Shown: one piece after another, positions 1 through 64,000 of the stretch
How the letters are laid out: every line of letters begins with the position of its first letter
How positions within the stretch are numbered: position 1 is the first letter of the stretch
DNA from: Polyangiaceae bacterium
GTDB taxonomy: Bacteria > Myxococcota_A > Polyangia > Polyangiales > Polyangiaceae
Assembly: GCA_050287085.1 (NCBI GenBank)
Contig: JBNKBE010000018.1
Location: 67,864-131,863 of the forward strand
Length of the DNA: 64,000 nucleotides
Direction: 5' to 3'
Notes under the pieces: model-generated
Told to the model about the DNA's origin: nothing
Database searches by the model: none
What the model saw: only the letters and a program-made list of their open reading frames with translations
Made by a program: the position numbers and the translations under genes

Positions 1-404
1 GTCAACGTGATGATCGGCAGCTCCAGTTCCTTCAAGACACGGACCAATTCGCTCACCGAAGAACCGGTCCCGCCGCCGAGTCCAGCGGTGAGAATGACGA
101 CGTCTGCCCCTTCGGAATGAGCTGCTACGGCGGTGCGAATACGCTCCGCGTTCTCGTGAATGCATTCTCGTCCGTAGTTCAGATCCGCGCCAGCGCCGTC
201 GTACCCATCGATGCCGACATACATGCGCTGTTCAGCGGGGAGCGAGGTTGAGCTGTTGCCAGGACCCAGCGCGGACAGGTCGGTGTGAGCAGTGTTGAGC
301 GCAATGGCGCGATAGCCTAGCCGCGCGAACTCAGCTGCCAAGTTGCCACCAGCTTGCCCAAGTCCAACTACTACCAAATCCAACGCGCGGTCTGCGGGCT
401 TCAT
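1..404 (-). CDS. Tubulin/FtsZ-superfamily GTPase, CetZ/TubZ-like (N-terminal 134 codons only; runs off the window edge)
   Basis: Manual translation from ATG 404, with SD GGAGGT at 410-415: MKPADRALDLVVVGLGQAGGNLAAEFARLGYRAIALNTAHTDL...GAGADLNYG...TAGLGGGTGSS. Contains the T1, T3 and T4 (GGGTGS) loops of the family. Confidence 0.9.
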   Translation of the reverse strand, partial: MKPADRALDLVVVGLGQAGGNLAAEFARLGYRAIALNTAHTDLSALGPGNSSTSLPAEQRMYVGIDGYDGAGADLNYGRECIHENAERIRTAVAAHSEGADVVILTAGLGGGTGSSVSELVRVLKELELPIITL

Positions 405-661
405 TCACTACCTCCAAAGACGTCTAGCACCCGGTCGTTATATCCGCTTCTCGATCAGAATCGACCCCCAACGTCAGGGCGTTGGCACTTTTGAGCCCAG
501 GCCTAACACCGGTTCAGTAACGGCCCACCTGCACCCACCCAGCCATGAATGAGCCGATTCCTCGGGTCCCGGTCCGGCGACACGCCCGATAGCCCCGACA
601 CCCGACTCAAATCGAAACGGGTGTCATACGCCGACCCCGCGAACTGCCCGGCTTGCCGTCC

Positions 662-1456
662 TCAGCCGCCGAAGTAAAGCTCGACGCCCAACATCACGTC
701 GACCGCATCAACGCCATTCTGAATATCGAGCGAGCGAACGCGAGCATATAGGTCAGCGCGCCGCTCGAGCGTATAGCCCACGAAACCGCCCAGCGGCATC
801 GCGAAGCCGGACGACTCTTCGAAGATCCGGTGAAAGCGGAGTCCGAGCTCAGGTCCTGCGTAGACCTGAGGAGTGATCTGCACGGGAAGATACGCCGGCA
901 GGTACACGCTCAAAGCCGATCCGCTGTCGCCCAACTCGAGGTCCACAAAACCGCCCACGTCGAGGCGAACGTCATCCGCCAGCCGGAGCAGAAACGGAGC
1001 CCCCAAAGTGACAACAGATAACCCTTCCCCTCGGAAGCGAGGCTCAAGCTGAGCGAAGATCCCGTAGGCGGTAGAGCCGCTCTGCACCTGGTACAGCCCG
1101 TAGACCCTGGGATTCTCGAGCTGGAGTTGGGGCGAGAGCATGACCGGCACCACGCCTCCCAGCTCAAACTCACCGCCGATTCCGATCGAGAATCCGGGAT
1201 TGAGCACGTGAAAGTCGCTCCCCAACGAATGCTTGTACTGAGCGTCGTGGTCCGGCCAGCGCGGCCCCCCATCAAAACGCATGACGCCATCAGGCAATAC
1301 CAGAGGTCGGCTCAAATAGTCGGCGCCAATGCCGGACACCTGGGCTAGTGCTCTTTCGGCGTGAAGGCTGACGAGCCCAACCATACCCCACAAGGCCGCG
1401 GCCACAGCACGAGCCCCCGGACGCCAGCGCAAAGACCCTTGAGGCGACAACACCAT
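662..1456 (-). CDS. Secreted protein, probable outer-membrane beta-barrel
   Basis: Signal-peptide-like N-terminus (...AERALA/Q), alternating Gly/aromatic beta strands, C-terminal LGVELYFGG. Start moved from 1630 to ATG 1456 to remove the overlap with uvrA. Confidence 0.6.
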   Translation of the reverse strand: MVLSPQGSLRWRPGARAVAAALWGMVGLVSLHAERALAQVSGIGADYLSRPLVLPDGVMRFDGGPRWPDHDAQYKHSLGSDFHVLNPGFSIGIGGEFELGGVVPVMLSPQLQLENPRVYGLYQVQSGSTAYGIFAQLEPRFRGEGLSVVTLGAPFLLRLADDVRLDVGGFVDLELGDSGSALSVYLPAYLPVQITPQVYAGPELGLRFHRIFEESSGFAMPLGGFVGYTLERRADLYARVRSLDIQNGVDAVDVMLGVELYFGG

Positions 1457-1551
1457 AGCCCGGAGCTTACACCGCCTGCCAGCGACGTCCAGCTCTGCTG
1501 CGGAGCGAAGCGCATCTGAGCGCAGTCCGTCCAGCCGAGCCCAACGCCTTC

Positions 1552-4500
1552 TCAGCGTATTGGTACCTGGTGCAAGAATGCCTTCAATACGCGACCGGTG
1601 GCAGTAGTGCGACGAGCCACCCGTGCACATGACCCCTCAGCCACAACCTGCCCGCCCTGCTCACCCGCTTCTGGTCCGAGCTCGAGAATGTAGTCGGCGC
1701 TAGCGATAACCAATGGGTGATGTTCTATCACCACCACCGTGTCCCCGCGGGCCACCAGTTGATCCAGAACAACAAGCAAACGAGCCACGTCGGCCTGGTG
1801 CAGTCCGGTCGTCGGCTCGTCAAGTACGTACAGTGTGGGTTCGTGGCGGCTGCCAGCGCTCAGCTCGTGGGCCAACTTGAGACGCTGAGCTTCGCCGCCA
1901 CTCAAAGTATGCGACCCTTGGCCTAGTTGAACATAGCCGGTTCCGAGCGCGCTGAGCGTGGCGAGCGGACGCGTTATCTTCGGATGGCTCTCGAAGAGGT
2001 CCAGCGCTTCGTCCGCACTCAGGGCAAGAACATCCCCTACGGAAAAGCCTCGGAAGCGAGGCGTCAACGTCCTTGGTTCGAAGCGTCGCCCAGAGCATAC
2101 CGGACAGGGCTGAATGGCGTCCGGGAGAAAACTCATCTCGTGGGTGATTACGCCCTGACCCTGGCATTCTTCGCAGCGGCCCCCTTTGCTATTGAAGGAG
2201 AAGCGCGCAGCGCCAAAGCCTGCCGCTCGCGATTCCGGCAAGTTCGCGAATAACTGACGAACCACATCCCAGATCCCCAAGAACGTTGCCGGAACCGAAC
2301 GCGGACTACGGCCAATCGGGGCTTGGTCGACGCTGAGCGCCCGCCGCAGCTCGTGGCAGTCTCCGAGGCGCTGATAACAACCGGGCTCAGGGGTCACTAG
2401 CCCCAGCTTCTGCCGCACTGCAGGCAAGAGCACGCGATTGATAAGCGTGCTCTTGCCTGAACCGCTTACGCCGCACACGACGGTCAGGCGCTGAAGTGGA
2501 ATGCTCACATCAACGTCTTTGAGGTTGTTTTCGCTCACTCCGAACAATTCGAGGCGCGGATGCCCCTTGGGCAGCGGAAGCCCGTGTCGAGGAGTCGGAG
2601 GTTCCCGCAGGCACGCGGCCGTGGGGGAGGCTTCGACGGCCAACACCACCTCGGGCGCGCCGCACGCAACCACTTCGCCCCCCATTCTTCCACCTGTCGG
2701 CCCCATGTCGATGAGATGATGCGCCGCTTGAATGACGTCTAGATCATGCTCGACGACAACTACGGTTGAACCGAGCGCCACGAGAGCACGCAGATTGTCA
2801 ATCAGTCGCGCGGTGTCACGCGGATGAAGTCCGATGGTGGGTTCATCGAGCACGTACAGCGCCCCTGTCAGGCCAGCCCCGAGCTGCGCGGCAAGCCGCA
2901 GACGCTGCAGCTCGCCCCCGGATAGAGTGCGGGCGCTACGAGCCAAGGTCAGGTATCCAAGTCCGACGCGCTCCAAGAACGACAGCCGCCGCTGGAGCTC
3001 GTCGACGATGGGCGTGCTGACTTTGCTGTGCCGGGGTTCGAAGCGAAGACGCGCGACCCACTCACCGACCCGCGTCACGCTCATCTGCATGACCGCGTCA
3101 TAGCCTATTCCATCCAACCGCACGGCCGCCGGTATTGGGTGAAGACGCGCCCCTAAACAGGCTGGACACGGCGTTCGCTTCTCCTCCTGCTTTCCGCGCC
3201 CAACGCGCGTCACTTCTATCAGCTCCCCACTGCCTTTGCATCGCGGACACTGGCCTTGAACCGTATTGAACGAAAACCATCGCGGGTCGAGCACCGGCGC
3301 AGCGAAGCCACACTCCGGGCAACCGCTGGACGTAGCCAAACGCCGCGTTTCACCGTGCGTGGGTTGTACCAGCAGCGTACCCTTGCCCCACTCCAACGCA
3401 CAGCGCAACGCGGACTCGCTCAGCTCGCGAAATGGAATCTCCTCCGCAACGATGAGATGAATAGAGTGCTCTCGAGTCCGCGCCAGGCGCGGCGGCTGGT
3501 CCGTTTCCACGCGCTCGCCATCGACGATCGCTTCGGTAATACCGGCGCGCGACGCCGCGTTGAAGACGTCCAAGTACGTTCCCTTGCGGCCTTCCACTAC
3601 CGGTGCTAGCAGCAATCCCTTACCGCGCACCTCGCGCACTCGTTCGAACAAGGCTTCGGACGTCCCGGCGTATAGCGGCAAGCCATGAGTCGGACAATGC
3701 GGTGTTCCCAACTTGGCAAAGAGCAGCCGTAGATAGTGAGCTAGCTCGGTAACGGTCGCGACCGTTGAACTGGCCCCGCCCCGCGACAGACGCTGTTCGA
3801 GCGCGATGGCCGGTGGAACTCCCGACAGGGCGTCAACATCGGGCTTCGGAAGCGTTGGCAAAAAGCGGCGCGCATAGGGGCTTAGCGTTTCGAGAAAGCG
3901 CCGTTGGCCCTCGGCGAACAGCACATCAAAGATGAGACTGCTCTTTCCGGACCCGCTTGGCCCAGTGACAACGGTTAGCGCCTGATGTGGAATGCTGACG
4001 CTCACCTGCTTCAGATTGTGCTCGCGAGCATGCGTGATCTGAATGGCAGCAGCTTCGACTCGGGTCACAGCGGGTGCGGCGACGGGTAGCTCGAGGGCTG
4101 CCAGCGACGCCTTCAGCGCAAGACCTGTCTTGCTGTTGCTCGTCGCGATCGCTTCGGGCGGTCCAGCCGCACACAGTCGCCCTCCGTCGACGCCCGCGCC
4201 TGGGCCAAGTTCAATGATCCAGTCGGCTCCTGCGAGCAGTCGCAAGTCGTGTTCAACGACCAGCACGCTGCCGCCCCCCGTCACCACAGCTTCGAACGCG
4301 TGTCTCACGTGTTCCACCTCGTCTGCGTGCAGACCGGCGCTCGGTTCATCCACGACAAATAGCGTCCCTTTGAGCCGCTCCGAAAGCGCCCGCGCCAATT
4401 TCAGACGCTGCGCCTCACCGCCTGAAAGCGTAGAGAGCGGCTGTCCTAAGGGCAAATAGCCGAGACCTAGCCGAACCAATGGCATCAGGCCGCGCAGCAC

Positions 4501-6849
4501 CGCCGGCGTATCTGCAAATCGTTCACACGCTTCTTCGACGGTCGCCTCCAACAAGCTCCCCACCGTAAAGCCGCGACAGTTCACGCGGAGGACTTCTTCT
4601 TTGAAGCGCGCTCCGCGGCAAACTGGACACAGCAAGCTCACGTCGGCGAGAAACTGCATCTCCACCGTCTCGTAGCCTTCGCCGGAACATGCGTCGCAGC
4701 GGCCGCCAGCTACGTTGAAGGAAAAATGGGAAGCCCCAAGCCCCGATTGAGCGGCCGCCGGCTGAACTGCAAACAACTTCCGGAAGGTGTCCCACACCTT
4801 GGTATAGGTAGCGGCATTGCCGCGAGAAGTGCGACCCAGGGGCGACTGGTCGATCAGAACTACCTTCTTGACAGCCTCGGCTCCGCTGAGAGCGACTACC
4901 GCGCCCGGTCTGGCGACCCCCACGACCCGAAGGCGACGCGCGATACTTCGGTAAACAATGTCCTCCGCCAACGTGCTCTTGCCGGAACCGCTAGGACCAG
5001 ACAGCGCGCAGAAGACGCCTAGCGGAATGTCGACGTCTACCGACAAGAGATTGTGTTCGCTTGCCCCAACAACTCGCAGCCAGGCGGTGGGCTCGCGAAC
5101 GCCCTTGCGTAAACTCACTGGAGCAAGGGCTCGCGCCGTCGCTCCCGAGCGTTGGACGGCGCCCGCAAGCGATCCGTCGAACGTCACTGTGCCGCCTCCA
5201 GGCCCCGCGCCCGGCCCCAGCTCGATGACGCGGTCCGCACAACGGATGAGGTCCGCGTCGTGCTCGACTAGCACGACTGAATTGCCGCGCTGCGCCAAAG
5301 ACCGAATGCAACTCCGGAGCCGACCCACGTCGCTGGCGTGAAGCCCTACGCTCGGCTCATCGAGAACAAATAGCGCGTTGTGCAGCGAGGTCCCCAGCGC
5401 CGCCGTGAGGGTCACTCGCTGAGCTTCCCCGCCGGAAAGGGTGCGCGCCTGGCGGTCGAGACTCAGATATCCCAATCCGACGTCCGTCAGATACCTCAAA
5501 CGGTCGGCGATCTGACCGGCAAGCAGCGCGCCTTGTGCCGTCTGAGTCTGGAGTGCTGCTACTCGCTTTCCCAACGGCTCGACGCCGAGCTGATACCAAT
5601 CGACAATGCTGAGTCCGCCTACGCGGTAGTGAAGGGACGATGGCTTCAGACGAGCCCCTGCGCATTTCGGACAAGGATCGTAGGACCGATAGCGCGCGAG
5701 CAGAACGCGGACGTGCATCTTGTAGCTCTTCGTGTTGAGCCAACGAAACCATCCCAACAGTCCCCCGTAGGCCCGAGGTGACCAATGCCCGTCACCCTCG
5801 AGAATCAGCCGTACCTGCTCGTCCGTGAGTTCCCGAAAAGGTACATCCAGCGCAATGCCCTGACGCGCACACAGCAAGCGCAGCTGCTTGCGCTCGTGGG
5901 TCGTGGACTTCCCCGTCCAGGGTCGAATAGCTCCCCCCTTCAAGGTCTTGAATGGATCGGGCACCACGCGGTCCAAGTCCACCCCCATGATGCGACCAAA
6001 CCCGCGGCAAAGCTCGCACGCCCCGACCGGCGAGTTGAATGAGAAAAAGGCCAATTCCGGTTCCGGAAAACGCCGTTCGCACTCCGGGCACTGATAGCCT
6101 TCGACAACCACTTCGCTCTCCTCGCTCCGGCCATCGGCGTCGAAAACCCGGAGTGAGAGTTCGCCCCCACTCAGCCGCAAGGCGGTCTCCACGCTCTCGT
6201 GCAGGCGTGCTCTTTCCTGAGCGCCCACGACCAGGCGGTCGACGATGCTCTCGACCGAACTGGCAGCCACGGCCTGCGAGGGAGTGACATCATCGATGTC
6301 TTGAATACCGTCGAGCCAGAGCCGCCGATATCCCGCCTGCTGGAGACCATCGCGCACTGTCAGATAGTGCTCGGCGTTTCGAAGTCGCAGCCGATAGCCG
6401 AGCAGGATCCGCCTGCCAGTGAAGCGATCGATCAATCGCTCCGTCAGCGCAGCGGGTCCACCTCGCACCGCATTCACTCCATGTTCTGGACAATGCGGGA
6501 CTGACTCGCGTGCGAAAAGCCCAGCAATGAGCGGTTCGAGGTCCGTCATGGTCCCCACGGTCGAACGCGAGCTCTTCGCGGGGCTGGCGCGGTCAACCGC
6601 TACCCCCGCGGGAACCGGCTCGAGACTGTCCACCGGGGGACGCTCCAAGCGCTCCAAGAACTGGCGCGCATAGGGGCTGAAGCTTTCGACGAAACGACGC
6701 TGACCCTCGGCATAGAGGGTATCGAGGGCAACGCTGCTCTTGCCGGCACCCGAAACCCCCGTCAGCGCGACCACTTCGGCAGGGCGAAGCGACAAATCGA
6801 CACCGCGCAGGTTGTGAATCCGCGCACCGCGCAACTCAAGGGGAAGCAT
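1552..6849 (-). CDS. uvrA: Excinuclease ABC subunit A, double-length (tandem UvrA, four ABC ATPase domains), 1765 aa
   Basis: GARIHNL start; four Walker A motifs (GVSGAGKS, GPSGSGKS twice, GVSGSGKS); four LSGGE signatures; CxxC zinc fingers; AEGQRRF motif present twice. Confidence 0.95.
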   Translation of the reverse strand: MLPLELRGARIHNLRGVDLSLRPAEVVALTGVSGAGKSSVALDTLYAEGQRRFVESFSPYARQFLERLERPPVDSLEPVPAGVAVDRASPAKSSRSTVGTMTDLEPLIAGLFARESVPHCPEHGVNAVRGGPAALTERLIDRFTGRRILLGYRLRLRNAEHYLTVRDGLQQAGYRRLWLDGIQDIDDVTPSQAVAASSVESIVDRLVVGAQERARLHESVETALRLSGGELSLRVFDADGRSEESEVVVEGYQCPECERRFPEPELAFFSFNSPVGACELCRGFGRIMGVDLDRVVPDPFKTLKGGAIRPWTGKSTTHERKQLRLLCARQGIALDVPFRELTDEQVRLILEGDGHWSPRAYGGLLGWFRWLNTKSYKMHVRVLLARYRSYDPCPKCAGARLKPSSLHYRVGGLSIVDWYQLGVEPLGKRVAALQTQTAQGALLAGQIADRLRYLTDVGLGYLSLDRQARTLSGGEAQRVTLTAALGTSLHNALFVLDEPSVGLHASDVGRLRSCIRSLAQRGNSVVLVEHDADLIRCADRVIELGPGAGPGGGTVTFDGSLAGAVQRSGATARALAPVSLRKGVREPTAWLRVVGASEHNLLSVDVDIPLGVFCALSGPSGSGKSTLAEDIVYRSIARRLRVVGVARPGAVVALSGAEAVKKVVLIDQSPLGRTSRGNAATYTKVWDTFRKLFAVQPAAAQSGLGASHFSFNVAGGRCDACSGEGYETVEMQFLADVSLLCPVCRGARFKEEVLRVNCRGFTVGSLLEATVEEACERFADTPAVLRGLMPLVRLGLGYLPLGQPLSTLSGGEAQRLKLARALSERLKGTLFVVDEPSAGLHADEVEHVRHAFEAVVTGGGSVLVVEHDLRLLAGADWIIELGPGAGVDGGRLCAAGPPEAIATSNSKTGLALKASLAALELPVAAPAVTRVEAAAIQITHAREHNLKQVSVSIPHQALTVVTGPSGSGKSSLIFDVLFAEGQRRFLETLSPYARRFLPTLPKPDVDALSGVPPAIALEQRLSRGGASSTVATVTELAHYLRLLFAKLGTPHCPTHGLPLYAGTSEALFERVREVRGKGLLLAPVVEGRKGTYLDVFNAASRAGITEAIVDGERVETDQPPRLARTREHSIHLIVAEEIPFRELSESALRCALEWGKGTLLVQPTHGETRRLATSSGCPECGFAAPVLDPRWFSFNTVQGQCPRCKGSGELIEVTRVGRGKQEEKRTPCPACLGARLHPIPAAVRLDGIGYDAVMQMSVTRVGEWVARLRFEPRHSKVSTPIVDELQRRLSFLERVGLGYLTLARSARTLSGGELQRLRLAAQLGAGLTGALYVLDEPTIGLHPRDTARLIDNLRALVALGSTVVVVEHDLDVIQAAHHLIDMGPTGGRMGGEVVACGAPEVVLAVEASPTAACLREPPTPRHGLPLPKGHPRLELFGVSENNLKDVDVSIPLQRLTVVCGVSGSGKSTLINRVLLPAVRQKLGLVTPEPGCYQRLGDCHELRRALSVDQAPIGRSPRSVPATFLGIWDVVRQLFANLPESRAAGFGAARFSFNSKGGRCEECQGQGVITHEMSFLPDAIQPCPVCSGRRFEPRTLTPRFRGFSVGDVLALSADEALDLFESHPKITRPLATLSALGTGYVQLGQGSHTLSGGEAQRLKLAHELSAGSRHEPTLYVLDEPTTGLHQADVARLLVVLDQLVARGDTVVVIEHHPLVIASADYILELGPEAGEQGGQVVAEGSCARVARRTTATGRVLKAFLHQVPIR

Positions 6850-6971
6850 GGGCTCACGTTACCCTGGGCTTCAGCGCCCGCGCAGCGTCAATCCACACTC
6901 GACAGCCGCCATTCATCCGAACGGCACAGTCCCCTTGCGTTTGTGCCCCGAGACGACGTAAGGACGGTGCC

Positions 6972-7472
6972 ATGGCCGGCAAGGCGAACAAAGGCAAGAA
7001 GCAGGTCGACTACACAGACCGACTGGTTGCCCGCAATCGCCGGGCCAGTTTCGACTACGAGTTGGGTGACTCCTACGAGGCCGGCATGGTGTTGATCGGC
7101 AGCGAGGTGCGAGCCTTGCGCGAGCACACAGCGGATCTGACCGATGCCTGGATAGAAATCCGTTCGGGCGAAGCCTTTGTTAAGGGACTGCGCATTCCGG
7201 CACTCAAGCATGCCGCCTTTGGTCACAGTGAGAAACGCGAGCGCAAGCTACTGCTCCACCAGCACCAGATAGAAGAACTGCGCGCTGCACAAGAGCGAGA
7301 TCGGATGGCGCTGGTTGCGACCAAGCTGTACTTCAAGGGAGGCCGCGCGAAACTCGAAATCGCCGTCGCAAAAGGCAAGAAGCAACATGACAAGCGCAAC
7401 ACCCTGCGCGAAAGAGACGCCGCCAAGGAAGCTCGGGAGGCTATCCGCAAGGGCAAAGCCAACTACAGCTAG
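6972..7472 (+). CDS. smpB: SsrA-binding protein SmpB
   Basis: NRRASFDY, EAGMVLIGSEV, RERKLLLH and GKKQHDKR motifs. Confidence 0.97.
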   Translation: MAGKANKGKKQVDYTDRLVARNRRASFDYELGDSYEAGMVLIGSEVRALREHTADLTDAWIEIRSGEAFVKGLRIPALKHAAFGHSEKRERKLLLHQHQIEELRAAQERDRMALVATKLYFKGGRAKLEIAVAKGKKQHDKRNTLRERDAAKEAREAIRKGKANYS

Positions 7473-7521
7473 CGGAGAGTTCGAAGCGCCGGCGCCGCCT
7501 TATCCACCGAAGACCTAGACA

Positions 7522-7809
7522 ATGAGCATAGCCAGTCCTGTCACTCGTGTTACTTGGACCCGCGGAGGTACCGCCGTATTGCAGCGTACCGATGGCCACT
7601 ACGCCACCTGGCTGTCCACCGCCGCAGCGCCTCCCGGGACGCCACTCTCCGGAACGAGCGACCAAGGATTGCTCTTACAGCTCAAGGTGCGCTCCTGCCG
7701 TCGCATTTCCGAGGAGCCCGCGCAATATGCGATCGAAGGACGCTTCTTCAATCTCCAAAGGGCGGAGCGCGAAAGTCTCGTATCCACCGAAGAGGTCACC
7801 GCGCTCTAG
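7522..7809 (+). CDS. Small hypothetical protein, weakly PilZ-like beta fold
   Basis: 95-aa ORF filling the gap after smpB; PPGTPL...LKVRSCRR...IEGRFFNL pattern. Confidence 0.5.
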   Translation: MSIASPVTRVTWTRGGTAVLQRTDGHYATWLSTAAAPPGTPLSGTSDQGLLLQLKVRSCRRISEEPAQYAIEGRFFNLQRAERESLVSTEEVTAL

Positions 7810-7836
7810 GACACTTTCTGGAGTCTGAATACGCCG

Positions 7837-8892
7837 TCAAAGCGCACTCAAATTCATTCGGAGGCCGAGTTCCGCACCGGCAAAGGTCCAACCCAGGCGA
7901 GGCGCTGCAGGCACGTCGGCGACGGGCACGTCTCGCAGCAGCACTCCTCCCTTCAGACCGCAGCTGAGGTCCAACCAGGATGATACGCGCAGGCCGTAGT
8001 GTCCGGTAAGGGCTACGCGTGGGACGATTTCGCGGGTGGTCCGCTGCGTGAGCAGTTCGCTGCCTGTGCGCCCAAATGTCACCACGCCTACGGCGGCTTC
8101 CATCCCAGTGTCCAGGCGGTGTCTGCGCCAGGTGAAGGCGCGAGTGGTGGTAAGCAGAAGGTCCTGGCTCTGGAGCCATCCCACATATTTCGAATTCGGG
8201 ATTGCGCCCGCGTGAACACCTACCCCCAGCCCCACGAACACAACGCGATCAAAAGCAAGCCCGCCACTCACCGCACCGCCCAGCAGCCACGCGCCACGTC
8301 CAAGCTGATGTGCCTGCAAGTCCGAATGGGTCTCCCAAGCTGCGAAGATGGGAACACCTCGCTGCTGTTCGCTTCGCCTGCGAGCCTGGGCCTGCAGTTT
8401 GGCCACAGCCCGCGCCTGTCGCTCACGGCGGCGCGCCAAATGCCGCAGCAGTTCGGCCGAAACCAAGGCGATACGACGCGCCAAGACGCGCTGCGAGCTG
8501 CTGCCGCTCACCGTGCGCCGTCCCTCAAATACCCCGCGGTGCCACAACTCCACCTCCAAGTCCGCGCCTGCTCCAGTGGCGAGCACTCGCACATAAGCGG
8601 GCGTGGTACGCAGTGAGGAACCGCGTAGCGCAGGTGGAGGCACGCTGATTTCTGCAAGCTCCAGCGCAATGAGACGCGCTACCAAGCGGCGCTCCACCAT
8701 CTCCGAGGGCCCTTCCCCGATCTCTACCGCAACGGACGAGGCATCCCCAGCCGCGTGGGCGCCCGGCGCCAGACTAGCGAGCGCTAGGCTCAACGCCAGG
8801 AGCAGAAGCGCTCGAACCCGCTGGTCTAGATTCACCGGACGGCTCGATGACACCCTTGTCGATCGCTTCGTCATCGTGTGGGCTTCCGGCAT
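7837..8892 (-). CDS. Secreted hypothetical protein, third gene of the ECF cassette (true start may be near 8835)
   Basis: Signal peptide (RVRALLLLALSLALASLAPGAHA); beta-rich C-terminal half. Confidence 0.65.
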   Translation of the reverse strand: MPEAHTMTKRSTRVSSSRPVNLDQRVRALLLLALSLALASLAPGAHAAGDASSVAVEIGEGPSEMVERRLVARLIALELAEISVPPPALRGSSLRTTPAYVRVLATGAGADLEVELWHRGVFEGRRTVSGSSSQRVLARRIALVSAELLRHLARRRERQARAVAKLQAQARRRSEQQRGVPIFAAWETHSDLQAHQLGRGAWLLGGAVSGGLAFDRVVFVGLGVGVHAGAIPNSKYVGWLQSQDLLLTTTRAFTWRRHRLDTGMEAAVGVVTFGRTGSELLTQRTTREIVPRVALTGHYGLRVSSWLDLSCGLKGGVLLRDVPVADVPAAPRLGWTFAGAELGLRMNLSAL

Positions 8893-10003
8893 CCGCGTCG
8901 CTGGTTCCCGTTGCAGACAGCCTGCTCAAGAGCAACTCGACCTCGTCAGCACCCTCGCTATTGGGGAACGACGCCTCATACTGCCTGGCGAGTTCATACG
9001 CCAGCGCCACATCGCGACGCGAAACCGCAACCCGCACCTGACGCAATAACGCATCGGCCGCAAAGTCACCCTCAGGTGAAAGTCGACGATAAATGGCAAA
9101 CGCCTGCTCAGCACCCACCGCATCACCGGATTTTTCGAGCAAGTTGGCAAGGCTCCACGCGGCCAAAGGGGCGACCGGATCTGTCGCGAAGACCCCAAGC
9201 ACCCGCCTCAGCGCGGCCGCCGCACGCTCTGGCTGCCCGGTGGCACGAGCCACATCCGCAAGCAACATCAGTTGCTCCGCCGATGCTTTGGCCAGACCAA
9301 ACTCGTAGCCCCCGAGTTCCGCCAGCGCCATCATCGCAGCTTGATACTCACCTCGGTTGGCCATGTGCTGCCACTCCGGCACCTCGACAACGGCCGCGCT
9401 CGGTTCGTTTCTCTGCTCGCCCCCCGATTCCGCCTCGAACTCCGGAACCGTCACCCCCTTCTCCTCTGTGTGGGGCTGCGGCACAGCGGTTGGAAGCGCG
9501 CTCGCGCGTGGGACTCGCCTCGACGTGAGCCCTTGGGGCCGCTCCGCCGGAACCACAGGTGATACGACACGCGCCCTCGCGCTTCGTTTGCCACGCTCAC
9601 CCGCCGACGTCGCGCGCTCTTCCCGACCGAAGCGGTCGGCTCGCCCCACATCTCCACCCGACAAGGACCGCGGCAAAAGAGTTTCGTCCGCCATTCTACG
9701 AGCCACAAACGCCGGCTCAGGAGCCACGGCCAAGGGCTCGGGCGTCAAACGCCTTCCTACTGAAATGCCGGCCACGAATATCCCACACGCGACCGCACCC
9801 CGCACCAACAAGGGCCCCCACGCTCCCGCGCCCGAGCGCCCGCCCGCCTGCGGCAAGTGCCCCTCCAGGCGGCGCCAAATGCGAGCCTTCGCGTCCTCAG
9901 ACAACACCTGCGCAGAATGCACGACGCTCTCTTTGGGGACGGCGCTCTGGTTCCGTACGCCGCGACCAAATCCGCCGTCGCGAGTTGGATCCAATCGCTC
10001 CAT
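8774..10003 (-). CDS. Putative membrane anti-sigma factor with C-terminal TPR-like repeats
   Basis: ATG overlaps the sigma stop (TGATG at 10001-10005); one TM segment (GAVACGIFVAGISVG), Pro/Arg-rich linker, TPR-like helices ending YEASFPNS. Confidence 0.7.
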   Translation of the reverse strand: MERLDPTRDGGFGRGVRNQSAVPKESVVHSAQVLSEDAKARIWRRLEGHLPQAGGRSGAGAWGPLLVRGAVACGIFVAGISVGRRLTPEPLAVAPEPAFVARRMADETLLPRSLSGGDVGRADRFGREERATSAGERGKRSARARVVSPVVPAERPQGLTSRRVPRASALPTAVPQPHTEEKGVTVPEFEAESGGEQRNEPSAAVVEVPEWQHMANRGEYQAAMMALAELGGYEFGLAKASAEQLMLLADVARATGQPERAAAALRRVLGVFATDPVAPLAAWSLANLLEKSGDAVGAEQAFAIYRRLSPEGDFAADALLRQVRVAVSRRDVALAYELARQYEASFPNSEGADEVELLLSRLSATGTSDADAGSPHDDEAIDKGVIEPSGESRPAGSSASAPGVEPSAR

Positions 10004-10770
10004 CACCGTCCGCTTTCCGCGCCGGCTTCCGGCGCCACGTAGTATTGATCCAGAAAGCTCTGAGCTCGGACGATTCGCCGCTTGGCCGTCGCCAAAGAGC
10101 AATCGCAGAGACTCGCCACATCTTCGAGACGATGGCGTTCCACATGGCGCAGAGTCCAGGCGACCCGTTCATCCGGCGCCAGCAGACGCAGCAGTCCGTA
10201 GAGTTGAGCCAGCTCTGCTCGCAGCTCGGGCCCCGCATCCGGCGAGGCGACGCCATCCATCTCCACCGGTTCGACCGCACTCAAGCCCAGGCCGCGCAAG
10301 ACCCGCCTGCGGCGGAAACGAGTACGAACGAGTCGAACGATGATCGTGCCAAGCCAAGCACGGAAGGCCCGCGGCTCCCGCAAACGCGACAGCTCCTGGT
10401 GCGCCTTGAGAAACGCGTCGTGGACCAAGTCCTCTGCGTCGAGCCGGCTACCCTGCAAGCGCACAACCATAGAAAACGCGAAGTCGGCGTGAGTCCGATA
10501 CAGCTGCTCGAAGGCTTGGAGCGTTCCCGAGAGCGCTTGATTCACCCAGAGTTCGTCCTGCAAGCGCTCCGCGCTCGGAGCCGCTGGCACGCGCTCCGCC
10601 GCTGGCACGCGCTCCGCCGCTGGTATGCGCTCCGCCGCTGGTATGCGCTCCGCTCTGGACACGGGAGCCTGCTCCGAGTCAAACTCGCCCGCTACCGCGG
10701 CGCCCTCGACCGAGTTCGAATCGACATGCGTCTTGGAGACAACTAGGCGCAGGGCGGGCAACTGGGACAT
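10003..10770 (-). CDS. ECF-family RNA polymerase sigma-70 factor
   Basis: AFEQLY, DAEDLVHDAFL and FRAWL (region 2); SLATAKRRIVRA (region 4). Confidence 0.92.
   Translation of the reverse strand: MSQLPALRLVVSKTHVDSNSVEGAAVAGEFDSEQAPVSRAERIPAAERIPAAERVPAAERVPAAPSAERLQDELWVNQALSGTLQAFEQLYRTHADFAFSMVVRLQGSRLDAEDLVHDAFLKAHQELSRLREPRAFRAWLGTIIVRLVRTRFRRRRVLRGLGLSAVEPVEMDGVASPDAGPELRAELAQLYGLLRLLAPDERVAWTLRHVERHRLEDVASLCDCSLATAKRRIVRAQSFLDQYYVAPEAGAESGR
10581..10652. repeat. 4 x 18-bp in-frame tandem repeat encoding AER(I/V)PA in the sigma factor N-terminus
   Basis: ccgctggcacgcgctccg twice, then ccgctggtatgcgctccg twice. Confidence 0.95.
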
Positions 10771-10969
10771 CGACTACGGAGCTTGGGGGGATCGGGGGTT
10801 GGACGCAATCGCTGGTGCTTTCGGCTCATGGCGAGGGCGCTGCGCAAATCCTCGACCTATCAGCCAACCAAAGAACGAATACGGTTGAGCCGAAAACGCT
10901 CATCGGTGCATCTAGCCGACATCCGGTGAGATCCGGGCAGAACAGGGATCATCCCAGGAGAACAAGTAA

Positions 10970-11188
10970 ATGAAGATTGTTGCAATTATTTCCGCCGTTT
11001 CCGTAGCTTTCGCCGTTGCCTGTGGTGGCAGCACCCCCGAGGCTGAGACGCCCGCAGACGAGTCGGCAGCAACCGAAGAAGCTCCCGCAGAAGAAGCTGC
11101 TGAAGAGGCAGCTGAGGAAGCTCCGGCTGAGGAAGCTGCTGAGGAAGCTGCTCCGGCTGAGGAAGCTGCTGAAGAGAGCGCAGAGTAA
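10970..11188 (+). CDS. Small acidic Glu/Ala-rich lipoprotein (72 aa)
   Basis: SD AGGAG; signal peptide with lipobox AVA-C; mature part is EEAA/EEAP low-complexity sequence. Confidence 0.85.
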   Translation: MKIVAIISAVSVAFAVACGGSTPEAETPADESAATEEAPAEEAAEEAAEEAPAEEAAEEAAPAEEAAEESAE

Positions 11189-11262
11189 TAGAGCCATTAG
11201 GCCAAGCTCGCCGATGATTGGCGAGTCGCTCGTCGGACAGGGATCTCTGCTCGACGAGCCCA

Positions 11263-11300
11263 GGAAAGGCGTTCCACTCGGGGCGCCTTTCCCCGTTTGT
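11263..11300 (+). terminator. Probable intrinsic terminator
   Basis: Hairpin ggaaaggcgttcc-actc-ggggcgcctttcc followed by ccgtttgt, between convergent genes. Confidence 0.65.
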
Positions 11301-11357
11301 GGGGCTGGCTCGGCTATGTGGGGCTGGCTTGGCTTGTGGGGCTGGCTTTGGAAGGTA

Positions 11358-12863
11358 TCAGCGAGGCGGTGGCGGTGGCGGTGGCGTTGGGGCCACCGAG
11401 TCGCGATTCACTTTGAGCGATAGGCGTGTTCTGCCGACCAATAGCTGATCACCATCCCGGAGCTCATATTCACCTTCTATTCTCACAAACAAGCCCGAGC
11501 GAGAGCCCAAGTCGGTGAGCACGATCGTTCCGGCTTGCTCGTCCACCACACAGTGTTGTTCGTCCACCAGCGGATCATTGGCGAATACGAGATCCCCCAC
11601 CGCGGAACCAATCTGCAGCGTATGCCCACGAGCCACCGCGCAAGCTCCAATCGCACCGCCCTCCAACAATTGGGTGATGCGAAAAGAAGAGGACCACTTG
11701 GGCGACGAATAGAAGTAGGTAGGCGCAGGATCTGGACCATCTCGCGGCTCCGGATTGCGATCCACCCGCAGTAGCTGATCGCCAACGATGAACTCCGCAC
11801 CGTGTTCCACTTCAATCGGAGTTCTGATGCGGAGAAAGACGCCGTTGCCCCCCTCGAGATCTTCCAGAAATAGGCGGCCACTGCGCAGCGTAATGACCGC
11901 CTCCTCGGGATGACAGAAGCGCTCGCCATCCAGCTGAATGTGTCCGGCTGAACCGATGATCGCGACGTCCGTCGTCACGCTATAGCGTGCTGGCCCGCCG
12001 CTAAGACTGCGCATGACCGACAACCCATAGAGCTCTTTGGGCGGCGGGGGTTGAACGGACGGCTCGGCTTTTTTCTGCGCCGCCAGTTCGGGGGGAGGCT
12101 CCACACGCCGCTCCGCATTCCCTTCCTGCCCACGAGAAGGGGCATTGAGCGACGGTCCATTGAGCGGTGGGCTGCGCCGGTGCAGGGTTTCATTCGCACG
12201 GCGACGCCCGACTTTGATGCGCTTGACGATGTCGTCCTTCGGCGGGTCGAGCAGCTCCTCCATGCCACCTATGGCACGCCCAGCAATGACCTCATCGAAG
12301 CGCCCCTCTCGCAGCGCGAGCACCATCTCCATGTGCTGCGCTTTCATGAGATTGCGCACGAAGTCTCCGATGCCATCTCCCTCGCGTTCGATGGCCTCGG
12401 CGTAGAAGCGCTTATGACTCTTGATCACCCGTCCGCCGTCCGCGAACAGATGGGTGATGATGTGGGGCGCGTCCAGGCCCGAGTCCTCGGTCTGGACATG
12501 AAAGACCTGACCGTGGCTCTTGATGTTGTTGTTGAAGCCCATCTGGGCTCGGCGGAAGTTCGGGCGACGAGTTCCAGCGTCCAACTCCCGCAGACGCGCC
12601 TCATCGTAATAAGCGATGGCCTCCAGCAAAGGACGATGTTGGCCAGCTATGCCTTCCATGCGCTCAAACGCGCACTGAGCCTCTATGGAACTCGGATCGA
12701 CCCGCAGCGCGGCGGCTAGCAGTTCCTGTCCCTCCGGGTCGTTCGGGCCATTCGCCGCCCAAGCCGCCAGCAGCAACACCGCTTCGTCCGGGCGCTGGTG
12801 CTCCACAAGCCAGTCGGCGATACGCCGCGCCCTGGCGCGATTTGCCACCACCGTCTCACTCAT
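11358..12863 (-). CDS. Protein with two C-terminal FHA domains
   Basis: DLEGGNGVF and DLGSRSGLF FHA motifs, each followed by G(D/R)xxL; N-terminal GFNNNIK...FHVQTEDSG domain. Confidence 0.8.
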   Translation of the reverse strand: MSETVVANRARARRIADWLVEHQRPDEAVLLLAAWAANGPNDPEGQELLAAALRVDPSSIEAQCAFERMEGIAGQHRPLLEAIAYYDEARLRELDAGTRRPNFRRAQMGFNNNIKSHGQVFHVQTEDSGLDAPHIITHLFADGGRVIKSHKRFYAEAIEREGDGIGDFVRNLMKAQHMEMVLALREGRFDEVIAGRAIGGMEELLDPPKDDIVKRIKVGRRRANETLHRRSPPLNGPSLNAPSRGQEGNAERRVEPPPELAAQKKAEPSVQPPPPKELYGLSVMRSLSGGPARYSVTTDVAIIGSAGHIQLDGERFCHPEEAVITLRSGRLFLEDLEGGNGVFLRIRTPIEVEHGAEFIVGDQLLRVDRNPEPRDGPDPAPTYFYSSPKWSSSFRITQLLEGGAIGACAVARGHTLQIGSAVGDLVFANDPLVDEQHCVVDEQAGTIVLTDLGSRSGLFVRIEGEYELRDGDQLLVGRTRLSLKVNRDSVAPTPPPPPPPR

Positions 12864-13062
12864 TGCTTCCCATCATTTCCGTTCAGTGCAGCCAAGGCAA
12901 GGCATTTTGCCATCGCCTCCGGGAAGACGCCGCGCCTCAATCCCAAATTCGTTCGCGGCGAGCGGGCAACGCGCGCTGCAACAAGTTCCGAATTCACCGA
13001 GCGCCAAAAACCCGATGCCTCCTGCAAAGCCGCGCCCAGTCCCGACGTCATGCAGGCCGGTC

Positions 13063-15081
13063 TCAATCGGTGTAGCGCGTGTTCTCCAATAGAATAACGT
13101 TGGTGCGGGAACGCGTCTCCCCGGCGCTCGTGACGTATACGGCAGGTTGGTCGACCACAGGACACACGTGCTCACAAGCACCGCAACCGATACAAAGGCT
13201 GGGGTCGACGTGAGGTCGCTTGACCGTCACCCGTTCCATCGCTGGCGACGCCCCGTCTTCTGGCGCGATGGCCGAACGTTTTGAGACTTCAACTTCTTCG
13301 ACCCAGATGGCCTTTGGTGAAGTCGGACAGAACTCCTCGCAAACGATGCAAGGCGTAGCCATGGCCCACGGAAGACACCTGCCGTGATCAAACATCGCAG
13401 TCCCGATCGAAACCGGACGACGGCCAAGTCCGAGTTTGGCGGCTTCATCGATCTTCGCGATCGCACCGGTGGGACATACTTGGCCACAAAGAACACACGA
13501 GTGCTCACAATAACCCACCCGTGGGATTAGAATTGGCGCCCACAACCCTTCTGGCCCGGCCTCGAAGAATCCGGGATGCAAAGCGTTGTTCGGACACACC
13601 TTCATGCACTCGGCGCAGCGAATACAACGCTCAAGAAATTCCTTCTCTTCGACGGCCCCAGGCGGTCGGATCACTCTCGGATGGTAGGCCCCCCCCGGCC
13701 AATTGGAGATCCGCATCCCGGGGATAGCCACGATGGCCGCCGCTGTGGTGGCCAAAGTTGTGCGCCGGCTGAGGGACGGCTTTTCGCGCCGGCTCCGTTT
13801 CGTGGGCAGGAAGCGAAACCGAATCACGTCCTCCGGACAAGCGTCTACGCAATTGAAGCACAGATGACACTCCGCCTGCTCATGCTTAACCCCTCCCTGC
13901 GGGTTGTCCGCGCCCTGGCAGTGGAGCAAGCATAGGTTGCAGTCCGTACACTTCTCGTGCTGCTTTTCCATTCCCAACAACGAGAACCGCGACAGCACAC
14001 CTAGCAGCCCGCCCAGGGGACATAACGCGCGACACCAGAAGCGCGGAACGACTCGATTGAGCGCCAGGACCAAGACGAAGGTCGAGAGCACGAACCACGC
14101 GTGATGAAAGTGGTGGGGATTCGGACCAAATACGGCGTCTGCCAGTTGATCGGAGGCCCAATCCCCGGTGCGCTGCACTACTCCGATATTGCTCGCCGCC
14201 AACTCGAAACTGAACGCTGCAGCCGCATACTGAGCAAGCGGCATTACTGACAGCCCAATCGACCGCACGGCAACGCACATAGGATCGAGCGCGCCCCCGA
14301 TGGCACTGCCCACGAGCGCCGCAGCCAGGGAGCCCCACAATACGTAGTACTTGAGAGCCTGCCACCCTTGTGTCTGATTGATCGCCACTCGTCGTTTGGA
14401 GCGGATGTAACGAGAAGGCGCTAGCCAAGCGGTAACATGATGTAGGGTTCCGAAAGGGCAGATCCAACCGCAGAACGCACGCCCAACGAGCAGCGTAAGA
14501 GCGAGTATGCCCAGACTCCACGCGAGGCCCCGATAGACACTGTGTGTCGAAAGCAGAGTAATGGCCGCAATGTAGGGATCGGCAAGGATGAAAGCCTCAA
14601 CCGGATAGCGCATACGCACCGCGGCACTACCGTCGAAGGCGCCACGAAACGTAGTGGCTACCAAGAGCCAGACAAAGAGCCCCAAGAAGAAAGCCTGACT
14701 GATGCGCCGAAGCCAGACCAACTGACGCGCGGACCGCTGTCTCTGAGTGCGCGTAGCTGGCGGCGCGAAGAAGCGCTGAAAGCGATCCCTCATATGCGAG
14801 AGACCTGAGCGCAATGCCACGAGACGCATCGCCCCAGCCTTGAACTCGGGCTGCGCTCGATCGCCCGTTTCGGCTGAGCCACGATTGGAACGTCGTCTTG
14901 CGACGGGTGACCAGGCCCAAACCGGCCCAGCCGCTTTGTGGGCACGGACGGCGGCGAGCTGAACAGCCTTGGCTTTGACGCGGAGCTCCACCCCAGGCGG
15001 CTCAGATACGTCGAGCCTGGGTACCGGCCCGGGTCGCGTCAACCAGGAAAGAGGTTCCGGAAGCATCAGACCACCGTCCAA
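13063..15081 (-). CDS. Membrane polyferredoxin (NapH/MauN-like membrane part plus NapG/MauM-like 4Fe-4S part); start uncertain
   Basis: CGWICP and CRALCP motifs, several TM helices, multiple CxxCxxCxxxCP clusters. Confidence 0.85.
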   Translation of the reverse strand: MDGGLMLPEPLSWLTRPGPVPRLDVSEPPGVELRVKAKAVQLAAVRAHKAAGPVWAWSPVARRRSNRGSAETGDRAQPEFKAGAMRLVALRSGLSHMRDRFQRFFAPPATRTQRQRSARQLVWLRRISQAFFLGLFVWLLVATTFRGAFDGSAAVRMRYPVEAFILADPYIAAITLLSTHSVYRGLAWSLGILALTLLVGRAFCGWICPFGTLHHVTAWLAPSRYIRSKRRVAINQTQGWQALKYYVLWGSLAAALVGSAIGGALDPMCVAVRSIGLSVMPLAQYAAAAFSFELAASNIGVVQRTGDWASDQLADAVFGPNPHHFHHAWFVLSTFVLVLALNRVVPRFWCRALCPLGGLLGVLSRFSLLGMEKQHEKCTDCNLCLLHCQGADNPQGGVKHEQAECHLCFNCVDACPEDVIRFRFLPTKRSRREKPSLSRRTTLATTAAAIVAIPGMRISNWPGGAYHPRVIRPPGAVEEKEFLERCIRCAECMKVCPNNALHPGFFEAGPEGLWAPILIPRVGYCEHSCVLCGQVCPTGAIAKIDEAAKLGLGRRPVSIGTAMFDHGRCLPWAMATPCIVCEEFCPTSPKAIWVEEVEVSKRSAIAPEDGASPAMERVTVKRPHVDPSLCIGCGACEHVCPVVDQPAVYVTSAGETRSRTNVILLENTRYTD

Positions 15082-16085
15082 CGCAAACGCGTATGATCGC
15101 TCACTCCGAGCCCTCGCTGCTCAGCGAGACGCATATAGCCTACGGCTTCGGGTTTCACTCCGATCAGTTGACACGCGTAGGCGTCGGCTGCGACCTGATC
15201 GACAGAAGCAACCACTTGATGCATCGCACGTGCGTCGTCCAAGTTTCCGCCCTGCGGTCCGTTTCGCACCAACACGCGGGTGGCATCCAGCACCGTCAAG
15301 GTGGGGCGCATGAACGTTGCCAAGTCGGCGATCGACACGTGAATATTCTGATGCAAGCGGTTGCGACGACCCCCAAGCAATCCGTACCAATTCTTCATCG
15401 CACCGGTGTAGGCGCACAGATTGTGCTGCTTCGCGACCGGTACGTTGATGACTTTGTCTGCCTCGAGCAAAGGCGTATAGACGGGCCAGCTATCGAGCAA
15501 CTCTCCCTGAATGCGGAGCTCGCGAAAACGATGCTGAGCCGGCAATACGACCTTTGCCCCTGCCTCGTGGGCGCTCTTCCAGATCCCGCTGCGAAGAAAC
15601 GACCGCCGCGCGTCGTTGCAAGACGCGTCCGTCACCACAACGTGGCGGGCGCCTGCGCTCACACACGCTTCGACCACGGCCCGGACGACCTCGGGGTTGG
15701 TATTGGCCGCATGGACCGGCAAACGGTCCCAACCGATGTTCGGTTTGATTGCCACCACGTCTCCCGGCGCGACGAAGCGCTCCATGCCGCCGAGAGCCGC
15801 CAGGGCCAGCCGAACGAGTTCCGCAGGAGATTCGCTGGAGGTCGCCACGGCAAGCTCGACGGGCAAGTCCGCACGCTTGGCCGCCGTGAAGTCGCGAACC
15901 TGCTGCACCCCCGAGTCCCGCGCCTGTTGCCCGCCTGCATCAAAACGCAGCGCCGCAAGCGCCCCGGCCCCGCCCAATATGCACGTGGCTCGGGCGATGC
16001 GCACCAGCGCGTCTCGCCTCGCGACGATCTCGGAAGACTCCTTTGGGGGCAGACGCACGCCACGCCACCTTTTCAAGGTCTGCAT
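15066..16085 (-). CDS. DUF362 family protein
   Basis: VAIKPNIGW, TNPEVV, INVPVAKQH, GAMKNWYG and DQVAADAY motifs. Confidence 0.88.
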   Translation of the reverse strand: MQTLKRWRGVRLPPKESSEIVARRDALVRIARATCILGGAGALAALRFDAGGQQARDSGVQQVRDFTAAKRADLPVELAVATSSESPAELVRLALAALGGMERFVAPGDVVAIKPNIGWDRLPVHAANTNPEVVRAVVEACVSAGARHVVVTDASCNDARRSFLRSGIWKSAHEAGAKVVLPAQHRFRELRIQGELLDSWPVYTPLLEADKVINVPVAKQHNLCAYTGAMKNWYGLLGGRRNRLHQNIHVSIADLATFMRPTLTVLDATRVLVRNGPQGGNLDDARAMHQVVASVDQVAADAYACQLIGVKPEAVGYMRLAEQRGLGVSDHTRLRWTVV

Positions 16086-16254
16086 TCACCGGTCAAGTGC
16101 TGTGTCTTCGCCCGCGCTCGAAGCGCCGTGCTGGATTCGGCCAGCGCCGGTCGCTTCACTGCGAACTCCGCCACAACTTCGTAGGCACTGAATGCACGAG
16201 CAGACTTGGACCCCGAGCGGCGATATCCGACCCAACAAAAAGCGAAACACACCC

Positions 16255-16283
16255 TTGATGCTCAGCGCATCGGGTATTAGTTT
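16255..16283 (+). promoter_or_regulatory. Putative sigma70 promoter for rpmE
   Basis: TTGATG - 17 nt - TAGTTT, about 35 nt upstream of the ATG. Confidence 0.5.
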
Positions 16284-16318
16284 CCCGCCTCCCTCGCTCT
16301 CGCGCGGAAAGTGGCACC

Positions 16319-16525
16319 ATGAAACCGGAAACCCATCCCAAGTACGAAGTCGTCGACGCGCGCTGCGCCTGCGGCAGCAAGTTTTCCACGCGTTCTACGC
16401 TTTGCTCCGAGCTAACTGTCGATATTTGCTCGGAGTGCCATCCGTTCTACACAGGCAAGCAGCGCCTCGTGGACACGGCCGGTCGCATTGAGCGCTTCCG
16501 CAAGAAGTTCAATCTGCCGACCTAG
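16319..16525 (+). CDS. rpmE: 50S ribosomal protein L31, Zn-binding (C+) type
   Basis: MKPETHPKY...CACG...[26 protein letters not shown]. Confidence 0.97.
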
Positions 16526-16618
16526 CACCAAGAGGGAACCGGCTTTCGAAGCGTCACAGGCTGCGAGCATCATCCGGGTGCCTGCCGCCGACGCCGCAGA
16601 AATGAAAGTCCAGGTTCC

Positions 16619-16650
16619 AGAGGGCAATTCGTTGGAGTTGCCCTCTTTCC
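16619..16650 (+). terminator. Probable intrinsic terminator after rpmE
   Basis: Hairpin agagggcaattc-gttg-gagttgccctct followed by ttcc. Confidence 0.6.
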
Positions 16651-16829
16651 GCAGCATGTGCTGCATCAGCCGTCCAGCATCGAGCCGACTCCGGCGCGGG
16701 CTGAGACGGCTTTGTGCGTTTCGCCGCGTTGCCCCTCACAACCTACCTATCGGCCCCCAGAGCCCGTGTGGTGTGCTGTTCAGACAGTTTGAGGCGGCCG
16801 CTCTGAAAACCAGATAAGCTGAGCATCCG

Positions 16830-17903
16830 ATGATCCCCGTCGAAAAACTCGAAGCCTTGAGCCGCCGGCAGGCAGAGCTCGAGCAGCTAATGTGCGATCC
16901 CGGCGTGATCGCCAATCCCAAGAAGCTCCAAGACATGAATCGCGAGCGGCAGCACCTGCTTCCGATCGCACAGGCGTTTGAACGCTGGCAAGACTTGAGC
17001 AAACAGATCGCCGACGACCGCGCCGCGCTCGATGACCCCGAGCTCGGCGAGCTCGCCGCCGAGGAGCTCCCCGAGCTAGAGCGCTCCCAGGCCGACCTGG
17101 AGCGAGAAATCCAGTTCCTCCTGCTGCCGAAGGACCCCAACGACGGCAAGAACGTTGTGCTCGAGATCCGAGCGGGGACCGGTGGCGAGGAAGCTGCACT
17201 ATTCGCCGCGGATCTGTTTCGAATGTATGCTCGCTACGCGGAATCAAGACGTTGGAAGCTGGAGATCTTGAGCAGCAGCGAAGCTGCCGCAGGTGGCTAT
17301 AAGGAAGTGATCGCGCTGGTTTCGGGTGACCGTGCCTATTCGGGCCTCAAGTTCGAAAGCGGCGTCCACCGAGTGCAGCGCGTTCCTGCGACCGAGGCGC
17401 AAGGCCGGGTACATACATCAACGGCTACCGTTGCGGTGATGCCGGAGGCGGAGGATATCGAACTCGAGATCCCCGACAAGGATCTACGCTTCGACATCGC
17501 GATGGCGGGGGGCCCCGGTGGACAGGGCGTCAACACGACTTATAGCGCCGTGCAGGTGACTCACCTACCAACGGGCATGATCGTCAAGTGTCAGGACGAG
17601 CGCAGTCAAATCAAGAACAAGGCTCGAGCTCTCAAAGTACTCAAGAGTCGACTGCTGGCATTGGAGCAGCAGAAGGCTGCAGACGAAGCCCGTGACGAAC
17701 GACGCGGTATGGTGGGCAGCGGTGAACGTTCTGAAAAGATCAGGACGTACAACTTCCCGCAGAATCGCATCACCGACCATCGCATTGGGCTGACGCTGCA
17801 CCGACTGGATCAAGTTATCCAGGGTGACTTGGAAGAACTGATCGCAGCGGTTGTCTCCTCGTACCAGGCAGAGCAGTTGCGAGGTCACGAAAAGGACTTC
17901 TGA
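16830..17903 (+). CDS. prfA: Peptide chain release factor 1
   Basis: GTGGEEAALF; HRVQRVPATE (PxT motif specific to RF1); GGPGGQGVN; IRTYNFPQNRITDHR. Confidence 0.97.
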   Translation: MIPVEKLEALSRRQAELEQLMCDPGVIANPKKLQDMNRERQHLLPIAQAFERWQDLSKQIADDRAALDDPELGELAAEELPELERSQADLEREIQFLLLPKDPNDGKNVVLEIRAGTGGEEAALFAADLFRMYARYAESRRWKLEILSSSEAAAGGYKEVIALVSGDRAYSGLKFESGVHRVQRVPATEAQGRVHTSTATVAVMPEAEDIELEIPDKDLRFDIAMAGGPGGQGVNTTYSAVQVTHLPTGMIVKCQDERSQIKNKARALKVLKSRLLALEQQKAADEARDERRGMVGSGERSEKIRTYNFPQNRITDHRIGLTLHRLDQVIQGDLEELIAAVVSSYQAEQLRGHEKDF

Positions 17904-18340
17904 TGACGAGCGGGGGCGAAGCAAACGCAGACGCAGCGGGTGTGGCTCATCTGAGTCCTGATGCTGTATTGTGCGCCTTGGTACTGCTACCCACCGCACT
18001 TTCCAGAAACCGATTCTTCGCGCTATACGAGGACCCGGCGCTGCGCCGGGTCCGTAAGCGCGCCGCTCGCCTGCGAGCGCTTATCCGACAGATTCTGGGA
18101 CAGGGACGCGAGCCCGCCCAAATCGTGGGAGAACAGGAAGTCGATGATCGCGTGCTGCTGCGCATGCAGATCCCGTCGCTCGGCTACCGCCGGACGACCT
18201 CACTCACGGTCCTGGAAGCGTCGATCTTGCGCTACGCGCTTTCACGCAAGCGCGGCGACCCACTGCGCGGTCAAGACCGTGCTCGCGTAGAAAGGGCGCT
18301 CGGTCATTGGGGTGCGACCCTGGGCGCCGCGGCCGTTTAG
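17903..18340 (+). CDS. Hypothetical protein translationally coupled to prfA
   Basis: TGATG overlap at 17901-17905; 145-aa ORF containing LSRNRFFALY. Confidence 0.7.
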   Translation: MTSGGEANADAAGVAHLSPDAVLCALVLLPTALSRNRFFALYEDPALRRVRKRAARLRALIRQILGQGREPAQIVGEQEVDDRVLLRMQIPSLGYRRTTSLTVLEASILRYALSRKRGDPLRGQDRARVERALGHWGATLGAAAV

Positions 18341-18386
18341 GGGGAGCGCTCGGGTGGGCACAGTCTGAACCGCTCCGCCCCGGCAC

Positions 18387-18860
18387 TTGTCCCGACAGCC
18401 GGATGCGACCACGCTCCCGGCGTGGCGTGGGTACACAGCCGGCCCAAGAGACTGCTATGCCAGCAACGTGAGAAGCAAGGCCACAGCGATATTCGCAATT
18501 GTCGTCTGCAGCGCCGCGGCCTGCGGCGGGACGCCCCGCGGCGGAAACGCCACCCACCCTCGAGACGTCCCTTCGCAAGCCGTCCCAAGCGAAGAGCCCA
18601 GCGAGTCGTTGCTGCTTGAGGGTGATCCCGCACCTCCAAGCGAAGAGCCCCAGGTGACGGCCACCACCTGTGACGGATCGATGTGCAACCCCTGTGGCGA
18701 CGCCCTTTGCCCCACCGGCTTTCTGTGCGAGGAGGCCCAGTCGAGCTGCATGTGGTTACCCCAATGCGGGGAGTCCCCCTCGTGTGCCTGCGTGAAGCAG
18801 CAATTGCCAGACTGCAGCTGCAACGAACGTCAGGGGCAACCCATCATCCGCTGCGAGTAG
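18387..18860 (+). CDS. Cys-rich lipoprotein (start likely GTG near 18468)
   Basis: Lipobox AAA-C; Cys-rich C-terminal half. Confidence 0.65.
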   Translation: MSRQPDATTLPAWRGYTAGPRDCYASNVRSKATAIFAIVVCSAAACGGTPRGGNATHPRDVPSQAVPSEEPSESLLLEGDPAPPSEEPQVTATTCDGSMCNPCGDALCPTGFLCEEAQSSCMWLPQCGESPSCACVKQQLPDCSCNERQGQPIIRCE

Positions 18861-18882
18861 CTGCGTGCCGACGGGTTCCGGT

Positions 18883-21036
18883 TTACGGCTTGGTCACCAG
18901 CACAATCAAGTGCGGCGAGCTAGCACCAAAAAAGACCCCCGGAGTCGCAACCTGACCGGTCACTTCCGCCACTCGAAATCCAACCTGGTGCAGAAGGCGG
19001 CCCAATTCATGCAAACCGTAGAGCCGCATGGCGTAGACGAACTCTCGATTGTGTCCGTCGTCAAACATCATGGTCCGCTTGACAACCATGCGACTGGTGA
19101 TGAAGTCGAGATGCATGTCGTCCATACAGACGCAGCCGTCCCCCTCAAACCAAGCTTGGCTCGGTTGATGAAGCGCCACCCTGTCGCGATTGGGCACGTC
19201 TAAGAGAAACGACCCTCCCGGCTTGAGTGCACGAAAAATGCTCTCAAGCACCGCCAGATTGCGCTCTTCATCAAAGTAGCCAAACGTTGCGTTCCAACAC
19301 AACACTCCATCGAACGCGTCGCTATAGGGGAGGTCACGCATGTCTCCCTGCTCGAATGCAACACCGGGCTGCTCAAGGGCTCGCTCGTTGGCTCGAGCTA
19401 GCATCGCGGTGGAATAGTCAAGCCCTACAACGCTCAAGCCACGCTGCGCCAGACCTGCCGCATATCGGCCATCCCCGCACCCCAGGTCCAAGACCCTCGC
19501 CCCCGCCTCGAGTCCCAGGGATTCTTCGATGAAGTCGAGTTCGGTCTCCAATTGCGCTGCCGTTAGGGGCAGTGAAGCGCGCGCAAACTCCTCGGTGAAG
19601 AAGTCCTCCCACCACTGCCGGCGACGCTCGCCCTCCGCCAATGGCTGTGTGTCGCCACCGCGTTGACCGGAGCGGGGTGAACGACGGGGAGGAGCCGGGC
19701 GCTGATCCAGCGCGTCCTGCCCCCTGACTTCAGCATTGGATGTCGGTGTGGGCTCCAGCTCAACCTCGTCGTCGTCGAGATGAGTCACAACCGGAATGCC
19801 TGTGGGAGGCGTAAGCACCGGCTCGAGGCTGAGCGCCACCTCATCGTCAAAGCCGTCAAAGTCGATGTCCACGTCGGCCGCCCCAGTCTGGCGCCGGGCG
19901 GCGGTGACCGAGCGCAGTTCCGGATCGGGCGCGGCAGGCGTCGCGGCCGCACTCGCTCCGGAGGACATGGCGCCTGCTGGCGATTCAACCTGCCCGGCAG
20001 AGCCCCCGGGCTCCTTCCCTCCAAGACCGCTCATTTCTTCGGGACGCACCGCCGGAACCTCAAGCGGAGTAGGCGATTCTGAGCGACGAGGTTGCTGGAG
20101 CTGGGTGCGCTCTTCGAGCTCGCGCGCCGCGTACACCGATTGCTCGGCGGAAGCGCTGACTACATCCCCGGGAGGTGGGCGCAGCGGCGCCGCCGGCTCC
20201 GGAACGGTGGATACCGTTGAAGAGCTCCCCGCAGCGACCGATGGGGCAGCACCATAGTCCATTGGTTCGGGGCCCGCTACCGGAGGAAATGAATCCGGAA
20301 CGTCCGCGTCGTAGGCTTCATCAAGCCCTGGCTCGGCGAATGGAGCCGCCGGTACACTTGGCGCAGCCGCCCCACCCACCGCCCCCGACGCGAGCGCAGC
20401 GGTGTCCCAGCTTGCGCTCACTGCCTGCTGTGGCATTACACCGTCAGCGCTTTGGACGGGTAGCCCCGCGTGAGGCGCTGTCCCAGGCTCCGAAGACGGC
20501 ACAACCTGCGTCGGGGACTCATCTTCGACGACAGGCACGAGAGCCGGCAATGACGCTCGCGCAGGTGAAACCGTCGCAGGTGACACCGACGCGGGAATGG
20601 CCAGCCCGGGTAGAGCAGGTGGTGGTCCCTTGGCTCCCCCGCCCACCTCAATGATGCGCATGGGCATCACCGCTGAGCCAAAAGAAGGGGAACGCGCGGA
20701 GCCGGGCTTCGGAGGTGGTGGTGCAGAACGACCGAGGGGTCGCAAGGACGTTCTATCGCCCATAGGCGGTGGCATGGGCGGAGCTGCAACCGATGTCGTA
20801 AGGGCGTCCGCGCCGGTCAAGTCTGAGGCGGACTCGAACGCATCGCGTGCCTGGGACGGGCTCTTAAATCCGCCGGCTTGCCCGTCAGCGTCTTGCACCG
20901 CGTCGAGCGAGTCATCGCTCGGATGGGGAACGCGAAACGACGGTGCCCCGTCGGCAGGTGCCGGATTCGACGAACGACGCGGCAGTACCGCGTGCAGCCC
21001 ATCTAGTTCGGGCGCTTTGGGATCGTCCTCTGTCAT
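18883..21036 (-). CDS. Class I SAM-dependent methyltransferase with a long Pro/Ala-rich disordered N-terminus
   Basis: RVLDLGCGDG, GDMRDLP and LKPGGSFLLD in the C-terminal ~245 aa. Confidence 0.88.
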   Translation of the reverse strand: MTEDDPKAPELDGLHAVLPRRSSNPAPADGAPSFRVPHPSDDSLDAVQDADGQAGGFKSPSQARDAFESASDLTGADALTTSVAAPPMPPPMGDRTSLRPLGRSAPPPPKPGSARSPSFGSAVMPMRIIEVGGGAKGPPPALPGLAIPASVSPATVSPARASLPALVPVVEDESPTQVVPSSEPGTAPHAGLPVQSADGVMPQQAVSASWDTAALASGAVGGAAAPSVPAAPFAEPGLDEAYDADVPDSFPPVAGPEPMDYGAAPSVAAGSSSTVSTVPEPAAPLRPPPGDVVSASAEQSVYAARELEERTQLQQPRRSESPTPLEVPAVRPEEMSGLGGKEPGGSAGQVESPAGAMSSGASAAATPAAPDPELRSVTAARRQTGAADVDIDFDGFDDEVALSLEPVLTPPTGIPVVTHLDDDEVELEPTPTSNAEVRGQDALDQRPAPPRRSPRSGQRGGDTQPLAEGERRRQWWEDFFTEEFARASLPLTAAQLETELDFIEESLGLEAGARVLDLGCGDGRYAAGLAQRGLSVVGLDYSTAMLARANERALEQPGVAFEQGDMRDLPYSDAFDGVLCWNATFGYFDEERNLAVLESIFRALKPGGSFLLDVPNRDRVALHQPSQAWFEGDGCVCMDDMHLDFITSRMVVKRTMMFDDGHNREFVYAMRLYGLHELGRLLHQVGFRVAEVTGQVATPGVFFGASSPHLIVLVTKP

Positions 21037-21857
21037 CAGTCCCGCCCGAGGCTTTCTCCGTACAAGATGGGACCCGTCGCCCGAGACAGCCGCCCTCGTT
21101 TTTCAAAGAACGCCACCACCGTTGAACCGAGGTGAAAGGTTCCGATCTCGTCGCCTTGCGCGACAGCAAGGGGGGGTTCGATCGGGTGGTCTCCGACGGG
21201 AACCGCCGGAGCATCGATGGCCGTCACCGAAATACGCCCCACGATCGTCGCACCGACCATCACGACAGTAACGCGACCCAGATCCGGAGTATCGATCACA
21301 ATGGCCACGCGCTGGTTGCGTACAAACAAGCCCGGAACGTGCCGCTCACCGATGGAGTTCACCGGGTAGAGATCCCCTGGCAGCGAACGAATGGTGCTCA
21401 CCTGCCCCGCCACGGGCGCGTGCACGCGGTGGTAATCCCGGGGATGCAGGTAGATGACAATGAACTCGCCATCACTGTAGCGCGGCGCATCATCTTGAGA
21501 GCCCACCAACTCGGCCACGCCATAGTCCCGACCCTTGACGCGAATGCTGGTGCCGTCGTGCACGTCTCCCACAGCCACGACCTTGCCGTCAGAAGGACTG
21601 ATCACCGGAGCGTCGTCGAGTGGACGCGCCCCCGAACGGAGCCGACGCGTAAAGAACTCGTCAAATGTACGGTACGGACCCGCCTGAGGTTCGGCCTCTT
21701 CCAAATCGACGCGGTAAGCACGCGCGTAGATGCGGGAGGCAACCTCAGAAAGAACCGGGGGGATCTCCTGCTCGCACAGGCGGCCGACAGCGCGACTCAG
21801 TTTGACGCGGGGAATGAGCCTGACGAGTTGAGCGGCGGCGTAGGATGAAACGGTCAA
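21036..21857 (-). CDS. psd: Phosphatidylserine decarboxylase proenzyme
   Basis: FFTRRL, SPSDG, YLHPRDYHRVHAP, and the FHLGST autocleavage motif. Confidence 0.95.
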   Translation of the reverse strand: MTVSSYAAAQLVRLIPRVKLSRAVGRLCEQEIPPVLSEVASRIYARAYRVDLEEAEPQAGPYRTFDEFFTRRLRSGARPLDDAPVISPSDGKVVAVGDVHDGTSIRVKGRDYGVAELVGSQDDAPRYSDGEFIVIYLHPRDYHRVHAPVAGQVSTIRSLPGDLYPVNSIGERHVPGLFVRNQRVAIVIDTPDLGRVTVVMVGATIVGRISVTAIDAPAVPVGDHPIEPPLAVAQGDEIGTFHLGSTVVAFFEKRGRLSRATGPILYGESLGRD

Positions 21858-21911
21858 GGGGGTCCTCTGAAGAGATATCCCATCAATCGTAGGGCGGAAG
21901 TCGCCTACGGG

Positions 21912-23537
21912 TCAATCATCGAGCCGGCGCCGAGCCGCATTGCAGAGTTTGCGTCGCACCGGGTCGGCGGGTAGAGAAAGCGGCCCGTCGGCGCGCTCAT
22001 TGGGTGCAGAATCCTGGGAAGCGCCGGCGTCCGCGACGGGCATCGACACAAGCGAGCGGGTGTCTTGGCTATGCCCCTCACAAGCGGCGGCCTCCCCCAG
22101 CGGATCAACGGCGATCGCCAACTCAAGAAGACCCTCGCTAGGGGCCCCGCGTTCCTGGGCAAGCCGGCCGCGCAGTCCGAGCCACGCGCCGTGCAAACGT
22201 TCCACTTCGTCAATCGTCCCCAAGCGTTCGTCCACTTCCGACCGGGCCAGGGCCATTGCCAAAGCCGCTACACGATAGCGCACCGCCGGAATGCGAGGGG
22301 CTGAGCGCGAGGCGTCATCATAATAGCTAAGCGCCAGCTCCGCTTGTTCTGCCTCCCGGAGCAGATCACCCAGGCGTACGGATTGTATCACCGGCCTCTT
22401 GGCCGCATGAGCTTCCGGCACCTCCTCGACCGAAGGTGGCTTGTCGGGAGCGGAAAGCAGATGGCGCTGCCATTCGACGATCCAGAACGCGAGTGGATAA
22501 CCCGTCACCGCTTGCATCGCAAGATTCGCATCCCGCGTGGCCAACCCGCGCAGGTCCGCGAGCAGTAGTGTGAGCGCTGCGCGGCCATTGCGCGCGATCC
22601 AATAGCCCATGAAGCTCTCCACCTCGGCGTACGAGATCCCCGCAGCCTCCGGTGTGGGCAACATGGCGATGGACGGCCCGATGCGATCGACGCCCACCGA
22701 AGTCCCCTGAAGTAGGGCATTGCGCGCGATGTCGTCGGCTACACGCTCCTCGTCAAAGGGGCGCGCCGGACGCCAGCGCGTTTCTTCGCGCTTAGCAACG
22801 CCTTCCTGCAACCACAACGGCGCAAAGTCCCCGCTGCCGCGACTGAGCACCAGGTGAGTGATTTCGTGGGCGAGGGTGTCCTGCCACGGGTAGCCGTGAA
22901 GCGCTGCCCGCGGCGACAGCATGGTCACCCGGCCCCAACGCGCCACGGCGACCGTACCGGTGGTTTCAGCAGCTTCCACCGGGAGCCCACTGACACTTGC
23001 CAACGAATAAAGATCGCGGACGAGATCGATCCTGAGCGGTCTCGGCAAAGTGATTCCGAGGTCGCGCTGCAACGTTTCGCGAGCAGCTACGGCCACCGCG
23101 GCAAGCGGTTCAGCCAGCACCTCGTCGCGACTATCTTGGAAGCGCAACCAAACGCCCCGCGCGCTGTCTTCAACGACGGTAGCGCCGGCCGTCGCGCGCG
23201 CACAAGTTCGGGCCAATTCCGCCAGTTGCTGCGTCTCCACCGACGGTGCAACGGCACCGAGAATCGCCTCCGCCGTGTCGCAATCACCGACGTAGATGGC
23301 CAATCTGGCGCGCTGCAAGGCAAGACCTGGGGAATCACCGCGCATGCGCTCGATCAAGGCTTTGGCCAACTCGACGTCGAGTTCCGTGATGGCACTCGCG
23401 ATGGCCGACACCCCGCCCCCTTCGGCCGCGGATGGAACTAGCTCCGCCCGAGCTCTCGCGGGCAAGCCCATAACCCAGAGGGCCACGAGCAGCCACGAAA
23501 GGTGGCGCAAGAGGAGACCGATCGCCTGCGGTGTCAC
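21912..23537 (-). CDS. Secreted zinc metallopeptidase (MA clan/gluzincin-like) with TPR-like segments
   Basis: HEITH plus PLWLQEGVA; signal peptide. Confidence 0.8.
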   Translation of the reverse strand: MTPQAIGLLLRHLSWLLVALWVMGLPARARAELVPSAAEGGGVSAIASAITELDVELAKALIERMRGDSPGLALQRARLAIYVGDCDTAEAILGAVAPSVETQQLAELARTCARATAGATVVEDSARGVWLRFQDSRDEVLAEPLAAVAVAARETLQRDLGITLPRPLRIDLVRDLYSLASVSGLPVEAAETTGTVAVARWGRVTMLSPRAALHGYPWQDTLAHEITHLVLSRGSGDFAPLWLQEGVAKREETRWRPARPFDEERVADDIARNALLQGTSVGVDRIGPSIAMLPTPEAAGISYAEVESFMGYWIARNGRAALTLLLADLRGLATRDANLAMQAVTGYPLAFWIVEWQRHLLSAPDKPPSVEEVPEAHAAKRPVIQSVRLGDLLREAEQAELALSYYDDASRSAPRIPAVRYRVAALAMALARSEVDERLGTIDEVERLHGAWLGLRGRLAQERGAPSEGLLELAIAVDPLGEAAACEGHSQDTRSLVSMPVADAGASQDSAPNERADGPLSLPADPVRRKLCNAARRRLDD

Positions 23538-26359
23538 TGCAGTAGCCCTTCCGCGTAGCGGCGTACCGCCGGTGATAGCTTATTGCCCTCCGCGCGCCCA
23601 AGACCTCGCAACACTCGCTTGCGAAACGCCTCCGCCGGGTTCTCTGCCTCTGCCCCCGGCACAGTCCCGCCTTGCGCCGGGTGGGCGCCCTCCGCTCCCT
23701 CCGACGCCGAATCGCTCGAGTCGCCAGGCTCCTCCTCAGCTTGCTCTGGATCGCTATCCTCGAGCAAACGCTGGGCAGAGCGCTGAATGTCGAGCGCGCT
23801 CTCCCCCTCCCCGCTGCGCAAGCGACGGGCCGCGTCCCGCATCAACTGCTCTGCCTGTTGCAGGCGCTGCACCGTGTCTTCCGGGAGCCCATTTGCGTCT
23901 TCGGAAGGTTGCCCAAGACGTTCCGTGCGTTCCGCGAGCTCACGCTCAAACTCCCCCACCTTCTGGAGTTGCTCGCGCGCAGCTTGTTGCCTCAACGCAC
24001 GGCGACGCTCCGCCATTTCACGCGTCCAGGCGAGTTGCTCAGCGAGCTGCTCTCGCGCCGCGCGCAGCGCGTCCTGCAGGCGGGGAGATAGGTCACCGCT
24101 ACGCTCCGCCGCATCCAACGCAGACAGCGCTCTTCGACCGCTTTCGACCGCTTCGTCCAGGCCTAAGCGACCGAGCTCGTGGGCCATTGCCCCGGCGTGT
24201 TCTCGCACCAGCGACGCGGAGGCTTCACCCGTGCCCGGCGCGGCGCCTGGTGCCGGCAAGCTAGCAACACTCTGCCTCAGCGCTTCGGCTCGGGCCTCGG
24301 CTTCCTGACGAAGGTCGTCCAGGGGCACGGCGTCTTCCGCTTCTTTCAGGGCTGACGAGGTCCGGGCAACGGACTCCGCATGTTCCTGTGCAAGTCGCTG
24401 CAATTCGCCCAGCGCGCGCTCAAACTCTCCGGGTGCGTCTGACGCGTCCCCTTCGGCTTCGCCACCGCTGCCGCCCCCCATACCGGGCCCGGCTTCAACG
24501 CCGCCGCCCCCGCTGCCTCCCTTGGCTCCAAAACTCGGGTTGGGGCGATGCAAGCGAGCTGCCATGTGCAGCAAAGCGAGCTCGGCGTGGAAGATATCGA
24601 CCTTGGCCTGGGCGGCCAGCACTCGTCCGAGGTCCCCCTGCGCAACGCTGCCCACGTCGCTCCCTAGAAGCCCGAGCTGCTTCAACTCGACAATGCCCAG
24701 TTTCAATACCCCAAGAGCCGCTTGCAGCCGCCGCTCCCCCTCTGAGCGCTGCTCCAAGCTTTGCGCCATCCGCGCCGCCAGCGCGCCTTCCTCGGCGACG
24801 TCTCCCAGCTGTTTGGAGACGCGGCGCGCATCGCCCTCGACCAATGCCTCAACGCCGCGATCGAATGCCAATAAGAAGACTTCCGTGGCTCGCACCTCGT
24901 CGCGCCGACGCTGGTAGGCCTGACGCAAGCTGTCAAGCTGCCCACGAGCAAATGCGCTCCACCGAGCGGGCACCGACAAGCCGGAATAGCTCTGGTTCGC
25001 CGCGCTCAAGGTCTCCGTCCGCATCGCCTCAAAGCGCATGCTGAAAGCCTCCCGCTCGCGACGTGTGGGGCGTTCTCCCAGCCGGACGCGGGCCGCCAAG
25101 AGCTCAGCCCAGTGCCGCCGGACCGCTGCCAACGCGCGATAGCGTTCGAGGGCCGGCGCCCCAACTCCCGGTGGCCGCACCGTGATCGCAGCGCTCTTAC
25201 CCCACTTATTGCCCACCCGCGGATCGTTGTCACGCGCCTCGATGGTGACCTCAGCGGGTAGGAACAAGCGGCGAAAGAACGGATCCCGTCCCCGCAACAC
25301 GTGTCCACCGCTGGCAAAACGCTTGTCGCTGGGGTAACGCTCCAGCGGTCGTCGTTCCTCTCGGCCCGCTGAGCGGAGCACAAGATCCACCTGCACCAGG
25401 TTGTGATCATCCCGCGCCGACCAAGCCAGGGACAACTCGCGCAAAGACTGGAGTTCAACGGTCTTGGGCGCTTCCGCCAACTTCACCTCAGGCGGGAGAT
25501 CGGGCAGTGCATGAAGCTCGATAGCCCGTACGCCCGGGATCAGCACATCACCCAAACGAGCCGCAACAATCAGGCCCCCGCTTCGCTCTAGCTCCCAACG
25601 CGCGACCCAATCCCCCGAGCCTTCGGCAGAAAAAGGAACTTCCCGCTGGCCGTCGGTCAGCACCAAATGCCGGCCCCGGGCGAGGGGTTTGCCGCGCACT
25701 GTGATCACCGTCCCTTCCGGGAGCGCCACCCCCGACTGCATGGTGAGCCGCAGCGACGACATCCCAAGATAACTCGGCGGTTCGGCATCAACTGCCACGC
25801 GGTCGAGCCACGGTATGGGGAACGCACCATATCCGTCCCGAGCAAACAAGACGTCCGCCCCCTCCAAGACGCGCAGAGGTGCGTACACAGCCGCCAGGGT
25901 TGTCAATGCGAAGCATGCGACTGCGAAACGACGTATCAAACGAGCTCGCTCGCGTACCAATCGTTCGACCAGGGAAGGATCGACAGCGGCGAGCGTCTGC
26001 GCATAGTGCAACTCCACCAAGGCCCGGCTTTGCTCGTGCGAAGCAACGTGACGGAGTCGGTAGGCCCTCAATAAGCGCCCACCGCGCGCAGGCTGCGAGC
26101 CCACGACCACCCGGCGTATCAAGCCTTCCGGATCACGGCGCGCGCGCCGTCGATAAACGCTCCACAACACAAGCCCGACACCGACTCCCACGATCAGCAG
26201 CACCGCGGTGATGCGCGCCCGCTCGGTACCGGCTCGCGCCACATGGAGCGCGCCCAAGCCAGTGGCGAGCAGGAGCGCGATGGAGGCCAAGCGCTGAGCG
26301 CGCCGAACCGTACGCGCCTCGACGGCCAAGAGGGGTGCGAGATCCGGAGGAAACGCCAT
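23534..26359 (-). CDS. DUF4175-like membrane-anchored coiled-coil protein
   Basis: N-terminal TM helices, PPSY, ARDDHNL and EARDND motifs, long coiled coil, ends VRRYAEGLLQ; GTGA overlap with the peptidase gene. Confidence 0.7.
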   Translation of the reverse strand: MAFPPDLAPLLAVEARTVRRAQRLASIALLLATGLGALHVARAGTERARITAVLLIVGVGVGLVLWSVYRRRARRDPEGLIRRVVVGSQPARGGRLLRAYRLRHVASHEQSRALVELHYAQTLAAVDPSLVERLVRERARLIRRFAVACFALTTLAAVYAPLRVLEGADVLFARDGYGAFPIPWLDRVAVDAEPPSYLGMSSLRLTMQSGVALPEGTVITVRGKPLARGRHLVLTDGQREVPFSAEGSGDWVARWELERSGGLIVAARLGDVLIPGVRAIELHALPDLPPEVKLAEAPKTVELQSLRELSLAWSARDDHNLVQVDLVLRSAGREERRPLERYPSDKRFASGGHVLRGRDPFFRRLFLPAEVTIEARDNDPRVGNKWGKSAAITVRPPGVGAPALERYRALAAVRRHWAELLAARVRLGERPTRREREAFSMRFEAMRTETLSAANQSYSGLSVPARWSAFARGQLDSLRQAYQRRRDEVRATEVFLLAFDRGVEALVEGDARRVSKQLGDVAEEGALAARMAQSLEQRSEGERRLQAALGVLKLGIVELKQLGLLGSDVGSVAQGDLGRVLAAQAKVDIFHAELALLHMAARLHRPNPSFGAKGGSGGGGVEAGPGMGGGSGGEAEGDASDAPGEFERALGELQRLAQEHAESVARTSSALKEAEDAVPLDDLRQEAEARAEALRQSVASLPAPGAAPGTGEASASLVREHAGAMAHELGRLGLDEAVESGRRALSALDAAERSGDLSPRLQDALRAAREQLAEQLAWTREMAERRRALRQQAAREQLQKVGEFERELAERTERLGQPSEDANGLPEDTVQRLQQAEQLMRDAARRLRSGEGESALDIQRSAQRLLEDSDPEQAEEEPGDSSDSASEGAEGAHPAQGGTVPGAEAENPAEAFRKRVLRGLGRAEGNKLSPAVRRYAEGLLQ

Positions 26360-26868
26360 GACAATCCAAGCGAAGGCTGAGCAACCGCTCCTAAATGCGT
26401 CCCCGTCGCCCGGCTCGAGGCGGGGGGGCGGCGCAATTCGACACCACCACGTGCGACTGGTTCTGCTTGTGTTCCATCATCGTTGCTGAATCATCGATCT
26501 CTTTGGACCGTCTTTGGGGGAGTGTTGCCGCTCGCTTGTCCCTTCCGATCTAGCAGACAATGCCGTGAAGATGAGCCCCACGATGGACCAATTTGCTCGC
26601 CCCACCCCCGAACGGGACGGAGAAGCCGACGAACGCCGCTCGTTGATGTAGAGGCGAAGGCCCACCGGTTCAAGCGCCACTCGCCATTTCGCCCGACGGG
26701 CGGGTGGATAGCGGCGCACGCCAGCCCTCGCCCCTCACCGACTCCGCCGCTACCTATCCGGTGTATGACGCAGCAGAAGTGCTGACCCGAGCCCCCTCGC
26801 AGCAACCCGCTACCCGGCCCCGGCAAGTCCCTTCCCTCGGATCGCTCGAGTGATATGATTCGGGTGCG

Positions 26869-27630
26869 ATGATCGACCTTGCGGGACGTCTTCGAGCCCT
26901 GCCGCAGCCAGGGCTCCGTCTGCGTTGGTTTGTAGATTGGTCGCGACGCGCGGGCGCTGAAAGAGCCGCTTTGGCGATCGAAGTCTTGCTGAGCGCCGCC
27001 GACTCCTTCACCCCGAGCGCAACCCCAGGGCTCATCACGCTTGCCGCATGGCAGGGCAGCGCGTGTGATGAGCCCACGCTCCACCAGATCTGCCAAGTGG
27101 CCCAAGGCAACGCGCTGCCGCACACGGAGGAGCTCACGCGCGGCATCGAGAGCTCTTCCCAAGACCTGGCGCGCGAACTGCTCCAGCCAGTGCCGGACTA
27201 CGGTCGCGGTCGCAACTTGACCCTCGGAGAGCGCAAGAGTCTCGCGCGCAGAATGGGCCGGGGGGAAATCGACCGTTGGCTCCGCGACCCGCACCCGCAG
27301 GTCATCAAGCAGTTGCTCATCAATCCACGCCTCAAGGAATCGGATGTGGTGCGCCTCGCTACTCTGAAACCCGCCTCACCTTCGGCGCTAACTCATCTTT
27401 TTCGTGACACACGCTGGTTGATGGCGCCACGGGTCCGCAGCGGGATTCTTCTCAACACTTCAGTTGTCGTGTGGCAGGCGCGTCCCCTACTCTGGTTATG
27501 TACTCGTCCGGAGCTGGAGCGCGTCAGCGCCAGTCCCAATCTGGGCGACGACCTCAGGAGCTCCGCCCGTCACCGACTGTCCTTGCTCCCCCCCATCGCG
27601 CGAGCCCGCACGCACGCGACCGTTCACTGA
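26869..27630 (+). CDS. Hypothetical helical-repeat protein
   Basis: LTLGERKSLAR...DPHPQVIKQLLINPRL pattern; extended -10 TGATATGAT upstream. Confidence 0.7.
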   Translation: MIDLAGRLRALPQPGLRLRWFVDWSRRAGAERAALAIEVLLSAADSFTPSATPGLITLAAWQGSACDEPTLHQICQVAQGNALPHTEELTRGIESSSQDLARELLQPVPDYGRGRNLTLGERKSLARRMGRGEIDRWLRDPHPQVIKQLLINPRLKESDVVRLATLKPASPSALTHLFRDTRWLMAPRVRSGILLNTSVVVWQARPLLWLCTRPELERVSASPNLGDDLRSSARHRLSLLPPIARARTHATVH

Positions 27631-27636
27631 ACCACT

Positions 27637-28686
27637 GTGTCATCCCCCCCGCCTTCAGGGCGCCCCCGACTCAACGAATTCGATGTGCTGCGAGCCATCG
27701 CCATCACCCTGGTGGTGTTGGCTCATTCGGTGGTGCATCGCCCGAGCTTCCCGGCCCTTCTCCGCAATCTCATCGCGGGCGGCACCTGCGTATTTGTGTT
27801 CATCTCGGGCTACTTCTTTCGCGAGGTTTTCTGTTTTCGCTACACTGCCTCGCGCTTCTGGATGAAACGGGCCCGCGCGTTGGTGCCGCCATTTCTCACG
27901 GTTTCCGCAATCGGTGCCGGATTGATCATCGTTGGGCGCATGCGAGACGGCGCCCCGCCAATCACCGCAGCCAGCGACGTTCTGCTGGCTGCGGTGCGGC
28001 GCGGATACGTCTTGCATCCCCACTGGTATATCGGCTTTGCGCTCTTGCTCTTTGCACTTGCCCCGCTCTTCACGCGCTTCGCCAAGGCTCCGCTCCGCGG
28101 ACAATGGGGAGTATTCGCGCTCGCGACTCTTGTCGCCGCATTGGCACATCGCCCTCCTCGCGAAGCCGCACTATGGGAAACCGCCGCCCATTCTGTCATC
28201 TACTTCACGCCTTGCTACCTGCTGGGCATTTTGACAGCTGGGCACCGCGGGCTATTCACCCAAATAAAGCGTCCCGCGAGCGCCCTATGTCTCACAGCGC
28301 TGCTGGCAGCATTGCTGCTGCAAAGCTACGCAAGCTCGCGCAACGGAAACAGCCACAAGCCACTGTTCATCTTTGCCGGACTGGACCTCATTCTGCTGCA
28401 GAAGCTACCTGAGTGCATCTTGCTGCTCTATGTTTGCGAGCATCTCAAGCACCCCCGGTTGCTGCGAGCGGTGCGCTTGGTCTCGAATGCTAGCTTTGCC
28501 ATCTTCTTTCTGCATGCGCTACTCTGCGACCGGCTGGTTCAGCTAGCGGAAGGGCTTCACGCCGGCCCCGCTTATGACGTCGCCGCCACCTTTGTCATTG
28601 CCACGCTCGGAGTGCTCGGCAGCCTGTTAGTTGCCACGGTCGTGAAACGAATGACCCGACACTCGCGAGCGCTAATTGGGTACTAG
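27637..28686 (+). CDS. Acyltransferase family 3 (OafA-like) membrane protein
   Basis: FDVLRAIAITLVVLAH, FVFISGY, WYI and SFAIFFLH motifs; multiple TM helices. Confidence 0.9.
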   Translation: MSSPPPSGRPRLNEFDVLRAIAITLVVLAHSVVHRPSFPALLRNLIAGGTCVFVFISGYFFREVFCFRYTASRFWMKRARALVPPFLTVSAIGAGLIIVGRMRDGAPPITAASDVLLAAVRRGYVLHPHWYIGFALLLFALAPLFTRFAKAPLRGQWGVFALATLVAALAHRPPREAALWETAAHSVIYFTPCYLLGILTAGHRGLFTQIKRPASALCLTALLAALLLQSYASSRNGNSHKPLFIFAGLDLILLQKLPECILLLYVCEHLKHPRLLRAVRLVSNASFAIFFLHALLCDRLVQLAEGLHAGPAYDVAATFVIATLGVLGSLLVATVVKRMTRHSRALIGY

Positions 28687-28741
28687 AACCGCTTCCAAGA
28701 AGGCGCGTTGACCCAGCAGCACAGCAACCGGACACGCCGTC

Positions 28742-30964
28742 TCACGATGCGTCGGGCAAGCAGCTCTCAGCCAAGAGCTCCACCACGTCGAGCTGCCGCA
28801 CCGCCGTCTCTGACTCTAGGGACTTCAACCCATCGGTGAGCATCGTCATACAGAACGGGCAAGCACTCGACACGACCTCTGCCCCGGTCGCCAGCAGTTG
28901 TTTCGTCCGCTTCACATTCACCCGGTCCTTGTTCTGCTCTTCCATCCACATCTGTGCCCCTCCCGCACCGCAACATAGACCCTTGTTGCGCGTTGCTTCG
29001 GGCTCGACCAATTCAACGCCAGGAATGGCAGACAGTATCTTCCGTGGCGACTCGTAGATCTCGTTGTAGCGCCCCAAGTAGCAAGAGTCGTGATAGGTCA
29101 CGCGCGCACTGACCGCTTTTGATGGCTTCAGTCTGCCCTCCGCCACGAGCCTGAGCAGGAAGTCTGCGTGGTGTACGACCTCATAGCGTCCCCCAAAGTC
29201 CGGATACTCGTTGGCTAGAGTATTGAAGCAGTGCGGACAGGTCGTGAGAATCTGCTTCAGCCCTTGCTCCTGATAGCCGTTGAGCGTCTCGATGTTTGCT
29301 TCAGCGAGCATGCTGAAGAGATACTCATTGCCCGCCCGCCGCGCCGGATCGCCGGTGCAAGACTCCTCTTCTCCCAGAATGGCGAAATCCACCCCCGCGG
29401 CTTGCAGCAGTCGCGCCGTGTTGCGTGCGATACTCTTGGCGCGGTCGTCGTAACTGGCGGCGCATCCAACCCAATACAGCACCGGCGCCGAGGGTTTCTC
29501 ACTGGCCATGGGCACGTCGAGGCCCTCGGCCCACGTCGCTCGGTCCATGCGTGATAGATTCCATGGGTTGCCGTTGACTTCCATGCCCTCGAAGGGCTTT
29601 GCGAGCTCCGCCGGAAACTCCCCGTTGATGACAACTTGATTGCGTCGCATCTGCACGATCTTGTCGACATAGGTGATCATCACGGGGCATTGCTCTTCGC
29701 AAGCGCGACACGTGGTACACGCCCAGATTACATCCGGATCGATAACGTCAGATACGATGTTGGCGTCCACCTTCGAAGTCGCAGCGTCGCCTGGCTCATC
29801 GCTGGCAGGCGGAGCATTTTCCGCACCTTCGCCCGCCGCTCCGGCGCCGGAGGACCGCGCGATAAGCTCCTCTTGATGCTGATATAGGAAGTCACGCAGA
29901 TCCAGAGTTAGATGCTTCGGGCTCAGCTTCTTGCCGGTTGTAGCCGCCGGGCAGTTGTCACTGCAGCGACCGCACTCCGTACAGGTGTACATGTCGAGCA
30001 CGTCCTTCCACGAGAAGTGCTCGATTCGGGCGTAGCCAATGCGTGCCGCATTCATGTCGTCAGCTTCAGAGGCCGACTCCACTAGCTCCATCAACGACTC
30101 GGTGTTTTGGGCCAACGGGCGCAAGCGCCCCGGATGCGTGAGATCGCTGAAGAAGACATTCGGGATCGCCGTTATGACGTGAAAGTGCTTGGACCTGGGC
30201 AGCAGGTTCAAGAATACCAGCAACAGAACGGAGTGCGTCCAGAAGCCCGCGTGCGCAACACCAATCAACACCGCGGGACTGAGCGCCTCGAATACAACAG
30301 CCAATGCCGACCCCGCCGGATCGGGAAAGGCATGCCATTGCACGGCCTCGATGCTGGGGGCAAGCGGAGCGACGACGGTGCCGGCCGCCTCGCACCACGG
30401 CTCAGCCACGCTCGTTCCGCACCCGGCCCCCACCAGGGGCCGCAGCGCAAGCGATGCCCCATCGTATACCATGTCCGACACCATCATGATGACGATGATG
30501 AACAAGATAACCAGCCCCTCCGTGGAGAGGGCCATACGCTTCTGCTTGTTGAGCGTACGGTAGTAGATGAACACCCCACAACCAAGGAGTACCAGGGAGG
30601 CGAAGACATCCTTCAGGAAGCTATAGATCTCTCCCAGCGGTATGCCCAAGAACCCGTCAGGACCCAAAATCCACAGGTTGAAGTCTGGAACAAATCCCCT
30701 TCCCCACAACACTAGGCTGCGCAGCAAGAGCACCACGAAGCCCGCAAAAATGGTCTGGTGCGCAAGTCCGGCAAACAGATAGTAGCGCATCTTCTTCTGG
30801 AAGATGGCAAACGTCCAGACGCGGCCGAGGCGTGCGCCGACGTCGTCCATGCGCGACTCGAAAGTCGGCGCTCCCGCCTGAAGCAAGCGAAAGCGCGTAC
30901 GAGCGGTCGCCGCAAACAACCCCACCAAGCCGACGATCACTAGCCCCATCAAGAGCGGATTCAT
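28742..30964 (-). CDS. Membrane Fe-S oxidoreductase with CCG domains (FadF/HdrED-like)
   Basis: TM N-terminus with SKHFH; CTECGRCSDNCP and CTTCRACEEQCP; YHDSCYLGR and CCGAGG. Confidence 0.92.
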   Translation of the reverse strand: MNPLLMGLVIVGLVGLFAATARTRFRLLQAGAPTFESRMDDVGARLGRVWTFAIFQKKMRYYLFAGLAHQTIFAGFVVLLLRSLVLWGRGFVPDFNLWILGPDGFLGIPLGEIYSFLKDVFASLVLLGCGVFIYYRTLNKQKRMALSTEGLVILFIIVIMMVSDMVYDGASLALRPLVGAGCGTSVAEPWCEAAGTVVAPLAPSIEAVQWHAFPDPAGSALAVVFEALSPAVLIGVAHAGFWTHSVLLLVFLNLLPRSKHFHVITAIPNVFFSDLTHPGRLRPLAQNTESLMELVESASEADDMNAARIGYARIEHFSWKDVLDMYTCTECGRCSDNCPAATTGKKLSPKHLTLDLRDFLYQHQEELIARSSGAGAAGEGAENAPPASDEPGDAATSKVDANIVSDVIDPDVIWACTTCRACEEQCPVMITYVDKIVQMRRNQVVINGEFPAELAKPFEGMEVNGNPWNLSRMDRATWAEGLDVPMASEKPSAPVLYWVGCAASYDDRAKSIARNTARLLQAAGVDFAILGEEESCTGDPARRAGNEYLFSMLAEANIETLNGYQEQGLKQILTTCPHCFNTLANEYPDFGGRYEVVHHADFLLRLVAEGRLKPSKAVSARVTYHDSCYLGRYNEIYESPRKILSAIPGVELVEPEATRNKGLCCGAGGAQMWMEEQNKDRVNVKRTKQLLATGAEVVSSACPFCMTMLTDGLKSLESETAVRQLDVVELLAESCLPDAS

Positions 30965-31058
30965 GCGGGTAGCTTAGCGCGGATCGGCACGCGGGCAGCA
31001 GAAACCTGCTGCCGAGCACCCTGGCGCAAGACCCCGGCCCGGATCCGCTAGTCCGACC

Positions 31059-31616
31059 CTAGAAGCGCAACTCGAGCTCTCGCGTTTGCTCAAGCGCGAC
31101 AAGCTCCACCTGCTCGTGGTGCGCTTGTGAACCAAGACGTGCCGTGACGAAGACGCGTACTGGGCCCGGCAGGTTCGACATCCTGCGCAGCACAATCCGC
31201 AGGCGGTAGCGCCCCGGCGTAGCCTCGATGCTGTCACCCGCGCGCAGGAGAAAGGCCTGGTAGCCACCCTGGGCGAGGCTCGAGCTGGAGGTGACCCACT
31301 CGAAAGGCGCCTCAGGATCCCCGGCCGCCGCTGCCAGCTCACCGCTGGGTTCAAATAGCAACGCTTCGACAGCCGCCCCCGGAGCGCGCCACGCGGCAAC
31401 AAAACCGGGGCGCGTCAGTTCGCTACGACATCCCTCGTCAACCAACCCGTTGCAGTTGTCGTCGATGCCATCACCACAGACCTCCCCGGGTTGAGGCAAA
31501 CATACCATCGACGAAGACTGCGTCGAGCCTGCCGCTCGGGGAAAGTCGCGAGCACACGCCACGAGCAAAGCCGTCAACAGCAGACCCAAGCTCAGCCCAC
31601 AGAGCTGCAACCTCAC
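31059..31616 (-). CDS. Lipoprotein with a MopE-type putative metal-binding motif
   Basis: Lipobox LVA-C; EVCGDGIDDNCNGLVDEGC. Confidence 0.75.
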   Translation of the reverse strand: MRLQLCGLSLGLLLTALLVACARDFPRAAGSTQSSSMVCLPQPGEVCGDGIDDNCNGLVDEGCRSELTRPGFVAAWRAPGAAVEALLFEPSGELAAAAGDPEAPFEWVTSSSSLAQGGYQAFLLRAGDSIEATPGRYRLRIVLRRMSNLPGPVRVFVTARLGSQAHHEQVELVALEQTRELELRF

Positions 31617-31680
31617 AAGACGACCGTAGGGAGGATGTCAGGGCCCACGGAACCCGATCTCCGTGAGCCCAGAATGACGA

Positions 31681-34182
31681 CTACTTCTCTTCCTCAAAGC
31701 TACGCACTGCCGTGGTGACCAGCTCCGGGTTCACCAACTCGTGGTAGGCCTCGCGAGCGAGCGTGCCGGTCTCACCCGCCTCGTTGCGCAAGGCAAGCAA
31801 CACACCCTGCTCGGACATGAACTGCAGCGCCCGAATCGCTCCTGCGCGCTTGGCGCCGTCATCGCCCTTGGCCAGCTGCATCAAGCGTCCGCGAAGGACG
31901 ACGCGAGTGAACGAGTGCGGCCCGTTGTCGTAGATCAAATTGTCGAGCTGACGGATGAGCTGAACCCGTACCCACTGCTGAGGCGTGTCCTGCAGCTCGA
32001 CGCGACTGGCGGCGACGGCATTGTCGACGAAACGGAACAAGTGCCCCTTCTCCAAGTCGTCGTGAGACCAGTAGCCGAAGCTCTTGTACCACATCTCCTG
32101 GAGCTCATCCATGGCGCTCCGAGGCGCGTCGGCGAGCCCCGCCAAGGCACGCGCCGCAACGTCCGGGGTGCCGCCGAGCATGAGCGCCAGCGCCGCGTCG
32201 AGACGCAACGACTCGTCCTTCAGCAACTCGAAGAGCTTGGCCTCTACGTCGGGGGTAACCCCCGCTTTGCCGATTGCGCGGGCAACCTGGTGACGCACCT
32301 TGAATTCGGCCTCGGGGCGCAGCATCGGCAAGAGCGCAGCGGCAGTCCCCTGAACGGGCCGTTGTACAAGCCCTTCGAGTAGGCACCAGCGCCGCGTCTG
32401 ATCCGCCTGCTCTTGGCCGCCGTACTCGCCGATCTTCTCGGCGATCTTGATCATCCCATCGTCGTCTGCCACCCAAGCAAGGGCCGCACATGCTTCCTGA
32501 CGGCTCTGTTCATTTTGCTTGGGGTCTTCAATGTACTCCATCAGGGGTTCAAAGGCTTTCCCAACCTGCCACTCGCTGAGCCCCTGAGACGCGCCCAAGC
32601 CCACGGCTCGGAGGGTCATCCCCAAGATCGCAAGGCCACCGCCGAGCAGCGCATCCATGGTCACATCGAGATCAGCCTCCTTGCGCTTGAGTTGATCGAT
32701 CAGACGACCGTAGTACTTGTCGTTCTTCAGCATGCCCACGTAGCGGAGCGCGCTCTGCGCGATCACCCATTCCTCGGGCATGGGTGGCTGCTGTCCCATC
32801 AACGGCAATGGCTGTTTGGGGAACGCCCACTCGTCGAGCTTCTTGAGGTGAAGCTTGGAATCCAGAAGTGTGAGTGCGCGCAATCCGTTCGCGTGAGGGG
32901 ACGGCAACGAGGTTATCCACTGCCACAACGCGTGCTCGGCTTCGTCGCGAATCTGCTCTTGCTTGTCCGGATGCATCACGACGAGATCCGCCACCATGCG
33001 AGCCGCTTCAACGCGCTCCTTGTTGTTGCGCTTGAGCAACTGCTCGTAGTCGGTATCGTCGCTGTAGATCTTCTCGGAGTCCTGGCGCAATCGCGTAGCC
33101 AAAGCTGGCACAGCACGAACGTCTCCCACCGCAGCGAGCGCACGCGCGGCGCGATACTTCCAGTGGGGATGAGACGTCTCTTGCAAGTAGGCGTAGAGCG
33201 CGTCGGCGCCGCTCGGATCGTTGAGCGCGTCGATCATCTTGAAGATCTGCTCGGTCTGGTGCCACTCCTTGGTCTTGCTCTCCGTGCTTACGGTCTCGAA
33301 CCCAAGCACCAGTCCGGCAGAGCCAATTCCATCCCGAAGCGCACTCAGATACTCTGCGCGCTCTTCGGGCCGTTGACCACGCATAGCGTCAACCAAAGGC
33401 TGGCGTGCGCGTTCGTCCCCGATCTTGCCCAGACCCGGTGCTGCTTGATGCGCCACCGACTTGTCAGGATCTTGCACCAAGGCAATCAACTGCTCGGTAT
33501 ACTTTGAGTCGGCCTTACGGGAAAGCACAGTGGCTACCAGTTGCCGTACGGCAGGGCTTTCGTCTTTGTAGAGAGACGCCAGCTGATCGAGACTGATCAA
33601 GTCGACGATCACCCCGGGGTCGAAAGCATTCCCGCCCCCGAGGCGCTGCACCTTCGACAGATGGCCCGCACGGTACAGAGCCATGATCTCTTCAAAAGCC
33701 CCCGCCTCACGCAGAACCGCAAGCGCCCACGCAATCTGCGGCTTTGACTCCGGCCCCGCCTCCTTCAATGCGGCCAGCAACGCCGGCTTCGCTTTCTCCG
33801 CAGACGGCAAACCGAAATGAGCCAGGGCGAGCGCTGCTTGAGAGCGAATCTTCTGCTCGGGGTCTTTCAAGGCGGCCATCGCCAGGTCAACTCCCGTCGG
33901 ATCCCCTGCCCAGGCAAGTTGCTTTAGCGCCTCTTCCTTCAGGTAGGGGCTTGTCGTTCCCGCCGCATACTTGCGAAACTCGGCAACCTGCTCCTCTTTG
34001 GGCAGCACGAGAATGCGCTTCTTTTCCAAGGCAGCCTGACTCGGCTCGAGCATCTCCCCATCGGAGCTCATCAGCGCCGCCACCACCCCGCCGCCGATCC
34101 CAACAGCGGCGAGCAAGAGCACAATCGCCACGATTGGCTTGGACTTGCTCTTGCCAAAATTCATTTCATCGACGTCGTACAT
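31681..34182 (-). CDS. HEAT-repeat membrane-anchored protein
   Basis: N-terminal TM helix; repeated DP..(I/V)R..AA.AL HEAT motifs; SD GAGG upstream. Confidence 0.85.
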   Translation of the reverse strand: MYDVDEMNFGKSKSKPIVAIVLLLAAVGIGGGVVAALMSSDGEMLEPSQAALEKKRILVLPKEEQVAEFRKYAAGTTSPYLKEEALKQLAWAGDPTGVDLAMAALKDPEQKIRSQAALALAHFGLPSAEKAKPALLAALKEAGPESKPQIAWALAVLREAGAFEEIMALYRAGHLSKVQRLGGGNAFDPGVIVDLISLDQLASLYKDESPAVRQLVATVLSRKADSKYTEQLIALVQDPDKSVAHQAAPGLGKIGDERARQPLVDAMRGQRPEERAEYLSALRDGIGSAGLVLGFETVSTESKTKEWHQTEQIFKMIDALNDPSGADALYAYLQETSHPHWKYRAARALAAVGDVRAVPALATRLRQDSEKIYSDDTDYEQLLKRNNKERVEAARMVADLVVMHPDKQEQIRDEAEHALWQWITSLPSPHANGLRALTLLDSKLHLKKLDEWAFPKQPLPLMGQQPPMPEEWVIAQSALRYVGMLKNDKYYGRLIDQLKRKEADLDVTMDALLGGGLAILGMTLRAVGLGASQGLSEWQVGKAFEPLMEYIEDPKQNEQSRQEACAALAWVADDDGMIKIAEKIGEYGGQEQADQTRRWCLLEGLVQRPVQGTAAALLPMLRPEAEFKVRHQVARAIGKAGVTPDVEAKLFELLKDESLRLDAALALMLGGTPDVAARALAGLADAPRSAMDELQEMWYKSFGYWSHDDLEKGHLFRFVDNAVAASRVELQDTPQQWVRVQLIRQLDNLIYDNGPHSFTRVVLRGRLMQLAKGDDGAKRAGAIRALQFMSEQGVLLALRNEAGETGTLAREAYHELVNPELVTTAVRSFEEEK

Positions 34183-34414
34183 CGCATCCTCTCAGGAAAC
34201 CTCGTCACGGACGCCCGCTCGAGGGCGCGCCACCGTATCTCAAGCAGCGCAAGGGGTGGGGCGCCCCGAACCGAGCACCGTATCTCAACGCAAAGTTCCA
34301 CCCCGACCACACAGTGGCGAAGACTCCCCCTTCGGCTGACCGTTAGAGACGAACGCCGCTTGCCCCTGAGAAAGGGCACGCAAGCCCCCCAGAAACCTGC
34401 AAAAATCCAGAGCT

Positions 34415-35125
34415 ATGGGTCCCCGCGCCAGAGGCGCCGAGTTCGGCGCACGTCATCCCCTGCGCGTGGCCAGCCTGGTCACCGTAGCCATTGGTGTGTT
34501 GGCGCGCGTACTGCCCCTCGATTGGGCGGGTACGAGCGTGGGTCTGGCCTTCTTTGGCGCCAGCTACTGGCTGGTCTTGCGGGGCTCCAACCAGCAGATC
34601 AAGGCGGCTGGTCTGAGCCTGGGTGGCCTATTCACACCCGAGCCGCTCCGCCTTGACCATGTCCTGCGCGCCACCCGAACGAGCCTCTTATGGTGTGTGG
34701 CCGCCGCCCTGATCTTCTTCCCTCCCTACGCCCTCGGTCATCATCTCTACTTCGCCACCGCTGAGCCCTTCGCCTTTTCGCTGGGCCCGGACGGCTTTGA
34801 TCTGGCTGCGCATCACCTGATCGCCGTGGCGCTCCCGGAGGAGATGTTCTACCGCGGCTACCTCCAGAGTGCCCTGGACCCCCACTGGCCCGCCACCCGC
34901 CGCGTCTTCGGCGCGCGCGTCGGCTGGAGCCTGCTCGTCACAAGCGCGATCTTCGCCCTGGGCCATCTGATCGCCACCCCCTCCCTGGGTCGCCTCAGCG
35001 TCTTCTTTCCGTCCTTGGCGTTTGGTTGGCTCCGTGCTCGCACCGGCGGCATCGGAGCGTCCGTCCTATTCCATGCACTCTGCAACCTCTTGTCCACCGG
35101 CTTGGCGCAAGGCGCTGTGCACTGA
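34415..35125 (+). CDS. CPBP (type II CAAX) glutamic intramembrane protease, myxosortase-like
   Basis: EEMFYRG, FALGH and HALCN catalytic motifs; RLSVFFPSLAFGWLR. Confidence 0.88.
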   Translation: MGPRARGAEFGARHPLRVASLVTVAIGVLARVLPLDWAGTSVGLAFFGASYWLVLRGSNQQIKAAGLSLGGLFTPEPLRLDHVLRATRTSLLWCVAAALIFFPPYALGHHLYFATAEPFAFSLGPDGFDLAAHHLIAVALPEEMFYRGYLQSALDPHWPATRRVFGARVGWSLLVTSAIFALGHLIATPSLGRLSVFFPSLAFGWLRARTGGIGASVLFHALCNLLSTGLAQGAVH

Positions 35126-35292
35126 GTACGCCCTCGGACATCAACGCTTTGTGGCTGCGATATCGTTCGGACCTGGGCGCTCAACGCACACGCGGTGAAA
35201 CCGAGACCTCGGCAAGCGAAGGGAAACGAGAAAACGCGGCGCTCGACGCCGAATGTCTAGGGCATTGTCCTCAAGAGGTGTAGAAGGCCGCC

Positions 35293-36666
35293 ATGTCGAC
35301 CTCGCCCGCACCGACCGCGGCGATCTTGCGGCGGCTATTGTCGCTAGCCTGGCCTGTCGTGATCCAGCGCGCAACGCAGTCAGTGATAGGACTTGCAGAT
35401 GCGCTGATGGTGGCCCCCCTTGGCGAAGCATCTTTGGCCGCCGTTACGACGGGAAGCCTCAACGCATTTGTGGTCATCATCTTGCCGATGGGAACGGTGT
35501 TCATCGTGCAGAGTTTTGCTGCGCAGCTGGCGGCAAAACAGCAATGGGCCACGGCTAGACACTACGGCTGGTACGGCCTCGGCGTGGCCGGCGTGGCGGC
35601 CATAGCTGGAGCCTTGGCCATTCTCGCAGTACCCAGCGGCGTGGCTTCATTGGGCTACCCTTCCGAGGTAGACACGCTACTTATAGCTTATCTGTCGATT
35701 CGACTTATCTCGGTCGGACCTGCCGTGGCCACCGAAGCGTTGTGCAATTGGTACGGAGGACTCGGCAATACGCGGCTCGCGATGATTTGCGGACTGAGCG
35801 CAATGGGCGCCAACTTGGGCTTGAACTACCTCTTGATCGAGCCGCGCTTGGGGCTTCCGGGGTACGGCGTGGCGGGCGCGGCCACCGCCAGCGTTGCGGC
35901 AAGCTGTATCGGTCTTCTTCCCGTGTTATACGCGTTCTTGGCGCGGCTCGGCATGCCCCAGCGCGCCGCCGCCACGCCGCTGTCCTGGGCAGAAGTCACG
36001 CGCATGCTGCGCTTTGGCCTCCCGAGTGGCGTAAACTGGTTTCTCGAGTTCGGCGCATTTGTTCTTTTCATCAATCTCGTCATAGGTCACCTCGGCACGA
36101 GCGCGATGGCGGCATTCAACGTCGTGATCCAACTGAGTTCCGTTGCCTTCATGCCGGCATTCGGAGTCGGCACCAGCGTGGCCATCTTGGTCGGGGAAGC
36201 GATAGGACAGCAGCGGAAGGACCACGTTCCACAGCTGGTGCGCATCGGCCTGACGGTGACAGGTCTCTGGATGGTCTCCATCGGGCTCAGCTACGTCCTG
36301 GTGCCGGAATGGCTCATGTCATTCTTCGACGCCGACAAGGGCTCAGAATTCATGGCACTGGGGGTACACATGCTCTTCTACGGGTGCCTCTGGCAACTCT
36401 TCGACGCGCTTGGCATAACGCTAGGTGAATCACTGCGCGCCGCGGGCGACACCGCCTGGCCGATGTGGATGCGCATCGCCCTGGCGTGGGGCTTCTTCAT
36501 GCCCGGTTCGTGGTGGATGGTGGTCCGCGGCGGGGGTGGTGTAGATACCGCCATGAGTTGGATCATCGTCTATATGGCCCTGCTTTCCGCCGCCTTGATT
36601 GCGCGTTTCGCGTCCGGCCGCTGGCGGCAAATCGAACTCGTAGAAGAGACGGCCCTATTGAGCTAG
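35293..36666 (+). CDS. MATE family efflux transporter
   Basis: LAWPVV, DALMVAPLG, GLGNTR, GVAGAATAS and LRAAGDT motifs; about 12 TM helices. Confidence 0.93.
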   Translation: MSTSPAPTAAILRRLLSLAWPVVIQRATQSVIGLADALMVAPLGEASLAAVTTGSLNAFVVIILPMGTVFIVQSFAAQLAAKQQWATARHYGWYGLGVAGVAAIAGALAILAVPSGVASLGYPSEVDTLLIAYLSIRLISVGPAVATEALCNWYGGLGNTRLAMICGLSAMGANLGLNYLLIEPRLGLPGYGVAGAATASVAASCIGLLPVLYAFLARLGMPQRAAATPLSWAEVTRMLRFGLPSGVNWFLEFGAFVLFINLVIGHLGTSAMAAFNVVIQLSSVAFMPAFGVGTSVAILVGEAIGQQRKDHVPQLVRIGLTVTGLWMVSIGLSYVLVPEWLMSFFDADKGSEFMALGVHMLFYGCLWQLFDALGITLGESLRAAGDTAWPMWMRIALAWGFFMPGSWWMVVRGGGGVDTAMSWIIVYMALLSAALIARFASGRWRQIELVEETALLS

Positions 36667-36746
36667 GGGTCCGCGGTCGGCCGGCGTAGTGTTGCGTTCC
36701 CGTCCGGGGGCCCTAGCCCCAGGCGCCGCCTTGGATCGATATCCCC

Positions 36747-37550
36747 CTACGAAGGCGAGCGAGCGCGTCGTGTCGAACGCATCGCGGCCACGCGCGCCTC
36801 GAGCCACGTGGCATGGGCGCGATACATGCACGCGTGTTGGTGCAACGCCGGAAGGCCAGCACGCGAGCTGTGGGCATCGGTCCAAACGGCCAGAGTTCTG
36901 ATTCTGTCAACAGCCGTGTCCAGACAGCTCAGCGTCGAAAGGGGGTTTTCCGTGCCCCTGGAGTAGCTCTCGAGAAAACGGCGGACACGCTCGAGCGTCT
37001 CGCTCCACGAAAACGGTGAACTCTCCACGGTGCCCGGCGGCTCAACCAGCGGTGGATAGAGCGGAACAAAGCGATAGAGCGCGTAGGCGATATCCCAGAT
37101 GCGAGGTCCAGGCGCACAGGCATCGAAATCGATAAGCGCAACCAAGCGCTGCGCGCGAAACACGCAATTGTAGGGAGCAAAGTCGTTGTGACAGATCACC
37201 TCGGCTGGTACCCGCGGCGCAAGCCCCCAGGCGGCTCCTGGCGCACAATAGTCAACCGTCGCGTCATGCCAGCTACGAAGCATGGAGGCGGCATCATCGA
37301 GAATCGAGTCAGCCCACAACCAAGGCAATAGTTCACCAGGCACCTCTCCCGGGATGTAGGTCAGCACCTGGCGTCCCTGCTCATCGAACCCAAGCGGCTC
37401 TGGCACGCAGCTCAAGCCCTTGGCGCGGACATGTTGCAATAGCGCAGCTACGGGGCCCGACCACGGCCCAGCCGTGCGCCGGACCGTTTGCCCGATCCGA
37501 CATGCAGCTGCGACATTCCCACCAGGAAGTGCCTCTTCGATATCAGGCAT
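36747..37550 (-). CDS. Aminoglycoside phosphotransferase-like kinase (APH family)
   Basis: LPGGN, ICHNDFAPYN, LIDFD and WDIAYA motifs. Confidence 0.85.
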   Translation of the reverse strand: MPDIEEALPGGNVAAACRIGQTVRRTAGPWSGPVAALLQHVRAKGLSCVPEPLGFDEQGRQVLTYIPGEVPGELLPWLWADSILDDAASMLRSWHDATVDYCAPGAAWGLAPRVPAEVICHNDFAPYNCVFRAQRLVALIDFDACAPGPRIWDIAYALYRFVPLYPPLVEPPGTVESSPFSWSETLERVRRFLESYSRGTENPLSTLSCLDTAVDRIRTLAVWTDAHSSRAGLPALHQHACMYRAHATWLEARVAAMRSTRRARSPS

Positions 37551-37637
37551 CAAAGTCTCGACCGCGTTGTTGGCAGGAATGGTGAGAGTTCCGGAACTGG
37601 AAGCCGAGAGGGCCCCTTGGACAACAAGGCGCCCCGT

Positions 37638-40600
37638 TCATCTCTTGGTCTGAGCCGCCGCAACAGTTGGAGCAATACTTGCTAACCGGCGGCGGGCGAG
37701 CTCCCAGCACGTGCCCTCGGGCGTCGTCGGAGTGCTGATTCGCCCGTAGTAGTCCCGAGCTACGGCGGGCAATTCAATCTGCTCCGCCATGCGACCCAGG
37801 GTATAATAGATGCACTCGGGCACCTCCGCCGTCGACAACGTCCCAAGCGCCTTGTCCAGAGTTTCTGTTGCCTTCTTGAGCTGCCCGGTCTCCGCATAGA
37901 GCGTGGCTAGGGTCTGCAGCGGACCATAGGATTTGTTCTGGGTACGGGAACAAGCCTCCTCTCCAAGCTGAATGGCCCGTTCCAGATCGCTTGGGTAAAA
38001 GAGCGCCATCCAGGACAGGGAGGAAAACTCGCTATCGTGCGCGAGATTCGAGTCTTTTCGTGCAACCAGCTCGTCCATGGCTTCCGCTATGCGACCACCT
38101 GCGGCCATTTCCTTGTAAACACGTCGCTGCCCCCAGGAGTTGTCCGGGTCGGTCTGCAAGTAGGCGCGCAGCTCTCGCTCCGACTCCGCATGATGCCCTG
38201 CTCTACCCACGAGACTGGCCCAGCTCAACCATACGCCGCGATCCGTCGGCACCAGGTCGCGCAGTTCCGCAAACAGTGCTATTCCCTCTTCGCTCGCTGT
38301 AGCGCTCTTAGCGCTGGCCAAAGCATACGCCGCCGCCAAGTAAAGATCAGGCAAGCGTACAGGCGCTTCGTGGAGCTCGCGCTTGAGGCGGGCAAGATGC
38401 TCTAAGCGCGCTTCCGATAGGCGCGACCAGCTCGCGAGCGAATAGGCGGCAAGCCACAAGCGCGTGTTTTCCATGTCCTCGCCCAGCCCTTTGCGCTGCC
38501 ACACGTCGTTGAAGGCATCATAGTGGGTGTATCGGTTGCGTCGACCTCCATAGTCCTTGAACTTGTCCGCCGCCCAATCGAGCCACGTCCGAGCTTCCCT
38601 GTCGTCCCCCCGCTCCAGCGCATCAAGAGCCATGGACGCAAAGCTGTATGCGTCTGCGCTGCTGAACACGAGTCGATAGCTCGCGCCAGACTTCTCCATA
38701 TAGTAGGTGGCAACCTCCTTGTTGCTGCCGGCAGCAAAACGCTTGATCCGGCTCGCACGACCCACGCTCTCCACCTTCCATTCAGAGATACACGAAAACT
38801 CGTCATAGTTGTGGCGAATGGAAGCTCCCACTTCCACCAGCGGGACGATCGCGTTCAAGAATGCGCGCACCCCAGTCCTATCCCAATATCGTCCATGAGC
38901 GAGACGCCCCTGACGTCCCAACTCCGTGTCGACGTTGGTCTTGGCCTCGCCCAGACGATAGCGGATGGCTAGCAGCGAGCGCACCGGGGGTTGAAGCGAC
39001 TGCTGACAGCTCTTCGCGACGCGCCCGGGCGGCTGCGCTGCAAAGGTCTCATAACGTCTGCGAGTCGCGACCGCGTTCAACTCAGAGCCCTCGAGCGCGG
39101 GCAGGTCAAGCACCTGGATCACTTGCCGATACTCACCGAATAGCTCCAGCAATCCGACCAGGCGAGCTAGCTGCCCGGCCACAGGCAATTCCGTCAACGT
39201 TGCCGCAAGCTGTTCTACGGCGCGCGGCCCCTTGAGCATCATCGTAGCGTAGAGCCACAACGTCTGAATGGCGGGCGAGCGCACCTCGAGCCCGCGCGCA
39301 AAGTCGTCGGCGGCGGCGTAGTCCTGAAGCCAACAATGCAAGCGCATGATCTGTTCGTCATAGCTCGTGGTGCCACTCTTGGCTCGAAGCGAAGTCAGTA
39401 GTTCGAGCGCCTCGCGCAGCTGCTTCGGCTCGGTGTATAGCCTACGCTGGTCGTCGTAGCGCAAATAGCCGGCAAGCTTCTCTCGATAGCTATCTGCCTT
39501 GCGGTCGTCGGGCGCGAGGCGCACAGCCATCGCGTAGCGAGCTCTCGCCTCGGACAACCGAGACCCTGGATAGGCTTCGCGCCCCAAGGAATCGAACGAG
39601 GCGATCCAGCCAACGCTCGCCTGAACTCGCGCGGCTTCCGGAAACTCGCGAGCCAGGTGCTCAACTTGACGTCGAGCTTCATCGCCGAAGCGCAGGCGCA
39701 GCAAAGACTCGGCGTAGCGTACGCGAGCACGCGCCGCATCGTCGCCCGTCCGCACCAGTTGGCGATGAATGTTGAAACTCTCCGCAACGTCGCCTTTCTC
39801 ATAGGCTGCATCAGCACTATGACGAAACTGCAGCTGAAGGTTGGCGTTAGACGTGAACTTCTTGACGACTGCTCGCAACTTCTTCAGGTGACGTGAAGGG
39901 ATGGTCCGCGTAGCCAACTGAACAACGTAGCGCACAACGTACTCGCCAGAGTTCACGCGCCGGCTGTCACGCTCCAAGGTAAGCCCCCGGTATTGGAGGC
40001 GCAAGGGTTCGGGCACCGCCTCATCCCATTGGAACCCGTTCGGGGCGTACAGATGATACTCCGTCGTACGGCGGTGAGGCCTCGATACGTAGATCCCAAA
40101 CTCCCCCGGTTCCGCATAGCGAGGATCCTTCTTCTTCTCCTTCTCCTCCGCCGTCTCTGGCTCATCGAATAGAGTTGCCGGCAGATCCTCATACATGGCA
40201 TTCGGGAATACCGTTGCAAACGCCCCGTCATCGTAGCTCTTGAATTGGGTGGCCTTGTCAACTCGGATTGACAGTCGCGCCTGCTCCGCTCCCGCAGTCA
40301 TCTCGACGTCACTGACGTCGCCCCCGTAGCGCTTGTTGGCGTACTCTTTGAGGCGTGCCTTGAGTGGCTCCTTCGGAGCGTCGAACTGCATTTTGAGATC
40401 GAGCGCGTAGCTGCCACGCGCCTCGGTGGTTTCGACGACACGCGCGTCATTCGCGTCCACGTAGTGCACGTCCACACGTTCGTTCTGCACATTGCGTGCT
40501 GCGTGTGAACGCGGAGTTCTGACCAACCTCCCCAGACGTGAGTCGATGAGTAACGCGGCTCGGTCTTCGTCAGCAGGTGGCAACACGCCAACGTCGCTAT

Positions 40601-41786
40601 AGCCACTCGCCGGGTCGATCCACAGGGGCTGCTTCCCGCCGACACGGACTATGGCATGGTCAAATAGTCCCAAGCCCGGCAGTTCCGTCGATATGTCTAA
40701 GCCCGGCCCGGTCTCGAGCAGCGCCACTTGGGCTGGCACACCCACGCTGCGCAGTAGCGCCGAGAGCAGGGCTGCCTTGTCTTTGCAGTCACCGTAGCGA
40801 CGCTTGAGCACTTGTTCCGGCTCGGCGGGAACAAGCGAACGTTCGCCGAGCTCCAGACCCGTGTAGCGAATATTGGTGTTCAGATACTCAAGCAGCTTGC
40901 GAGCCTTCTCTTGCTCGGTATCGCCCTGAGCGACCAGCGAAGTCGCTATCCTTTTCGCGTCAAAGGCGGCGTATTGCTCAGCTACCTTTGACGCATAGGC
41001 ACGAGCCACGGTCGACCAGTCTTTGCCGCTTGAAAAGGAAACGGCCGGTAGAATGGCCACATCAGGGGGAGTCGCCGGCGGAAAACGACTGAGCGGTCGT
41101 AGATCTGAGTACTCAAACGACCAGACAACACGCCCCCCGTGGCGCTGCACCTGGGGCCTCTTGGCACCGCCCAGGAGTTGATAACGAACTGGCAATGACG
41201 TCGGTGCGTCCACGACCAAGCGATGAAGCTGGGTGAAGGCGCCCCCATAGAACCAATGTCGGAACACGGTCCCAGCGGCAAAGTAGGGGCGTTCATCCAC
41301 GATCGTGACAAGCTCTTCGACGACGCTGCCGGCCTCCACTGCCGGCAGCGGACCACGCACTCGTCGCACGTCGCTGTACGTCTCTCCAGCTTTGCCGGCT
41401 CCCTCTTCCACCAGGGTACTCGCATCGAACCAGCTTTCATCGCCACGAGGCGATACGACACGAGCCCGAACCTCGGGACGGCGTTGGTACCAAGCGGCAT
41501 AGCTCTCCCCTACGAGCCCCCAAGAAGATACGCCGTCCGACGTCAAGATCTTGTAGATGCGATGGACTCGTCGCGTCTTACGCCCGCCCACGTCGAATAA
41601 AACGCGGGTTTCATCGAATAGAACGTCTACATCAATGCCGGCAGGACGCGACGGCGAGTTCGCCGCGAGCAGTACACTGGGGGCAACACTGAAAGGCTCC
41701 CCCGGCGAGAACGCGGCATACGCCGAAGTAGGAAGCCATAGCAACAATCCAAACCAGGCCCAAACGGCAGCAACAGCTCTCGACAA
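37638..41786 (-). CDS. Secreted DUF3857/transglutaminase-like protein with C-terminal TPRs, 1382 aa
   Basis: Signal peptide; catalytic triad motifs YGDCKDK, FDHAI and WIDP; TPR-like C-terminus. Confidence 0.88.
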   Translation of the reverse strand: MSRAVAAVWAWFGLLLWLPTSAYAAFSPGEPFSVAPSVLLAANSPSRPAGIDVDVLFDETRVLFDVGGRKTRRVHRIYKILTSDGVSSWGLVGESYAAWYQRRPEVRARVVSPRGDESWFDASTLVEEGAGKAGETYSDVRRVRGPLPAVEAGSVVEELVTIVDERPYFAAGTVFRHWFYGGAFTQLHRLVVDAPTSLPVRYQLLGGAKRPQVQRHGGRVVWSFEYSDLRPLSRFPPATPPDVAILPAVSFSSGKDWSTVARAYASKVAEQYAAFDAKRIATSLVAQGDTEQEKARKLLEYLNTNIRYTGLELGERSLVPAEPEQVLKRRYGDCKDKAALLSALLRSVGVPAQVALLETGPGLDISTELPGLGLFDHAIVRVGGKQPLWIDPASGYSDVGVLPPADEDRAALLIDSRLGRLVRTPRSHAARNVQNERVDVHYVDANDARVVETTEARGSYALDLKMQFDAPKEPLKARLKEYANKRYGGDVSDVEMTAGAEQARLSIRVDKATQFKSYDDGAFATVFPNAMYEDLPATLFDEPETAEEKEKKKDPRYAEPGEFGIYVSRPHRRTTEYHLYAPNGFQWDEAVPEPLRLQYRGLTLERDSRRVNSGEYVVRYVVQLATRTIPSRHLKKLRAVVKKFTSNANLQLQFRHSADAAYEKGDVAESFNIHRQLVRTGDDAARARVRYAESLLRLRFGDEARRQVEHLAREFPEAARVQASVGWIASFDSLGREAYPGSRLSEARARYAMAVRLAPDDRKADSYREKLAGYLRYDDQRRLYTEPKQLREALELLTSLRAKSGTTSYDEQIMRLHCWLQDYAAADDFARGLEVRSPAIQTLWLYATMMLKGPRAVEQLAATLTELPVAGQLARLVGLLELFGEYRQVIQVLDLPALEGSELNAVATRRRYETFAAQPPGRVAKSCQQSLQPPVRSLLAIRYRLGEAKTNVDTELGRQGRLAHGRYWDRTGVRAFLNAIVPLVEVGASIRHNYDEFSCISEWKVESVGRASRIKRFAAGSNKEVATYYMEKSGASYRLVFSSADAYSFASMALDALERGDDREARTWLDWAADKFKDYGGRRNRYTHYDAFNDVWQRKGLGEDMENTRLWLAAYSLASWSRLSEARLEHLARLKRELHEAPVRLPDLYLAAAYALASAKSATASEEGIALFAELRDLVPTDRGVWLSWASLVGRAGHHAESERELRAYLQTDPDNSWGQRRVYKEMAAGGRIAEAMDELVARKDSNLAHDSEFSSLSWMALFYPSDLERAIQLGEEACSRTQNKSYGPLQTLATLYAETGQLKKATETLDKALGTLSTAEVPECIYYTLGRMAEQIELPAVARDYYGRISTPTTPEGTCWELARRRLASIAPTVAAAQTKR

Positions 41787-42110
41787 GCTCTATCTCCCCG
41801 AACGCAGGAAAGGCCGCGAGCGGCCGATGGCGAAGTCCAGGGCTCATCCTAGAAGGCACGCCTCACGAGTCAACCCTGAGCGTGCTCCTGTAGCTCTTTC
41901 GCACTGAGCATCTCGTGCCTTTGTCCTTGTGTGCTCGCAATGCAGGGCGGGCGCCCGCTCGCATCGACGATCGCGTGCAGCGTCCTAGACACGCCTCCAC
42001 GCAGCACCCTTGGGAGCCCGGTTCCACAATCGCATCGTTTCACAAGTGGAAGACAGACCCAAACCATCGTGGCGCACCGGGGCACCATTCGAGGCCGCCG
42101 CGCCCGGCTA

Positions 42111-43361
42111 CTAGCAGTCCTGGTCCATACTCGAAGCTGCGCCCGCCGCTTTGGCCATCAGTTCATCACGTACGGCCTGCGTCAGGCCCGCCCAGGTCGC
42201 ACGAGGCGCCTCGCTATCGATCACCACGTAGTGCCCCTCTTCCTGGACGATCACCGACTGGCTGAGCAGGAAGTTCAGCGCCTCGGCCAGCTCCGCTTCG
42301 GTCACACCAGTCACTTCCTCTAGCCAGGCTGCGCCGAGGGTGGGCCCAACCAATGTCAAGGCCGCCATCACCTTCTGCGTGGCAGTCGCAGCCGACCGGC
42401 TGCAAAGACGCGCAAGCTCGATATGACACAGCCTGAGTGCATGAAGCAGCTGCTCAGCCCCACTCCAGCGGTCCTCGGGTTCGGCCTGAAGCAGACGCTC
42501 GATCACTTCGTCCACACAAGGCGGCAAGTTCACGAGGGCACTCAATCGAGGGTATCTGCCGCCCTGGAGCATAGCCAGGTAGGACGGATGTTCCCCAAAG
42601 GGGAGCTCCCCCCGAAGCATCTCGTACAACACCATCCCCACCGCCCAAAGGTCGGTGCGTCCATCTTGCTGCGCCAACGCCCACTGCTCGGGTGCCATGT
42701 ACAAGGGCGTCCCTACGATCACGGATTCTGGGCCCGGAAGCTCAGCGTCCACCGCGACATGATAGCTGCCGACTCCGAAGTCCAGCAGCTGCAAACGACC
42801 GTCTGGAGCCACCGAGATGTTGCTCGGCTTGACATCTAGATGGACAATTCCTCGCTGGTGCGCGTGCCGCAGCGCCTCGCTCAACTGAATCGCAAGGCGG
42901 ATGGCGAGCAGTGGAGGCAGAGCCCCCTCGGAGAGCCGCTCCTGAAGGGTCGTGGTTGCGGCACAATTCATCAACAAGCAGGGCAACTCGCCCACCGATT
43001 CCACCCCCAACGCCCGCACTATGCTGGGATGCTCCATCCGCGACAGAGTCCGCGCCTCCTGACAGAGAACCGCCCTTGCCTCCTCGGGAGTACCGGAACA
43101 CAGAATTTTTCCCGCAATGTCTCGCTCGAGCACGCGGTCGCGCACCAGAAATACGGTGCCCGCCCCGCCCTGTCCAAGGCGCGGCCCCAGCTCGTAGCGA
43201 TGCTCCGGACCAAAAACGACTCCCGGCTCCGGCACGCGGACAGTAGCGCCACCCATCACCGGACGGTGCCCCGAGCGGGCCTTGGGCGCCGCTTGGCTTC
43301 GGGCACGCTCGGCCCCTGAGCCTAGGGAAGGCCAAAGCGACTTTTGCGTGTGATCGTTCAT
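42111..43361 (-). CDS. Ser/Thr protein kinase
   Basis: LGQGGAG, HLDVKPSN, LLDFG, GTPLYMAPEQ; SD GAGGAG before ATG 43361. Confidence 0.93.
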   Translation of the reverse strand: MNDHTQKSLWPSLGSGAERARSQAAPKARSGHRPVMGGATVRVPEPGVVFGPEHRYELGPRLGQGGAGTVFLVRDRVLERDIAGKILCSGTPEEARAVLCQEARTLSRMEHPSIVRALGVESVGELPCLLMNCAATTTLQERLSEGALPPLLAIRLAIQLSEALRHAHQRGIVHLDVKPSNISVAPDGRLQLLDFGVGSYHVAVDAELPGPESVIVGTPLYMAPEQWALAQQDGRTDLWAVGMVLYEMLRGELPFGEHPSYLAMLQGGRYPRLSALVNLPPCVDEVIERLLQAEPEDRWSGAEQLLHALRLCHIELARLCSRSAATATQKVMAALTLVGPTLGAAWLEEVTGVTEAELAEALNFLLSQSVIVQEEGHYVVIDSEAPRATWAGLTQAVRDELMAKAAGAASSMDQDC

Positions 43362-43519
43362 GTTCAAGCTCCTCGAACGTAGAAGTACCTGGCGCCGCAC
43401 GATTTGGCGATGACAGCCAATGACAGCGTCACTTCTAGCGGTGGCGATGGGCATTGCCGCGGCCGTGCTTGCCTAGCGCCAGGCGCGACCTGTAAGCTGC
43501 GCCCCTGCCCGTAGAAGCC

Positions 43520-44431
43520 ATGGCCATACTCGCTCAACAGGCCGGCGGCCGGCGCGTGCTGCTGGGAGCCGAAACCACCGTCGGACGCTCTAGCACGTGC
43601 GTGCTGCGGGTGCGTGCGCCCCACGTCTCGAGCGTCCACGCCAGCCTGCGTTGGACGGGTTCGGCTTGGTTTGTCATCGATCTCGGGAGCCGAAACGGGA
43701 CCTGGGTCGATGGGCAACGTCTGGAGGAGGGCGAGCGCAAAGCGATCTCCGCCGGTGCTCGCCTGGCCTTCGGGCGAGTGGACGAGACCTGGGTACTCGC
43801 TGACGCCGGACCGCCCGTCCTGGTTCTTCAGCCCCACGATGAAGGAGAGCCCCTTCCGCTCAGCAGTGGGCTCGTAGCCCTGCCCAACAGTGAATCACCG
43901 CGCGCCACCGTCTTCCTGCAGAGCGACGGAAGCGTACTGCTCGAATCAGAAGACGGCCAACGGGAACTCCGACATGAGGATGAATTCGAGGTAGCAGGAC
44001 GCAGATACACCGCCCTGCTACCTCAGCAACCCTCGCAGACAACAAGTGTCGTGGAGGCTGTGTGCCTGGTGGCTGACCTCCGGCTCAGTTTCAAAGTCTC
44101 TCAGAACGAGGAGCACGTCGAGCTGAACGCTGCCCTCAACGGGGTAGAGCAGCCATTGAAAACGCGCGTTCACCACTATCTCCTGGTTGTACTGGCTCGA
44201 CAACGTCTGGAAGATCGCGATCAGGGCGTCGGAGCGGACGACGAAGGTTGGGTTGAGCAAGGCGATCTATGTGACCGTTTGCAAGTCGATCTGCAGCGCC
44301 TCAACACGGATATCTATCGTATCCGAAAGCAATTTGCCGAGTTATCCCTCATCGATCCCACCCACATCATCGAGCGCCGCTTCGACTCGAAAGAGGTGCG
44401 AATCGGCACCGGTCACCTTCGACTGTCATAG
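43520..44431 (+). CDS. FHA-domain protein with a possible C-terminal DNA-binding helical domain
   Basis: VGRS, VSSVHA and DLGSRNGTWVDG FHA motifs; C-terminal LNTDIYRIRKQF. Confidence 0.88.
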   Translation: MAILAQQAGGRRVLLGAETTVGRSSTCVLRVRAPHVSSVHASLRWTGSAWFVIDLGSRNGTWVDGQRLEEGERKAISAGARLAFGRVDETWVLADAGPPVLVLQPHDEGEPLPLSSGLVALPNSESPRATVFLQSDGSVLLESEDGQRELRHEDEFEVAGRRYTALLPQQPSQTTSVVEAVCLVADLRLSFKVSQNEEHVELNAALNGVEQPLKTRVHHYLLVVLARQRLEDRDQGVGADDEGWVEQGDLCDRLQVDLQRLNTDIYRIRKQFAELSLIDPTHIIERRFDSKEVRIGTGHLRLS

Positions 44432-44729
44432 CCAAGGAGGGACCGCATCAGGGTGGAGGTCTGGAGGCGGCTGGGAGGCGCTTCAACCGCCAGCCTTCTT
44501 CGAAACACGGTCGCAACAAAGGCGTGCAGGGCCCCGCGCGCTGTGTTCATCTCCGTTCGGCAAACATATTCACCGTAGACACGAGACGCGTCTCGCCCCC
44601 CATCTATACCGAGGGAATAAAGACCCACAACATCCTCTACGCCTCTCTCCTGTACGAAGGCCTCTGGGCTATGAAGCTCGAGTAGGAGGTCCTTTGACCA
44701 CCAAGTCGCACGAGGCACCCCGTCAACGG

Positions 44730-44843
44730 TCACTGCGCGCCGATCTCGATGCCACCGCGCTCGCGATGCTGCTCGATGGGATCGACGTCCGCCGCAGCCC
44801 TCGTGCCGAGCATTGGCGGCCGCCTGATCAAACGCACGGATAG
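44730..44843 (+). mobile_element. IS66 accessory protein (TnpB/Orf2) C-terminal remnant
   Basis: LDATALAMLLDGIDVRRSPRAEHWRPP resembles the typical IS66 TnpB C-terminus; no tnpA, tnpC or N-terminus nearby. Confidence 0.65.
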
Positions 44844-45085
44844 ACAAACGTATGCTTCGGGGCTCTTTGGCACCGTGTCGGCTCCGGGTGAGCGAACTCC
44901 ATCTCGCCTGGTTCTGTCGCGCGCAGGAGGCGGAGCGTTGGGTCAGGCCTGTGTTGCCTGCGTTGGTGAGCAAACGGCATGCGCAACCATATGCTCCGGC
45001 GTGGCTCGCTTTCATCGACAGCTCACGGGATACGACACGGACCTCAAGCCTCGGCAACCTTCGCTCACGCTTCGCTCGCGCTGGC

Positions 45086-46432
45086 TCAGCGCAGGGGGAT
45101 GGGCGCCGCGTAGTAGGCGCTCAGGCGCTCGCTGAGTCTTTCCAGGGAGTTGTAAGCGGGGTGGTCGGGAGGAGGGCTGGTGGAGAAGCCGTGCCAGGGC
45201 TGACTGTGGGGCGGACCGTCAAGAGAGTAGAGGTCGAAGAGGGCTCCGATCGAGCCCGCAGCCACGAGATCCGAGATGCGCTCCGCAGTGGGGTAGTTGG
45301 GCATGAGCCCGTAGTCAGACGCACCAATGACCGTCTGCCAATGAAGGTAGCGGAGACCCGTTGCCTGGGTGATGGTACTGATCCAGGTGAGAAAACGGGC
45401 TTGGTCGGTCTCGCTATATGCATCCCACCAACCGTCGTCCTTGGTGCTGTACTTGACGGCGTGGTGCGTGAAGAGCACGTCGAATTGAACGCCCAGGCTC
45501 TGAACGAAGGCGACGCTGCGTTCTGGGTTCCAACCGTTTTCGTTGTCGAACTCGCACAGCCCCATGTACACATTCATGGGAGCGTAGAGGTCACGGAGGC
45601 GGACGAGGGCTTGGGCGTAGCCAGCGATGGTGTTGGGCAGCTCCGCGAGATCCGGGTGTCCTGTTGAGGCCACAGCAACCACGCCATTGTTCGCGTCCCA
45701 GGTGTCGCCGGTGTGGTACTGACGGAGCCAGGTCGTGCTGTCGGGCTCGGTCTGGAAAATGAGCGGCGACCCCTCAGCGGCGGCCGCTTTCATAATCGAT
45801 TCGACATTGTCGAAATACGGACCCATGACGTCAGGATCTTCCACCCCCGCAATGACCACGTCCCACTCCTGTGCTCCGGTATGACCGTTGCCCTTGGCGC
45901 GATCGAGCAACTGGTAGTGGGTGAGCACGGGAACAACCCCGCGCTCTCTGGCTTCAGCCATGCGCGCGGGGAGAACCGTGTCGTCCGCCTCCATGAGGTG
46001 GTACCAATAGAGGTACGTCCAATCAATGCCGTCTGAGGCCTCAACCGTCGGAGGCCAAGACCGAGTCTTCGAAAACGACGAGTAGCCGAAGCCAAAGTAG
46101 TTGGGAAGGATGCTCTCGAGCGCCGGCCGCACAACGGGAGCGCCGGCGTTCGTGCCTCCGGTGCCGCCTACCATCGCTCCGGCCTCCGCTCTCGAGCCCC
46201 GAGTAGAGGTGACCCCGCCGTCGGCACCACCCGTTCCCTCGGACGCCGACCCTCCAGACTTCGCGGACGTAAGCGCTTCGTCACGATTGCCTCCGTCCTG
46301 TCCGCATGCGGCGAGGAATAAGCACCCTGGAACGGCGACAAGAGGCGGAACGAGGAACAAACGAAATGGGCGCATCCCACTATCAATCATGGTTCGTAGC
46401 TTGGCGCATCCGGCGACGAGTCCGGCCGCCAC
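45086..46432 (-). CDS. Lipoprotein with a probable TIM-barrel glycoside-hydrolase-like domain (start uncertain, 46375-46432)
   Basis: Lipobox LAA-C; Gly/Ser linker; aromatic-rich domain with PVLTHYQL and FQTEPD. Confidence 0.6.
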   Translation of the reverse strand: MAAGLVAGCAKLRTMIDSGMRPFRLFLVPPLVAVPGCLFLAACGQDGGNRDEALTSAKSGGSASEGTGGADGGVTSTRGSRAEAGAMVGGTGGTNAGAPVVRPALESILPNYFGFGYSSFSKTRSWPPTVEASDGIDWTYLYWYHLMEADDTVLPARMAEARERGVVPVLTHYQLLDRAKGNGHTGAQEWDVVIAGVEDPDVMGPYFDNVESIMKAAAAEGSPLIFQTEPDSTTWLRQYHTGDTWDANNGVVAVASTGHPDLAELPNTIAGYAQALVRLRDLYAPMNVYMGLCEFDNENGWNPERSVAFVQSLGVQFDVLFTHHAVKYSTKDDGWWDAYSETDQARFLTWISTITQATGLRYLHWQTVIGASDYGLMPNYPTAERISDLVAAGSIGALFDLYSLDGPPHSQPWHGFSTSPPPDHPAYNSLERLSERLSAYYAAPIPLR

Positions 46433-46626
46433 AGTGTAGGGCTCCGCCGGCGTAGCATGACTCTACCGTTCGCGGGCCCCATCCACTCGTGGTCGGGCTC
46501 ATCGCATCTTCCTCGGTTGGAGATAACACCCGGCGTGGCCATTCGAGCTATCACGGACACGTACCCGACCTGCGACCGACGACTGCCGCAGCCACTCCAA
46601 GCGGGCCGTGAGAAACAAGCAAGCCT

Positions 46627-47442
46627 TCAATGCATGGCTTCGCAGTAGGCGTCACGCTCCGCACTATCCGAGCCCGGCGGGTACGCAAAGAGCTGCACAA
46701 ATTGCATCGCGAAGGCGGCAGCCGTGGTCTCAATGCCAGCGACAACCTGCGCACGCGTCGCCTCGTCCGGCGCGTCGCGCAGCGCTACGAAGTTCTGCCA
46801 CGCAATTTCCCGCCAGAGCGGTATCAACGTCGGGTCGTCGTCCAACGGATAAGTGGGATCCAATTCGTCGATGATCTCCTGCGCCACATCAACCTGAGCA
46901 AGAAATACGTTTACCAGGTCATGGTCGTGTTTGCTCACCTCCTGACCACGTAGTGAAAGCTCGTATAAAGTATACGGCAGGTCCCGCTGTATGTGTGCGT
47001 TGATGCCTAGAAATGCATCACCCAAAGCGCTCACGGATTTCGAACTCGCCGCGTCGAAAGCGATTTGCCACGCCCAGGGAACATCCCCGACTCCGCCGTG
47101 ATACGCGTCAAAGGCGCGAAAGTAGAGGTCGGCAAATAGCGAATCCTCACGCGTCACGGAGCTTGTGTCCTCGTATCCAAGAGTGGGTGCTGTCTCCAAG
47201 TACTTCTCGGTGGTGCGCAAGTACACCAGGAGAAAGATGGCGTCGTGATCACAACTGGAGGCCAACTTGCGATAGCGACGTTCCATCTTCTGAATCACGT
47301 GATGCACACACTGAAGGTTACCCACGCTACATTGAGGTTTCTCGTTGAGCTCCTGCTTGGCACACGCGGAGCCAGGACTGGCCGCAAACGCGAGAGTTCC
47401 GAGCACCATCACCGTTCCAGCCACATTCGATCCAACGGACAT
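46627..47442 (-). CDS. DUF5995-like secreted protein
   Basis: FLLVYLRTT, FADLYF, VPWAWQIAF and LGINAHIQRDLP motifs; SD GGAGG. Confidence 0.8.
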   Translation of the reverse strand: MSVGSNVAGTVMVLGTLAFAASPGSACAKQELNEKPQCSVGNLQCVHHVIQKMERRYRKLASSCDHDAIFLLVYLRTTEKYLETAPTLGYEDTSSVTREDSLFADLYFRAFDAYHGGVGDVPWAWQIAFDAASSKSVSALGDAFLGINAHIQRDLPYTLYELSLRGQEVSKHDHDLVNVFLAQVDVAQEIIDELDPTYPLDDDPTLIPLWREIAWQNFVALRDAPDEATRAQVVAGIETTAAAFAMQFVQLFAYPPGSDSAERDAYCEAMH

Positions 47443-47711
47443 ATGCTTCCTCCCTATCTGCCGATATCTTGGCGTTGACTAAGGGTCACCGTAGCACGCA
47501 CTGAAGCATGTGCACTTCCGTTGGCTGGAGAAACTAGTCTCCTCGCACTCTCGACCTGAGCTACAACACAACACCTTCCGGCATGCCATGGCGCACTCGC
47601 CACGCGACTTATGCCATCCACGATCTGCAAGCTGCATTTGTTGCGCCCAGGGCCCCAAGCTGCTTCTGCAATCGTCATATTTCTGACGGAGAAGTTCTCG
47701 TTAGTTGAAAT

Positions 47712-47740
47712 TGGTGGAGACGATGGCGCGAACAGCGACC
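47712..47740 (-). other. Possible tRNA-Ala 3'-end remnant (att-like scar)
   Basis: Minus strand reads GGTCGCTGTTCGCGCCATCGTCTCCACCA; CGTCTCC-A-CCA fits the Ala acceptor 3' strand; no 5' half present. Confidence 0.35.
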
Positions 47741-48403
47741 GAAGCCGGCTGCAGCTTTGTGTGCGCAGGACTTAGACCCCGTGTTGAGCAGCATCGCTGC
47801 TGCCGGAGCTGTCCCGGTTCAATGCATTTCGCTGCTCCGTCAGCCGCGAAGCGGTCGGTAGGAGCATGTGGTAGTCTGCGCCTCAGACTCGCCAGGGTCG
47901 CCCGGTGGTGGCCTTCGCCTCCCAAGTCACCAGGCCCAGCTCAGCGCTCCCCGCGAGGTCCCTGAGCGAATGCTTGCCACTGGCAATGGGCCGCCGATGG
48001 CCTGGACCGAGGGTTACCCCCCGTTCATCCGGCGCCGAGCGCATCTGCCCGTGTTCCACCGACGCGCCCCAGATCAACCGGACCAATACGTCCCTACAGG
48101 GTCGAGGGCGCGCGTCGCAGTCGTGCATCTCCGGTGCCCATCGCGCGGTCGCTCACGGCTTCTATTCCGCGAGGGGCGTCGCATCGCTCTCCTCCCAGTC
48201 CCAGCGACATCCGCTCACAACAGACACGGGCGACGCTGACCAAAGACCACCTGGAGCCGGGCTAGAGCGCGGGGCAGGCGGCGAGGACTTTGCGACCGGC
48301 CAGCGCGTTGATAGCTGTGCCCGCCCCCGAAACCACAGCCGTCCCCGCGGCGTAGTTGGGGCGCGCGCTCACGTTCGAGCCGCGCAGGGAGAGAACGGAC
48401 AAT

Positions 48404-49609
48404 ATGCATAGACCATCAAGCACGTGGCGCCTTTCGCTGATCCTCGCGGCAAGCGCGCTGACCCTGGCAGCTTGTAACCAGGACAAGGACGATCCAAGCG
48501 TCGCCGCAGGGGGCAGCGACGCCGCGAGCGACGATGACGCCGCGGGGGGTAGCGACGCCGCGAGCGACGATGACGCCGCAGGGGGTAGCGACGCCGCGAG
48601 CGACGATGACGCCGCAGGGGGCAGCGACTCCGCGAGCGACGATGACGCCGCAGGGGGCAGCGACTCCGCGAGCGACGATGACGCTGGCGCGGCACCGATG
48701 ATGCCGGCGACCGCCGAGCCTTCGAAAGCCGCCGCAAGGGTGCTCGAAGATATTGCAGACTACTCCAGTTGGAGCAAGTTCTACGAAAACCCCGAGATCA
48801 TGGAGTCAGCGGGGCACGCGCCCGGCGGCACTCCCCTTTTCGTACTCACCTACCGCAACGACATCGTGGCTCAAGCCGAAGTCGCTGGCACTCTTCCCCT
48901 TCCCGACGGCAGTCTCATCGTGAAGGAGAATTACCCTGCGGCGGACGCGGCAATGCCGGCAGCTCTCACCGTAATGGCCAAGGTCGATAATAGTTGGTTC
49001 TGGCTACAATCCACGCCAGACGGCAAGATCATGCTGGATCCGGAGGGCAATCCGCGTGAGGGAGATGTCCCGGGTTGCATTGGCTGCCACTCGGACAATG
49101 AGAGCAACGATTTCGTCTTCTTGCACGACTTTTCCGAACCAGCCCCAGAGGGTACCGTTCCCCCCTCGGAAGATACCAGGTCCGTACTAGATTCGATCGA
49201 AGGCTACGGCGAATGGTCCACATTCTCAGAAAACTCTGAACTAATGGAGTCCTCCGGCCACGCTCCCGGCGGCAATGCACTGTTCGTACTCACCTATCGC
49301 AACAGCGTTGTGGAACAGGCGGAAAAGGACGGCACCTTGCCACTCCCCGACGGCAGCCTTCTCGTCAAAGAAAACTATCCCTCGGCGGATGCTGAGTCGC
49401 CAGCGGCTCTGACCATCATGGCGAAGCGCGAAGGCGAGTGGTACTGGGCTCAAACGACTCCCGAGGGGCGGGTCCTTAGCGATCCAGAAGGCAATCCGGT
49501 GGAAGGCACGGACGTCGCCATGTGTAAGAACTGTCACATGATGGTCGAGGACAACGACTTCGTCTTTCTGCACGACTTCTCCCAGCCGCTTGACTCGAGC
49601 GCAAACTAG
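48404..49609 (+). CDS. Lipoprotein with two tandem cytochrome P460-family domains
   Basis: Lipobox LAA-C; two copies of LPDGSL(I/L)VKENY...MAK...W(F/Y)W...CxxCH (CIGCH, CKNCH)...NDFVF. Confidence 0.88.
   Translation: MHRPSSTWRLSLILAASALTLAACNQDKDDPSVAAGGSDAASDDDAAGGSDAASDDDAAGGSDAASDDDAAGGSDSASDDDAAGGSDSASDDDAGAAPMMPATAEPSKAAARVLEDIADYSSWSKFYENPEIMESAGHAPGGTPLFVLTYRNDIVAQAEVAGTLPLPDGSLIVKENYPAADAAMPAALTVMAKVDNSWFWLQSTPDGKIMLDPEGNPREGDVPGCIGCHSDNESNDFVFLHDFSEPAPEGTVPPSEDTRSVLDSIEGYGEWSTFSENSELMESSGHAPGGNALFVLTYRNSVVEQAEKDGTLPLPDGSLLVKENYPSADAESPAALTIMAKREGEWYWAQTTPEGRVLSDPEGNPVEGTDVAMCKNCHMMVEDNDFVFLHDFSQPLDSSAN
48503..48682. repeat. 5 x 36-bp in-frame tandem repeat encoding AAGGSD(A/S)ASDDD
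   Basis: Near-identical contiguous units gccgcagggggcagcgacgccgcgagcgacgatgac, no spacers. Confidence 0.95.
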
Positions 49610-49721
49610 CGCCTGCCCGGGGGGTCATCACCCGCTAGACGTGAACCCCGTTTCTCAGCGGAGAGGCGGGGCTCGCACGGAACGTGCAGCACACGCAAGT
49701 GCTCTCCGAGGCTCCTTAGCG

Positions 49722-52700
49722 TCACACTAAGCGAGCGCCGTGCGCAAGCGTAGCGATAGCCCCTCTCAGCCTCTCAAAACGGGCCGGCTCGAGCTCTACC
49801 TCTAGCAATGCAGAGTGCAGCGCTTCCGGTAGCCAACATTGAAGCGGTGCCAGCAGTCGTCCTGCCAACCAGGCTGCCTGTCTTGTATCGTCGGCGTCGA
49901 TCTTGTCGCGTTCAGCCAACGCGACAAGCCAAGGCATTGCCGCTGTCCACGAAAAAGGATAACGGCTACTGGCCTCATCCCATACGGCAAATGACTCGCG
50001 CGCAAGCTCCGCCGCTTGACCTAGCTGTCCGTCTCGCAATGCAGCCCAAGCCAAATTGGCGATCGCCGCCCCGACGTAGTCGACGTGTTGGTGTTCCTCA
50101 GCCTGAGAGCGGAGCTCAGAACTCAAGCGCCGGCAGCGCTGCAACTGGCCCATGCGCCGCAAACTGATGCACAGATAGTTCTTTGCCCGAAGCTGAAGTG
50201 TCACATCAGAAACAGCAACGCCGACAGCCAACGCCTGTTCAAATCCAGCACAGGCGTCGGCCACCTTGTCCTCCTGGTCGGAAAACAACCGAGCCATGTT
50301 CATCAAGAAACCAGTCATGCCGACGCCCTGACGGTCGCGCGCCTGCTGGAACACACTCATGGCCCGTTCCAGATCCCGTTCGACGTCCTCATTGGCTCGA
50401 TAACACAACAATCTCAATCGTGCGAAGGCACGATGACCTAGAAACTGTCCGAGCTGCTGCAACGTACCAACGCTCTCTGCGAGCGGCTCAACGAGTGCAG
50501 CCAGCTCGAGCAACTCCTCCACTTGACCCGAGAAGTAGTAGCTCAACATCTGAGTCAACCGTATCTGAAGCCAAACCGGAGCGGCCGGCGCCCGTGCATT
50601 TGGGGGGGCATGCCCCACGTGCCGCAAGGCCGAGGCTAGCCATGCACGGGCTGCATCGGGCTCGGACATGACAGTCTGGGCCAGCTTGCACTCCAGACGG
50701 GCTGCGTCGAGCTCGTCGAAGCTGAGCGCTAGCGCACGCGAGTAGGCTTCGATCGCAGTGCGCTCCCGTTGCAGCATCTGACACACGTCGCCTAGAGTCT
50801 CGTTGATGCGCAACTGCTCCGGCTTCGTCGCTCCGCCTGAGTCGGCAACTAGGGATGCAGCGAGCGAAAGCAGGCGAGCTGCCTCACGAAAACGCAGCTC
50901 CGAAATCGCCAGGCGCGCCCCTCGCTCCAAGGCGACAACACTCTCGGATACGCGATCAAGTGCTAGAAGATGACGTCCATGTGCTTCGAACTGCGCTGCA
51001 GTCGGGGACTGGAGAGCACCCAGATAGGAGGCTGCAAGTCCGTGAAAAACAGCGCGCGCATCCGAGTCCACCCGCGACATGAGTCGCTCTCGCAACGCTG
51101 GATACACGAAGCGCAGGTGGTCGTCGGGGGCGTGTGCCAGGACACCTGCGGTCAGAAGATCCGAAACGGCCCCCTGATACTCGCCCACACCCAATCCAGA
51201 AACGTGTTCGGCCAGTGCAGACTCAAAGGACTCACCGATGATACAAGCGGCCTGCAACAGCTTTTCAGCCGACGGAGACAATCCTGGCAGTCGACGTCCA
51301 ACCAGTTCCAGCAAAAGCTCCGGCGCCGTTACCACGCCGTCTAGCGCCGACAAGCCAGAATGCAGCATCCGCCAGGCGCGCTGCTCGGCAAAGACGAGCA
51401 CCCCCCCAGCAATCGCCGAACGCATCCACTCTCCCACAAGCCGCGGGTTCCCTCCCGCCCGTGCATCAAGGAACTCCGAAAGCTCGCCGGGCAAAGAATC
51501 GACGCCCAACATGGCACGCGCCATCGCGTGAACGCGGTTTGCGTCCAGTGGCCCCAGATTCAAACTGGGCGAGACGGCGGGTTCACACTGCGAGAGCAGT
51601 AGCAACATGTTGTGGTTGGCGGCCTCTGCCGCCAGGCGGGACACGAGCTCCTGGCACAATTCCCCCGCCGCGTCAGCATCGTCAACCAACACCACGAGCG
51701 CGCGCTGCCCGGATTGAGCCATCACCGCGCGAGCGATGGCGGCCACCAACTGCCGGCGCGCCGAGGGCAACTCGGGCCCCGCTTGAGCTGCACCACGCAG
51801 TCCGGACAGCTGCGCCCTCAGCGCATCGGTAGACAGGGACGCATCGGTCGCAAGGACGTCAAGCTGCCAAAACAGGTCTTCCAAAGCGGTGGAGTCGTCC
51901 CCGGAGCGCAGCCCGACAACGTTCAGTCCAATGCCGCGCGCCAGCGTCGCCGCCTCATTTAGCAAGCGCGTCTTGCCGCAACCGCGTTCGCCGCAAACAG
52001 TTAATGTACTCCCGTCCCCTTTGCGAGCTCGATGACACCCTCGCACAACAGCTTGGAGAGCACCCCCGCGCCCAACAAAAGGCGACCGAAATAGACCCCG
52101 CGGGCTCCTGGCTGGAGCGGAGCGGTCAATGTCGCCAAGCTGATGCAGAACGGCAAGCACCTCCTCAGCGCTGCCATAGCGATCTCGCGGGTCCTTGGTG
52201 AGCAAGCGCTCCACCAGTGAACACAACACCTGGGGAACGTCAGGAGCCACCTGTGCAAGGGGTGTCAGCGGCTGCTCCACATGCGCTAGACGCATGGCTT
52301 CGCGGCTGAGCCGACCGAACGGATGTTTACCCGCAATCCACTCGTACATCAGGCAGCCAAGCGCGTAGAGATCTGCGCGCAAGTCCGCATGTCCATGGGT
52401 TAACTGCTCGGGCGCCATATAGGCGACGCTGCCCAAGTGGCTGGGTCGGAGCTCCAACTGCTCATGCCCCGGCGTCACGGGTCCGGCCAGACCAAGGTCA
52501 ACGAGGACAGGCTGCTCAACACTGGTAAGAAATACGTTGTCGGGCTTCAGATCGCCGTGCCGCAAGCCAAGGTGGTGAAGGTGAGCTAGAGCTGACGCCA
52601 GCCCGCCGAAGACTCGAACGGTCTTCGTCACGTCGAATTCTGCAAGCTGGCGAAGCCACGGGATTCCTGCTCCGGCGCGTACAGGCCGTGGACTAGAATC

Positions 52701-53141
52701 CGGAGCCGACTTCGTTCCAGACTCAGCAGGCGCCTCTTCCCGCGCGTCACACTCTACCGCCGCACCGGTCTGGGTTGCTTCGGTCTCCGTTTCCGCGCGT
52801 GCGGGCCAGCCACGGGCGCGCTGACGCAACGCGTCGTACAACGTGGGCCCCTGCAGAAGGTCCATCGCATACCAGGGAAATTGTCCTTCGCGCCCGAACT
52901 CCACCAGACCTACGATGCCCGGATGGTGCGTCCTGGAAAGAGCCCCCACCTCTTGCTGTAGCGCGGCCACCCTCGACGATGTTGCCTGCAGCACCACCTT
53001 CAGAGCCACGACCCGACCGGAGTCTTCACGCGTCGCACGATAGACCCGACCCATGCCCCCCTGGCCCAGAAGATTGCCCAGGCGATAGGGACCGATCTGG
53101 CCGCCTAGGGATGGCTCGGAATCGCTAGCTAGCTGACCCAT
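49722..53141 (-). CDS. Ser/Thr kinase - AAA/STAND-like ATPase - TPR fusion protein
   Basis: LGQGGMG, HGDLKPDN and YMAPEQ; FVGR, Walker A GERGCGKTRL, Walker B-like VLVDD and GGNP; helical repeat C-terminus. Confidence 0.9.
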   Translation of the reverse strand: MGQLASDSEPSLGGQIGPYRLGNLLGQGGMGRVYRATREDSGRVVALKVVLQATSSRVAALQQEVGALSRTHHPGIVGLVEFGREGQFPWYAMDLLQGPTLYDALRQRARGWPARAETETEATQTGAAVECDAREEAPAESGTKSAPDSSPRPVRAGAGIPWLRQLAEFDVTKTVRVFGGLASALAHLHHLGLRHGDLKPDNVFLTSVEQPVLVDLGLAGPVTPGHEQLELRPSHLGSVAYMAPEQLTHGHADLRADLYALGCLMYEWIAGKHPFGRLSREAMRLAHVEQPLTPLAQVAPDVPQVLCSLVERLLTKDPRDRYGSAEEVLAVLHQLGDIDRSAPARSPRGLFRSPFVGRGGALQAVVRGCHRARKGDGSTLTVCGERGCGKTRLLNEAATLARGIGLNVVGLRSGDDSTALEDLFWQLDVLATDASLSTDALRAQLSGLRGAAQAGPELPSARRQLVAAIARAVMAQSGQRALVVLVDDADAAGELCQELVSRLAAEAANHNMLLLLSQCEPAVSPSLNLGPLDANRVHAMARAMLGVDSLPGELSEFLDARAGGNPRLVGEWMRSAIAGGVLVFAEQRAWRMLHSGLSALDGVVTAPELLLELVGRRLPGLSPSAEKLLQAACIIGESFESALAEHVSGLGVGEYQGAVSDLLTAGVLAHAPDDHLRFVYPALRERLMSRVDSDARAVFHGLAASYLGALQSPTAAQFEAHGRHLLALDRVSESVVALERGARLAISELRFREAARLLSLAASLVADSGGATKPEQLRINETLGDVCQMLQRERTAIEAYSRALALSFDELDAARLECKLAQTVMSEPDAARAWLASALRHVGHAPPNARAPAAPVWLQIRLTQMLSYYFSGQVEELLELAALVEPLAESVGTLQQLGQFLGHRAFARLRLLCYRANEDVERDLERAMSVFQQARDRQGVGMTGFLMNMARLFSDQEDKVADACAGFEQALAVGVAVSDVTLQLRAKNYLCISLRRMGQLQRCRRLSSELRSQAEEHQHVDYVGAAIANLAWAALRDGQLGQAAELARESFAVWDEASSRYPFSWTAAMPWLVALAERDKIDADDTRQAAWLAGRLLAPLQCWLPEALHSALLEVELEPARFERLRGAIATLAHGARLV

Positions 53142-53838
53142 AATAGCGCTCTCCGATTCTCCGCACATAGGCAACCAGGTTGCTGTGGGTCTCGGCGCGC
53201 AAGGTCAGAGGTGTCTTCGTTTCGGGGATCAGAATGCACGCCAAGAAGCCGTATAGCGTCGCATCGAGCGACGTCGGCTCGTCCCCGAAGAAGTATTGCT
53301 TGTCCCCTAGCAGGGTGGCGAGGTGGTCGACATCGTGGCCTGCGCGTTCGTAGATCTCTTCTCGGCTGTGACGCCCCATTCCATGTCCCCGCAGGTCCGA
53401 TCTGACCTTGCGCTGCAACATCCCGCCAACCAGGCCGCGAAGCAGCGCCGGGACGCTAGCCAAGAAGACTTCTTTGCCAACGCTCCAGGAAGGTTCGTCA
53501 ATGAGACGGCTATAGGTCATACCCCAATACAGGTGTTCTTCTACCATTCGGCGCACGGCCGTAGCGAGCGCTCGTTGCTCCGCTGTTAGGCCCGAATCCG
53601 GATCACGCCGGCCACTAGCGACCCAGTAGGCGATGATGGCTTCCGAGTCAGCGATGCGTCGGCCATCGATCTCAAGGACCGGTAGTTTGCCCTTTGGCGT
53701 GCTCCTCGGGTCGGCCGCCACAACCTCGTAGGGCTGCCCCACGAAGCGAAGATAGGTGCCCACCTTGCAACAAAATGGGCTTGCACTCGGCAAACCAAAA
53801 GCAGCGGGAAACTGGTGTAGCCTGGGAAGGTCGCTCAT
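53125..53838 (-). CDS. Glutathione S-transferase family protein (metaxin/FAX-like)
   Basis: SASPFCCKV, PKGKLP, IADSEAI and YFFGDEPTSLDA motifs. Confidence 0.92.
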   Translation of the reverse strand: MSDLPRLHQFPAAFGLPSASPFCCKVGTYLRFVGQPYEVVAADPRSTPKGKLPVLEIDGRRIADSEAIIAYWVASGRRDPDSGLTAEQRALATAVRRMVEEHLYWGMTYSRLIDEPSWSVGKEVFLASVPALLRGLVGGMLQRKVRSDLRGHGMGRHSREEIYERAGHDVDHLATLLGDKQYFFGDEPTSLDATLYGFLACILIPETKTPLTLRAETHSNLVAYVRRIGERYYGSAS

Positions 53839-54050
53839 AGAAATCTGGCTCAAAACGACGTCTAGGGCACCACAGGGACTCAAAAAGGTCCAAACGAAAC
53901 TCCCACCCCCGGCCCCGCGTTCTCCCGGTCTTGCCCGTCCTTGGTAAAAAGCTCTCCAAATCGCTCGTCTCACGCTCATCGGCGTGCGCCACGATTGTGG
54001 TCCTTGGGCGACTGCCTTACTTTGAAAGTCACCTATCGGGAGGAGAGCAC

Positions 54051-55526
54051 ATGCAGGAAACGACCCCAAAGTATCAACAGAATCAACCCTCGACCGTTGG
54101 CGGCAGAGCCGGACAGTCGCCGTCCGACAGCGGGCAGGCCGTTGAGTCGCCGACCATGTATCTGCATGCGAATCTGTACGTAAAGCCTGAAAATCAAGAG
54201 GAATTCGCGACCCTTTCGCCGCTGTACGCAGAGGTAATATTCCAACGGTACGGCTACGAGCTCGTGCATGCCTCCTACCCCCAGACCGGCGTGGTAGACG
54301 TGTTTCGACACGTCTGGCGAGTGGCCCCAGACCGCGGCCTGGGTGACGTCATGATAGCCACAGCCAAAGAAGCCAAACGCGAGGTCGAACGCGAAACGCG
54401 TTTGGAAGCCGCCATTGAGCTACTAGACGCCGCCAAGAGCCGCCTCTCCGGCCAGCATGCGACTGCGTCGAAAAGCGCATTGAGCGAGTCCGAAGCCGCC
54501 GCTCTGAAGCTGCTTCGGGCCGGCACCCCAACGGAGCACAACCCCCTGCCTCCCCGCAAGGTCAGCAACAGATGCTTCAGCAGACTGACACGCGCGCTGG
54601 AGGCGATCGATACGCCCATTGCTAGAGACCTAGTCGGGCTTTGCTCACTCTACCACGACGAGTTCGACCGGCAGCAGAAGCAACACAACTCCAACAGCTG
54701 GGCGATGGCCACCGCCGAGGCTGCCGACGGCTTCACCGAGCTCGCAGGACGATTGGCACTCGCGGCCTATGAAGAGGCTACCAGTCACAACGCCACGCGC
54801 TACGAAGCCTACGCAGGAGTCGCAACGATCGCGATTGAATTGGCGCGCCGCAATCGAACGATACCAGGGGTACCCTCGCCATTTACACGCATCCAGCAAC
54901 TGATCGATCGCACCGAACAGCAGCTGACGACTGCCCTACCTTACGATCCCGTCTACTTCGGTCAACAGAGCCAGACCATCATCGTCGCGGACGCCTCGGG
55001 GGCCCAACCCGACGTTCAGCTCTGGCTCATCGAGCATAAGGAGCTCAAGGCGCAAGAGCAGTTGCAAGTTCCGAGTGAACTGCGCGACACACCACGCTGG
55101 CGCACCCTGCTGCAGCATGGCGCCACGGTGGCGACCCTGGACGAAAACTCCAAGCTCTTCAACATCGCAGGGCTGCGCTCCAAGTCCGTCTTTCAGCGCC
55201 AGCAACACGCCGTTCCAGGGGACACGCTCAAAGGTGCGCCAGACGATGAGCCGCCGACCATAAAGGACGTCTATCTACCCATGCCCTGGGGTGAGATCTA
55301 CAAGTTGGATGGCGCAGCTGTCGCCCGGATTGGGCGCAAGTTGACGGAGACCGAACACGAGCACACCAAACAGCTCATGCACGAGCTGCTCGCGGCCAAA
55401 GTGGAGCTCGCCGCCATACCGGAAGTTCGCGAGGAGGACATTGGGCAGGGCTATTATTGCTACGTCGTCAATCTCTCGAGCTATGTGCCCCCTTCGGAGG
55501 AAGCAGCAACGGCTGCAGCCGAGTAG
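54051..55526 (+). CDS. Uncharacterised YcaO/TfuA-associated protein: interrupted NIPSNAP-like domain plus two C-terminal repeats
   Basis: SD GGAGGAG before ATG 54051; 491-aa ORF co-oriented with ycaO-tfuA. Confidence 0.8.
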   Translation: MQETTPKYQQNQPSTVGGRAGQSPSDSGQAVESPTMYLHANLYVKPENQEEFATLSPLYAEVIFQRYGYELVHASYPQTGVVDVFRHVWRVAPDRGLGDVMIATAKEAKREVERETRLEAAIELLDAAKSRLSGQHATASKSALSESEAAALKLLRAGTPTEHNPLPPRKVSNRCFSRLTRALEAIDTPIARDLVGLCSLYHDEFDRQQKQHNSNSWAMATAEAADGFTELAGRLALAAYEEATSHNATRYEAYAGVATIAIELARRNRTIPGVPSPFTRIQQLIDRTEQQLTTALPYDPVYFGQQSQTIIVADASGAQPDVQLWLIEHKELKAQEQLQVPSELRDTPRWRTLLQHGATVATLDENSKLFNIAGLRSKSVFQRQQHAVPGDTLKGAPDDEPPTIKDVYLPMPWGEIYKLDGAAVARIGRKLTETEHEHTKQLMHELLAAKVELAAIPEVREEDIGQGYYCYVVNLSSYVPPSEEAATAAAE

Positions 55527-55633
55527 CGGCTACCGGGCGTCGACCGTCTCCACTGACAATGCGGCGGCGCTCCGCGGTCCTTCAAGACGGCTGAGAGCCC
55601 ACCTCACGTAGACTACGCTCAGCCCCAATACCG

Positions 55634-56860
55634 ATGCTTGACAAGGCCTTTCGCGAGGGTACTCACCGCTCATGCCATCCCGAGGCCACGTGGGCTCGGG
55701 TAGCACCGTGGCTCTCGGCGATGGGCATCACCCGGGTCGCTGACATCACCGGCCTTGACACGGTTGGAGTCCCCGTATTTGCGGTGTACCGCCCAAACTC
55801 GCGCTCGGTATCCGTTTCACAAGGCAAAGGCACGACGCTTGCGGCGGCTCGGGTCAGCGGCGTAATGGAAGCCATCGAAGGCTACCACGCCGAGACGATC
55901 GAGCGGCCGCTCTTGTACGCCAGCCATGAACAGCTGGCCCCCCGCTATGCCATCGTGGACATCGATTCGCTCCCCAAGAGCCGGGTCCGCAGCTTCCGCT
56001 CAGACGCCAAACGCCATTGGGTGACGGGCGTCGACATCAGTGCGGAAGCGGAAGTGCTCGTCCCTTACGATGTCGTCCACACGGACTTCAGCTTACCACT
56101 GCTGCCCGAAGCTGGGTGTTTCATGCTGAACTCAAACGGGCTTGCTTCCGGAAATGACCTAACGGAAGCGCTGCTGCACGGCGCGTGTGAAGTCGTTGAG
56201 CGCGACGCCAACGCGCTCTTCAGCGCGACCCCCATCGCCGCTCGAGCCCCGCGCCGCGTCGACCTCAGCACCATCGACGACCCGCAGTGCCAAGCGCTGA
56301 TCGAGCATTTTGAACAGGCCGGGCTACTGGTTGCGGTGTGGGATCTGACAACGGACATCGGACTCGCTTCTTTGCGGGCAGAGTTGGTCGACGCGAGGGC
56401 AGAACCGTTTCGTGTCCTGCCTCCGTCGAGCGGAACCGGCTGCCATCCATCCCGGACCATTGCCCTGAGCCGAGCCCTGACGGAGGCCGCCCAAGGACGG
56501 CTGACCCTCATCGCTGGCAATCGCGACGACCTCAGCCGAAAGGCATACACCGAGACGAACCAGACCGCTCTTTGCGAAGCCACCCGCCAACGAATTTTGG
56601 CAAACACTGGGAGCCGCCAGTTTAGCGCTGTTCCTCACTTCGACTCGCCGGATCTCGAAGCCGACTTTGAACACGTCCGAGACCGTCTGCGTTCCGCGGG
56701 AGCCGGCAACGTCGTTGCCGTCGACCTGACCCAAGCGCGATTCGGCATTCCGGTCGTTCGCGTCATCATCAGCGGATTGGAGGGAATTGCAGAAGCGCCG
56801 GATTACTTCCCTGGGCACCGGGCGCAAGCGCAACACAGGCGCGGTGGCTACCGTGCATAA
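55634..56860 (+). CDS. ycaO: YcaO family protein, TfuA-associated thioamide-forming type
   Basis: GITRVADITGLD, SQGKG, MEAIE, SNGLASGN, EVVERDA, RALTEAAQGRL and PVVRV motifs; no C-terminal PxPxP. Confidence 0.95.
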   Translation: MLDKAFREGTHRSCHPEATWARVAPWLSAMGITRVADITGLDTVGVPVFAVYRPNSRSVSVSQGKGTTLAAARVSGVMEAIEGYHAETIERPLLYASHEQLAPRYAIVDIDSLPKSRVRSFRSDAKRHWVTGVDISAEAEVLVPYDVVHTDFSLPLLPEAGCFMLNSNGLASGNDLTEALLHGACEVVERDANALFSATPIAARAPRRVDLSTIDDPQCQALIEHFEQAGLLVAVWDLTTDIGLASLRAELVDARAEPFRVLPPSSGTGCHPSRTIALSRALTEAAQGRLTLIAGNRDDLSRKAYTETNQTALCEATRQRILANTGSRQFSAVPHFDSPDLEADFEHVRDRLRSAGAGNVVAVDLTQARFGIPVVRVIISGLEGIAEAPDYFPGHRAQAQHRRGGYRA

Positions 56861-58007
56861 GGCCGTCCACCTCTTTGTTGGCCCCACCCTGAGAGCCCCC
56901 GTCCGCGAGCTGGGCGTGCACGTCCACGGCCCCGCAGCCCAGGGCGACATCTATCGCGTAGCCCTGCAACGCCCCTTGGCAATCGGCATCGTCGATGGCT
57001 ACTTCGAACGTCAACCCGCCGTCTGGCACAAAGAGATTCTGTTCGCGTTGTCGCAAGGAATCCTGGTTCTAGGAGCCGCTAGCATGGGCGCTTTGCGCGC
57101 GGCGGAATTGACAGCCTTCGGCATGCGCGGCGTGGGAGCCATCTACCATCGATTCGCTTCCGGAGAGCTCACGGACGACGACGAGGTAACCGTCTCACAC
57201 GCAGGAGCCGATGAAGACTACAAGGCGACGTCTCAGGCCATGGTCAACATTCGTGCGACCCTCGAAAAGGCCCGCGCAGTCTCTATCATCTCGTCCGACA
57301 CTGAGTCATTGTTGATCGACTACTTCAAGAGCCTTTGGTACCCCGATCGACATCTGGCGGTGCTACAGAGCCGCACGCCACCGCCCCAGCGAAAGCGCTT
57401 CGGCAGCCGCCTTCCGGCGCGCCCGGTGGGACCTGAGGTGGAGGCGCTGGCAAAGTGGTGGCGTCAGCCTGGACACTTCGTAGACGCCAAGCAAGAAGAT
57501 GCCATCGCGCTCCTTGAAATGCTGGCGGCGTTGCACACACAACCGATCCCTTCACTGAGCGAAGGACCGTGGACGTTCCACCGTACCGACGCGTGGGAGC
57601 AAGTACGGCTCGCGATGCTTCAGCCCGCGACCAATGCCGCCGAGCCCAACGGCCCTGCCGGAACGGAAAGCGCCAACCATTTTTCGGAAGAACGCACTCT
57701 GAAAGCGCGCTCCGAGCTCGAGTTGCGAACAGAACGTCGCGTGGCCCTCGCTACGCTTGGCAAACACCTCGGGCTGAGCCCAGACGCGTATCGAAGTCGC
57801 GTCATGCAGCGTTTCATGCACGAGCATGAACTCAACACTGAACGTGACGTCTCCACGTGGCTCTCAGAACGAAATCTGACAGGCCCTATGCTCACGCAGA
57901 GACTAGCTGAGGAAGCCCTCGCCGAATGCACTGCTGAGGTGCTGCAGGCGAGAAGCGACGACGCCCTGCAAGCAACACTAGACCTACTCCCGACCCCGAA
58001 GCTCTAG
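56853..58007 (+). CDS. tfuA: TfuA-like protein with a C-terminal helical extension
   Basis: FVGPTL, PAAQGD, IVDGYF...AVWHKEIL, GAASMGALRAAEL and DDDEV motifs; GTG overlaps the ycaO stop. Confidence 0.95.
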   Translation: MHKAVHLFVGPTLRAPVRELGVHVHGPAAQGDIYRVALQRPLAIGIVDGYFERQPAVWHKEILFALSQGILVLGAASMGALRAAELTAFGMRGVGAIYHRFASGELTDDDEVTVSHAGADEDYKATSQAMVNIRATLEKARAVSIISSDTESLLIDYFKSLWYPDRHLAVLQSRTPPPQRKRFGSRLPARPVGPEVEALAKWWRQPGHFVDAKQEDAIALLEMLAALHTQPIPSLSEGPWTFHRTDAWEQVRLAMLQPATNAAEPNGPAGTESANHFSEERTLKARSELELRTERRVALATLGKHLGLSPDAYRSRVMQRFMHEHELNTERDVSTWLSERNLTGPMLTQRLAEEALAECTAEVLQARSDDALQATLDLLPTPKL

Positions 58008-58030
58008 CCCCGCAGCGTCGGGGCTTCCTT
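58006..58030 (+). terminator. Possible intrinsic terminator closing the ycaO-tfuA unit
   Basis: Hairpin agccccg-cagcgt-cggggct followed by tcctt, directly at the tfuA stop. Confidence 0.5.
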
Positions 58031-58217
58031 GTCGATACATTCATCCCATGTCCCGATAGCCAAAGTGGTTCAAACTCGGGTCCGGCGCCCCACATGGGAA
58101 CACCCACGGCGGAAGGAAAGGCAGAAGCGTCCCCAGACGCTCAAGTCATCAAGGCGTCGCGCCGTAGAGATGGATCGATCGTGGCCAAGCTCGCCCGATC
58201 GATCCAATCTGTAGGCA

Positions 58218-60011
58218 GTGCCGACGGAAGCTGCCGCCCATCGTACGACAGGTGGGGAGAATGGGGATAGGAGCGCAGACGCATCAAGTGCAGTCCGTTC
58301 TGCCGCGCGCGTCATCACGGAATCAGCGTTCGGAAGGCGTATCCGCATCCTGCTCTGCGGCGGCCTGCGCCAGCTCGGTCTGCTCTACGTCGCTACGATG
58401 CCTCTAGCCTGCGTTAGCGGATTGGACGATCTCTACCCAGCCCCCTGCGCTGCCGGCGCCAATTGCAGCGGCCCTGACGGTGGCGTTGACGACCGCCCCC
58501 ATACTGACGACAACCGAGCGACCGACACCGGAACTCCCGAGCCGGCATCCGCGCCGCAACTACTCGCCAGTGTGCCGCCCCACAACGCGGTTGACGTGGA
58601 CGTGTCGGCCTCGCTGCTCCTTGAGTTCGACCAAGCCGTACGCCCGGGCCCTGGCCATATCACACTCCGGAGCGCCGCTCAGGCCACCGTGGAAACGCTC
58701 CCCGCAACGGACGCCCGCGTGTCCTTCGTCAACAACGCGGTTGTGGTCACCTGGAGCCAGCCGTTGTCCTATGACTCGGACTACGAAGTCCACGTGGATG
58801 AAGACGCGGTGCTCGCAAACAGCGACGAAGGGGCAGCCTGGACGCCGACCATGGCCCTGACCTTTCGCACGATCGCGCCGCCCGCTCCGGTATTGATCCA
58901 CGTACAGCCAGCGGTCGGCGCAACCGATGTGGCCCCCAATGCGAACCTCGTGCTCACATTCTCGGAGCCCATTGCGCTGGGGCCCGGTAGCCTGGAACTG
59001 TGGGGCTCCGGCAACCTTGTCGAGCGCTTCAAGTTGGGCAGTCCCACGGCTACTCTCAGCGATGCCACCTTGACGCTGAATCCGACAGAGCCACTCATGA
59101 GCGCCACAACCTATGCGCTGAAGGTGGGTAGGGACGCCATAATATGCGAACACGGCGTCGCCTTTGGTGACTCGGAAGAGGTCGAAGTACTGAGCTTCAC
59201 AACCGCAAGCGAAGCGCCTTCGCCCCTTGTGCTGAGCGCCACTGTCCCGACCGCAGGCAGCCGCGACGTCGACCTCACGTCAGAGCTCTCCTTGACGTTC
59301 GAGACAGAAATCCGAGCTGGGACCGGCACCTGGGCTCTCTACAATGCCACATCCGAAGAACTGATCGAAAGCGCGACCATCGCCGACGCCCGCGTTTCCA
59401 TCAGCGCCAATACCGCTCGATTCACGCTCACAACCTCGCTAGCGCCGAGTTCGGAGTACTACGTCACCGTAGACGCCGGCAGCTTTGAAAGTCTCGAGGG
59501 TGCGGCGTTTCTGGGGCTTTCCGGCAATTCCTTGTGGACCTTCTCCACGCGCGACAAGCTCGCCGGCGAAGGCGAATGCCCAGCGGACTCCATCGCGTCA
59601 GCCAGCGGCCGCTGCTACTTCATATCCGCCTCGCAATCGACCTGGGACGGCGCTCGCTCGCTATGCCAAGAGCGCGGCCAGGGTTGGGACTTGGCAACCC
59701 CGCGCTCGGCGCAGCAACAACAAGAACTCGAAAAGCTCATCGACACCGAGACGTGGCTTGGGGCAAGCGACCTTGACGCCGCGGGCAGTTGGAAATGGGC
59801 AACTGACAGCGCAGAGTTTTGGCGGGGCGACGCCTCCGGTTCTGCTATCGACGATCAGTATACGCGGTGGGGTCCCATGCAGCCTCAGACGGACAGCGGA
59901 AGTGGGCATTGCGTCCGCCTGGTCTACGTCGGTGAGTACGGCAGTTGGCTCTGGGCTACGTCAAACTGCGGCTTCCGGTACAGCGTGATATGCGAGGGTT
60001 CTACGCAATAG
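58218..60011 (+). CDS. Probable lipoprotein with three Big_5/SbsA-type Ig-like repeats and a C-terminal C-type lectin domain (start uncertain)
   Basis: PLA-C lipobox-like motif; three P...A.DV.....L.L.F.(E/Q) repeats; CYF...TWDGARSLC...WLGASD...W...QP...C...W...C...ICE. Confidence 0.85.
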   Translation: MPTEAAAHRTTGGENGDRSADASSAVRSAARVITESAFGRRIRILLCGGLRQLGLLYVATMPLACVSGLDDLYPAPCAAGANCSGPDGGVDDRPHTDDNRATDTGTPEPASAPQLLASVPPHNAVDVDVSASLLLEFDQAVRPGPGHITLRSAAQATVETLPATDARVSFVNNAVVVTWSQPLSYDSDYEVHVDEDAVLANSDEGAAWTPTMALTFRTIAPPAPVLIHVQPAVGATDVAPNANLVLTFSEPIALGPGSLELWGSGNLVERFKLGSPTATLSDATLTLNPTEPLMSATTYALKVGRDAIICEHGVAFGDSEEVEVLSFTTASEAPSPLVLSATVPTAGSRDVDLTSELSLTFETEIRAGTGTWALYNATSEELIESATIADARVSISANTARFTLTTSLAPSSEYYVTVDAGSFESLEGAAFLGLSGNSLWTFSTRDKLAGEGECPADSIASASGRCYFISASQSTWDGARSLCQERGQGWDLATPRSAQQQQELEKLIDTETWLGASDLDAAGSWKWATDSAEFWRGDASGSAIDDQYTRWGPMQPQTDSGSGHCVRLVYVGEYGSWLWATSNCGFRYSVICEGSTQ

Positions 60012-60131
60012 CTCGACCGCCCTATCGCTGCCCAGGGGCCATGCGAGAGGTCTGGTGAGGGGCAGCTCGCAATCTCCACCACCGGCGCAGCAGCGTTGCT
60101 CTGTTTGGCTCTTGCACCCTATACTCCGCCA

Positions 60132-60908
60132 ATGACGATCAGCGACGAGGAGCGCGCCACCAGTGTACCCAACTTCGACTTACAAGACCGCGTTGCCGTT
60201 GTCACAGGCAGCACGCGTGGCATCGGCCGCGGCTTGGCAATCGCACTGTCCCAGCTCGGAACGCGCCTGGTGGTTACCGGAAGAGACGCAGGGCAGGTCG
60301 CTGCGCTGGCGAACGAACTCGACGCCGACAGCGAAGTCTTCGACGTAGCGTCGGTCGCTGACGTTCGGCGTGGTATCGACGCCATCGCGCAGCGCCACGG
60401 CCGCATCGATATTCTGGTCAACAACGCAGGACTGGGTGACAATCATGCCGCCCTAAACGTAACGGAAGCCGACTGGGATGGAATGTTTGCAGTCAACCTC
60501 AAAGGTCTGTTCTTCTGCTGCCAAAGCGCCGGGCGTCACATGATACAAAAGGGATTCGGTCGCATCATCAACATCAGCTCACAGGCGAGCCTGGTTGGGA
60601 TCCGCGACCACGCCGTTTATTGTGCCACCAAAGGGGGAGTAAACTCCTTGACGCAAGTGCTCGCCCTGGAATGGGCCCCCCATGGCATAACGGTAAATGC
60701 CATAGCGCCAACGTTCATTCGCACCCCCGGCACAGCTGAACGCCTCGACGACCCAGACACTCGGCGTGGCATCGTCGCGCGCATCCCAATCGGGGAAGTG
60801 GGAAATGTGGCTGATGTAGCGGGTGCGGTAGCCTACCTCGCATCCAAAGCGGCACGCCTCGTTACCGGAACCGTACTCACCGTCGACGGCGGCTGGACGG
60901 CGCAATAA
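60132..60908 (+). CDS. SDR family oxidoreductase
   Basis: TGSTRGIG, NNAG, YCATK and VDGGW motifs. Confidence 0.93.
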   Translation: MTISDEERATSVPNFDLQDRVAVVTGSTRGIGRGLAIALSQLGTRLVVTGRDAGQVAALANELDADSEVFDVASVADVRRGIDAIAQRHGRIDILVNNAGLGDNHAALNVTEADWDGMFAVNLKGLFFCCQSAGRHMIQKGFGRIINISSQASLVGIRDHAVYCATKGGVNSLTQVLALEWAPHGITVNAIAPTFIRTPGTAERLDDPDTRRGIVARIPIGEVGNVADVAGAVAYLASKAARLVTGTVLTVDGGWTAQ

Positions 60909-60921
60909 CAAACAATGGGGC

Positions 60922-63708
60922 ATGCCCCGTCTGTGCCGCGGTGAGATACCTACTAAGCCGGTCCGCGAAAGCGCTCGAATTCGGCAGTCGGCGCTGATAC
61001 AACGCGGCGTGCGCACCTCTCCGTCCCTGGTACTCGGCTGCTTAATCCTTGGCTGCTCGATTTCCCCCCCCGGGGTGCAACCAGATCAGACGACCAACCC
61101 CAGCTCGAGACCAGACAGCGGGCTCGGCGGAAGGTCAGGCCAAGAGCCGGATGAGACCGGTGGTCAACAAACAACCGAGGGGCCTCAGTCCCCCGATTCC
61201 GGGGTGCCTAATGATGCCCCCATGACGGAATGCGAGCCAGCAGCGCTAGAACCCTGCTGGGAGGCGGAGGACGGCTCCGCGCTGGCGGAACTGCCAAGCA
61301 ATCCACCGTTGGGCAACTGCCGCCTCGGCGTGCGTACGTGCGGTAGCGACGGGCGCTTCGGAATGTGTATTGGAGCAGTCGGTCCCACCGCGCAGGATAC
61401 CTGTGAAGGGGCGGGCTCAGACGACAACTGCAACGGCATTCCGAACGAGAACTGTTCCTGTGTCGCTGGAGAGAAGCGCCCTTGTGGCAGTGATGTCGGC
61501 AACTGCCAACTGGGTGAACAGACGTGCGGTGATGAAGGCTGGGGACAATGCGAAGGGGCGGTGCCCGCTGCTGCCGTGGACGGCTGCGACGTCGAAGGGA
61601 ACGACGCCAACTGCAATGGCGTGAGCAACGAAGGTTGCGTGTGCATCGGCTCGGAATCAGAACCTTGTGGGGAATGCGGCACTCGCACCTGTCGCCCGGA
61701 GAGCGGCCAGTGGCGGGCGTGCGAGGGAGGGGAAGTCACCGAGACTTGCGGACAAGACAATAACGGTCAGGTCGTATGGCAAGGCGCCGCCGTCGGCAGT
61801 TGCCGGGAAGGCCAACGCTCTTGCCTGAGTGACGGAACGTTCAGCGCCTGCACCGGAGCGGTGGGCCCCCAATCGGCGGACGACTGCGGAATTCCAGGAA
61901 ATGACGCGGACTGCGACGGGGACCCCAACTCGGGTTGTCCGTGTGTCAGCGGCGAGAGCCGCGCTTGCGGCAGCGACGTAGGCGCCTGTTCCAAAGGCAC
62001 ACAAGCGTGCAACGCTGGAGCCTGGGGTCCTTGCGAAGGCGAAGTCGGGCCTCAAGTGCAGGATAGTTGCGCCGTACTCGGCGACGACTCGAATTGCAAT
62101 GGCACCCCCAACGAGGGCTGCCCGTGTATTGGCAACGAGACCGAGAGCTGCGGTGACTGCGGCACTCGCGCCTGCACACCGGAAGCCCGACGTTGGGGCG
62201 CGTGTGTCGGGGCAGAGCTGACGGAGGCCTGCGGCGAAGACCCTACTGGGAAATTCGTATGGCAGGGGCCTAATAAGGGCAGTTGTCGCGAAGGTCAGCG
62301 CTCGTGCCAAAGCGACGGTACTTTCAGCGCGTGCGCGGGAGCCGTGGGGCCCAAATCTACCGACGACTGCAACGTTCCGGGAAACGACGCAAACTGCGAC
62401 GGTGAACCCAATTCTGACTGCACGTGCGTCACGGGTGACAAGCGCGCTTGCGGCAGCGATGTAGGAGCCTGCTCCAAGGGCACGCAAACCTGTAGTGCTG
62501 GGGCCTGGGGTTCCTGCGAAGGCGAAGTCGGGCCTCAGGTGCAGGACAGTTGTGCCGTGCTCGGCGACGACTCGAATTGCAATGGCATCCCCAACGAGGG
62601 CTGCCCGTGCATTGGCAACGAGACCGGCGACTGCGGTGACTGCGGCACGCATACCTGCTCGCCGAGTCAGCGCTCATGGGGCAGCTGCCAACGCAAGCAA
62701 GTGATCCAGGAGTGCACCCCCGGTAGCTCGACACAGCTCCGTACTTGCTCGAGCACTGGCACGTGGAACACCACGTCGTGTAGCAACGGCTGCTACAGCG
62801 GTCAGTGCGGGGAATGCCAAGCCGGCGACACCCGCTGTACCGGAACAAATGGCAACATCCCCCAGCGCTGCGTGGACGGCTTCTGGGTTAGCGACAACCC
62901 TTGCGGCGGTGCCACCCCCACATGCCAGGCATCGACAGCAACGTGTGTATGCGCCTCCAACGCAACACGCTGCGCAAACGCAACAACACCAGAGATGTGT
63001 GTGAGCGGAACATGGAGACCACAAGCCACTTGTGGTGAACCCACGCCGACCTGTCGCGAAGGTGCTTGCGTATGCAGCGAGTCCGCGCTGCGCTGCACTC
63101 CCGCAGGCTCCGCAGCGGCGCGGCAGCAGTGTGTCAACGGCAGCTGGCAAGCAACGGCCGAGTGCACCACACCGAACCCGATATGTACAGGCAACGGCGA
63201 CTGCGGCTGCACCCCATCGGATACCTACTGCCAAGCGCCCAATACGGTCGCCCGTTGCGATAATTCAAACCAATGGGTGCTCACGAAATGCGATGGGGGC
63301 CTCAACGCCTGCGACGGGGCAGGCCAGTGTCGCCGCTCCGCTACCGTGCCTGGCTACGTAGGGTGTGGGGGCACCCTGGTCTGTGATAGCGATCAGCAAT
63401 GCTGTTTCGACGCCGTCAGTGGGGTAGGCGTGTGCCAACCCGACACACCCAACGGGACGACTTGCGCCCAAAGCGAGAACTCTTTCGAGTTCAACTGCGA
63501 CGGCCCGAACGATTGCAGCGGGGGTGAGGTCTGTTGCGACAATGCCTACCGGCGACGGCTCTCGTTCTGCACGACGGATTGCTCCGGCACGGGCACTTCC
63601 GTCGTCTGCGACCCCGAGCAGGGCCTCCCATCCAATCCTGCCTGCCCCGCTGGCACGACGTGTCAGGCCACAACGGGCTCCGCCCCGGTGATGTGGCGGT
63701 GTAAGTAG
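60922..63708 (+). CDS. Large Cys-rich repeat lipoprotein (surface protein)
   Basis: LILG-C lipobox; many DxNCNGxxNEGC motifs; long internal repeats. Confidence 0.88.
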   Translation: MPRLCRGEIPTKPVRESARIRQSALIQRGVRTSPSLVLGCLILGCSISPPGVQPDQTTNPSSRPDSGLGGRSGQEPDETGGQQTTEGPQSPDSGVPNDAPMTECEPAALEPCWEAEDGSALAELPSNPPLGNCRLGVRTCGSDGRFGMCIGAVGPTAQDTCEGAGSDDNCNGIPNENCSCVAGEKRPCGSDVGNCQLGEQTCGDEGWGQCEGAVPAAAVDGCDVEGNDANCNGVSNEGCVCIGSESEPCGECGTRTCRPESGQWRACEGGEVTETCGQDNNGQVVWQGAAVGSCREGQRSCLSDGTFSACTGAVGPQSADDCGIPGNDADCDGDPNSGCPCVSGESRACGSDVGACSKGTQACNAGAWGPCEGEVGPQVQDSCAVLGDDSNCNGTPNEGCPCIGNETESCGDCGTRACTPEARRWGACVGAELTEACGEDPTGKFVWQGPNKGSCREGQRSCQSDGTFSACAGAVGPKSTDDCNVPGNDANCDGEPNSDCTCVTGDKRACGSDVGACSKGTQTCSAGAWGSCEGEVGPQVQDSCAVLGDDSNCNGIPNEGCPCIGNETGDCGDCGTHTCSPSQRSWGSCQRKQVIQECTPGSSTQLRTCSSTGTWNTTSCSNGCYSGQCGECQAGDTRCTGTNGNIPQRCVDGFWVSDNPCGGATPTCQASTATCVCASNATRCANATTPEMCVSGTWRPQATCGEPTPTCREGACVCSESALRCTPAGSAAARQQCVNGSWQATAECTTPNPICTGNGDCGCTPSDTYCQAPNTVARCDNSNQWVLTKCDGGLNACDGAGQCRRSATVPGYVGCGGTLVCDSDQQCCFDAVSGVGVCQPDTPNGTTCAQSENSFEFNCDGPNDCSGGEVCCDNAYRRRLSFCTTDCSGTGTSVVCDPEQGLPSNPACPAGTTCQATTGSAPVMWRCK
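61240..62690 (+). repeat. Three ~160-codon internal repeat units (boundaries approximate)
   Basis: gcttgcggcagcga occurs at 61963 and 62446 (period 483 bp = 161 aa); units 2 and 3 are highly similar and unit 1 is more diverged. Confidence 0.85.
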
Positions 63709-64000
63709 GCGACCTGGCGGCGCAGAGTTGCCCCTCAACCGGCACCCGCGCCGCCCAAGAGCGCCATCGGATCATGCTTGGAGGGCCTCGTCGAACACCC
63801 GGTCCGCGCCGCCAAAAGCGGCCCGCACTACGCTAGGATGCCCGGAAGCGTCTCGGTGACAAGCCCCCCGTCCGAACCAAACTGAGTTTGCTGCGAGCCC
63901 ATGGCCTGAACAGCAGTCAGTAGAGCTCGGCTCAGATTCTCGTCTTGGAAATTGTGGTGGCTATTGCCAGTCAAGCGCCCCCCCGCCTTGCCCGCCATCA

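Follow-up and report, generated by a model that had tools for sequence, protein, structure and literature searches.

In the window analysed here (the whole 64,000-nucleotide stretch of a Polyangiaceae contig), a ycaO-tfuA gene pair is preceded by a gene for a fusion protein, P0001, in which a barrel of the NIPSNAP/ABM type, interrupted by a helical insert, is followed by two copies of an unclassified module of about 72 aa. Across 383 Polyangiaceae genomes, 59 of the 61 matches to this module adjoin ycaO or tfuA, and such a near-exclusive link suggests that the module is likely a dedicated target of the enzymes. We tentatively favour, at slightly below an even chance, the reading that the second copy, module B, is a dedicated YcaO-TfuA substrate that would be thioamidated in or near G465-C470 and would stay within the folded protein.

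The fusion gene and the ycaO-tfuA pair

The locus and its surroundings contain the following features.

42111..43454, - strand: small Ser/Thr kinase beside the FHA gene (similarity to family-locus kinases)
43520..44431, + strand: FHA protein with a putative C-terminal winged-helix region (Pfam)
49722..53174, - strand: Ser/Thr kinase-AAA (STAND-like)-TPR protein, 1150 aa, conserved system member (Pfam)
53125..53838, - strand: glutathione S-transferase (GST)-like gene between kinase and P0001, start uncertain (Pfam)
54051..55526, + strand: P0001 fusion gene, 491 aa (barrel, module A, module B)
54153..54362, + strand: N-terminal half of the barrel (dimeric alpha/beta-barrel, ferredoxin-like), residues 35-104 (AlphaFold2 model, VIA-align)
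54363..54875, + strand: helical insert, residues 105-275, with a four-helix bundle at 169-277 in the model
54876..54959, + strand: C-terminal helix and strand completing the barrel, residues 276-303 (AlphaFold2 model)
54960..55184, + strand: module A, residues 304-378, the copy without long loop and without Cys
55260..55484, + strand: module B, residues 404-478, Cys-bearing, candidate YcaO-TfuA substrate
55443..55472, + strand: Gly-rich loop and C-x-x-x-N (G465, G467, C470, N474), candidate modification site
55527-55633: 107-bp gap between P0001 and ycaO
55634..56860, + strand: ycaO (P0002), 408 aa, PF02624
56853..58007, + strand: tfuA (P0003), 384 aa from GTG, with a C-terminal extension, PF07812
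58006..58025, + strand: weak hairpin 3' of tfuA, possible terminator (7-bp stem, 6-nt loop)

The layout given by the original prediction, a 491-aa gene, a 107-bp gap and a ycaO overlapping tfuA, was borne out by the open reading frames. The overlap is 8 nt, a GGAGG Shine-Dalgarno-like site lies ahead of the P0001 ATG, and both enzymes scored above their cut-offs (P0002, PF02624, 263 bits against 25.7; P0003, PF07812, 151.6 bits against 30). P0001, ycaO and tfuA are genuine genes forming one unit. The hairpin reported after tfuA exists, though it is weak: its z is -1.77, equally good folds occur in 10 of 200 shuffled sequences, and the terminator scan did not call it. Among the 74 ORFs of at least 20 aa between 53950 and 58300, none was by eye a convincing free precursor, as had been stated, but a precursor-like part is fused into the large gene. 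A short precursor hidden in the 107-bp gap was rejected on inspection of the same ORFs. No protease, transporter or ThiS was found by Pfam among the 12 neighbour genes scanned, in agreement with the prediction, and the three ThiS-family genes of this genome are all on other contigs.

YcaO residues S75, E79, E82, S172, E186, E189, R190, E284, Q287 and R289, which we take to be the ATP-binding motifs, show no or almost no variation across 76 sequences. In TfuA, S77 and K213, presumably the pair needed to hydrolyse thiocarboxylated ThiS, are kept in 66 of 66 aligned proteins. The nearest solved relatives are the McrA-thioamidating YcaO 6pe3 for P0002 (E 3e-38) and 6xp8 for P0003 (E 1e-25). P0002 reached 239 bits with the thioamide-type model TIGR03266, under its cut-off of 365, and 127.3 bits with the azoline-type TIGR03604, under its cut-off of 219.25; NF033432, from the McrA-type TfuA/YcaO model set, gave 161.5 bits (cut-off 235.2) and NF040716 gave 30 bits (cut-off 700). 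Wherever the contig extends far enough, ycaO is followed by an intact tfuA. Judged by its domains, the pair appears to be a thioamide-forming YcaO-TfuA, the chemistry being that expected from the enzyme families.

The upstream gene, previously listed as unknown, is recognisable as a barrel plus two module copies, one of them precursor-like. In the predicted model its N-terminal domain is a ferredoxin-like barrel of the NIPSNAP/ABM type, with VIA-align scores of Z 10.6 to 3gz7 and Z 10.2 to the NIPSNAP structures 5ixu and 5k9f (~93 residues, rmsd 2.5-2.7). Residues 35-104 and 276-303 share the fold of these proteins, but identity is only 6-16%, and P0001 differs in its 170-residue insert and in its fusion to two modules. 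PF07978 (NIPSNAP) did not match P0001 and touched 4 of the 44 family members (best E 0.012). The helical insert was found only in P0001 and P0004-P0006, with mutual identities of 24-29%, and residues 276-303 of P0001 are 68-75% identical to P0004-P0006. The closest homologue, P0004, is encoded directly before a ycaO whose product is 57% identical to P0002. The model used here replaced a first one built from 4 sequences (pLDDT 55); neither model had a Foldseek match reaching E 0.001, and the ESM Atlas returned nothing for P0001.

Linkage of the module to ycaO and tfuA among genomes

By the original prediction, a lack of co-occurrence between homologues of the upstream gene and the enzymes would have refuted it, and they do co-occur. 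In 19 of 21 P0001-family loci ycaO is the next gene and the remaining 2 end at contig edges, the 21 including three that look like one sequence (L010, L024, L029) and one, L013, that equals L007. A single-sequence search with P0001 residues 290-491 found no shorter homologue among 423 candidates. With a profile, 399 candidates yielded 9 proteins of 80-149 aa, and the reversed-sequence control of the iterated profile gave 1 match at E 3.8.

The module profile, which was built from tfuA neighbours and applied to 15 candidates per genome, a setting under which distant free copies could be missed, gave its 61 matches in 54 genomes. Fifty-six were within 4.5 kb of tfuA and 3 directly before ycaO at a contig end; the others were one match near a contig end and one that was partial and spurious. 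On contigs outside profile building there were 28 matches; of these, 24 were near tfuA and a further 2 preceded ycaO. The tfuA gene occurs in 105 of the 383 genomes. When 91 tfuA loci were fetched regardless of the upstream gene, the module was present in 54 (three subtype profiles had been seeded by eye from loci later counted, with 16 tails taken by a Cys-containing motif, and the counts are not independent because the genomes are related). By YcaO identity to P0002, it was present in 52 of 68 loci at 40% or more and in 2 of 23 below that value. All 70 module-linked YcaOs fell in one branch of a quick tree of 98 rows without bootstrap (75 of the 98 rows; SH-aLRT 96), and module subtypes tracked YcaO sub-branches. 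In a phylum-wide sample the profile matched 1 of 400 other genomes, so the module looks mostly confined to Polyangiaceae.

Joint inheritance of gene order in related genomes could also arise if the upstream gene were a bystander sharing a promoter with ycaO-tfuA. However, the link survives changes in orientation, fusion partner and copy number, and nearly all module matches lie by the enzymes; we consider this explanation largely refuted and extremely improbable.

The candidate substrate and its proposed modification

Modules A and B are related, as is clear from the wider alignment A6 (profile-profile comparison, P 1e-6) and not from the comparison within the fusion family alone, which was weak (P 0.019). 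The two have a similar order of secondary structure in the predicted model. In none of 29 module A sequences is the corresponding residue a Cys; in 9 of them it is Ser or Thr. In module B, G465 and C470 are invariant across 44 P0001-family sequences. Residues 464-466 lie between two strands with pLDDT below 50 in the AlphaFold2 model, where the Gly loop is predicted to be flexible, and the conserved Cys and Asn sit in a predicted beta-strand outside the loop. Among 82 distinct module tails, Cys was present in 76 and Asn in 78. The loop Gly at -7 occurred in 55 of the 82 and was largely absent from two subtypes, so a Gly thioamide would not be universal.

In related loci the module is found free (74-140 aa) or fused to other domains, among them S53 and Zn peptidases, and the conserved motif is often at the N-terminus of 250-740-aa proteins. 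The candidate substrate is narrower than the whole 491-aa protein, which the original prediction took as substrate or carrier; its idea of an upstream family tied to ycaO was upheld, with the ~72-aa module as the candidate. Among 37 modules, Pfam gave nothing better than E 0.13 and NCBIfam no match. Against PDB sequences the module profile gave only short, weak matches (best E 0.005 over 29 positions), and the ESM Atlas placed a free module in unnamed clusters at low recognition. The module does not resemble a ThiS/MoaD-type sulfur carrier in sequence: the ThiS profile matched none of the 37 modules and P0001 does not end in Gly-Gly. The RRE (PqqD-like) topology has three strands and then three helices, and the module's predicted order differs from it in the whole-P0001 model, for which the wide VIA structure search covered mainly residues 31-305. 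A predicted complex of YcaO (76-row alignment, ATP and Mg) with P0001 residues 300-482 scored 0.00; run without controls, it is evidence neither way.

Under the favoured substrate reading, YcaO-TfuA would use ATP and sulfide to form a backbone thioamide in or beside the Gly-rich loop G465-C470, with sulfur perhaps delivered by a ThiS-type carrier whose gene lies on another contig of this genome. Cys-bearing module B may pair with Cys-less module A, and the kinase may control the operon via the FHA regulator. Least secure in this reading is the purpose of the modification: the modified loop would most likely switch or equip the barrel, reductase or peptidase with which the module is fused or encoded.

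Module sequences have diverged more quickly than those of the enzymes. Median identities over 31 close pairs were 53% for the module, 70% for YcaO and 65% for TfuA; between L043 and L063 the module gene and barrel were 41% identical, compared with 89% for YcaO, 82% for TfuA, 80% for the kinase and 93% for FHA. This divergence and the predicted flexibility of the loop are in line with a substrate. The position of Cys and Asn in a predicted strand is less so, and the peptidases found elsewhere would equally fit a released peptide.

Proteases and tailoring enzymes, stated to be absent, are indeed absent from this window but occur in related loci. An S53 peptidase is fused to the module in L008 and lies two genes away in L031, HEXXH Zn-peptidase-like domains are fused to or beside modules of the divergent subtype, including the second locus of this genome, an NmrA-type reductase neighbour cluster has 14 members, and a B12 radical-SAM gene is present in two related loci. 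These genes, together with the precursor size of the free modules and the wide variation in loop length, would fit a fused-precursor pathway, in which the module would be a folded leader or scaffold, the loop thioamidated, and the core cut out by a peptidase and tailored by the barrel, an NmrA-type reductase or a radical-SAM enzyme. According to PMC6511847, three genes (precursor, YcaO and TfuA) suffice for thiovarsolin, so the absent protease and transporter are compatible with a peptide product. Against such a pathway, the motif is internal to the predicted fold and often N-terminal in large proteins, no transporter family recurs among the clustered neighbours, and the P0001 copy has no peptidase among the 12 neighbours searched with Pfam. 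We regard it as rather unlikely.

The module might instead help the enzymes, either through a persulfide relay on its Cys replacing ThiS or as an adaptor bringing another protein to YcaO. The frequency of Cys in the tails, the locus without ThiS, and the tracking of YcaO subtypes by module subtypes, as expected of a partner subunit, agree with this role. It is opposed by the replacement of Cys by Ser/Thr in 6 of the 82 tails, by the full retention of the TfuA pair with its presumed ThiS role, by the ThiS-family genes elsewhere in the genome and by the module's faster divergence. L050, whose YcaO belongs to the same branch, also counts against a helper: it has no module in ~23 kb upstream. Its neighbours include an ORF rich in Cys and Ser that resembles a precursor, another ORF judged by eye to be YcaO-like, genes for nitroreductases and an ABC transporter, and a split dehydratase. 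From this gene content, the enzymes seem able to dispense with the module where an ordinary precursor is available, which favours the module as substrate over helper, although L050 is a single case. Less in line with the substrate reading, L085, L089 and L090, in the same YcaO branch and with intact upstream DNA, showed neither module nor precursor. On balance a helper role is unlikely.

All 82 tails have Cys, Ser or Thr at the -4 position, and YcaOs form azolines and in some cases cut peptides (PMC13063428). The enzyme could use the module's own side chain to give a thiazoline or oxazoline, or a backbone cut, with no thioamide. We consider this improbable, given the intact tfuA at these loci, the higher score of P0002 with the thioamide-type than with the azoline-type model, and the lack of a recurrent E1-like partner or flavin dehydrogenase among the neighbours scanned; the Ser/Thr in some copies of module A also suggests that structure may be part of the reason for a small residue there.

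Known thioamidation systems and linked regulatory genes

YcaO and TfuA form thioglycine in methyl-coenzyme M reductase McrA (see PMC5589413; structures 6pe3/6peu, 6xp8). Similar to that system, the present locus has adjacent stand-alone YcaO and TfuA and a candidate site in a Gly-containing protein stretch. However, it is bacterial, the pair falls below the TIGR03266 and NF033432 cut-offs, the operon itself carries the candidate substrate as a mobile domain of ~72 aa, and kinase and FHA genes are linked to the locus. According to PMC13063428, McrA and uL16 are the only two thioamidated proteins described, and both are folded substrates of YcaO enzymes. Escherichia coli YcaO thioamidates the ribosomal protein uL16 without TfuA; the folded-protein target (a candidate here) and the absence of a short precursor gene nearby are shared, but uL16 is a housekeeping protein encoded elsewhere, and the low NF040716 score also sets P0002 apart from that YcaO. 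Like the loci of thiovarsolins and thioviridamide-type thioamitides (PMC6511847, PMC8120280), many module loci have a precursor-sized gene before ycaO-tfuA, a variable core-like loop and, in some cases, redox enzymes and peptidases. They differ in that the module is a predicted folded domain with an internal motif, no terminal core and frequent occurrence in large proteins, and in the conserved kinase-AAA-TPR and FHA genes. In PMC7321100, TfuA is mentioned in a cluster table only. We found no published description of a module-ycaO-tfuA system, although the supplementary precursor tables of PMC8120280 may list myxobacterial free modules.

If the favoured reading is true, the module as target would define a new kind of protein with backbone sulfur. 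The main branch of tfuA loci now has a candidate substrate, with G465-N474 as its residue window, and a candidate regulator. The fused forms of the module would escape precursor mining for short ORFs and, if the product were a released peptide, would represent a fused-precursor class in a bacterial family known for natural products.

The system was described as a three-gene unit, but it is larger, and the kinase gene at 49722-53174 is also part of it. The kinase aligns over ~1100 aa with kinases of related loci, at up to 375 bits, and with paralogues in its own genome at no more than 112 bits. A divergent kinase is present in 14 of the 21 P0001-family loci, the other 7 having less than 500 bp of upstream sequence. 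By these sequence relationships the kinase-AAA-TPR gene is a dedicated part of the system. Where a P0001-family locus has enough sequence, no more than a few hundred bases separate the kinase start from the fusion gene; the GST-like gene was rejected as a conserved part on these grounds and is probably a local insertion.

The FHA protein, whose winged-helix label we assigned by eye and take as presumptive, is 39% identical over 304 aa to the product of the gene after tfuA in L043, and the FHA-containing neighbour cluster has 25 members. This genome encodes two further close paralogues, one of which neighbours its second ycaO. An FHA regulator is probably part of the system, and this gene is, from its similarity, likely the displaced regulator. 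A more novel reading, which we regard as rather unlikely, is a kinase-gated system in which the portable ~72-aa domain, exchanged between loci as a cassette, would be a thioamide-accepting tag that switches the barrels, S53 or Zn peptidases fused to it. Such a system would add a third case of natural protein thioamidation to McrA and uL16 and, to our knowledge, the first that is modular and regulatory instead of constitutive. The small kinase beside the FHA gene has its best matches in L007 and L012 (174-177 bits, compared with 128 bits for in-genome paralogues) and is possibly part of the system as well.

The three-gene unit and the architecture of P0001

By sequence comparison, the ycaO-tfuA unit of the window is a real and conserved system: its predicted chemistry is of a known type, its candidate substrate domain has no name as yet, and it has a kinase circuit of its own. 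Its gene layout was as originally described: an upstream open reading frame (ORF), a 107-bp gap, and a ycaO gene overlapping tfuA, here by 8 nt.

54051-55526, gene of P0001 (491 aa)
55634-56860, ycaO (above the Pfam cut-off)
56853-58007, tfuA (above the Pfam cut-off)

The absence of a free precursor also held, with none seen among 74 short ORFs around the unit. The proposed hairpin was present at 58006-58025, but it was weak (z -1.77) and a terminator scan made no call.

The P0001 gene, ycaO and tfuA belong together. Among 21 loci found via P0001 homologues (including duplicates, as L013 equals L007, and L010, L024 and L029 seem to share a single sequence), ycaO directly followed the homologue in 19, and the other two stopped at contig edges. 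tfuA came after ycaO in all 12 loci long enough to show it, and a divergent kinase was found at 14, the remaining seven having <500 bp of upstream sequence. The gene of P0004, the homologue nearest to P0001, likewise stands before a ycaO, which shares 57% identity with that of the window.

Three full-length homologues of P0001 were found first, and a profile search gave a family of 45 proteins including P0001, with lengths of 285-525 aa. In the predicted model (mean pLDDT 77.8, alignment of 44 sequences), residues 35-104 together with 276-303 fold into a dimeric alpha/beta barrel of the NIPSNAP/ABM type (Z 10.2-10.6, rmsd 2.5-2.7 against such structures). The predicted barrel is split by a 170-residue helical insert, which was seen in only four family members. 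In each of these four, Cys and His are scattered over the insert (window 54363-54875), with C-x-x-C in the homologues P0005 and P0006, and the insert may have a metal-related or sensory role.

Two copies of a ~72-aa module, A (residues 304-378) and B (404-478), follow, with strands and helices predicted in a similar order. A profile comparison within the P0001 family linked the two weakly (P 0.019), and the match of module A to the wider module alignment was clear (P 1e-6). Module B has a Gly-rich loop, predicted to be flexible at 464-466, followed by C470-x-x-x-N474; both the loop and the Cys are missing from module A. Neither Pfam nor NCBIfam has a name for the module. In locus L074, four individual genes encode the barrel, NmrA, module A and module B, so P0001 unites in one protein parts that can be encoded separately.

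Distribution of the module

tfuA was present in 105 of the 383 genomes of the host's taxonomic family. From those listed, we fetched a hand-picked subset of 91 tfuA loci, selected by position and blind to the upstream gene. The module was detected by profile in 54 of them and weakly in four more. Three subtype profiles had been seeded by eye from the counted loci; their match to the main profile had P values of 6e-8 to 2e-6. Iterated profiles placed it next to ycaO as a free ORF of 74-140 aa, in tandem copies, or fused to a barrel, an S53 peptidase or Ig-like domains; a divergently transcribed subtype was fused to a HEXXH Zn-peptidase-like domain.

The source genome (6.2 Mb, 160 contigs) has a second ycaO-tfuA pair, at a locus that also encodes a kinase-AAA protein and an FHA protein.

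G000:C38 (L001 7486-15329), second locus, minus-strand tfuA and ycaO, with a divergent 568-580-aa gene of modules plus a HEXXH Zn-peptidase-like domain

When the main profile was run over all 383 complete sets of contigs, 54 genomes yielded 61 matches, of which 56 lay within 4.5 kb of tfuA, three before ycaO at a contig end and one near a contig end, and one was spurious; distant copies may be missed because scoring was limited to 15 candidates per genome. A quick tree of 98 YcaOs put every one of the 70 module-linked YcaOs in a single 75-row branch, within which the barrel-fusion loci formed a 15-row sub-branch including the window YcaO. Outside the taxonomic family, one genome matched in a phylum sample of 400.

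Several variants were observed. P0050-P0057 and L104 6344-6583 form a subfamily of free 80-87-aa modules with Ser replacing the conserved Cys. L064 and L127 each have two module genes ~2 kb apart, and a 30-residue ycaO fragment trailing the first module gene of L064 suggests partial duplication. At L052 5130-5334, a fragment of a radical-SAM gene is followed by a module that is split between reading frames (two in all), which may reflect decay or an assembly error. Small precursor-like ORFs occur in L101 (6273-6647) and before ycaO in L109, whose YcaOs lie outside the module branch; judged by eye, they resemble Nif11-type precursors.

Substrate or helper

YcaO probably acts on the module, by one route or another. 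Among 82 distinct tails of the module, which are mutually related and include 16 picked by a Cys motif, the -4 residue was Cys in 76, Ser in four and Thr in two, Asn was kept in 78 and Gly at -7 in 55. That the module is a helper is rather unlikely: it diverges faster than YcaO and TfuA, as would suit a substrate, and L043 (4887-6882) and L063 (5080-6999; both oriented with ycaO on the plus strand) have barrel and module genes only 41% identical between flanking genes of 80-96% identity. Their DNA similarity breaks off over the barrel gene, which looks like cassette exchange within a conserved frame, as expected of variable cargo.

A substrate role is also favoured by L050, whose YcaO belongs to the module branch yet has no module in ~23 kb upstream. 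The cluster there (L050 and L129; G752:C1, ~12.62-12.64 Mb) is thiopeptide-like and comprises ycaO-tfuA, a Cys/Ser-rich precursor-like ORF, a second YcaO-like ORF, nitroreductases, a split dehydratase and an ABC transporter. TfuA hydrolyses thiocarboxylated ThiS according to two reports (PMC8939145; PMC13063428); the aligned TfuAs retain S77 and K213, and ThiS-family genes occur elsewhere in the source genome, which again favours a substrate. Against it, the conserved module residues sit in a predicted strand and some tails lack the loop Gly. L050 is also a single example, and neither a module nor an evident precursor was seen in L085, L089 or L090.

Regarding the product, a thioamide that stays in the protein is our leading but tentative reading, at slightly under even chances. 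A released peptide is less likely, about one chance in four; the missing protease proves little here, as shown by thiovarsolin-type clusters, whose gene order resembles that of the window unit (PMC6511847). Side-chain cyclisation or cleavage by YcaO is improbable.

Known systems and neighbouring genes

The window unit would work like the McrA system, with 6pe3 and 6xp8 as the nearest structures; it differs in that its YcaO and TfuA fall below both NCBIfam cut-offs. It shares the idea of a folded substrate with E. coli YcaO/uL16 (PMC13063428). The main text and one supplement of a global survey (PMC8120280) do not describe the kinase-linked myxobacterial family, and we found no description of this module/YcaO-TfuA system in the literature searched.

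A kinase was present in 44/54 module loci versus 11/37 other tfuA loci. The kinase-AAA-TPR protein of the window aligned over its full length to related-locus kinases (up to 375 bits) and only poorly to paralogues in its own genome (112 bits). Clustering of the neighbours recovered barrel proteins encoded on their own, an NmrA-type cluster of 14 members and an FHA-containing cluster of 25, mostly directly 3' of tfuA. Two further window genes match genes after tfuA in L007 or near tfuA in L012, and by this similarity are probably displaced members of the system.

42111-43454, small kinase gene
43520-44431, FHA gene

Elsewhere in the window, the lipoprotein-like ORF at 48356-49609 contains two cytochrome P460 domains and, close to its N-terminus, a repeat of Asp/Ala/Gly/Ser, and 60922-63708 encodes a 928-aa Cys-rich repeat protein without a Pfam or NCBIfam match. 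In L091, the gene directly 3' of tfuA (9520-10443) encodes a gp5 C-terminal trimerisation domain.
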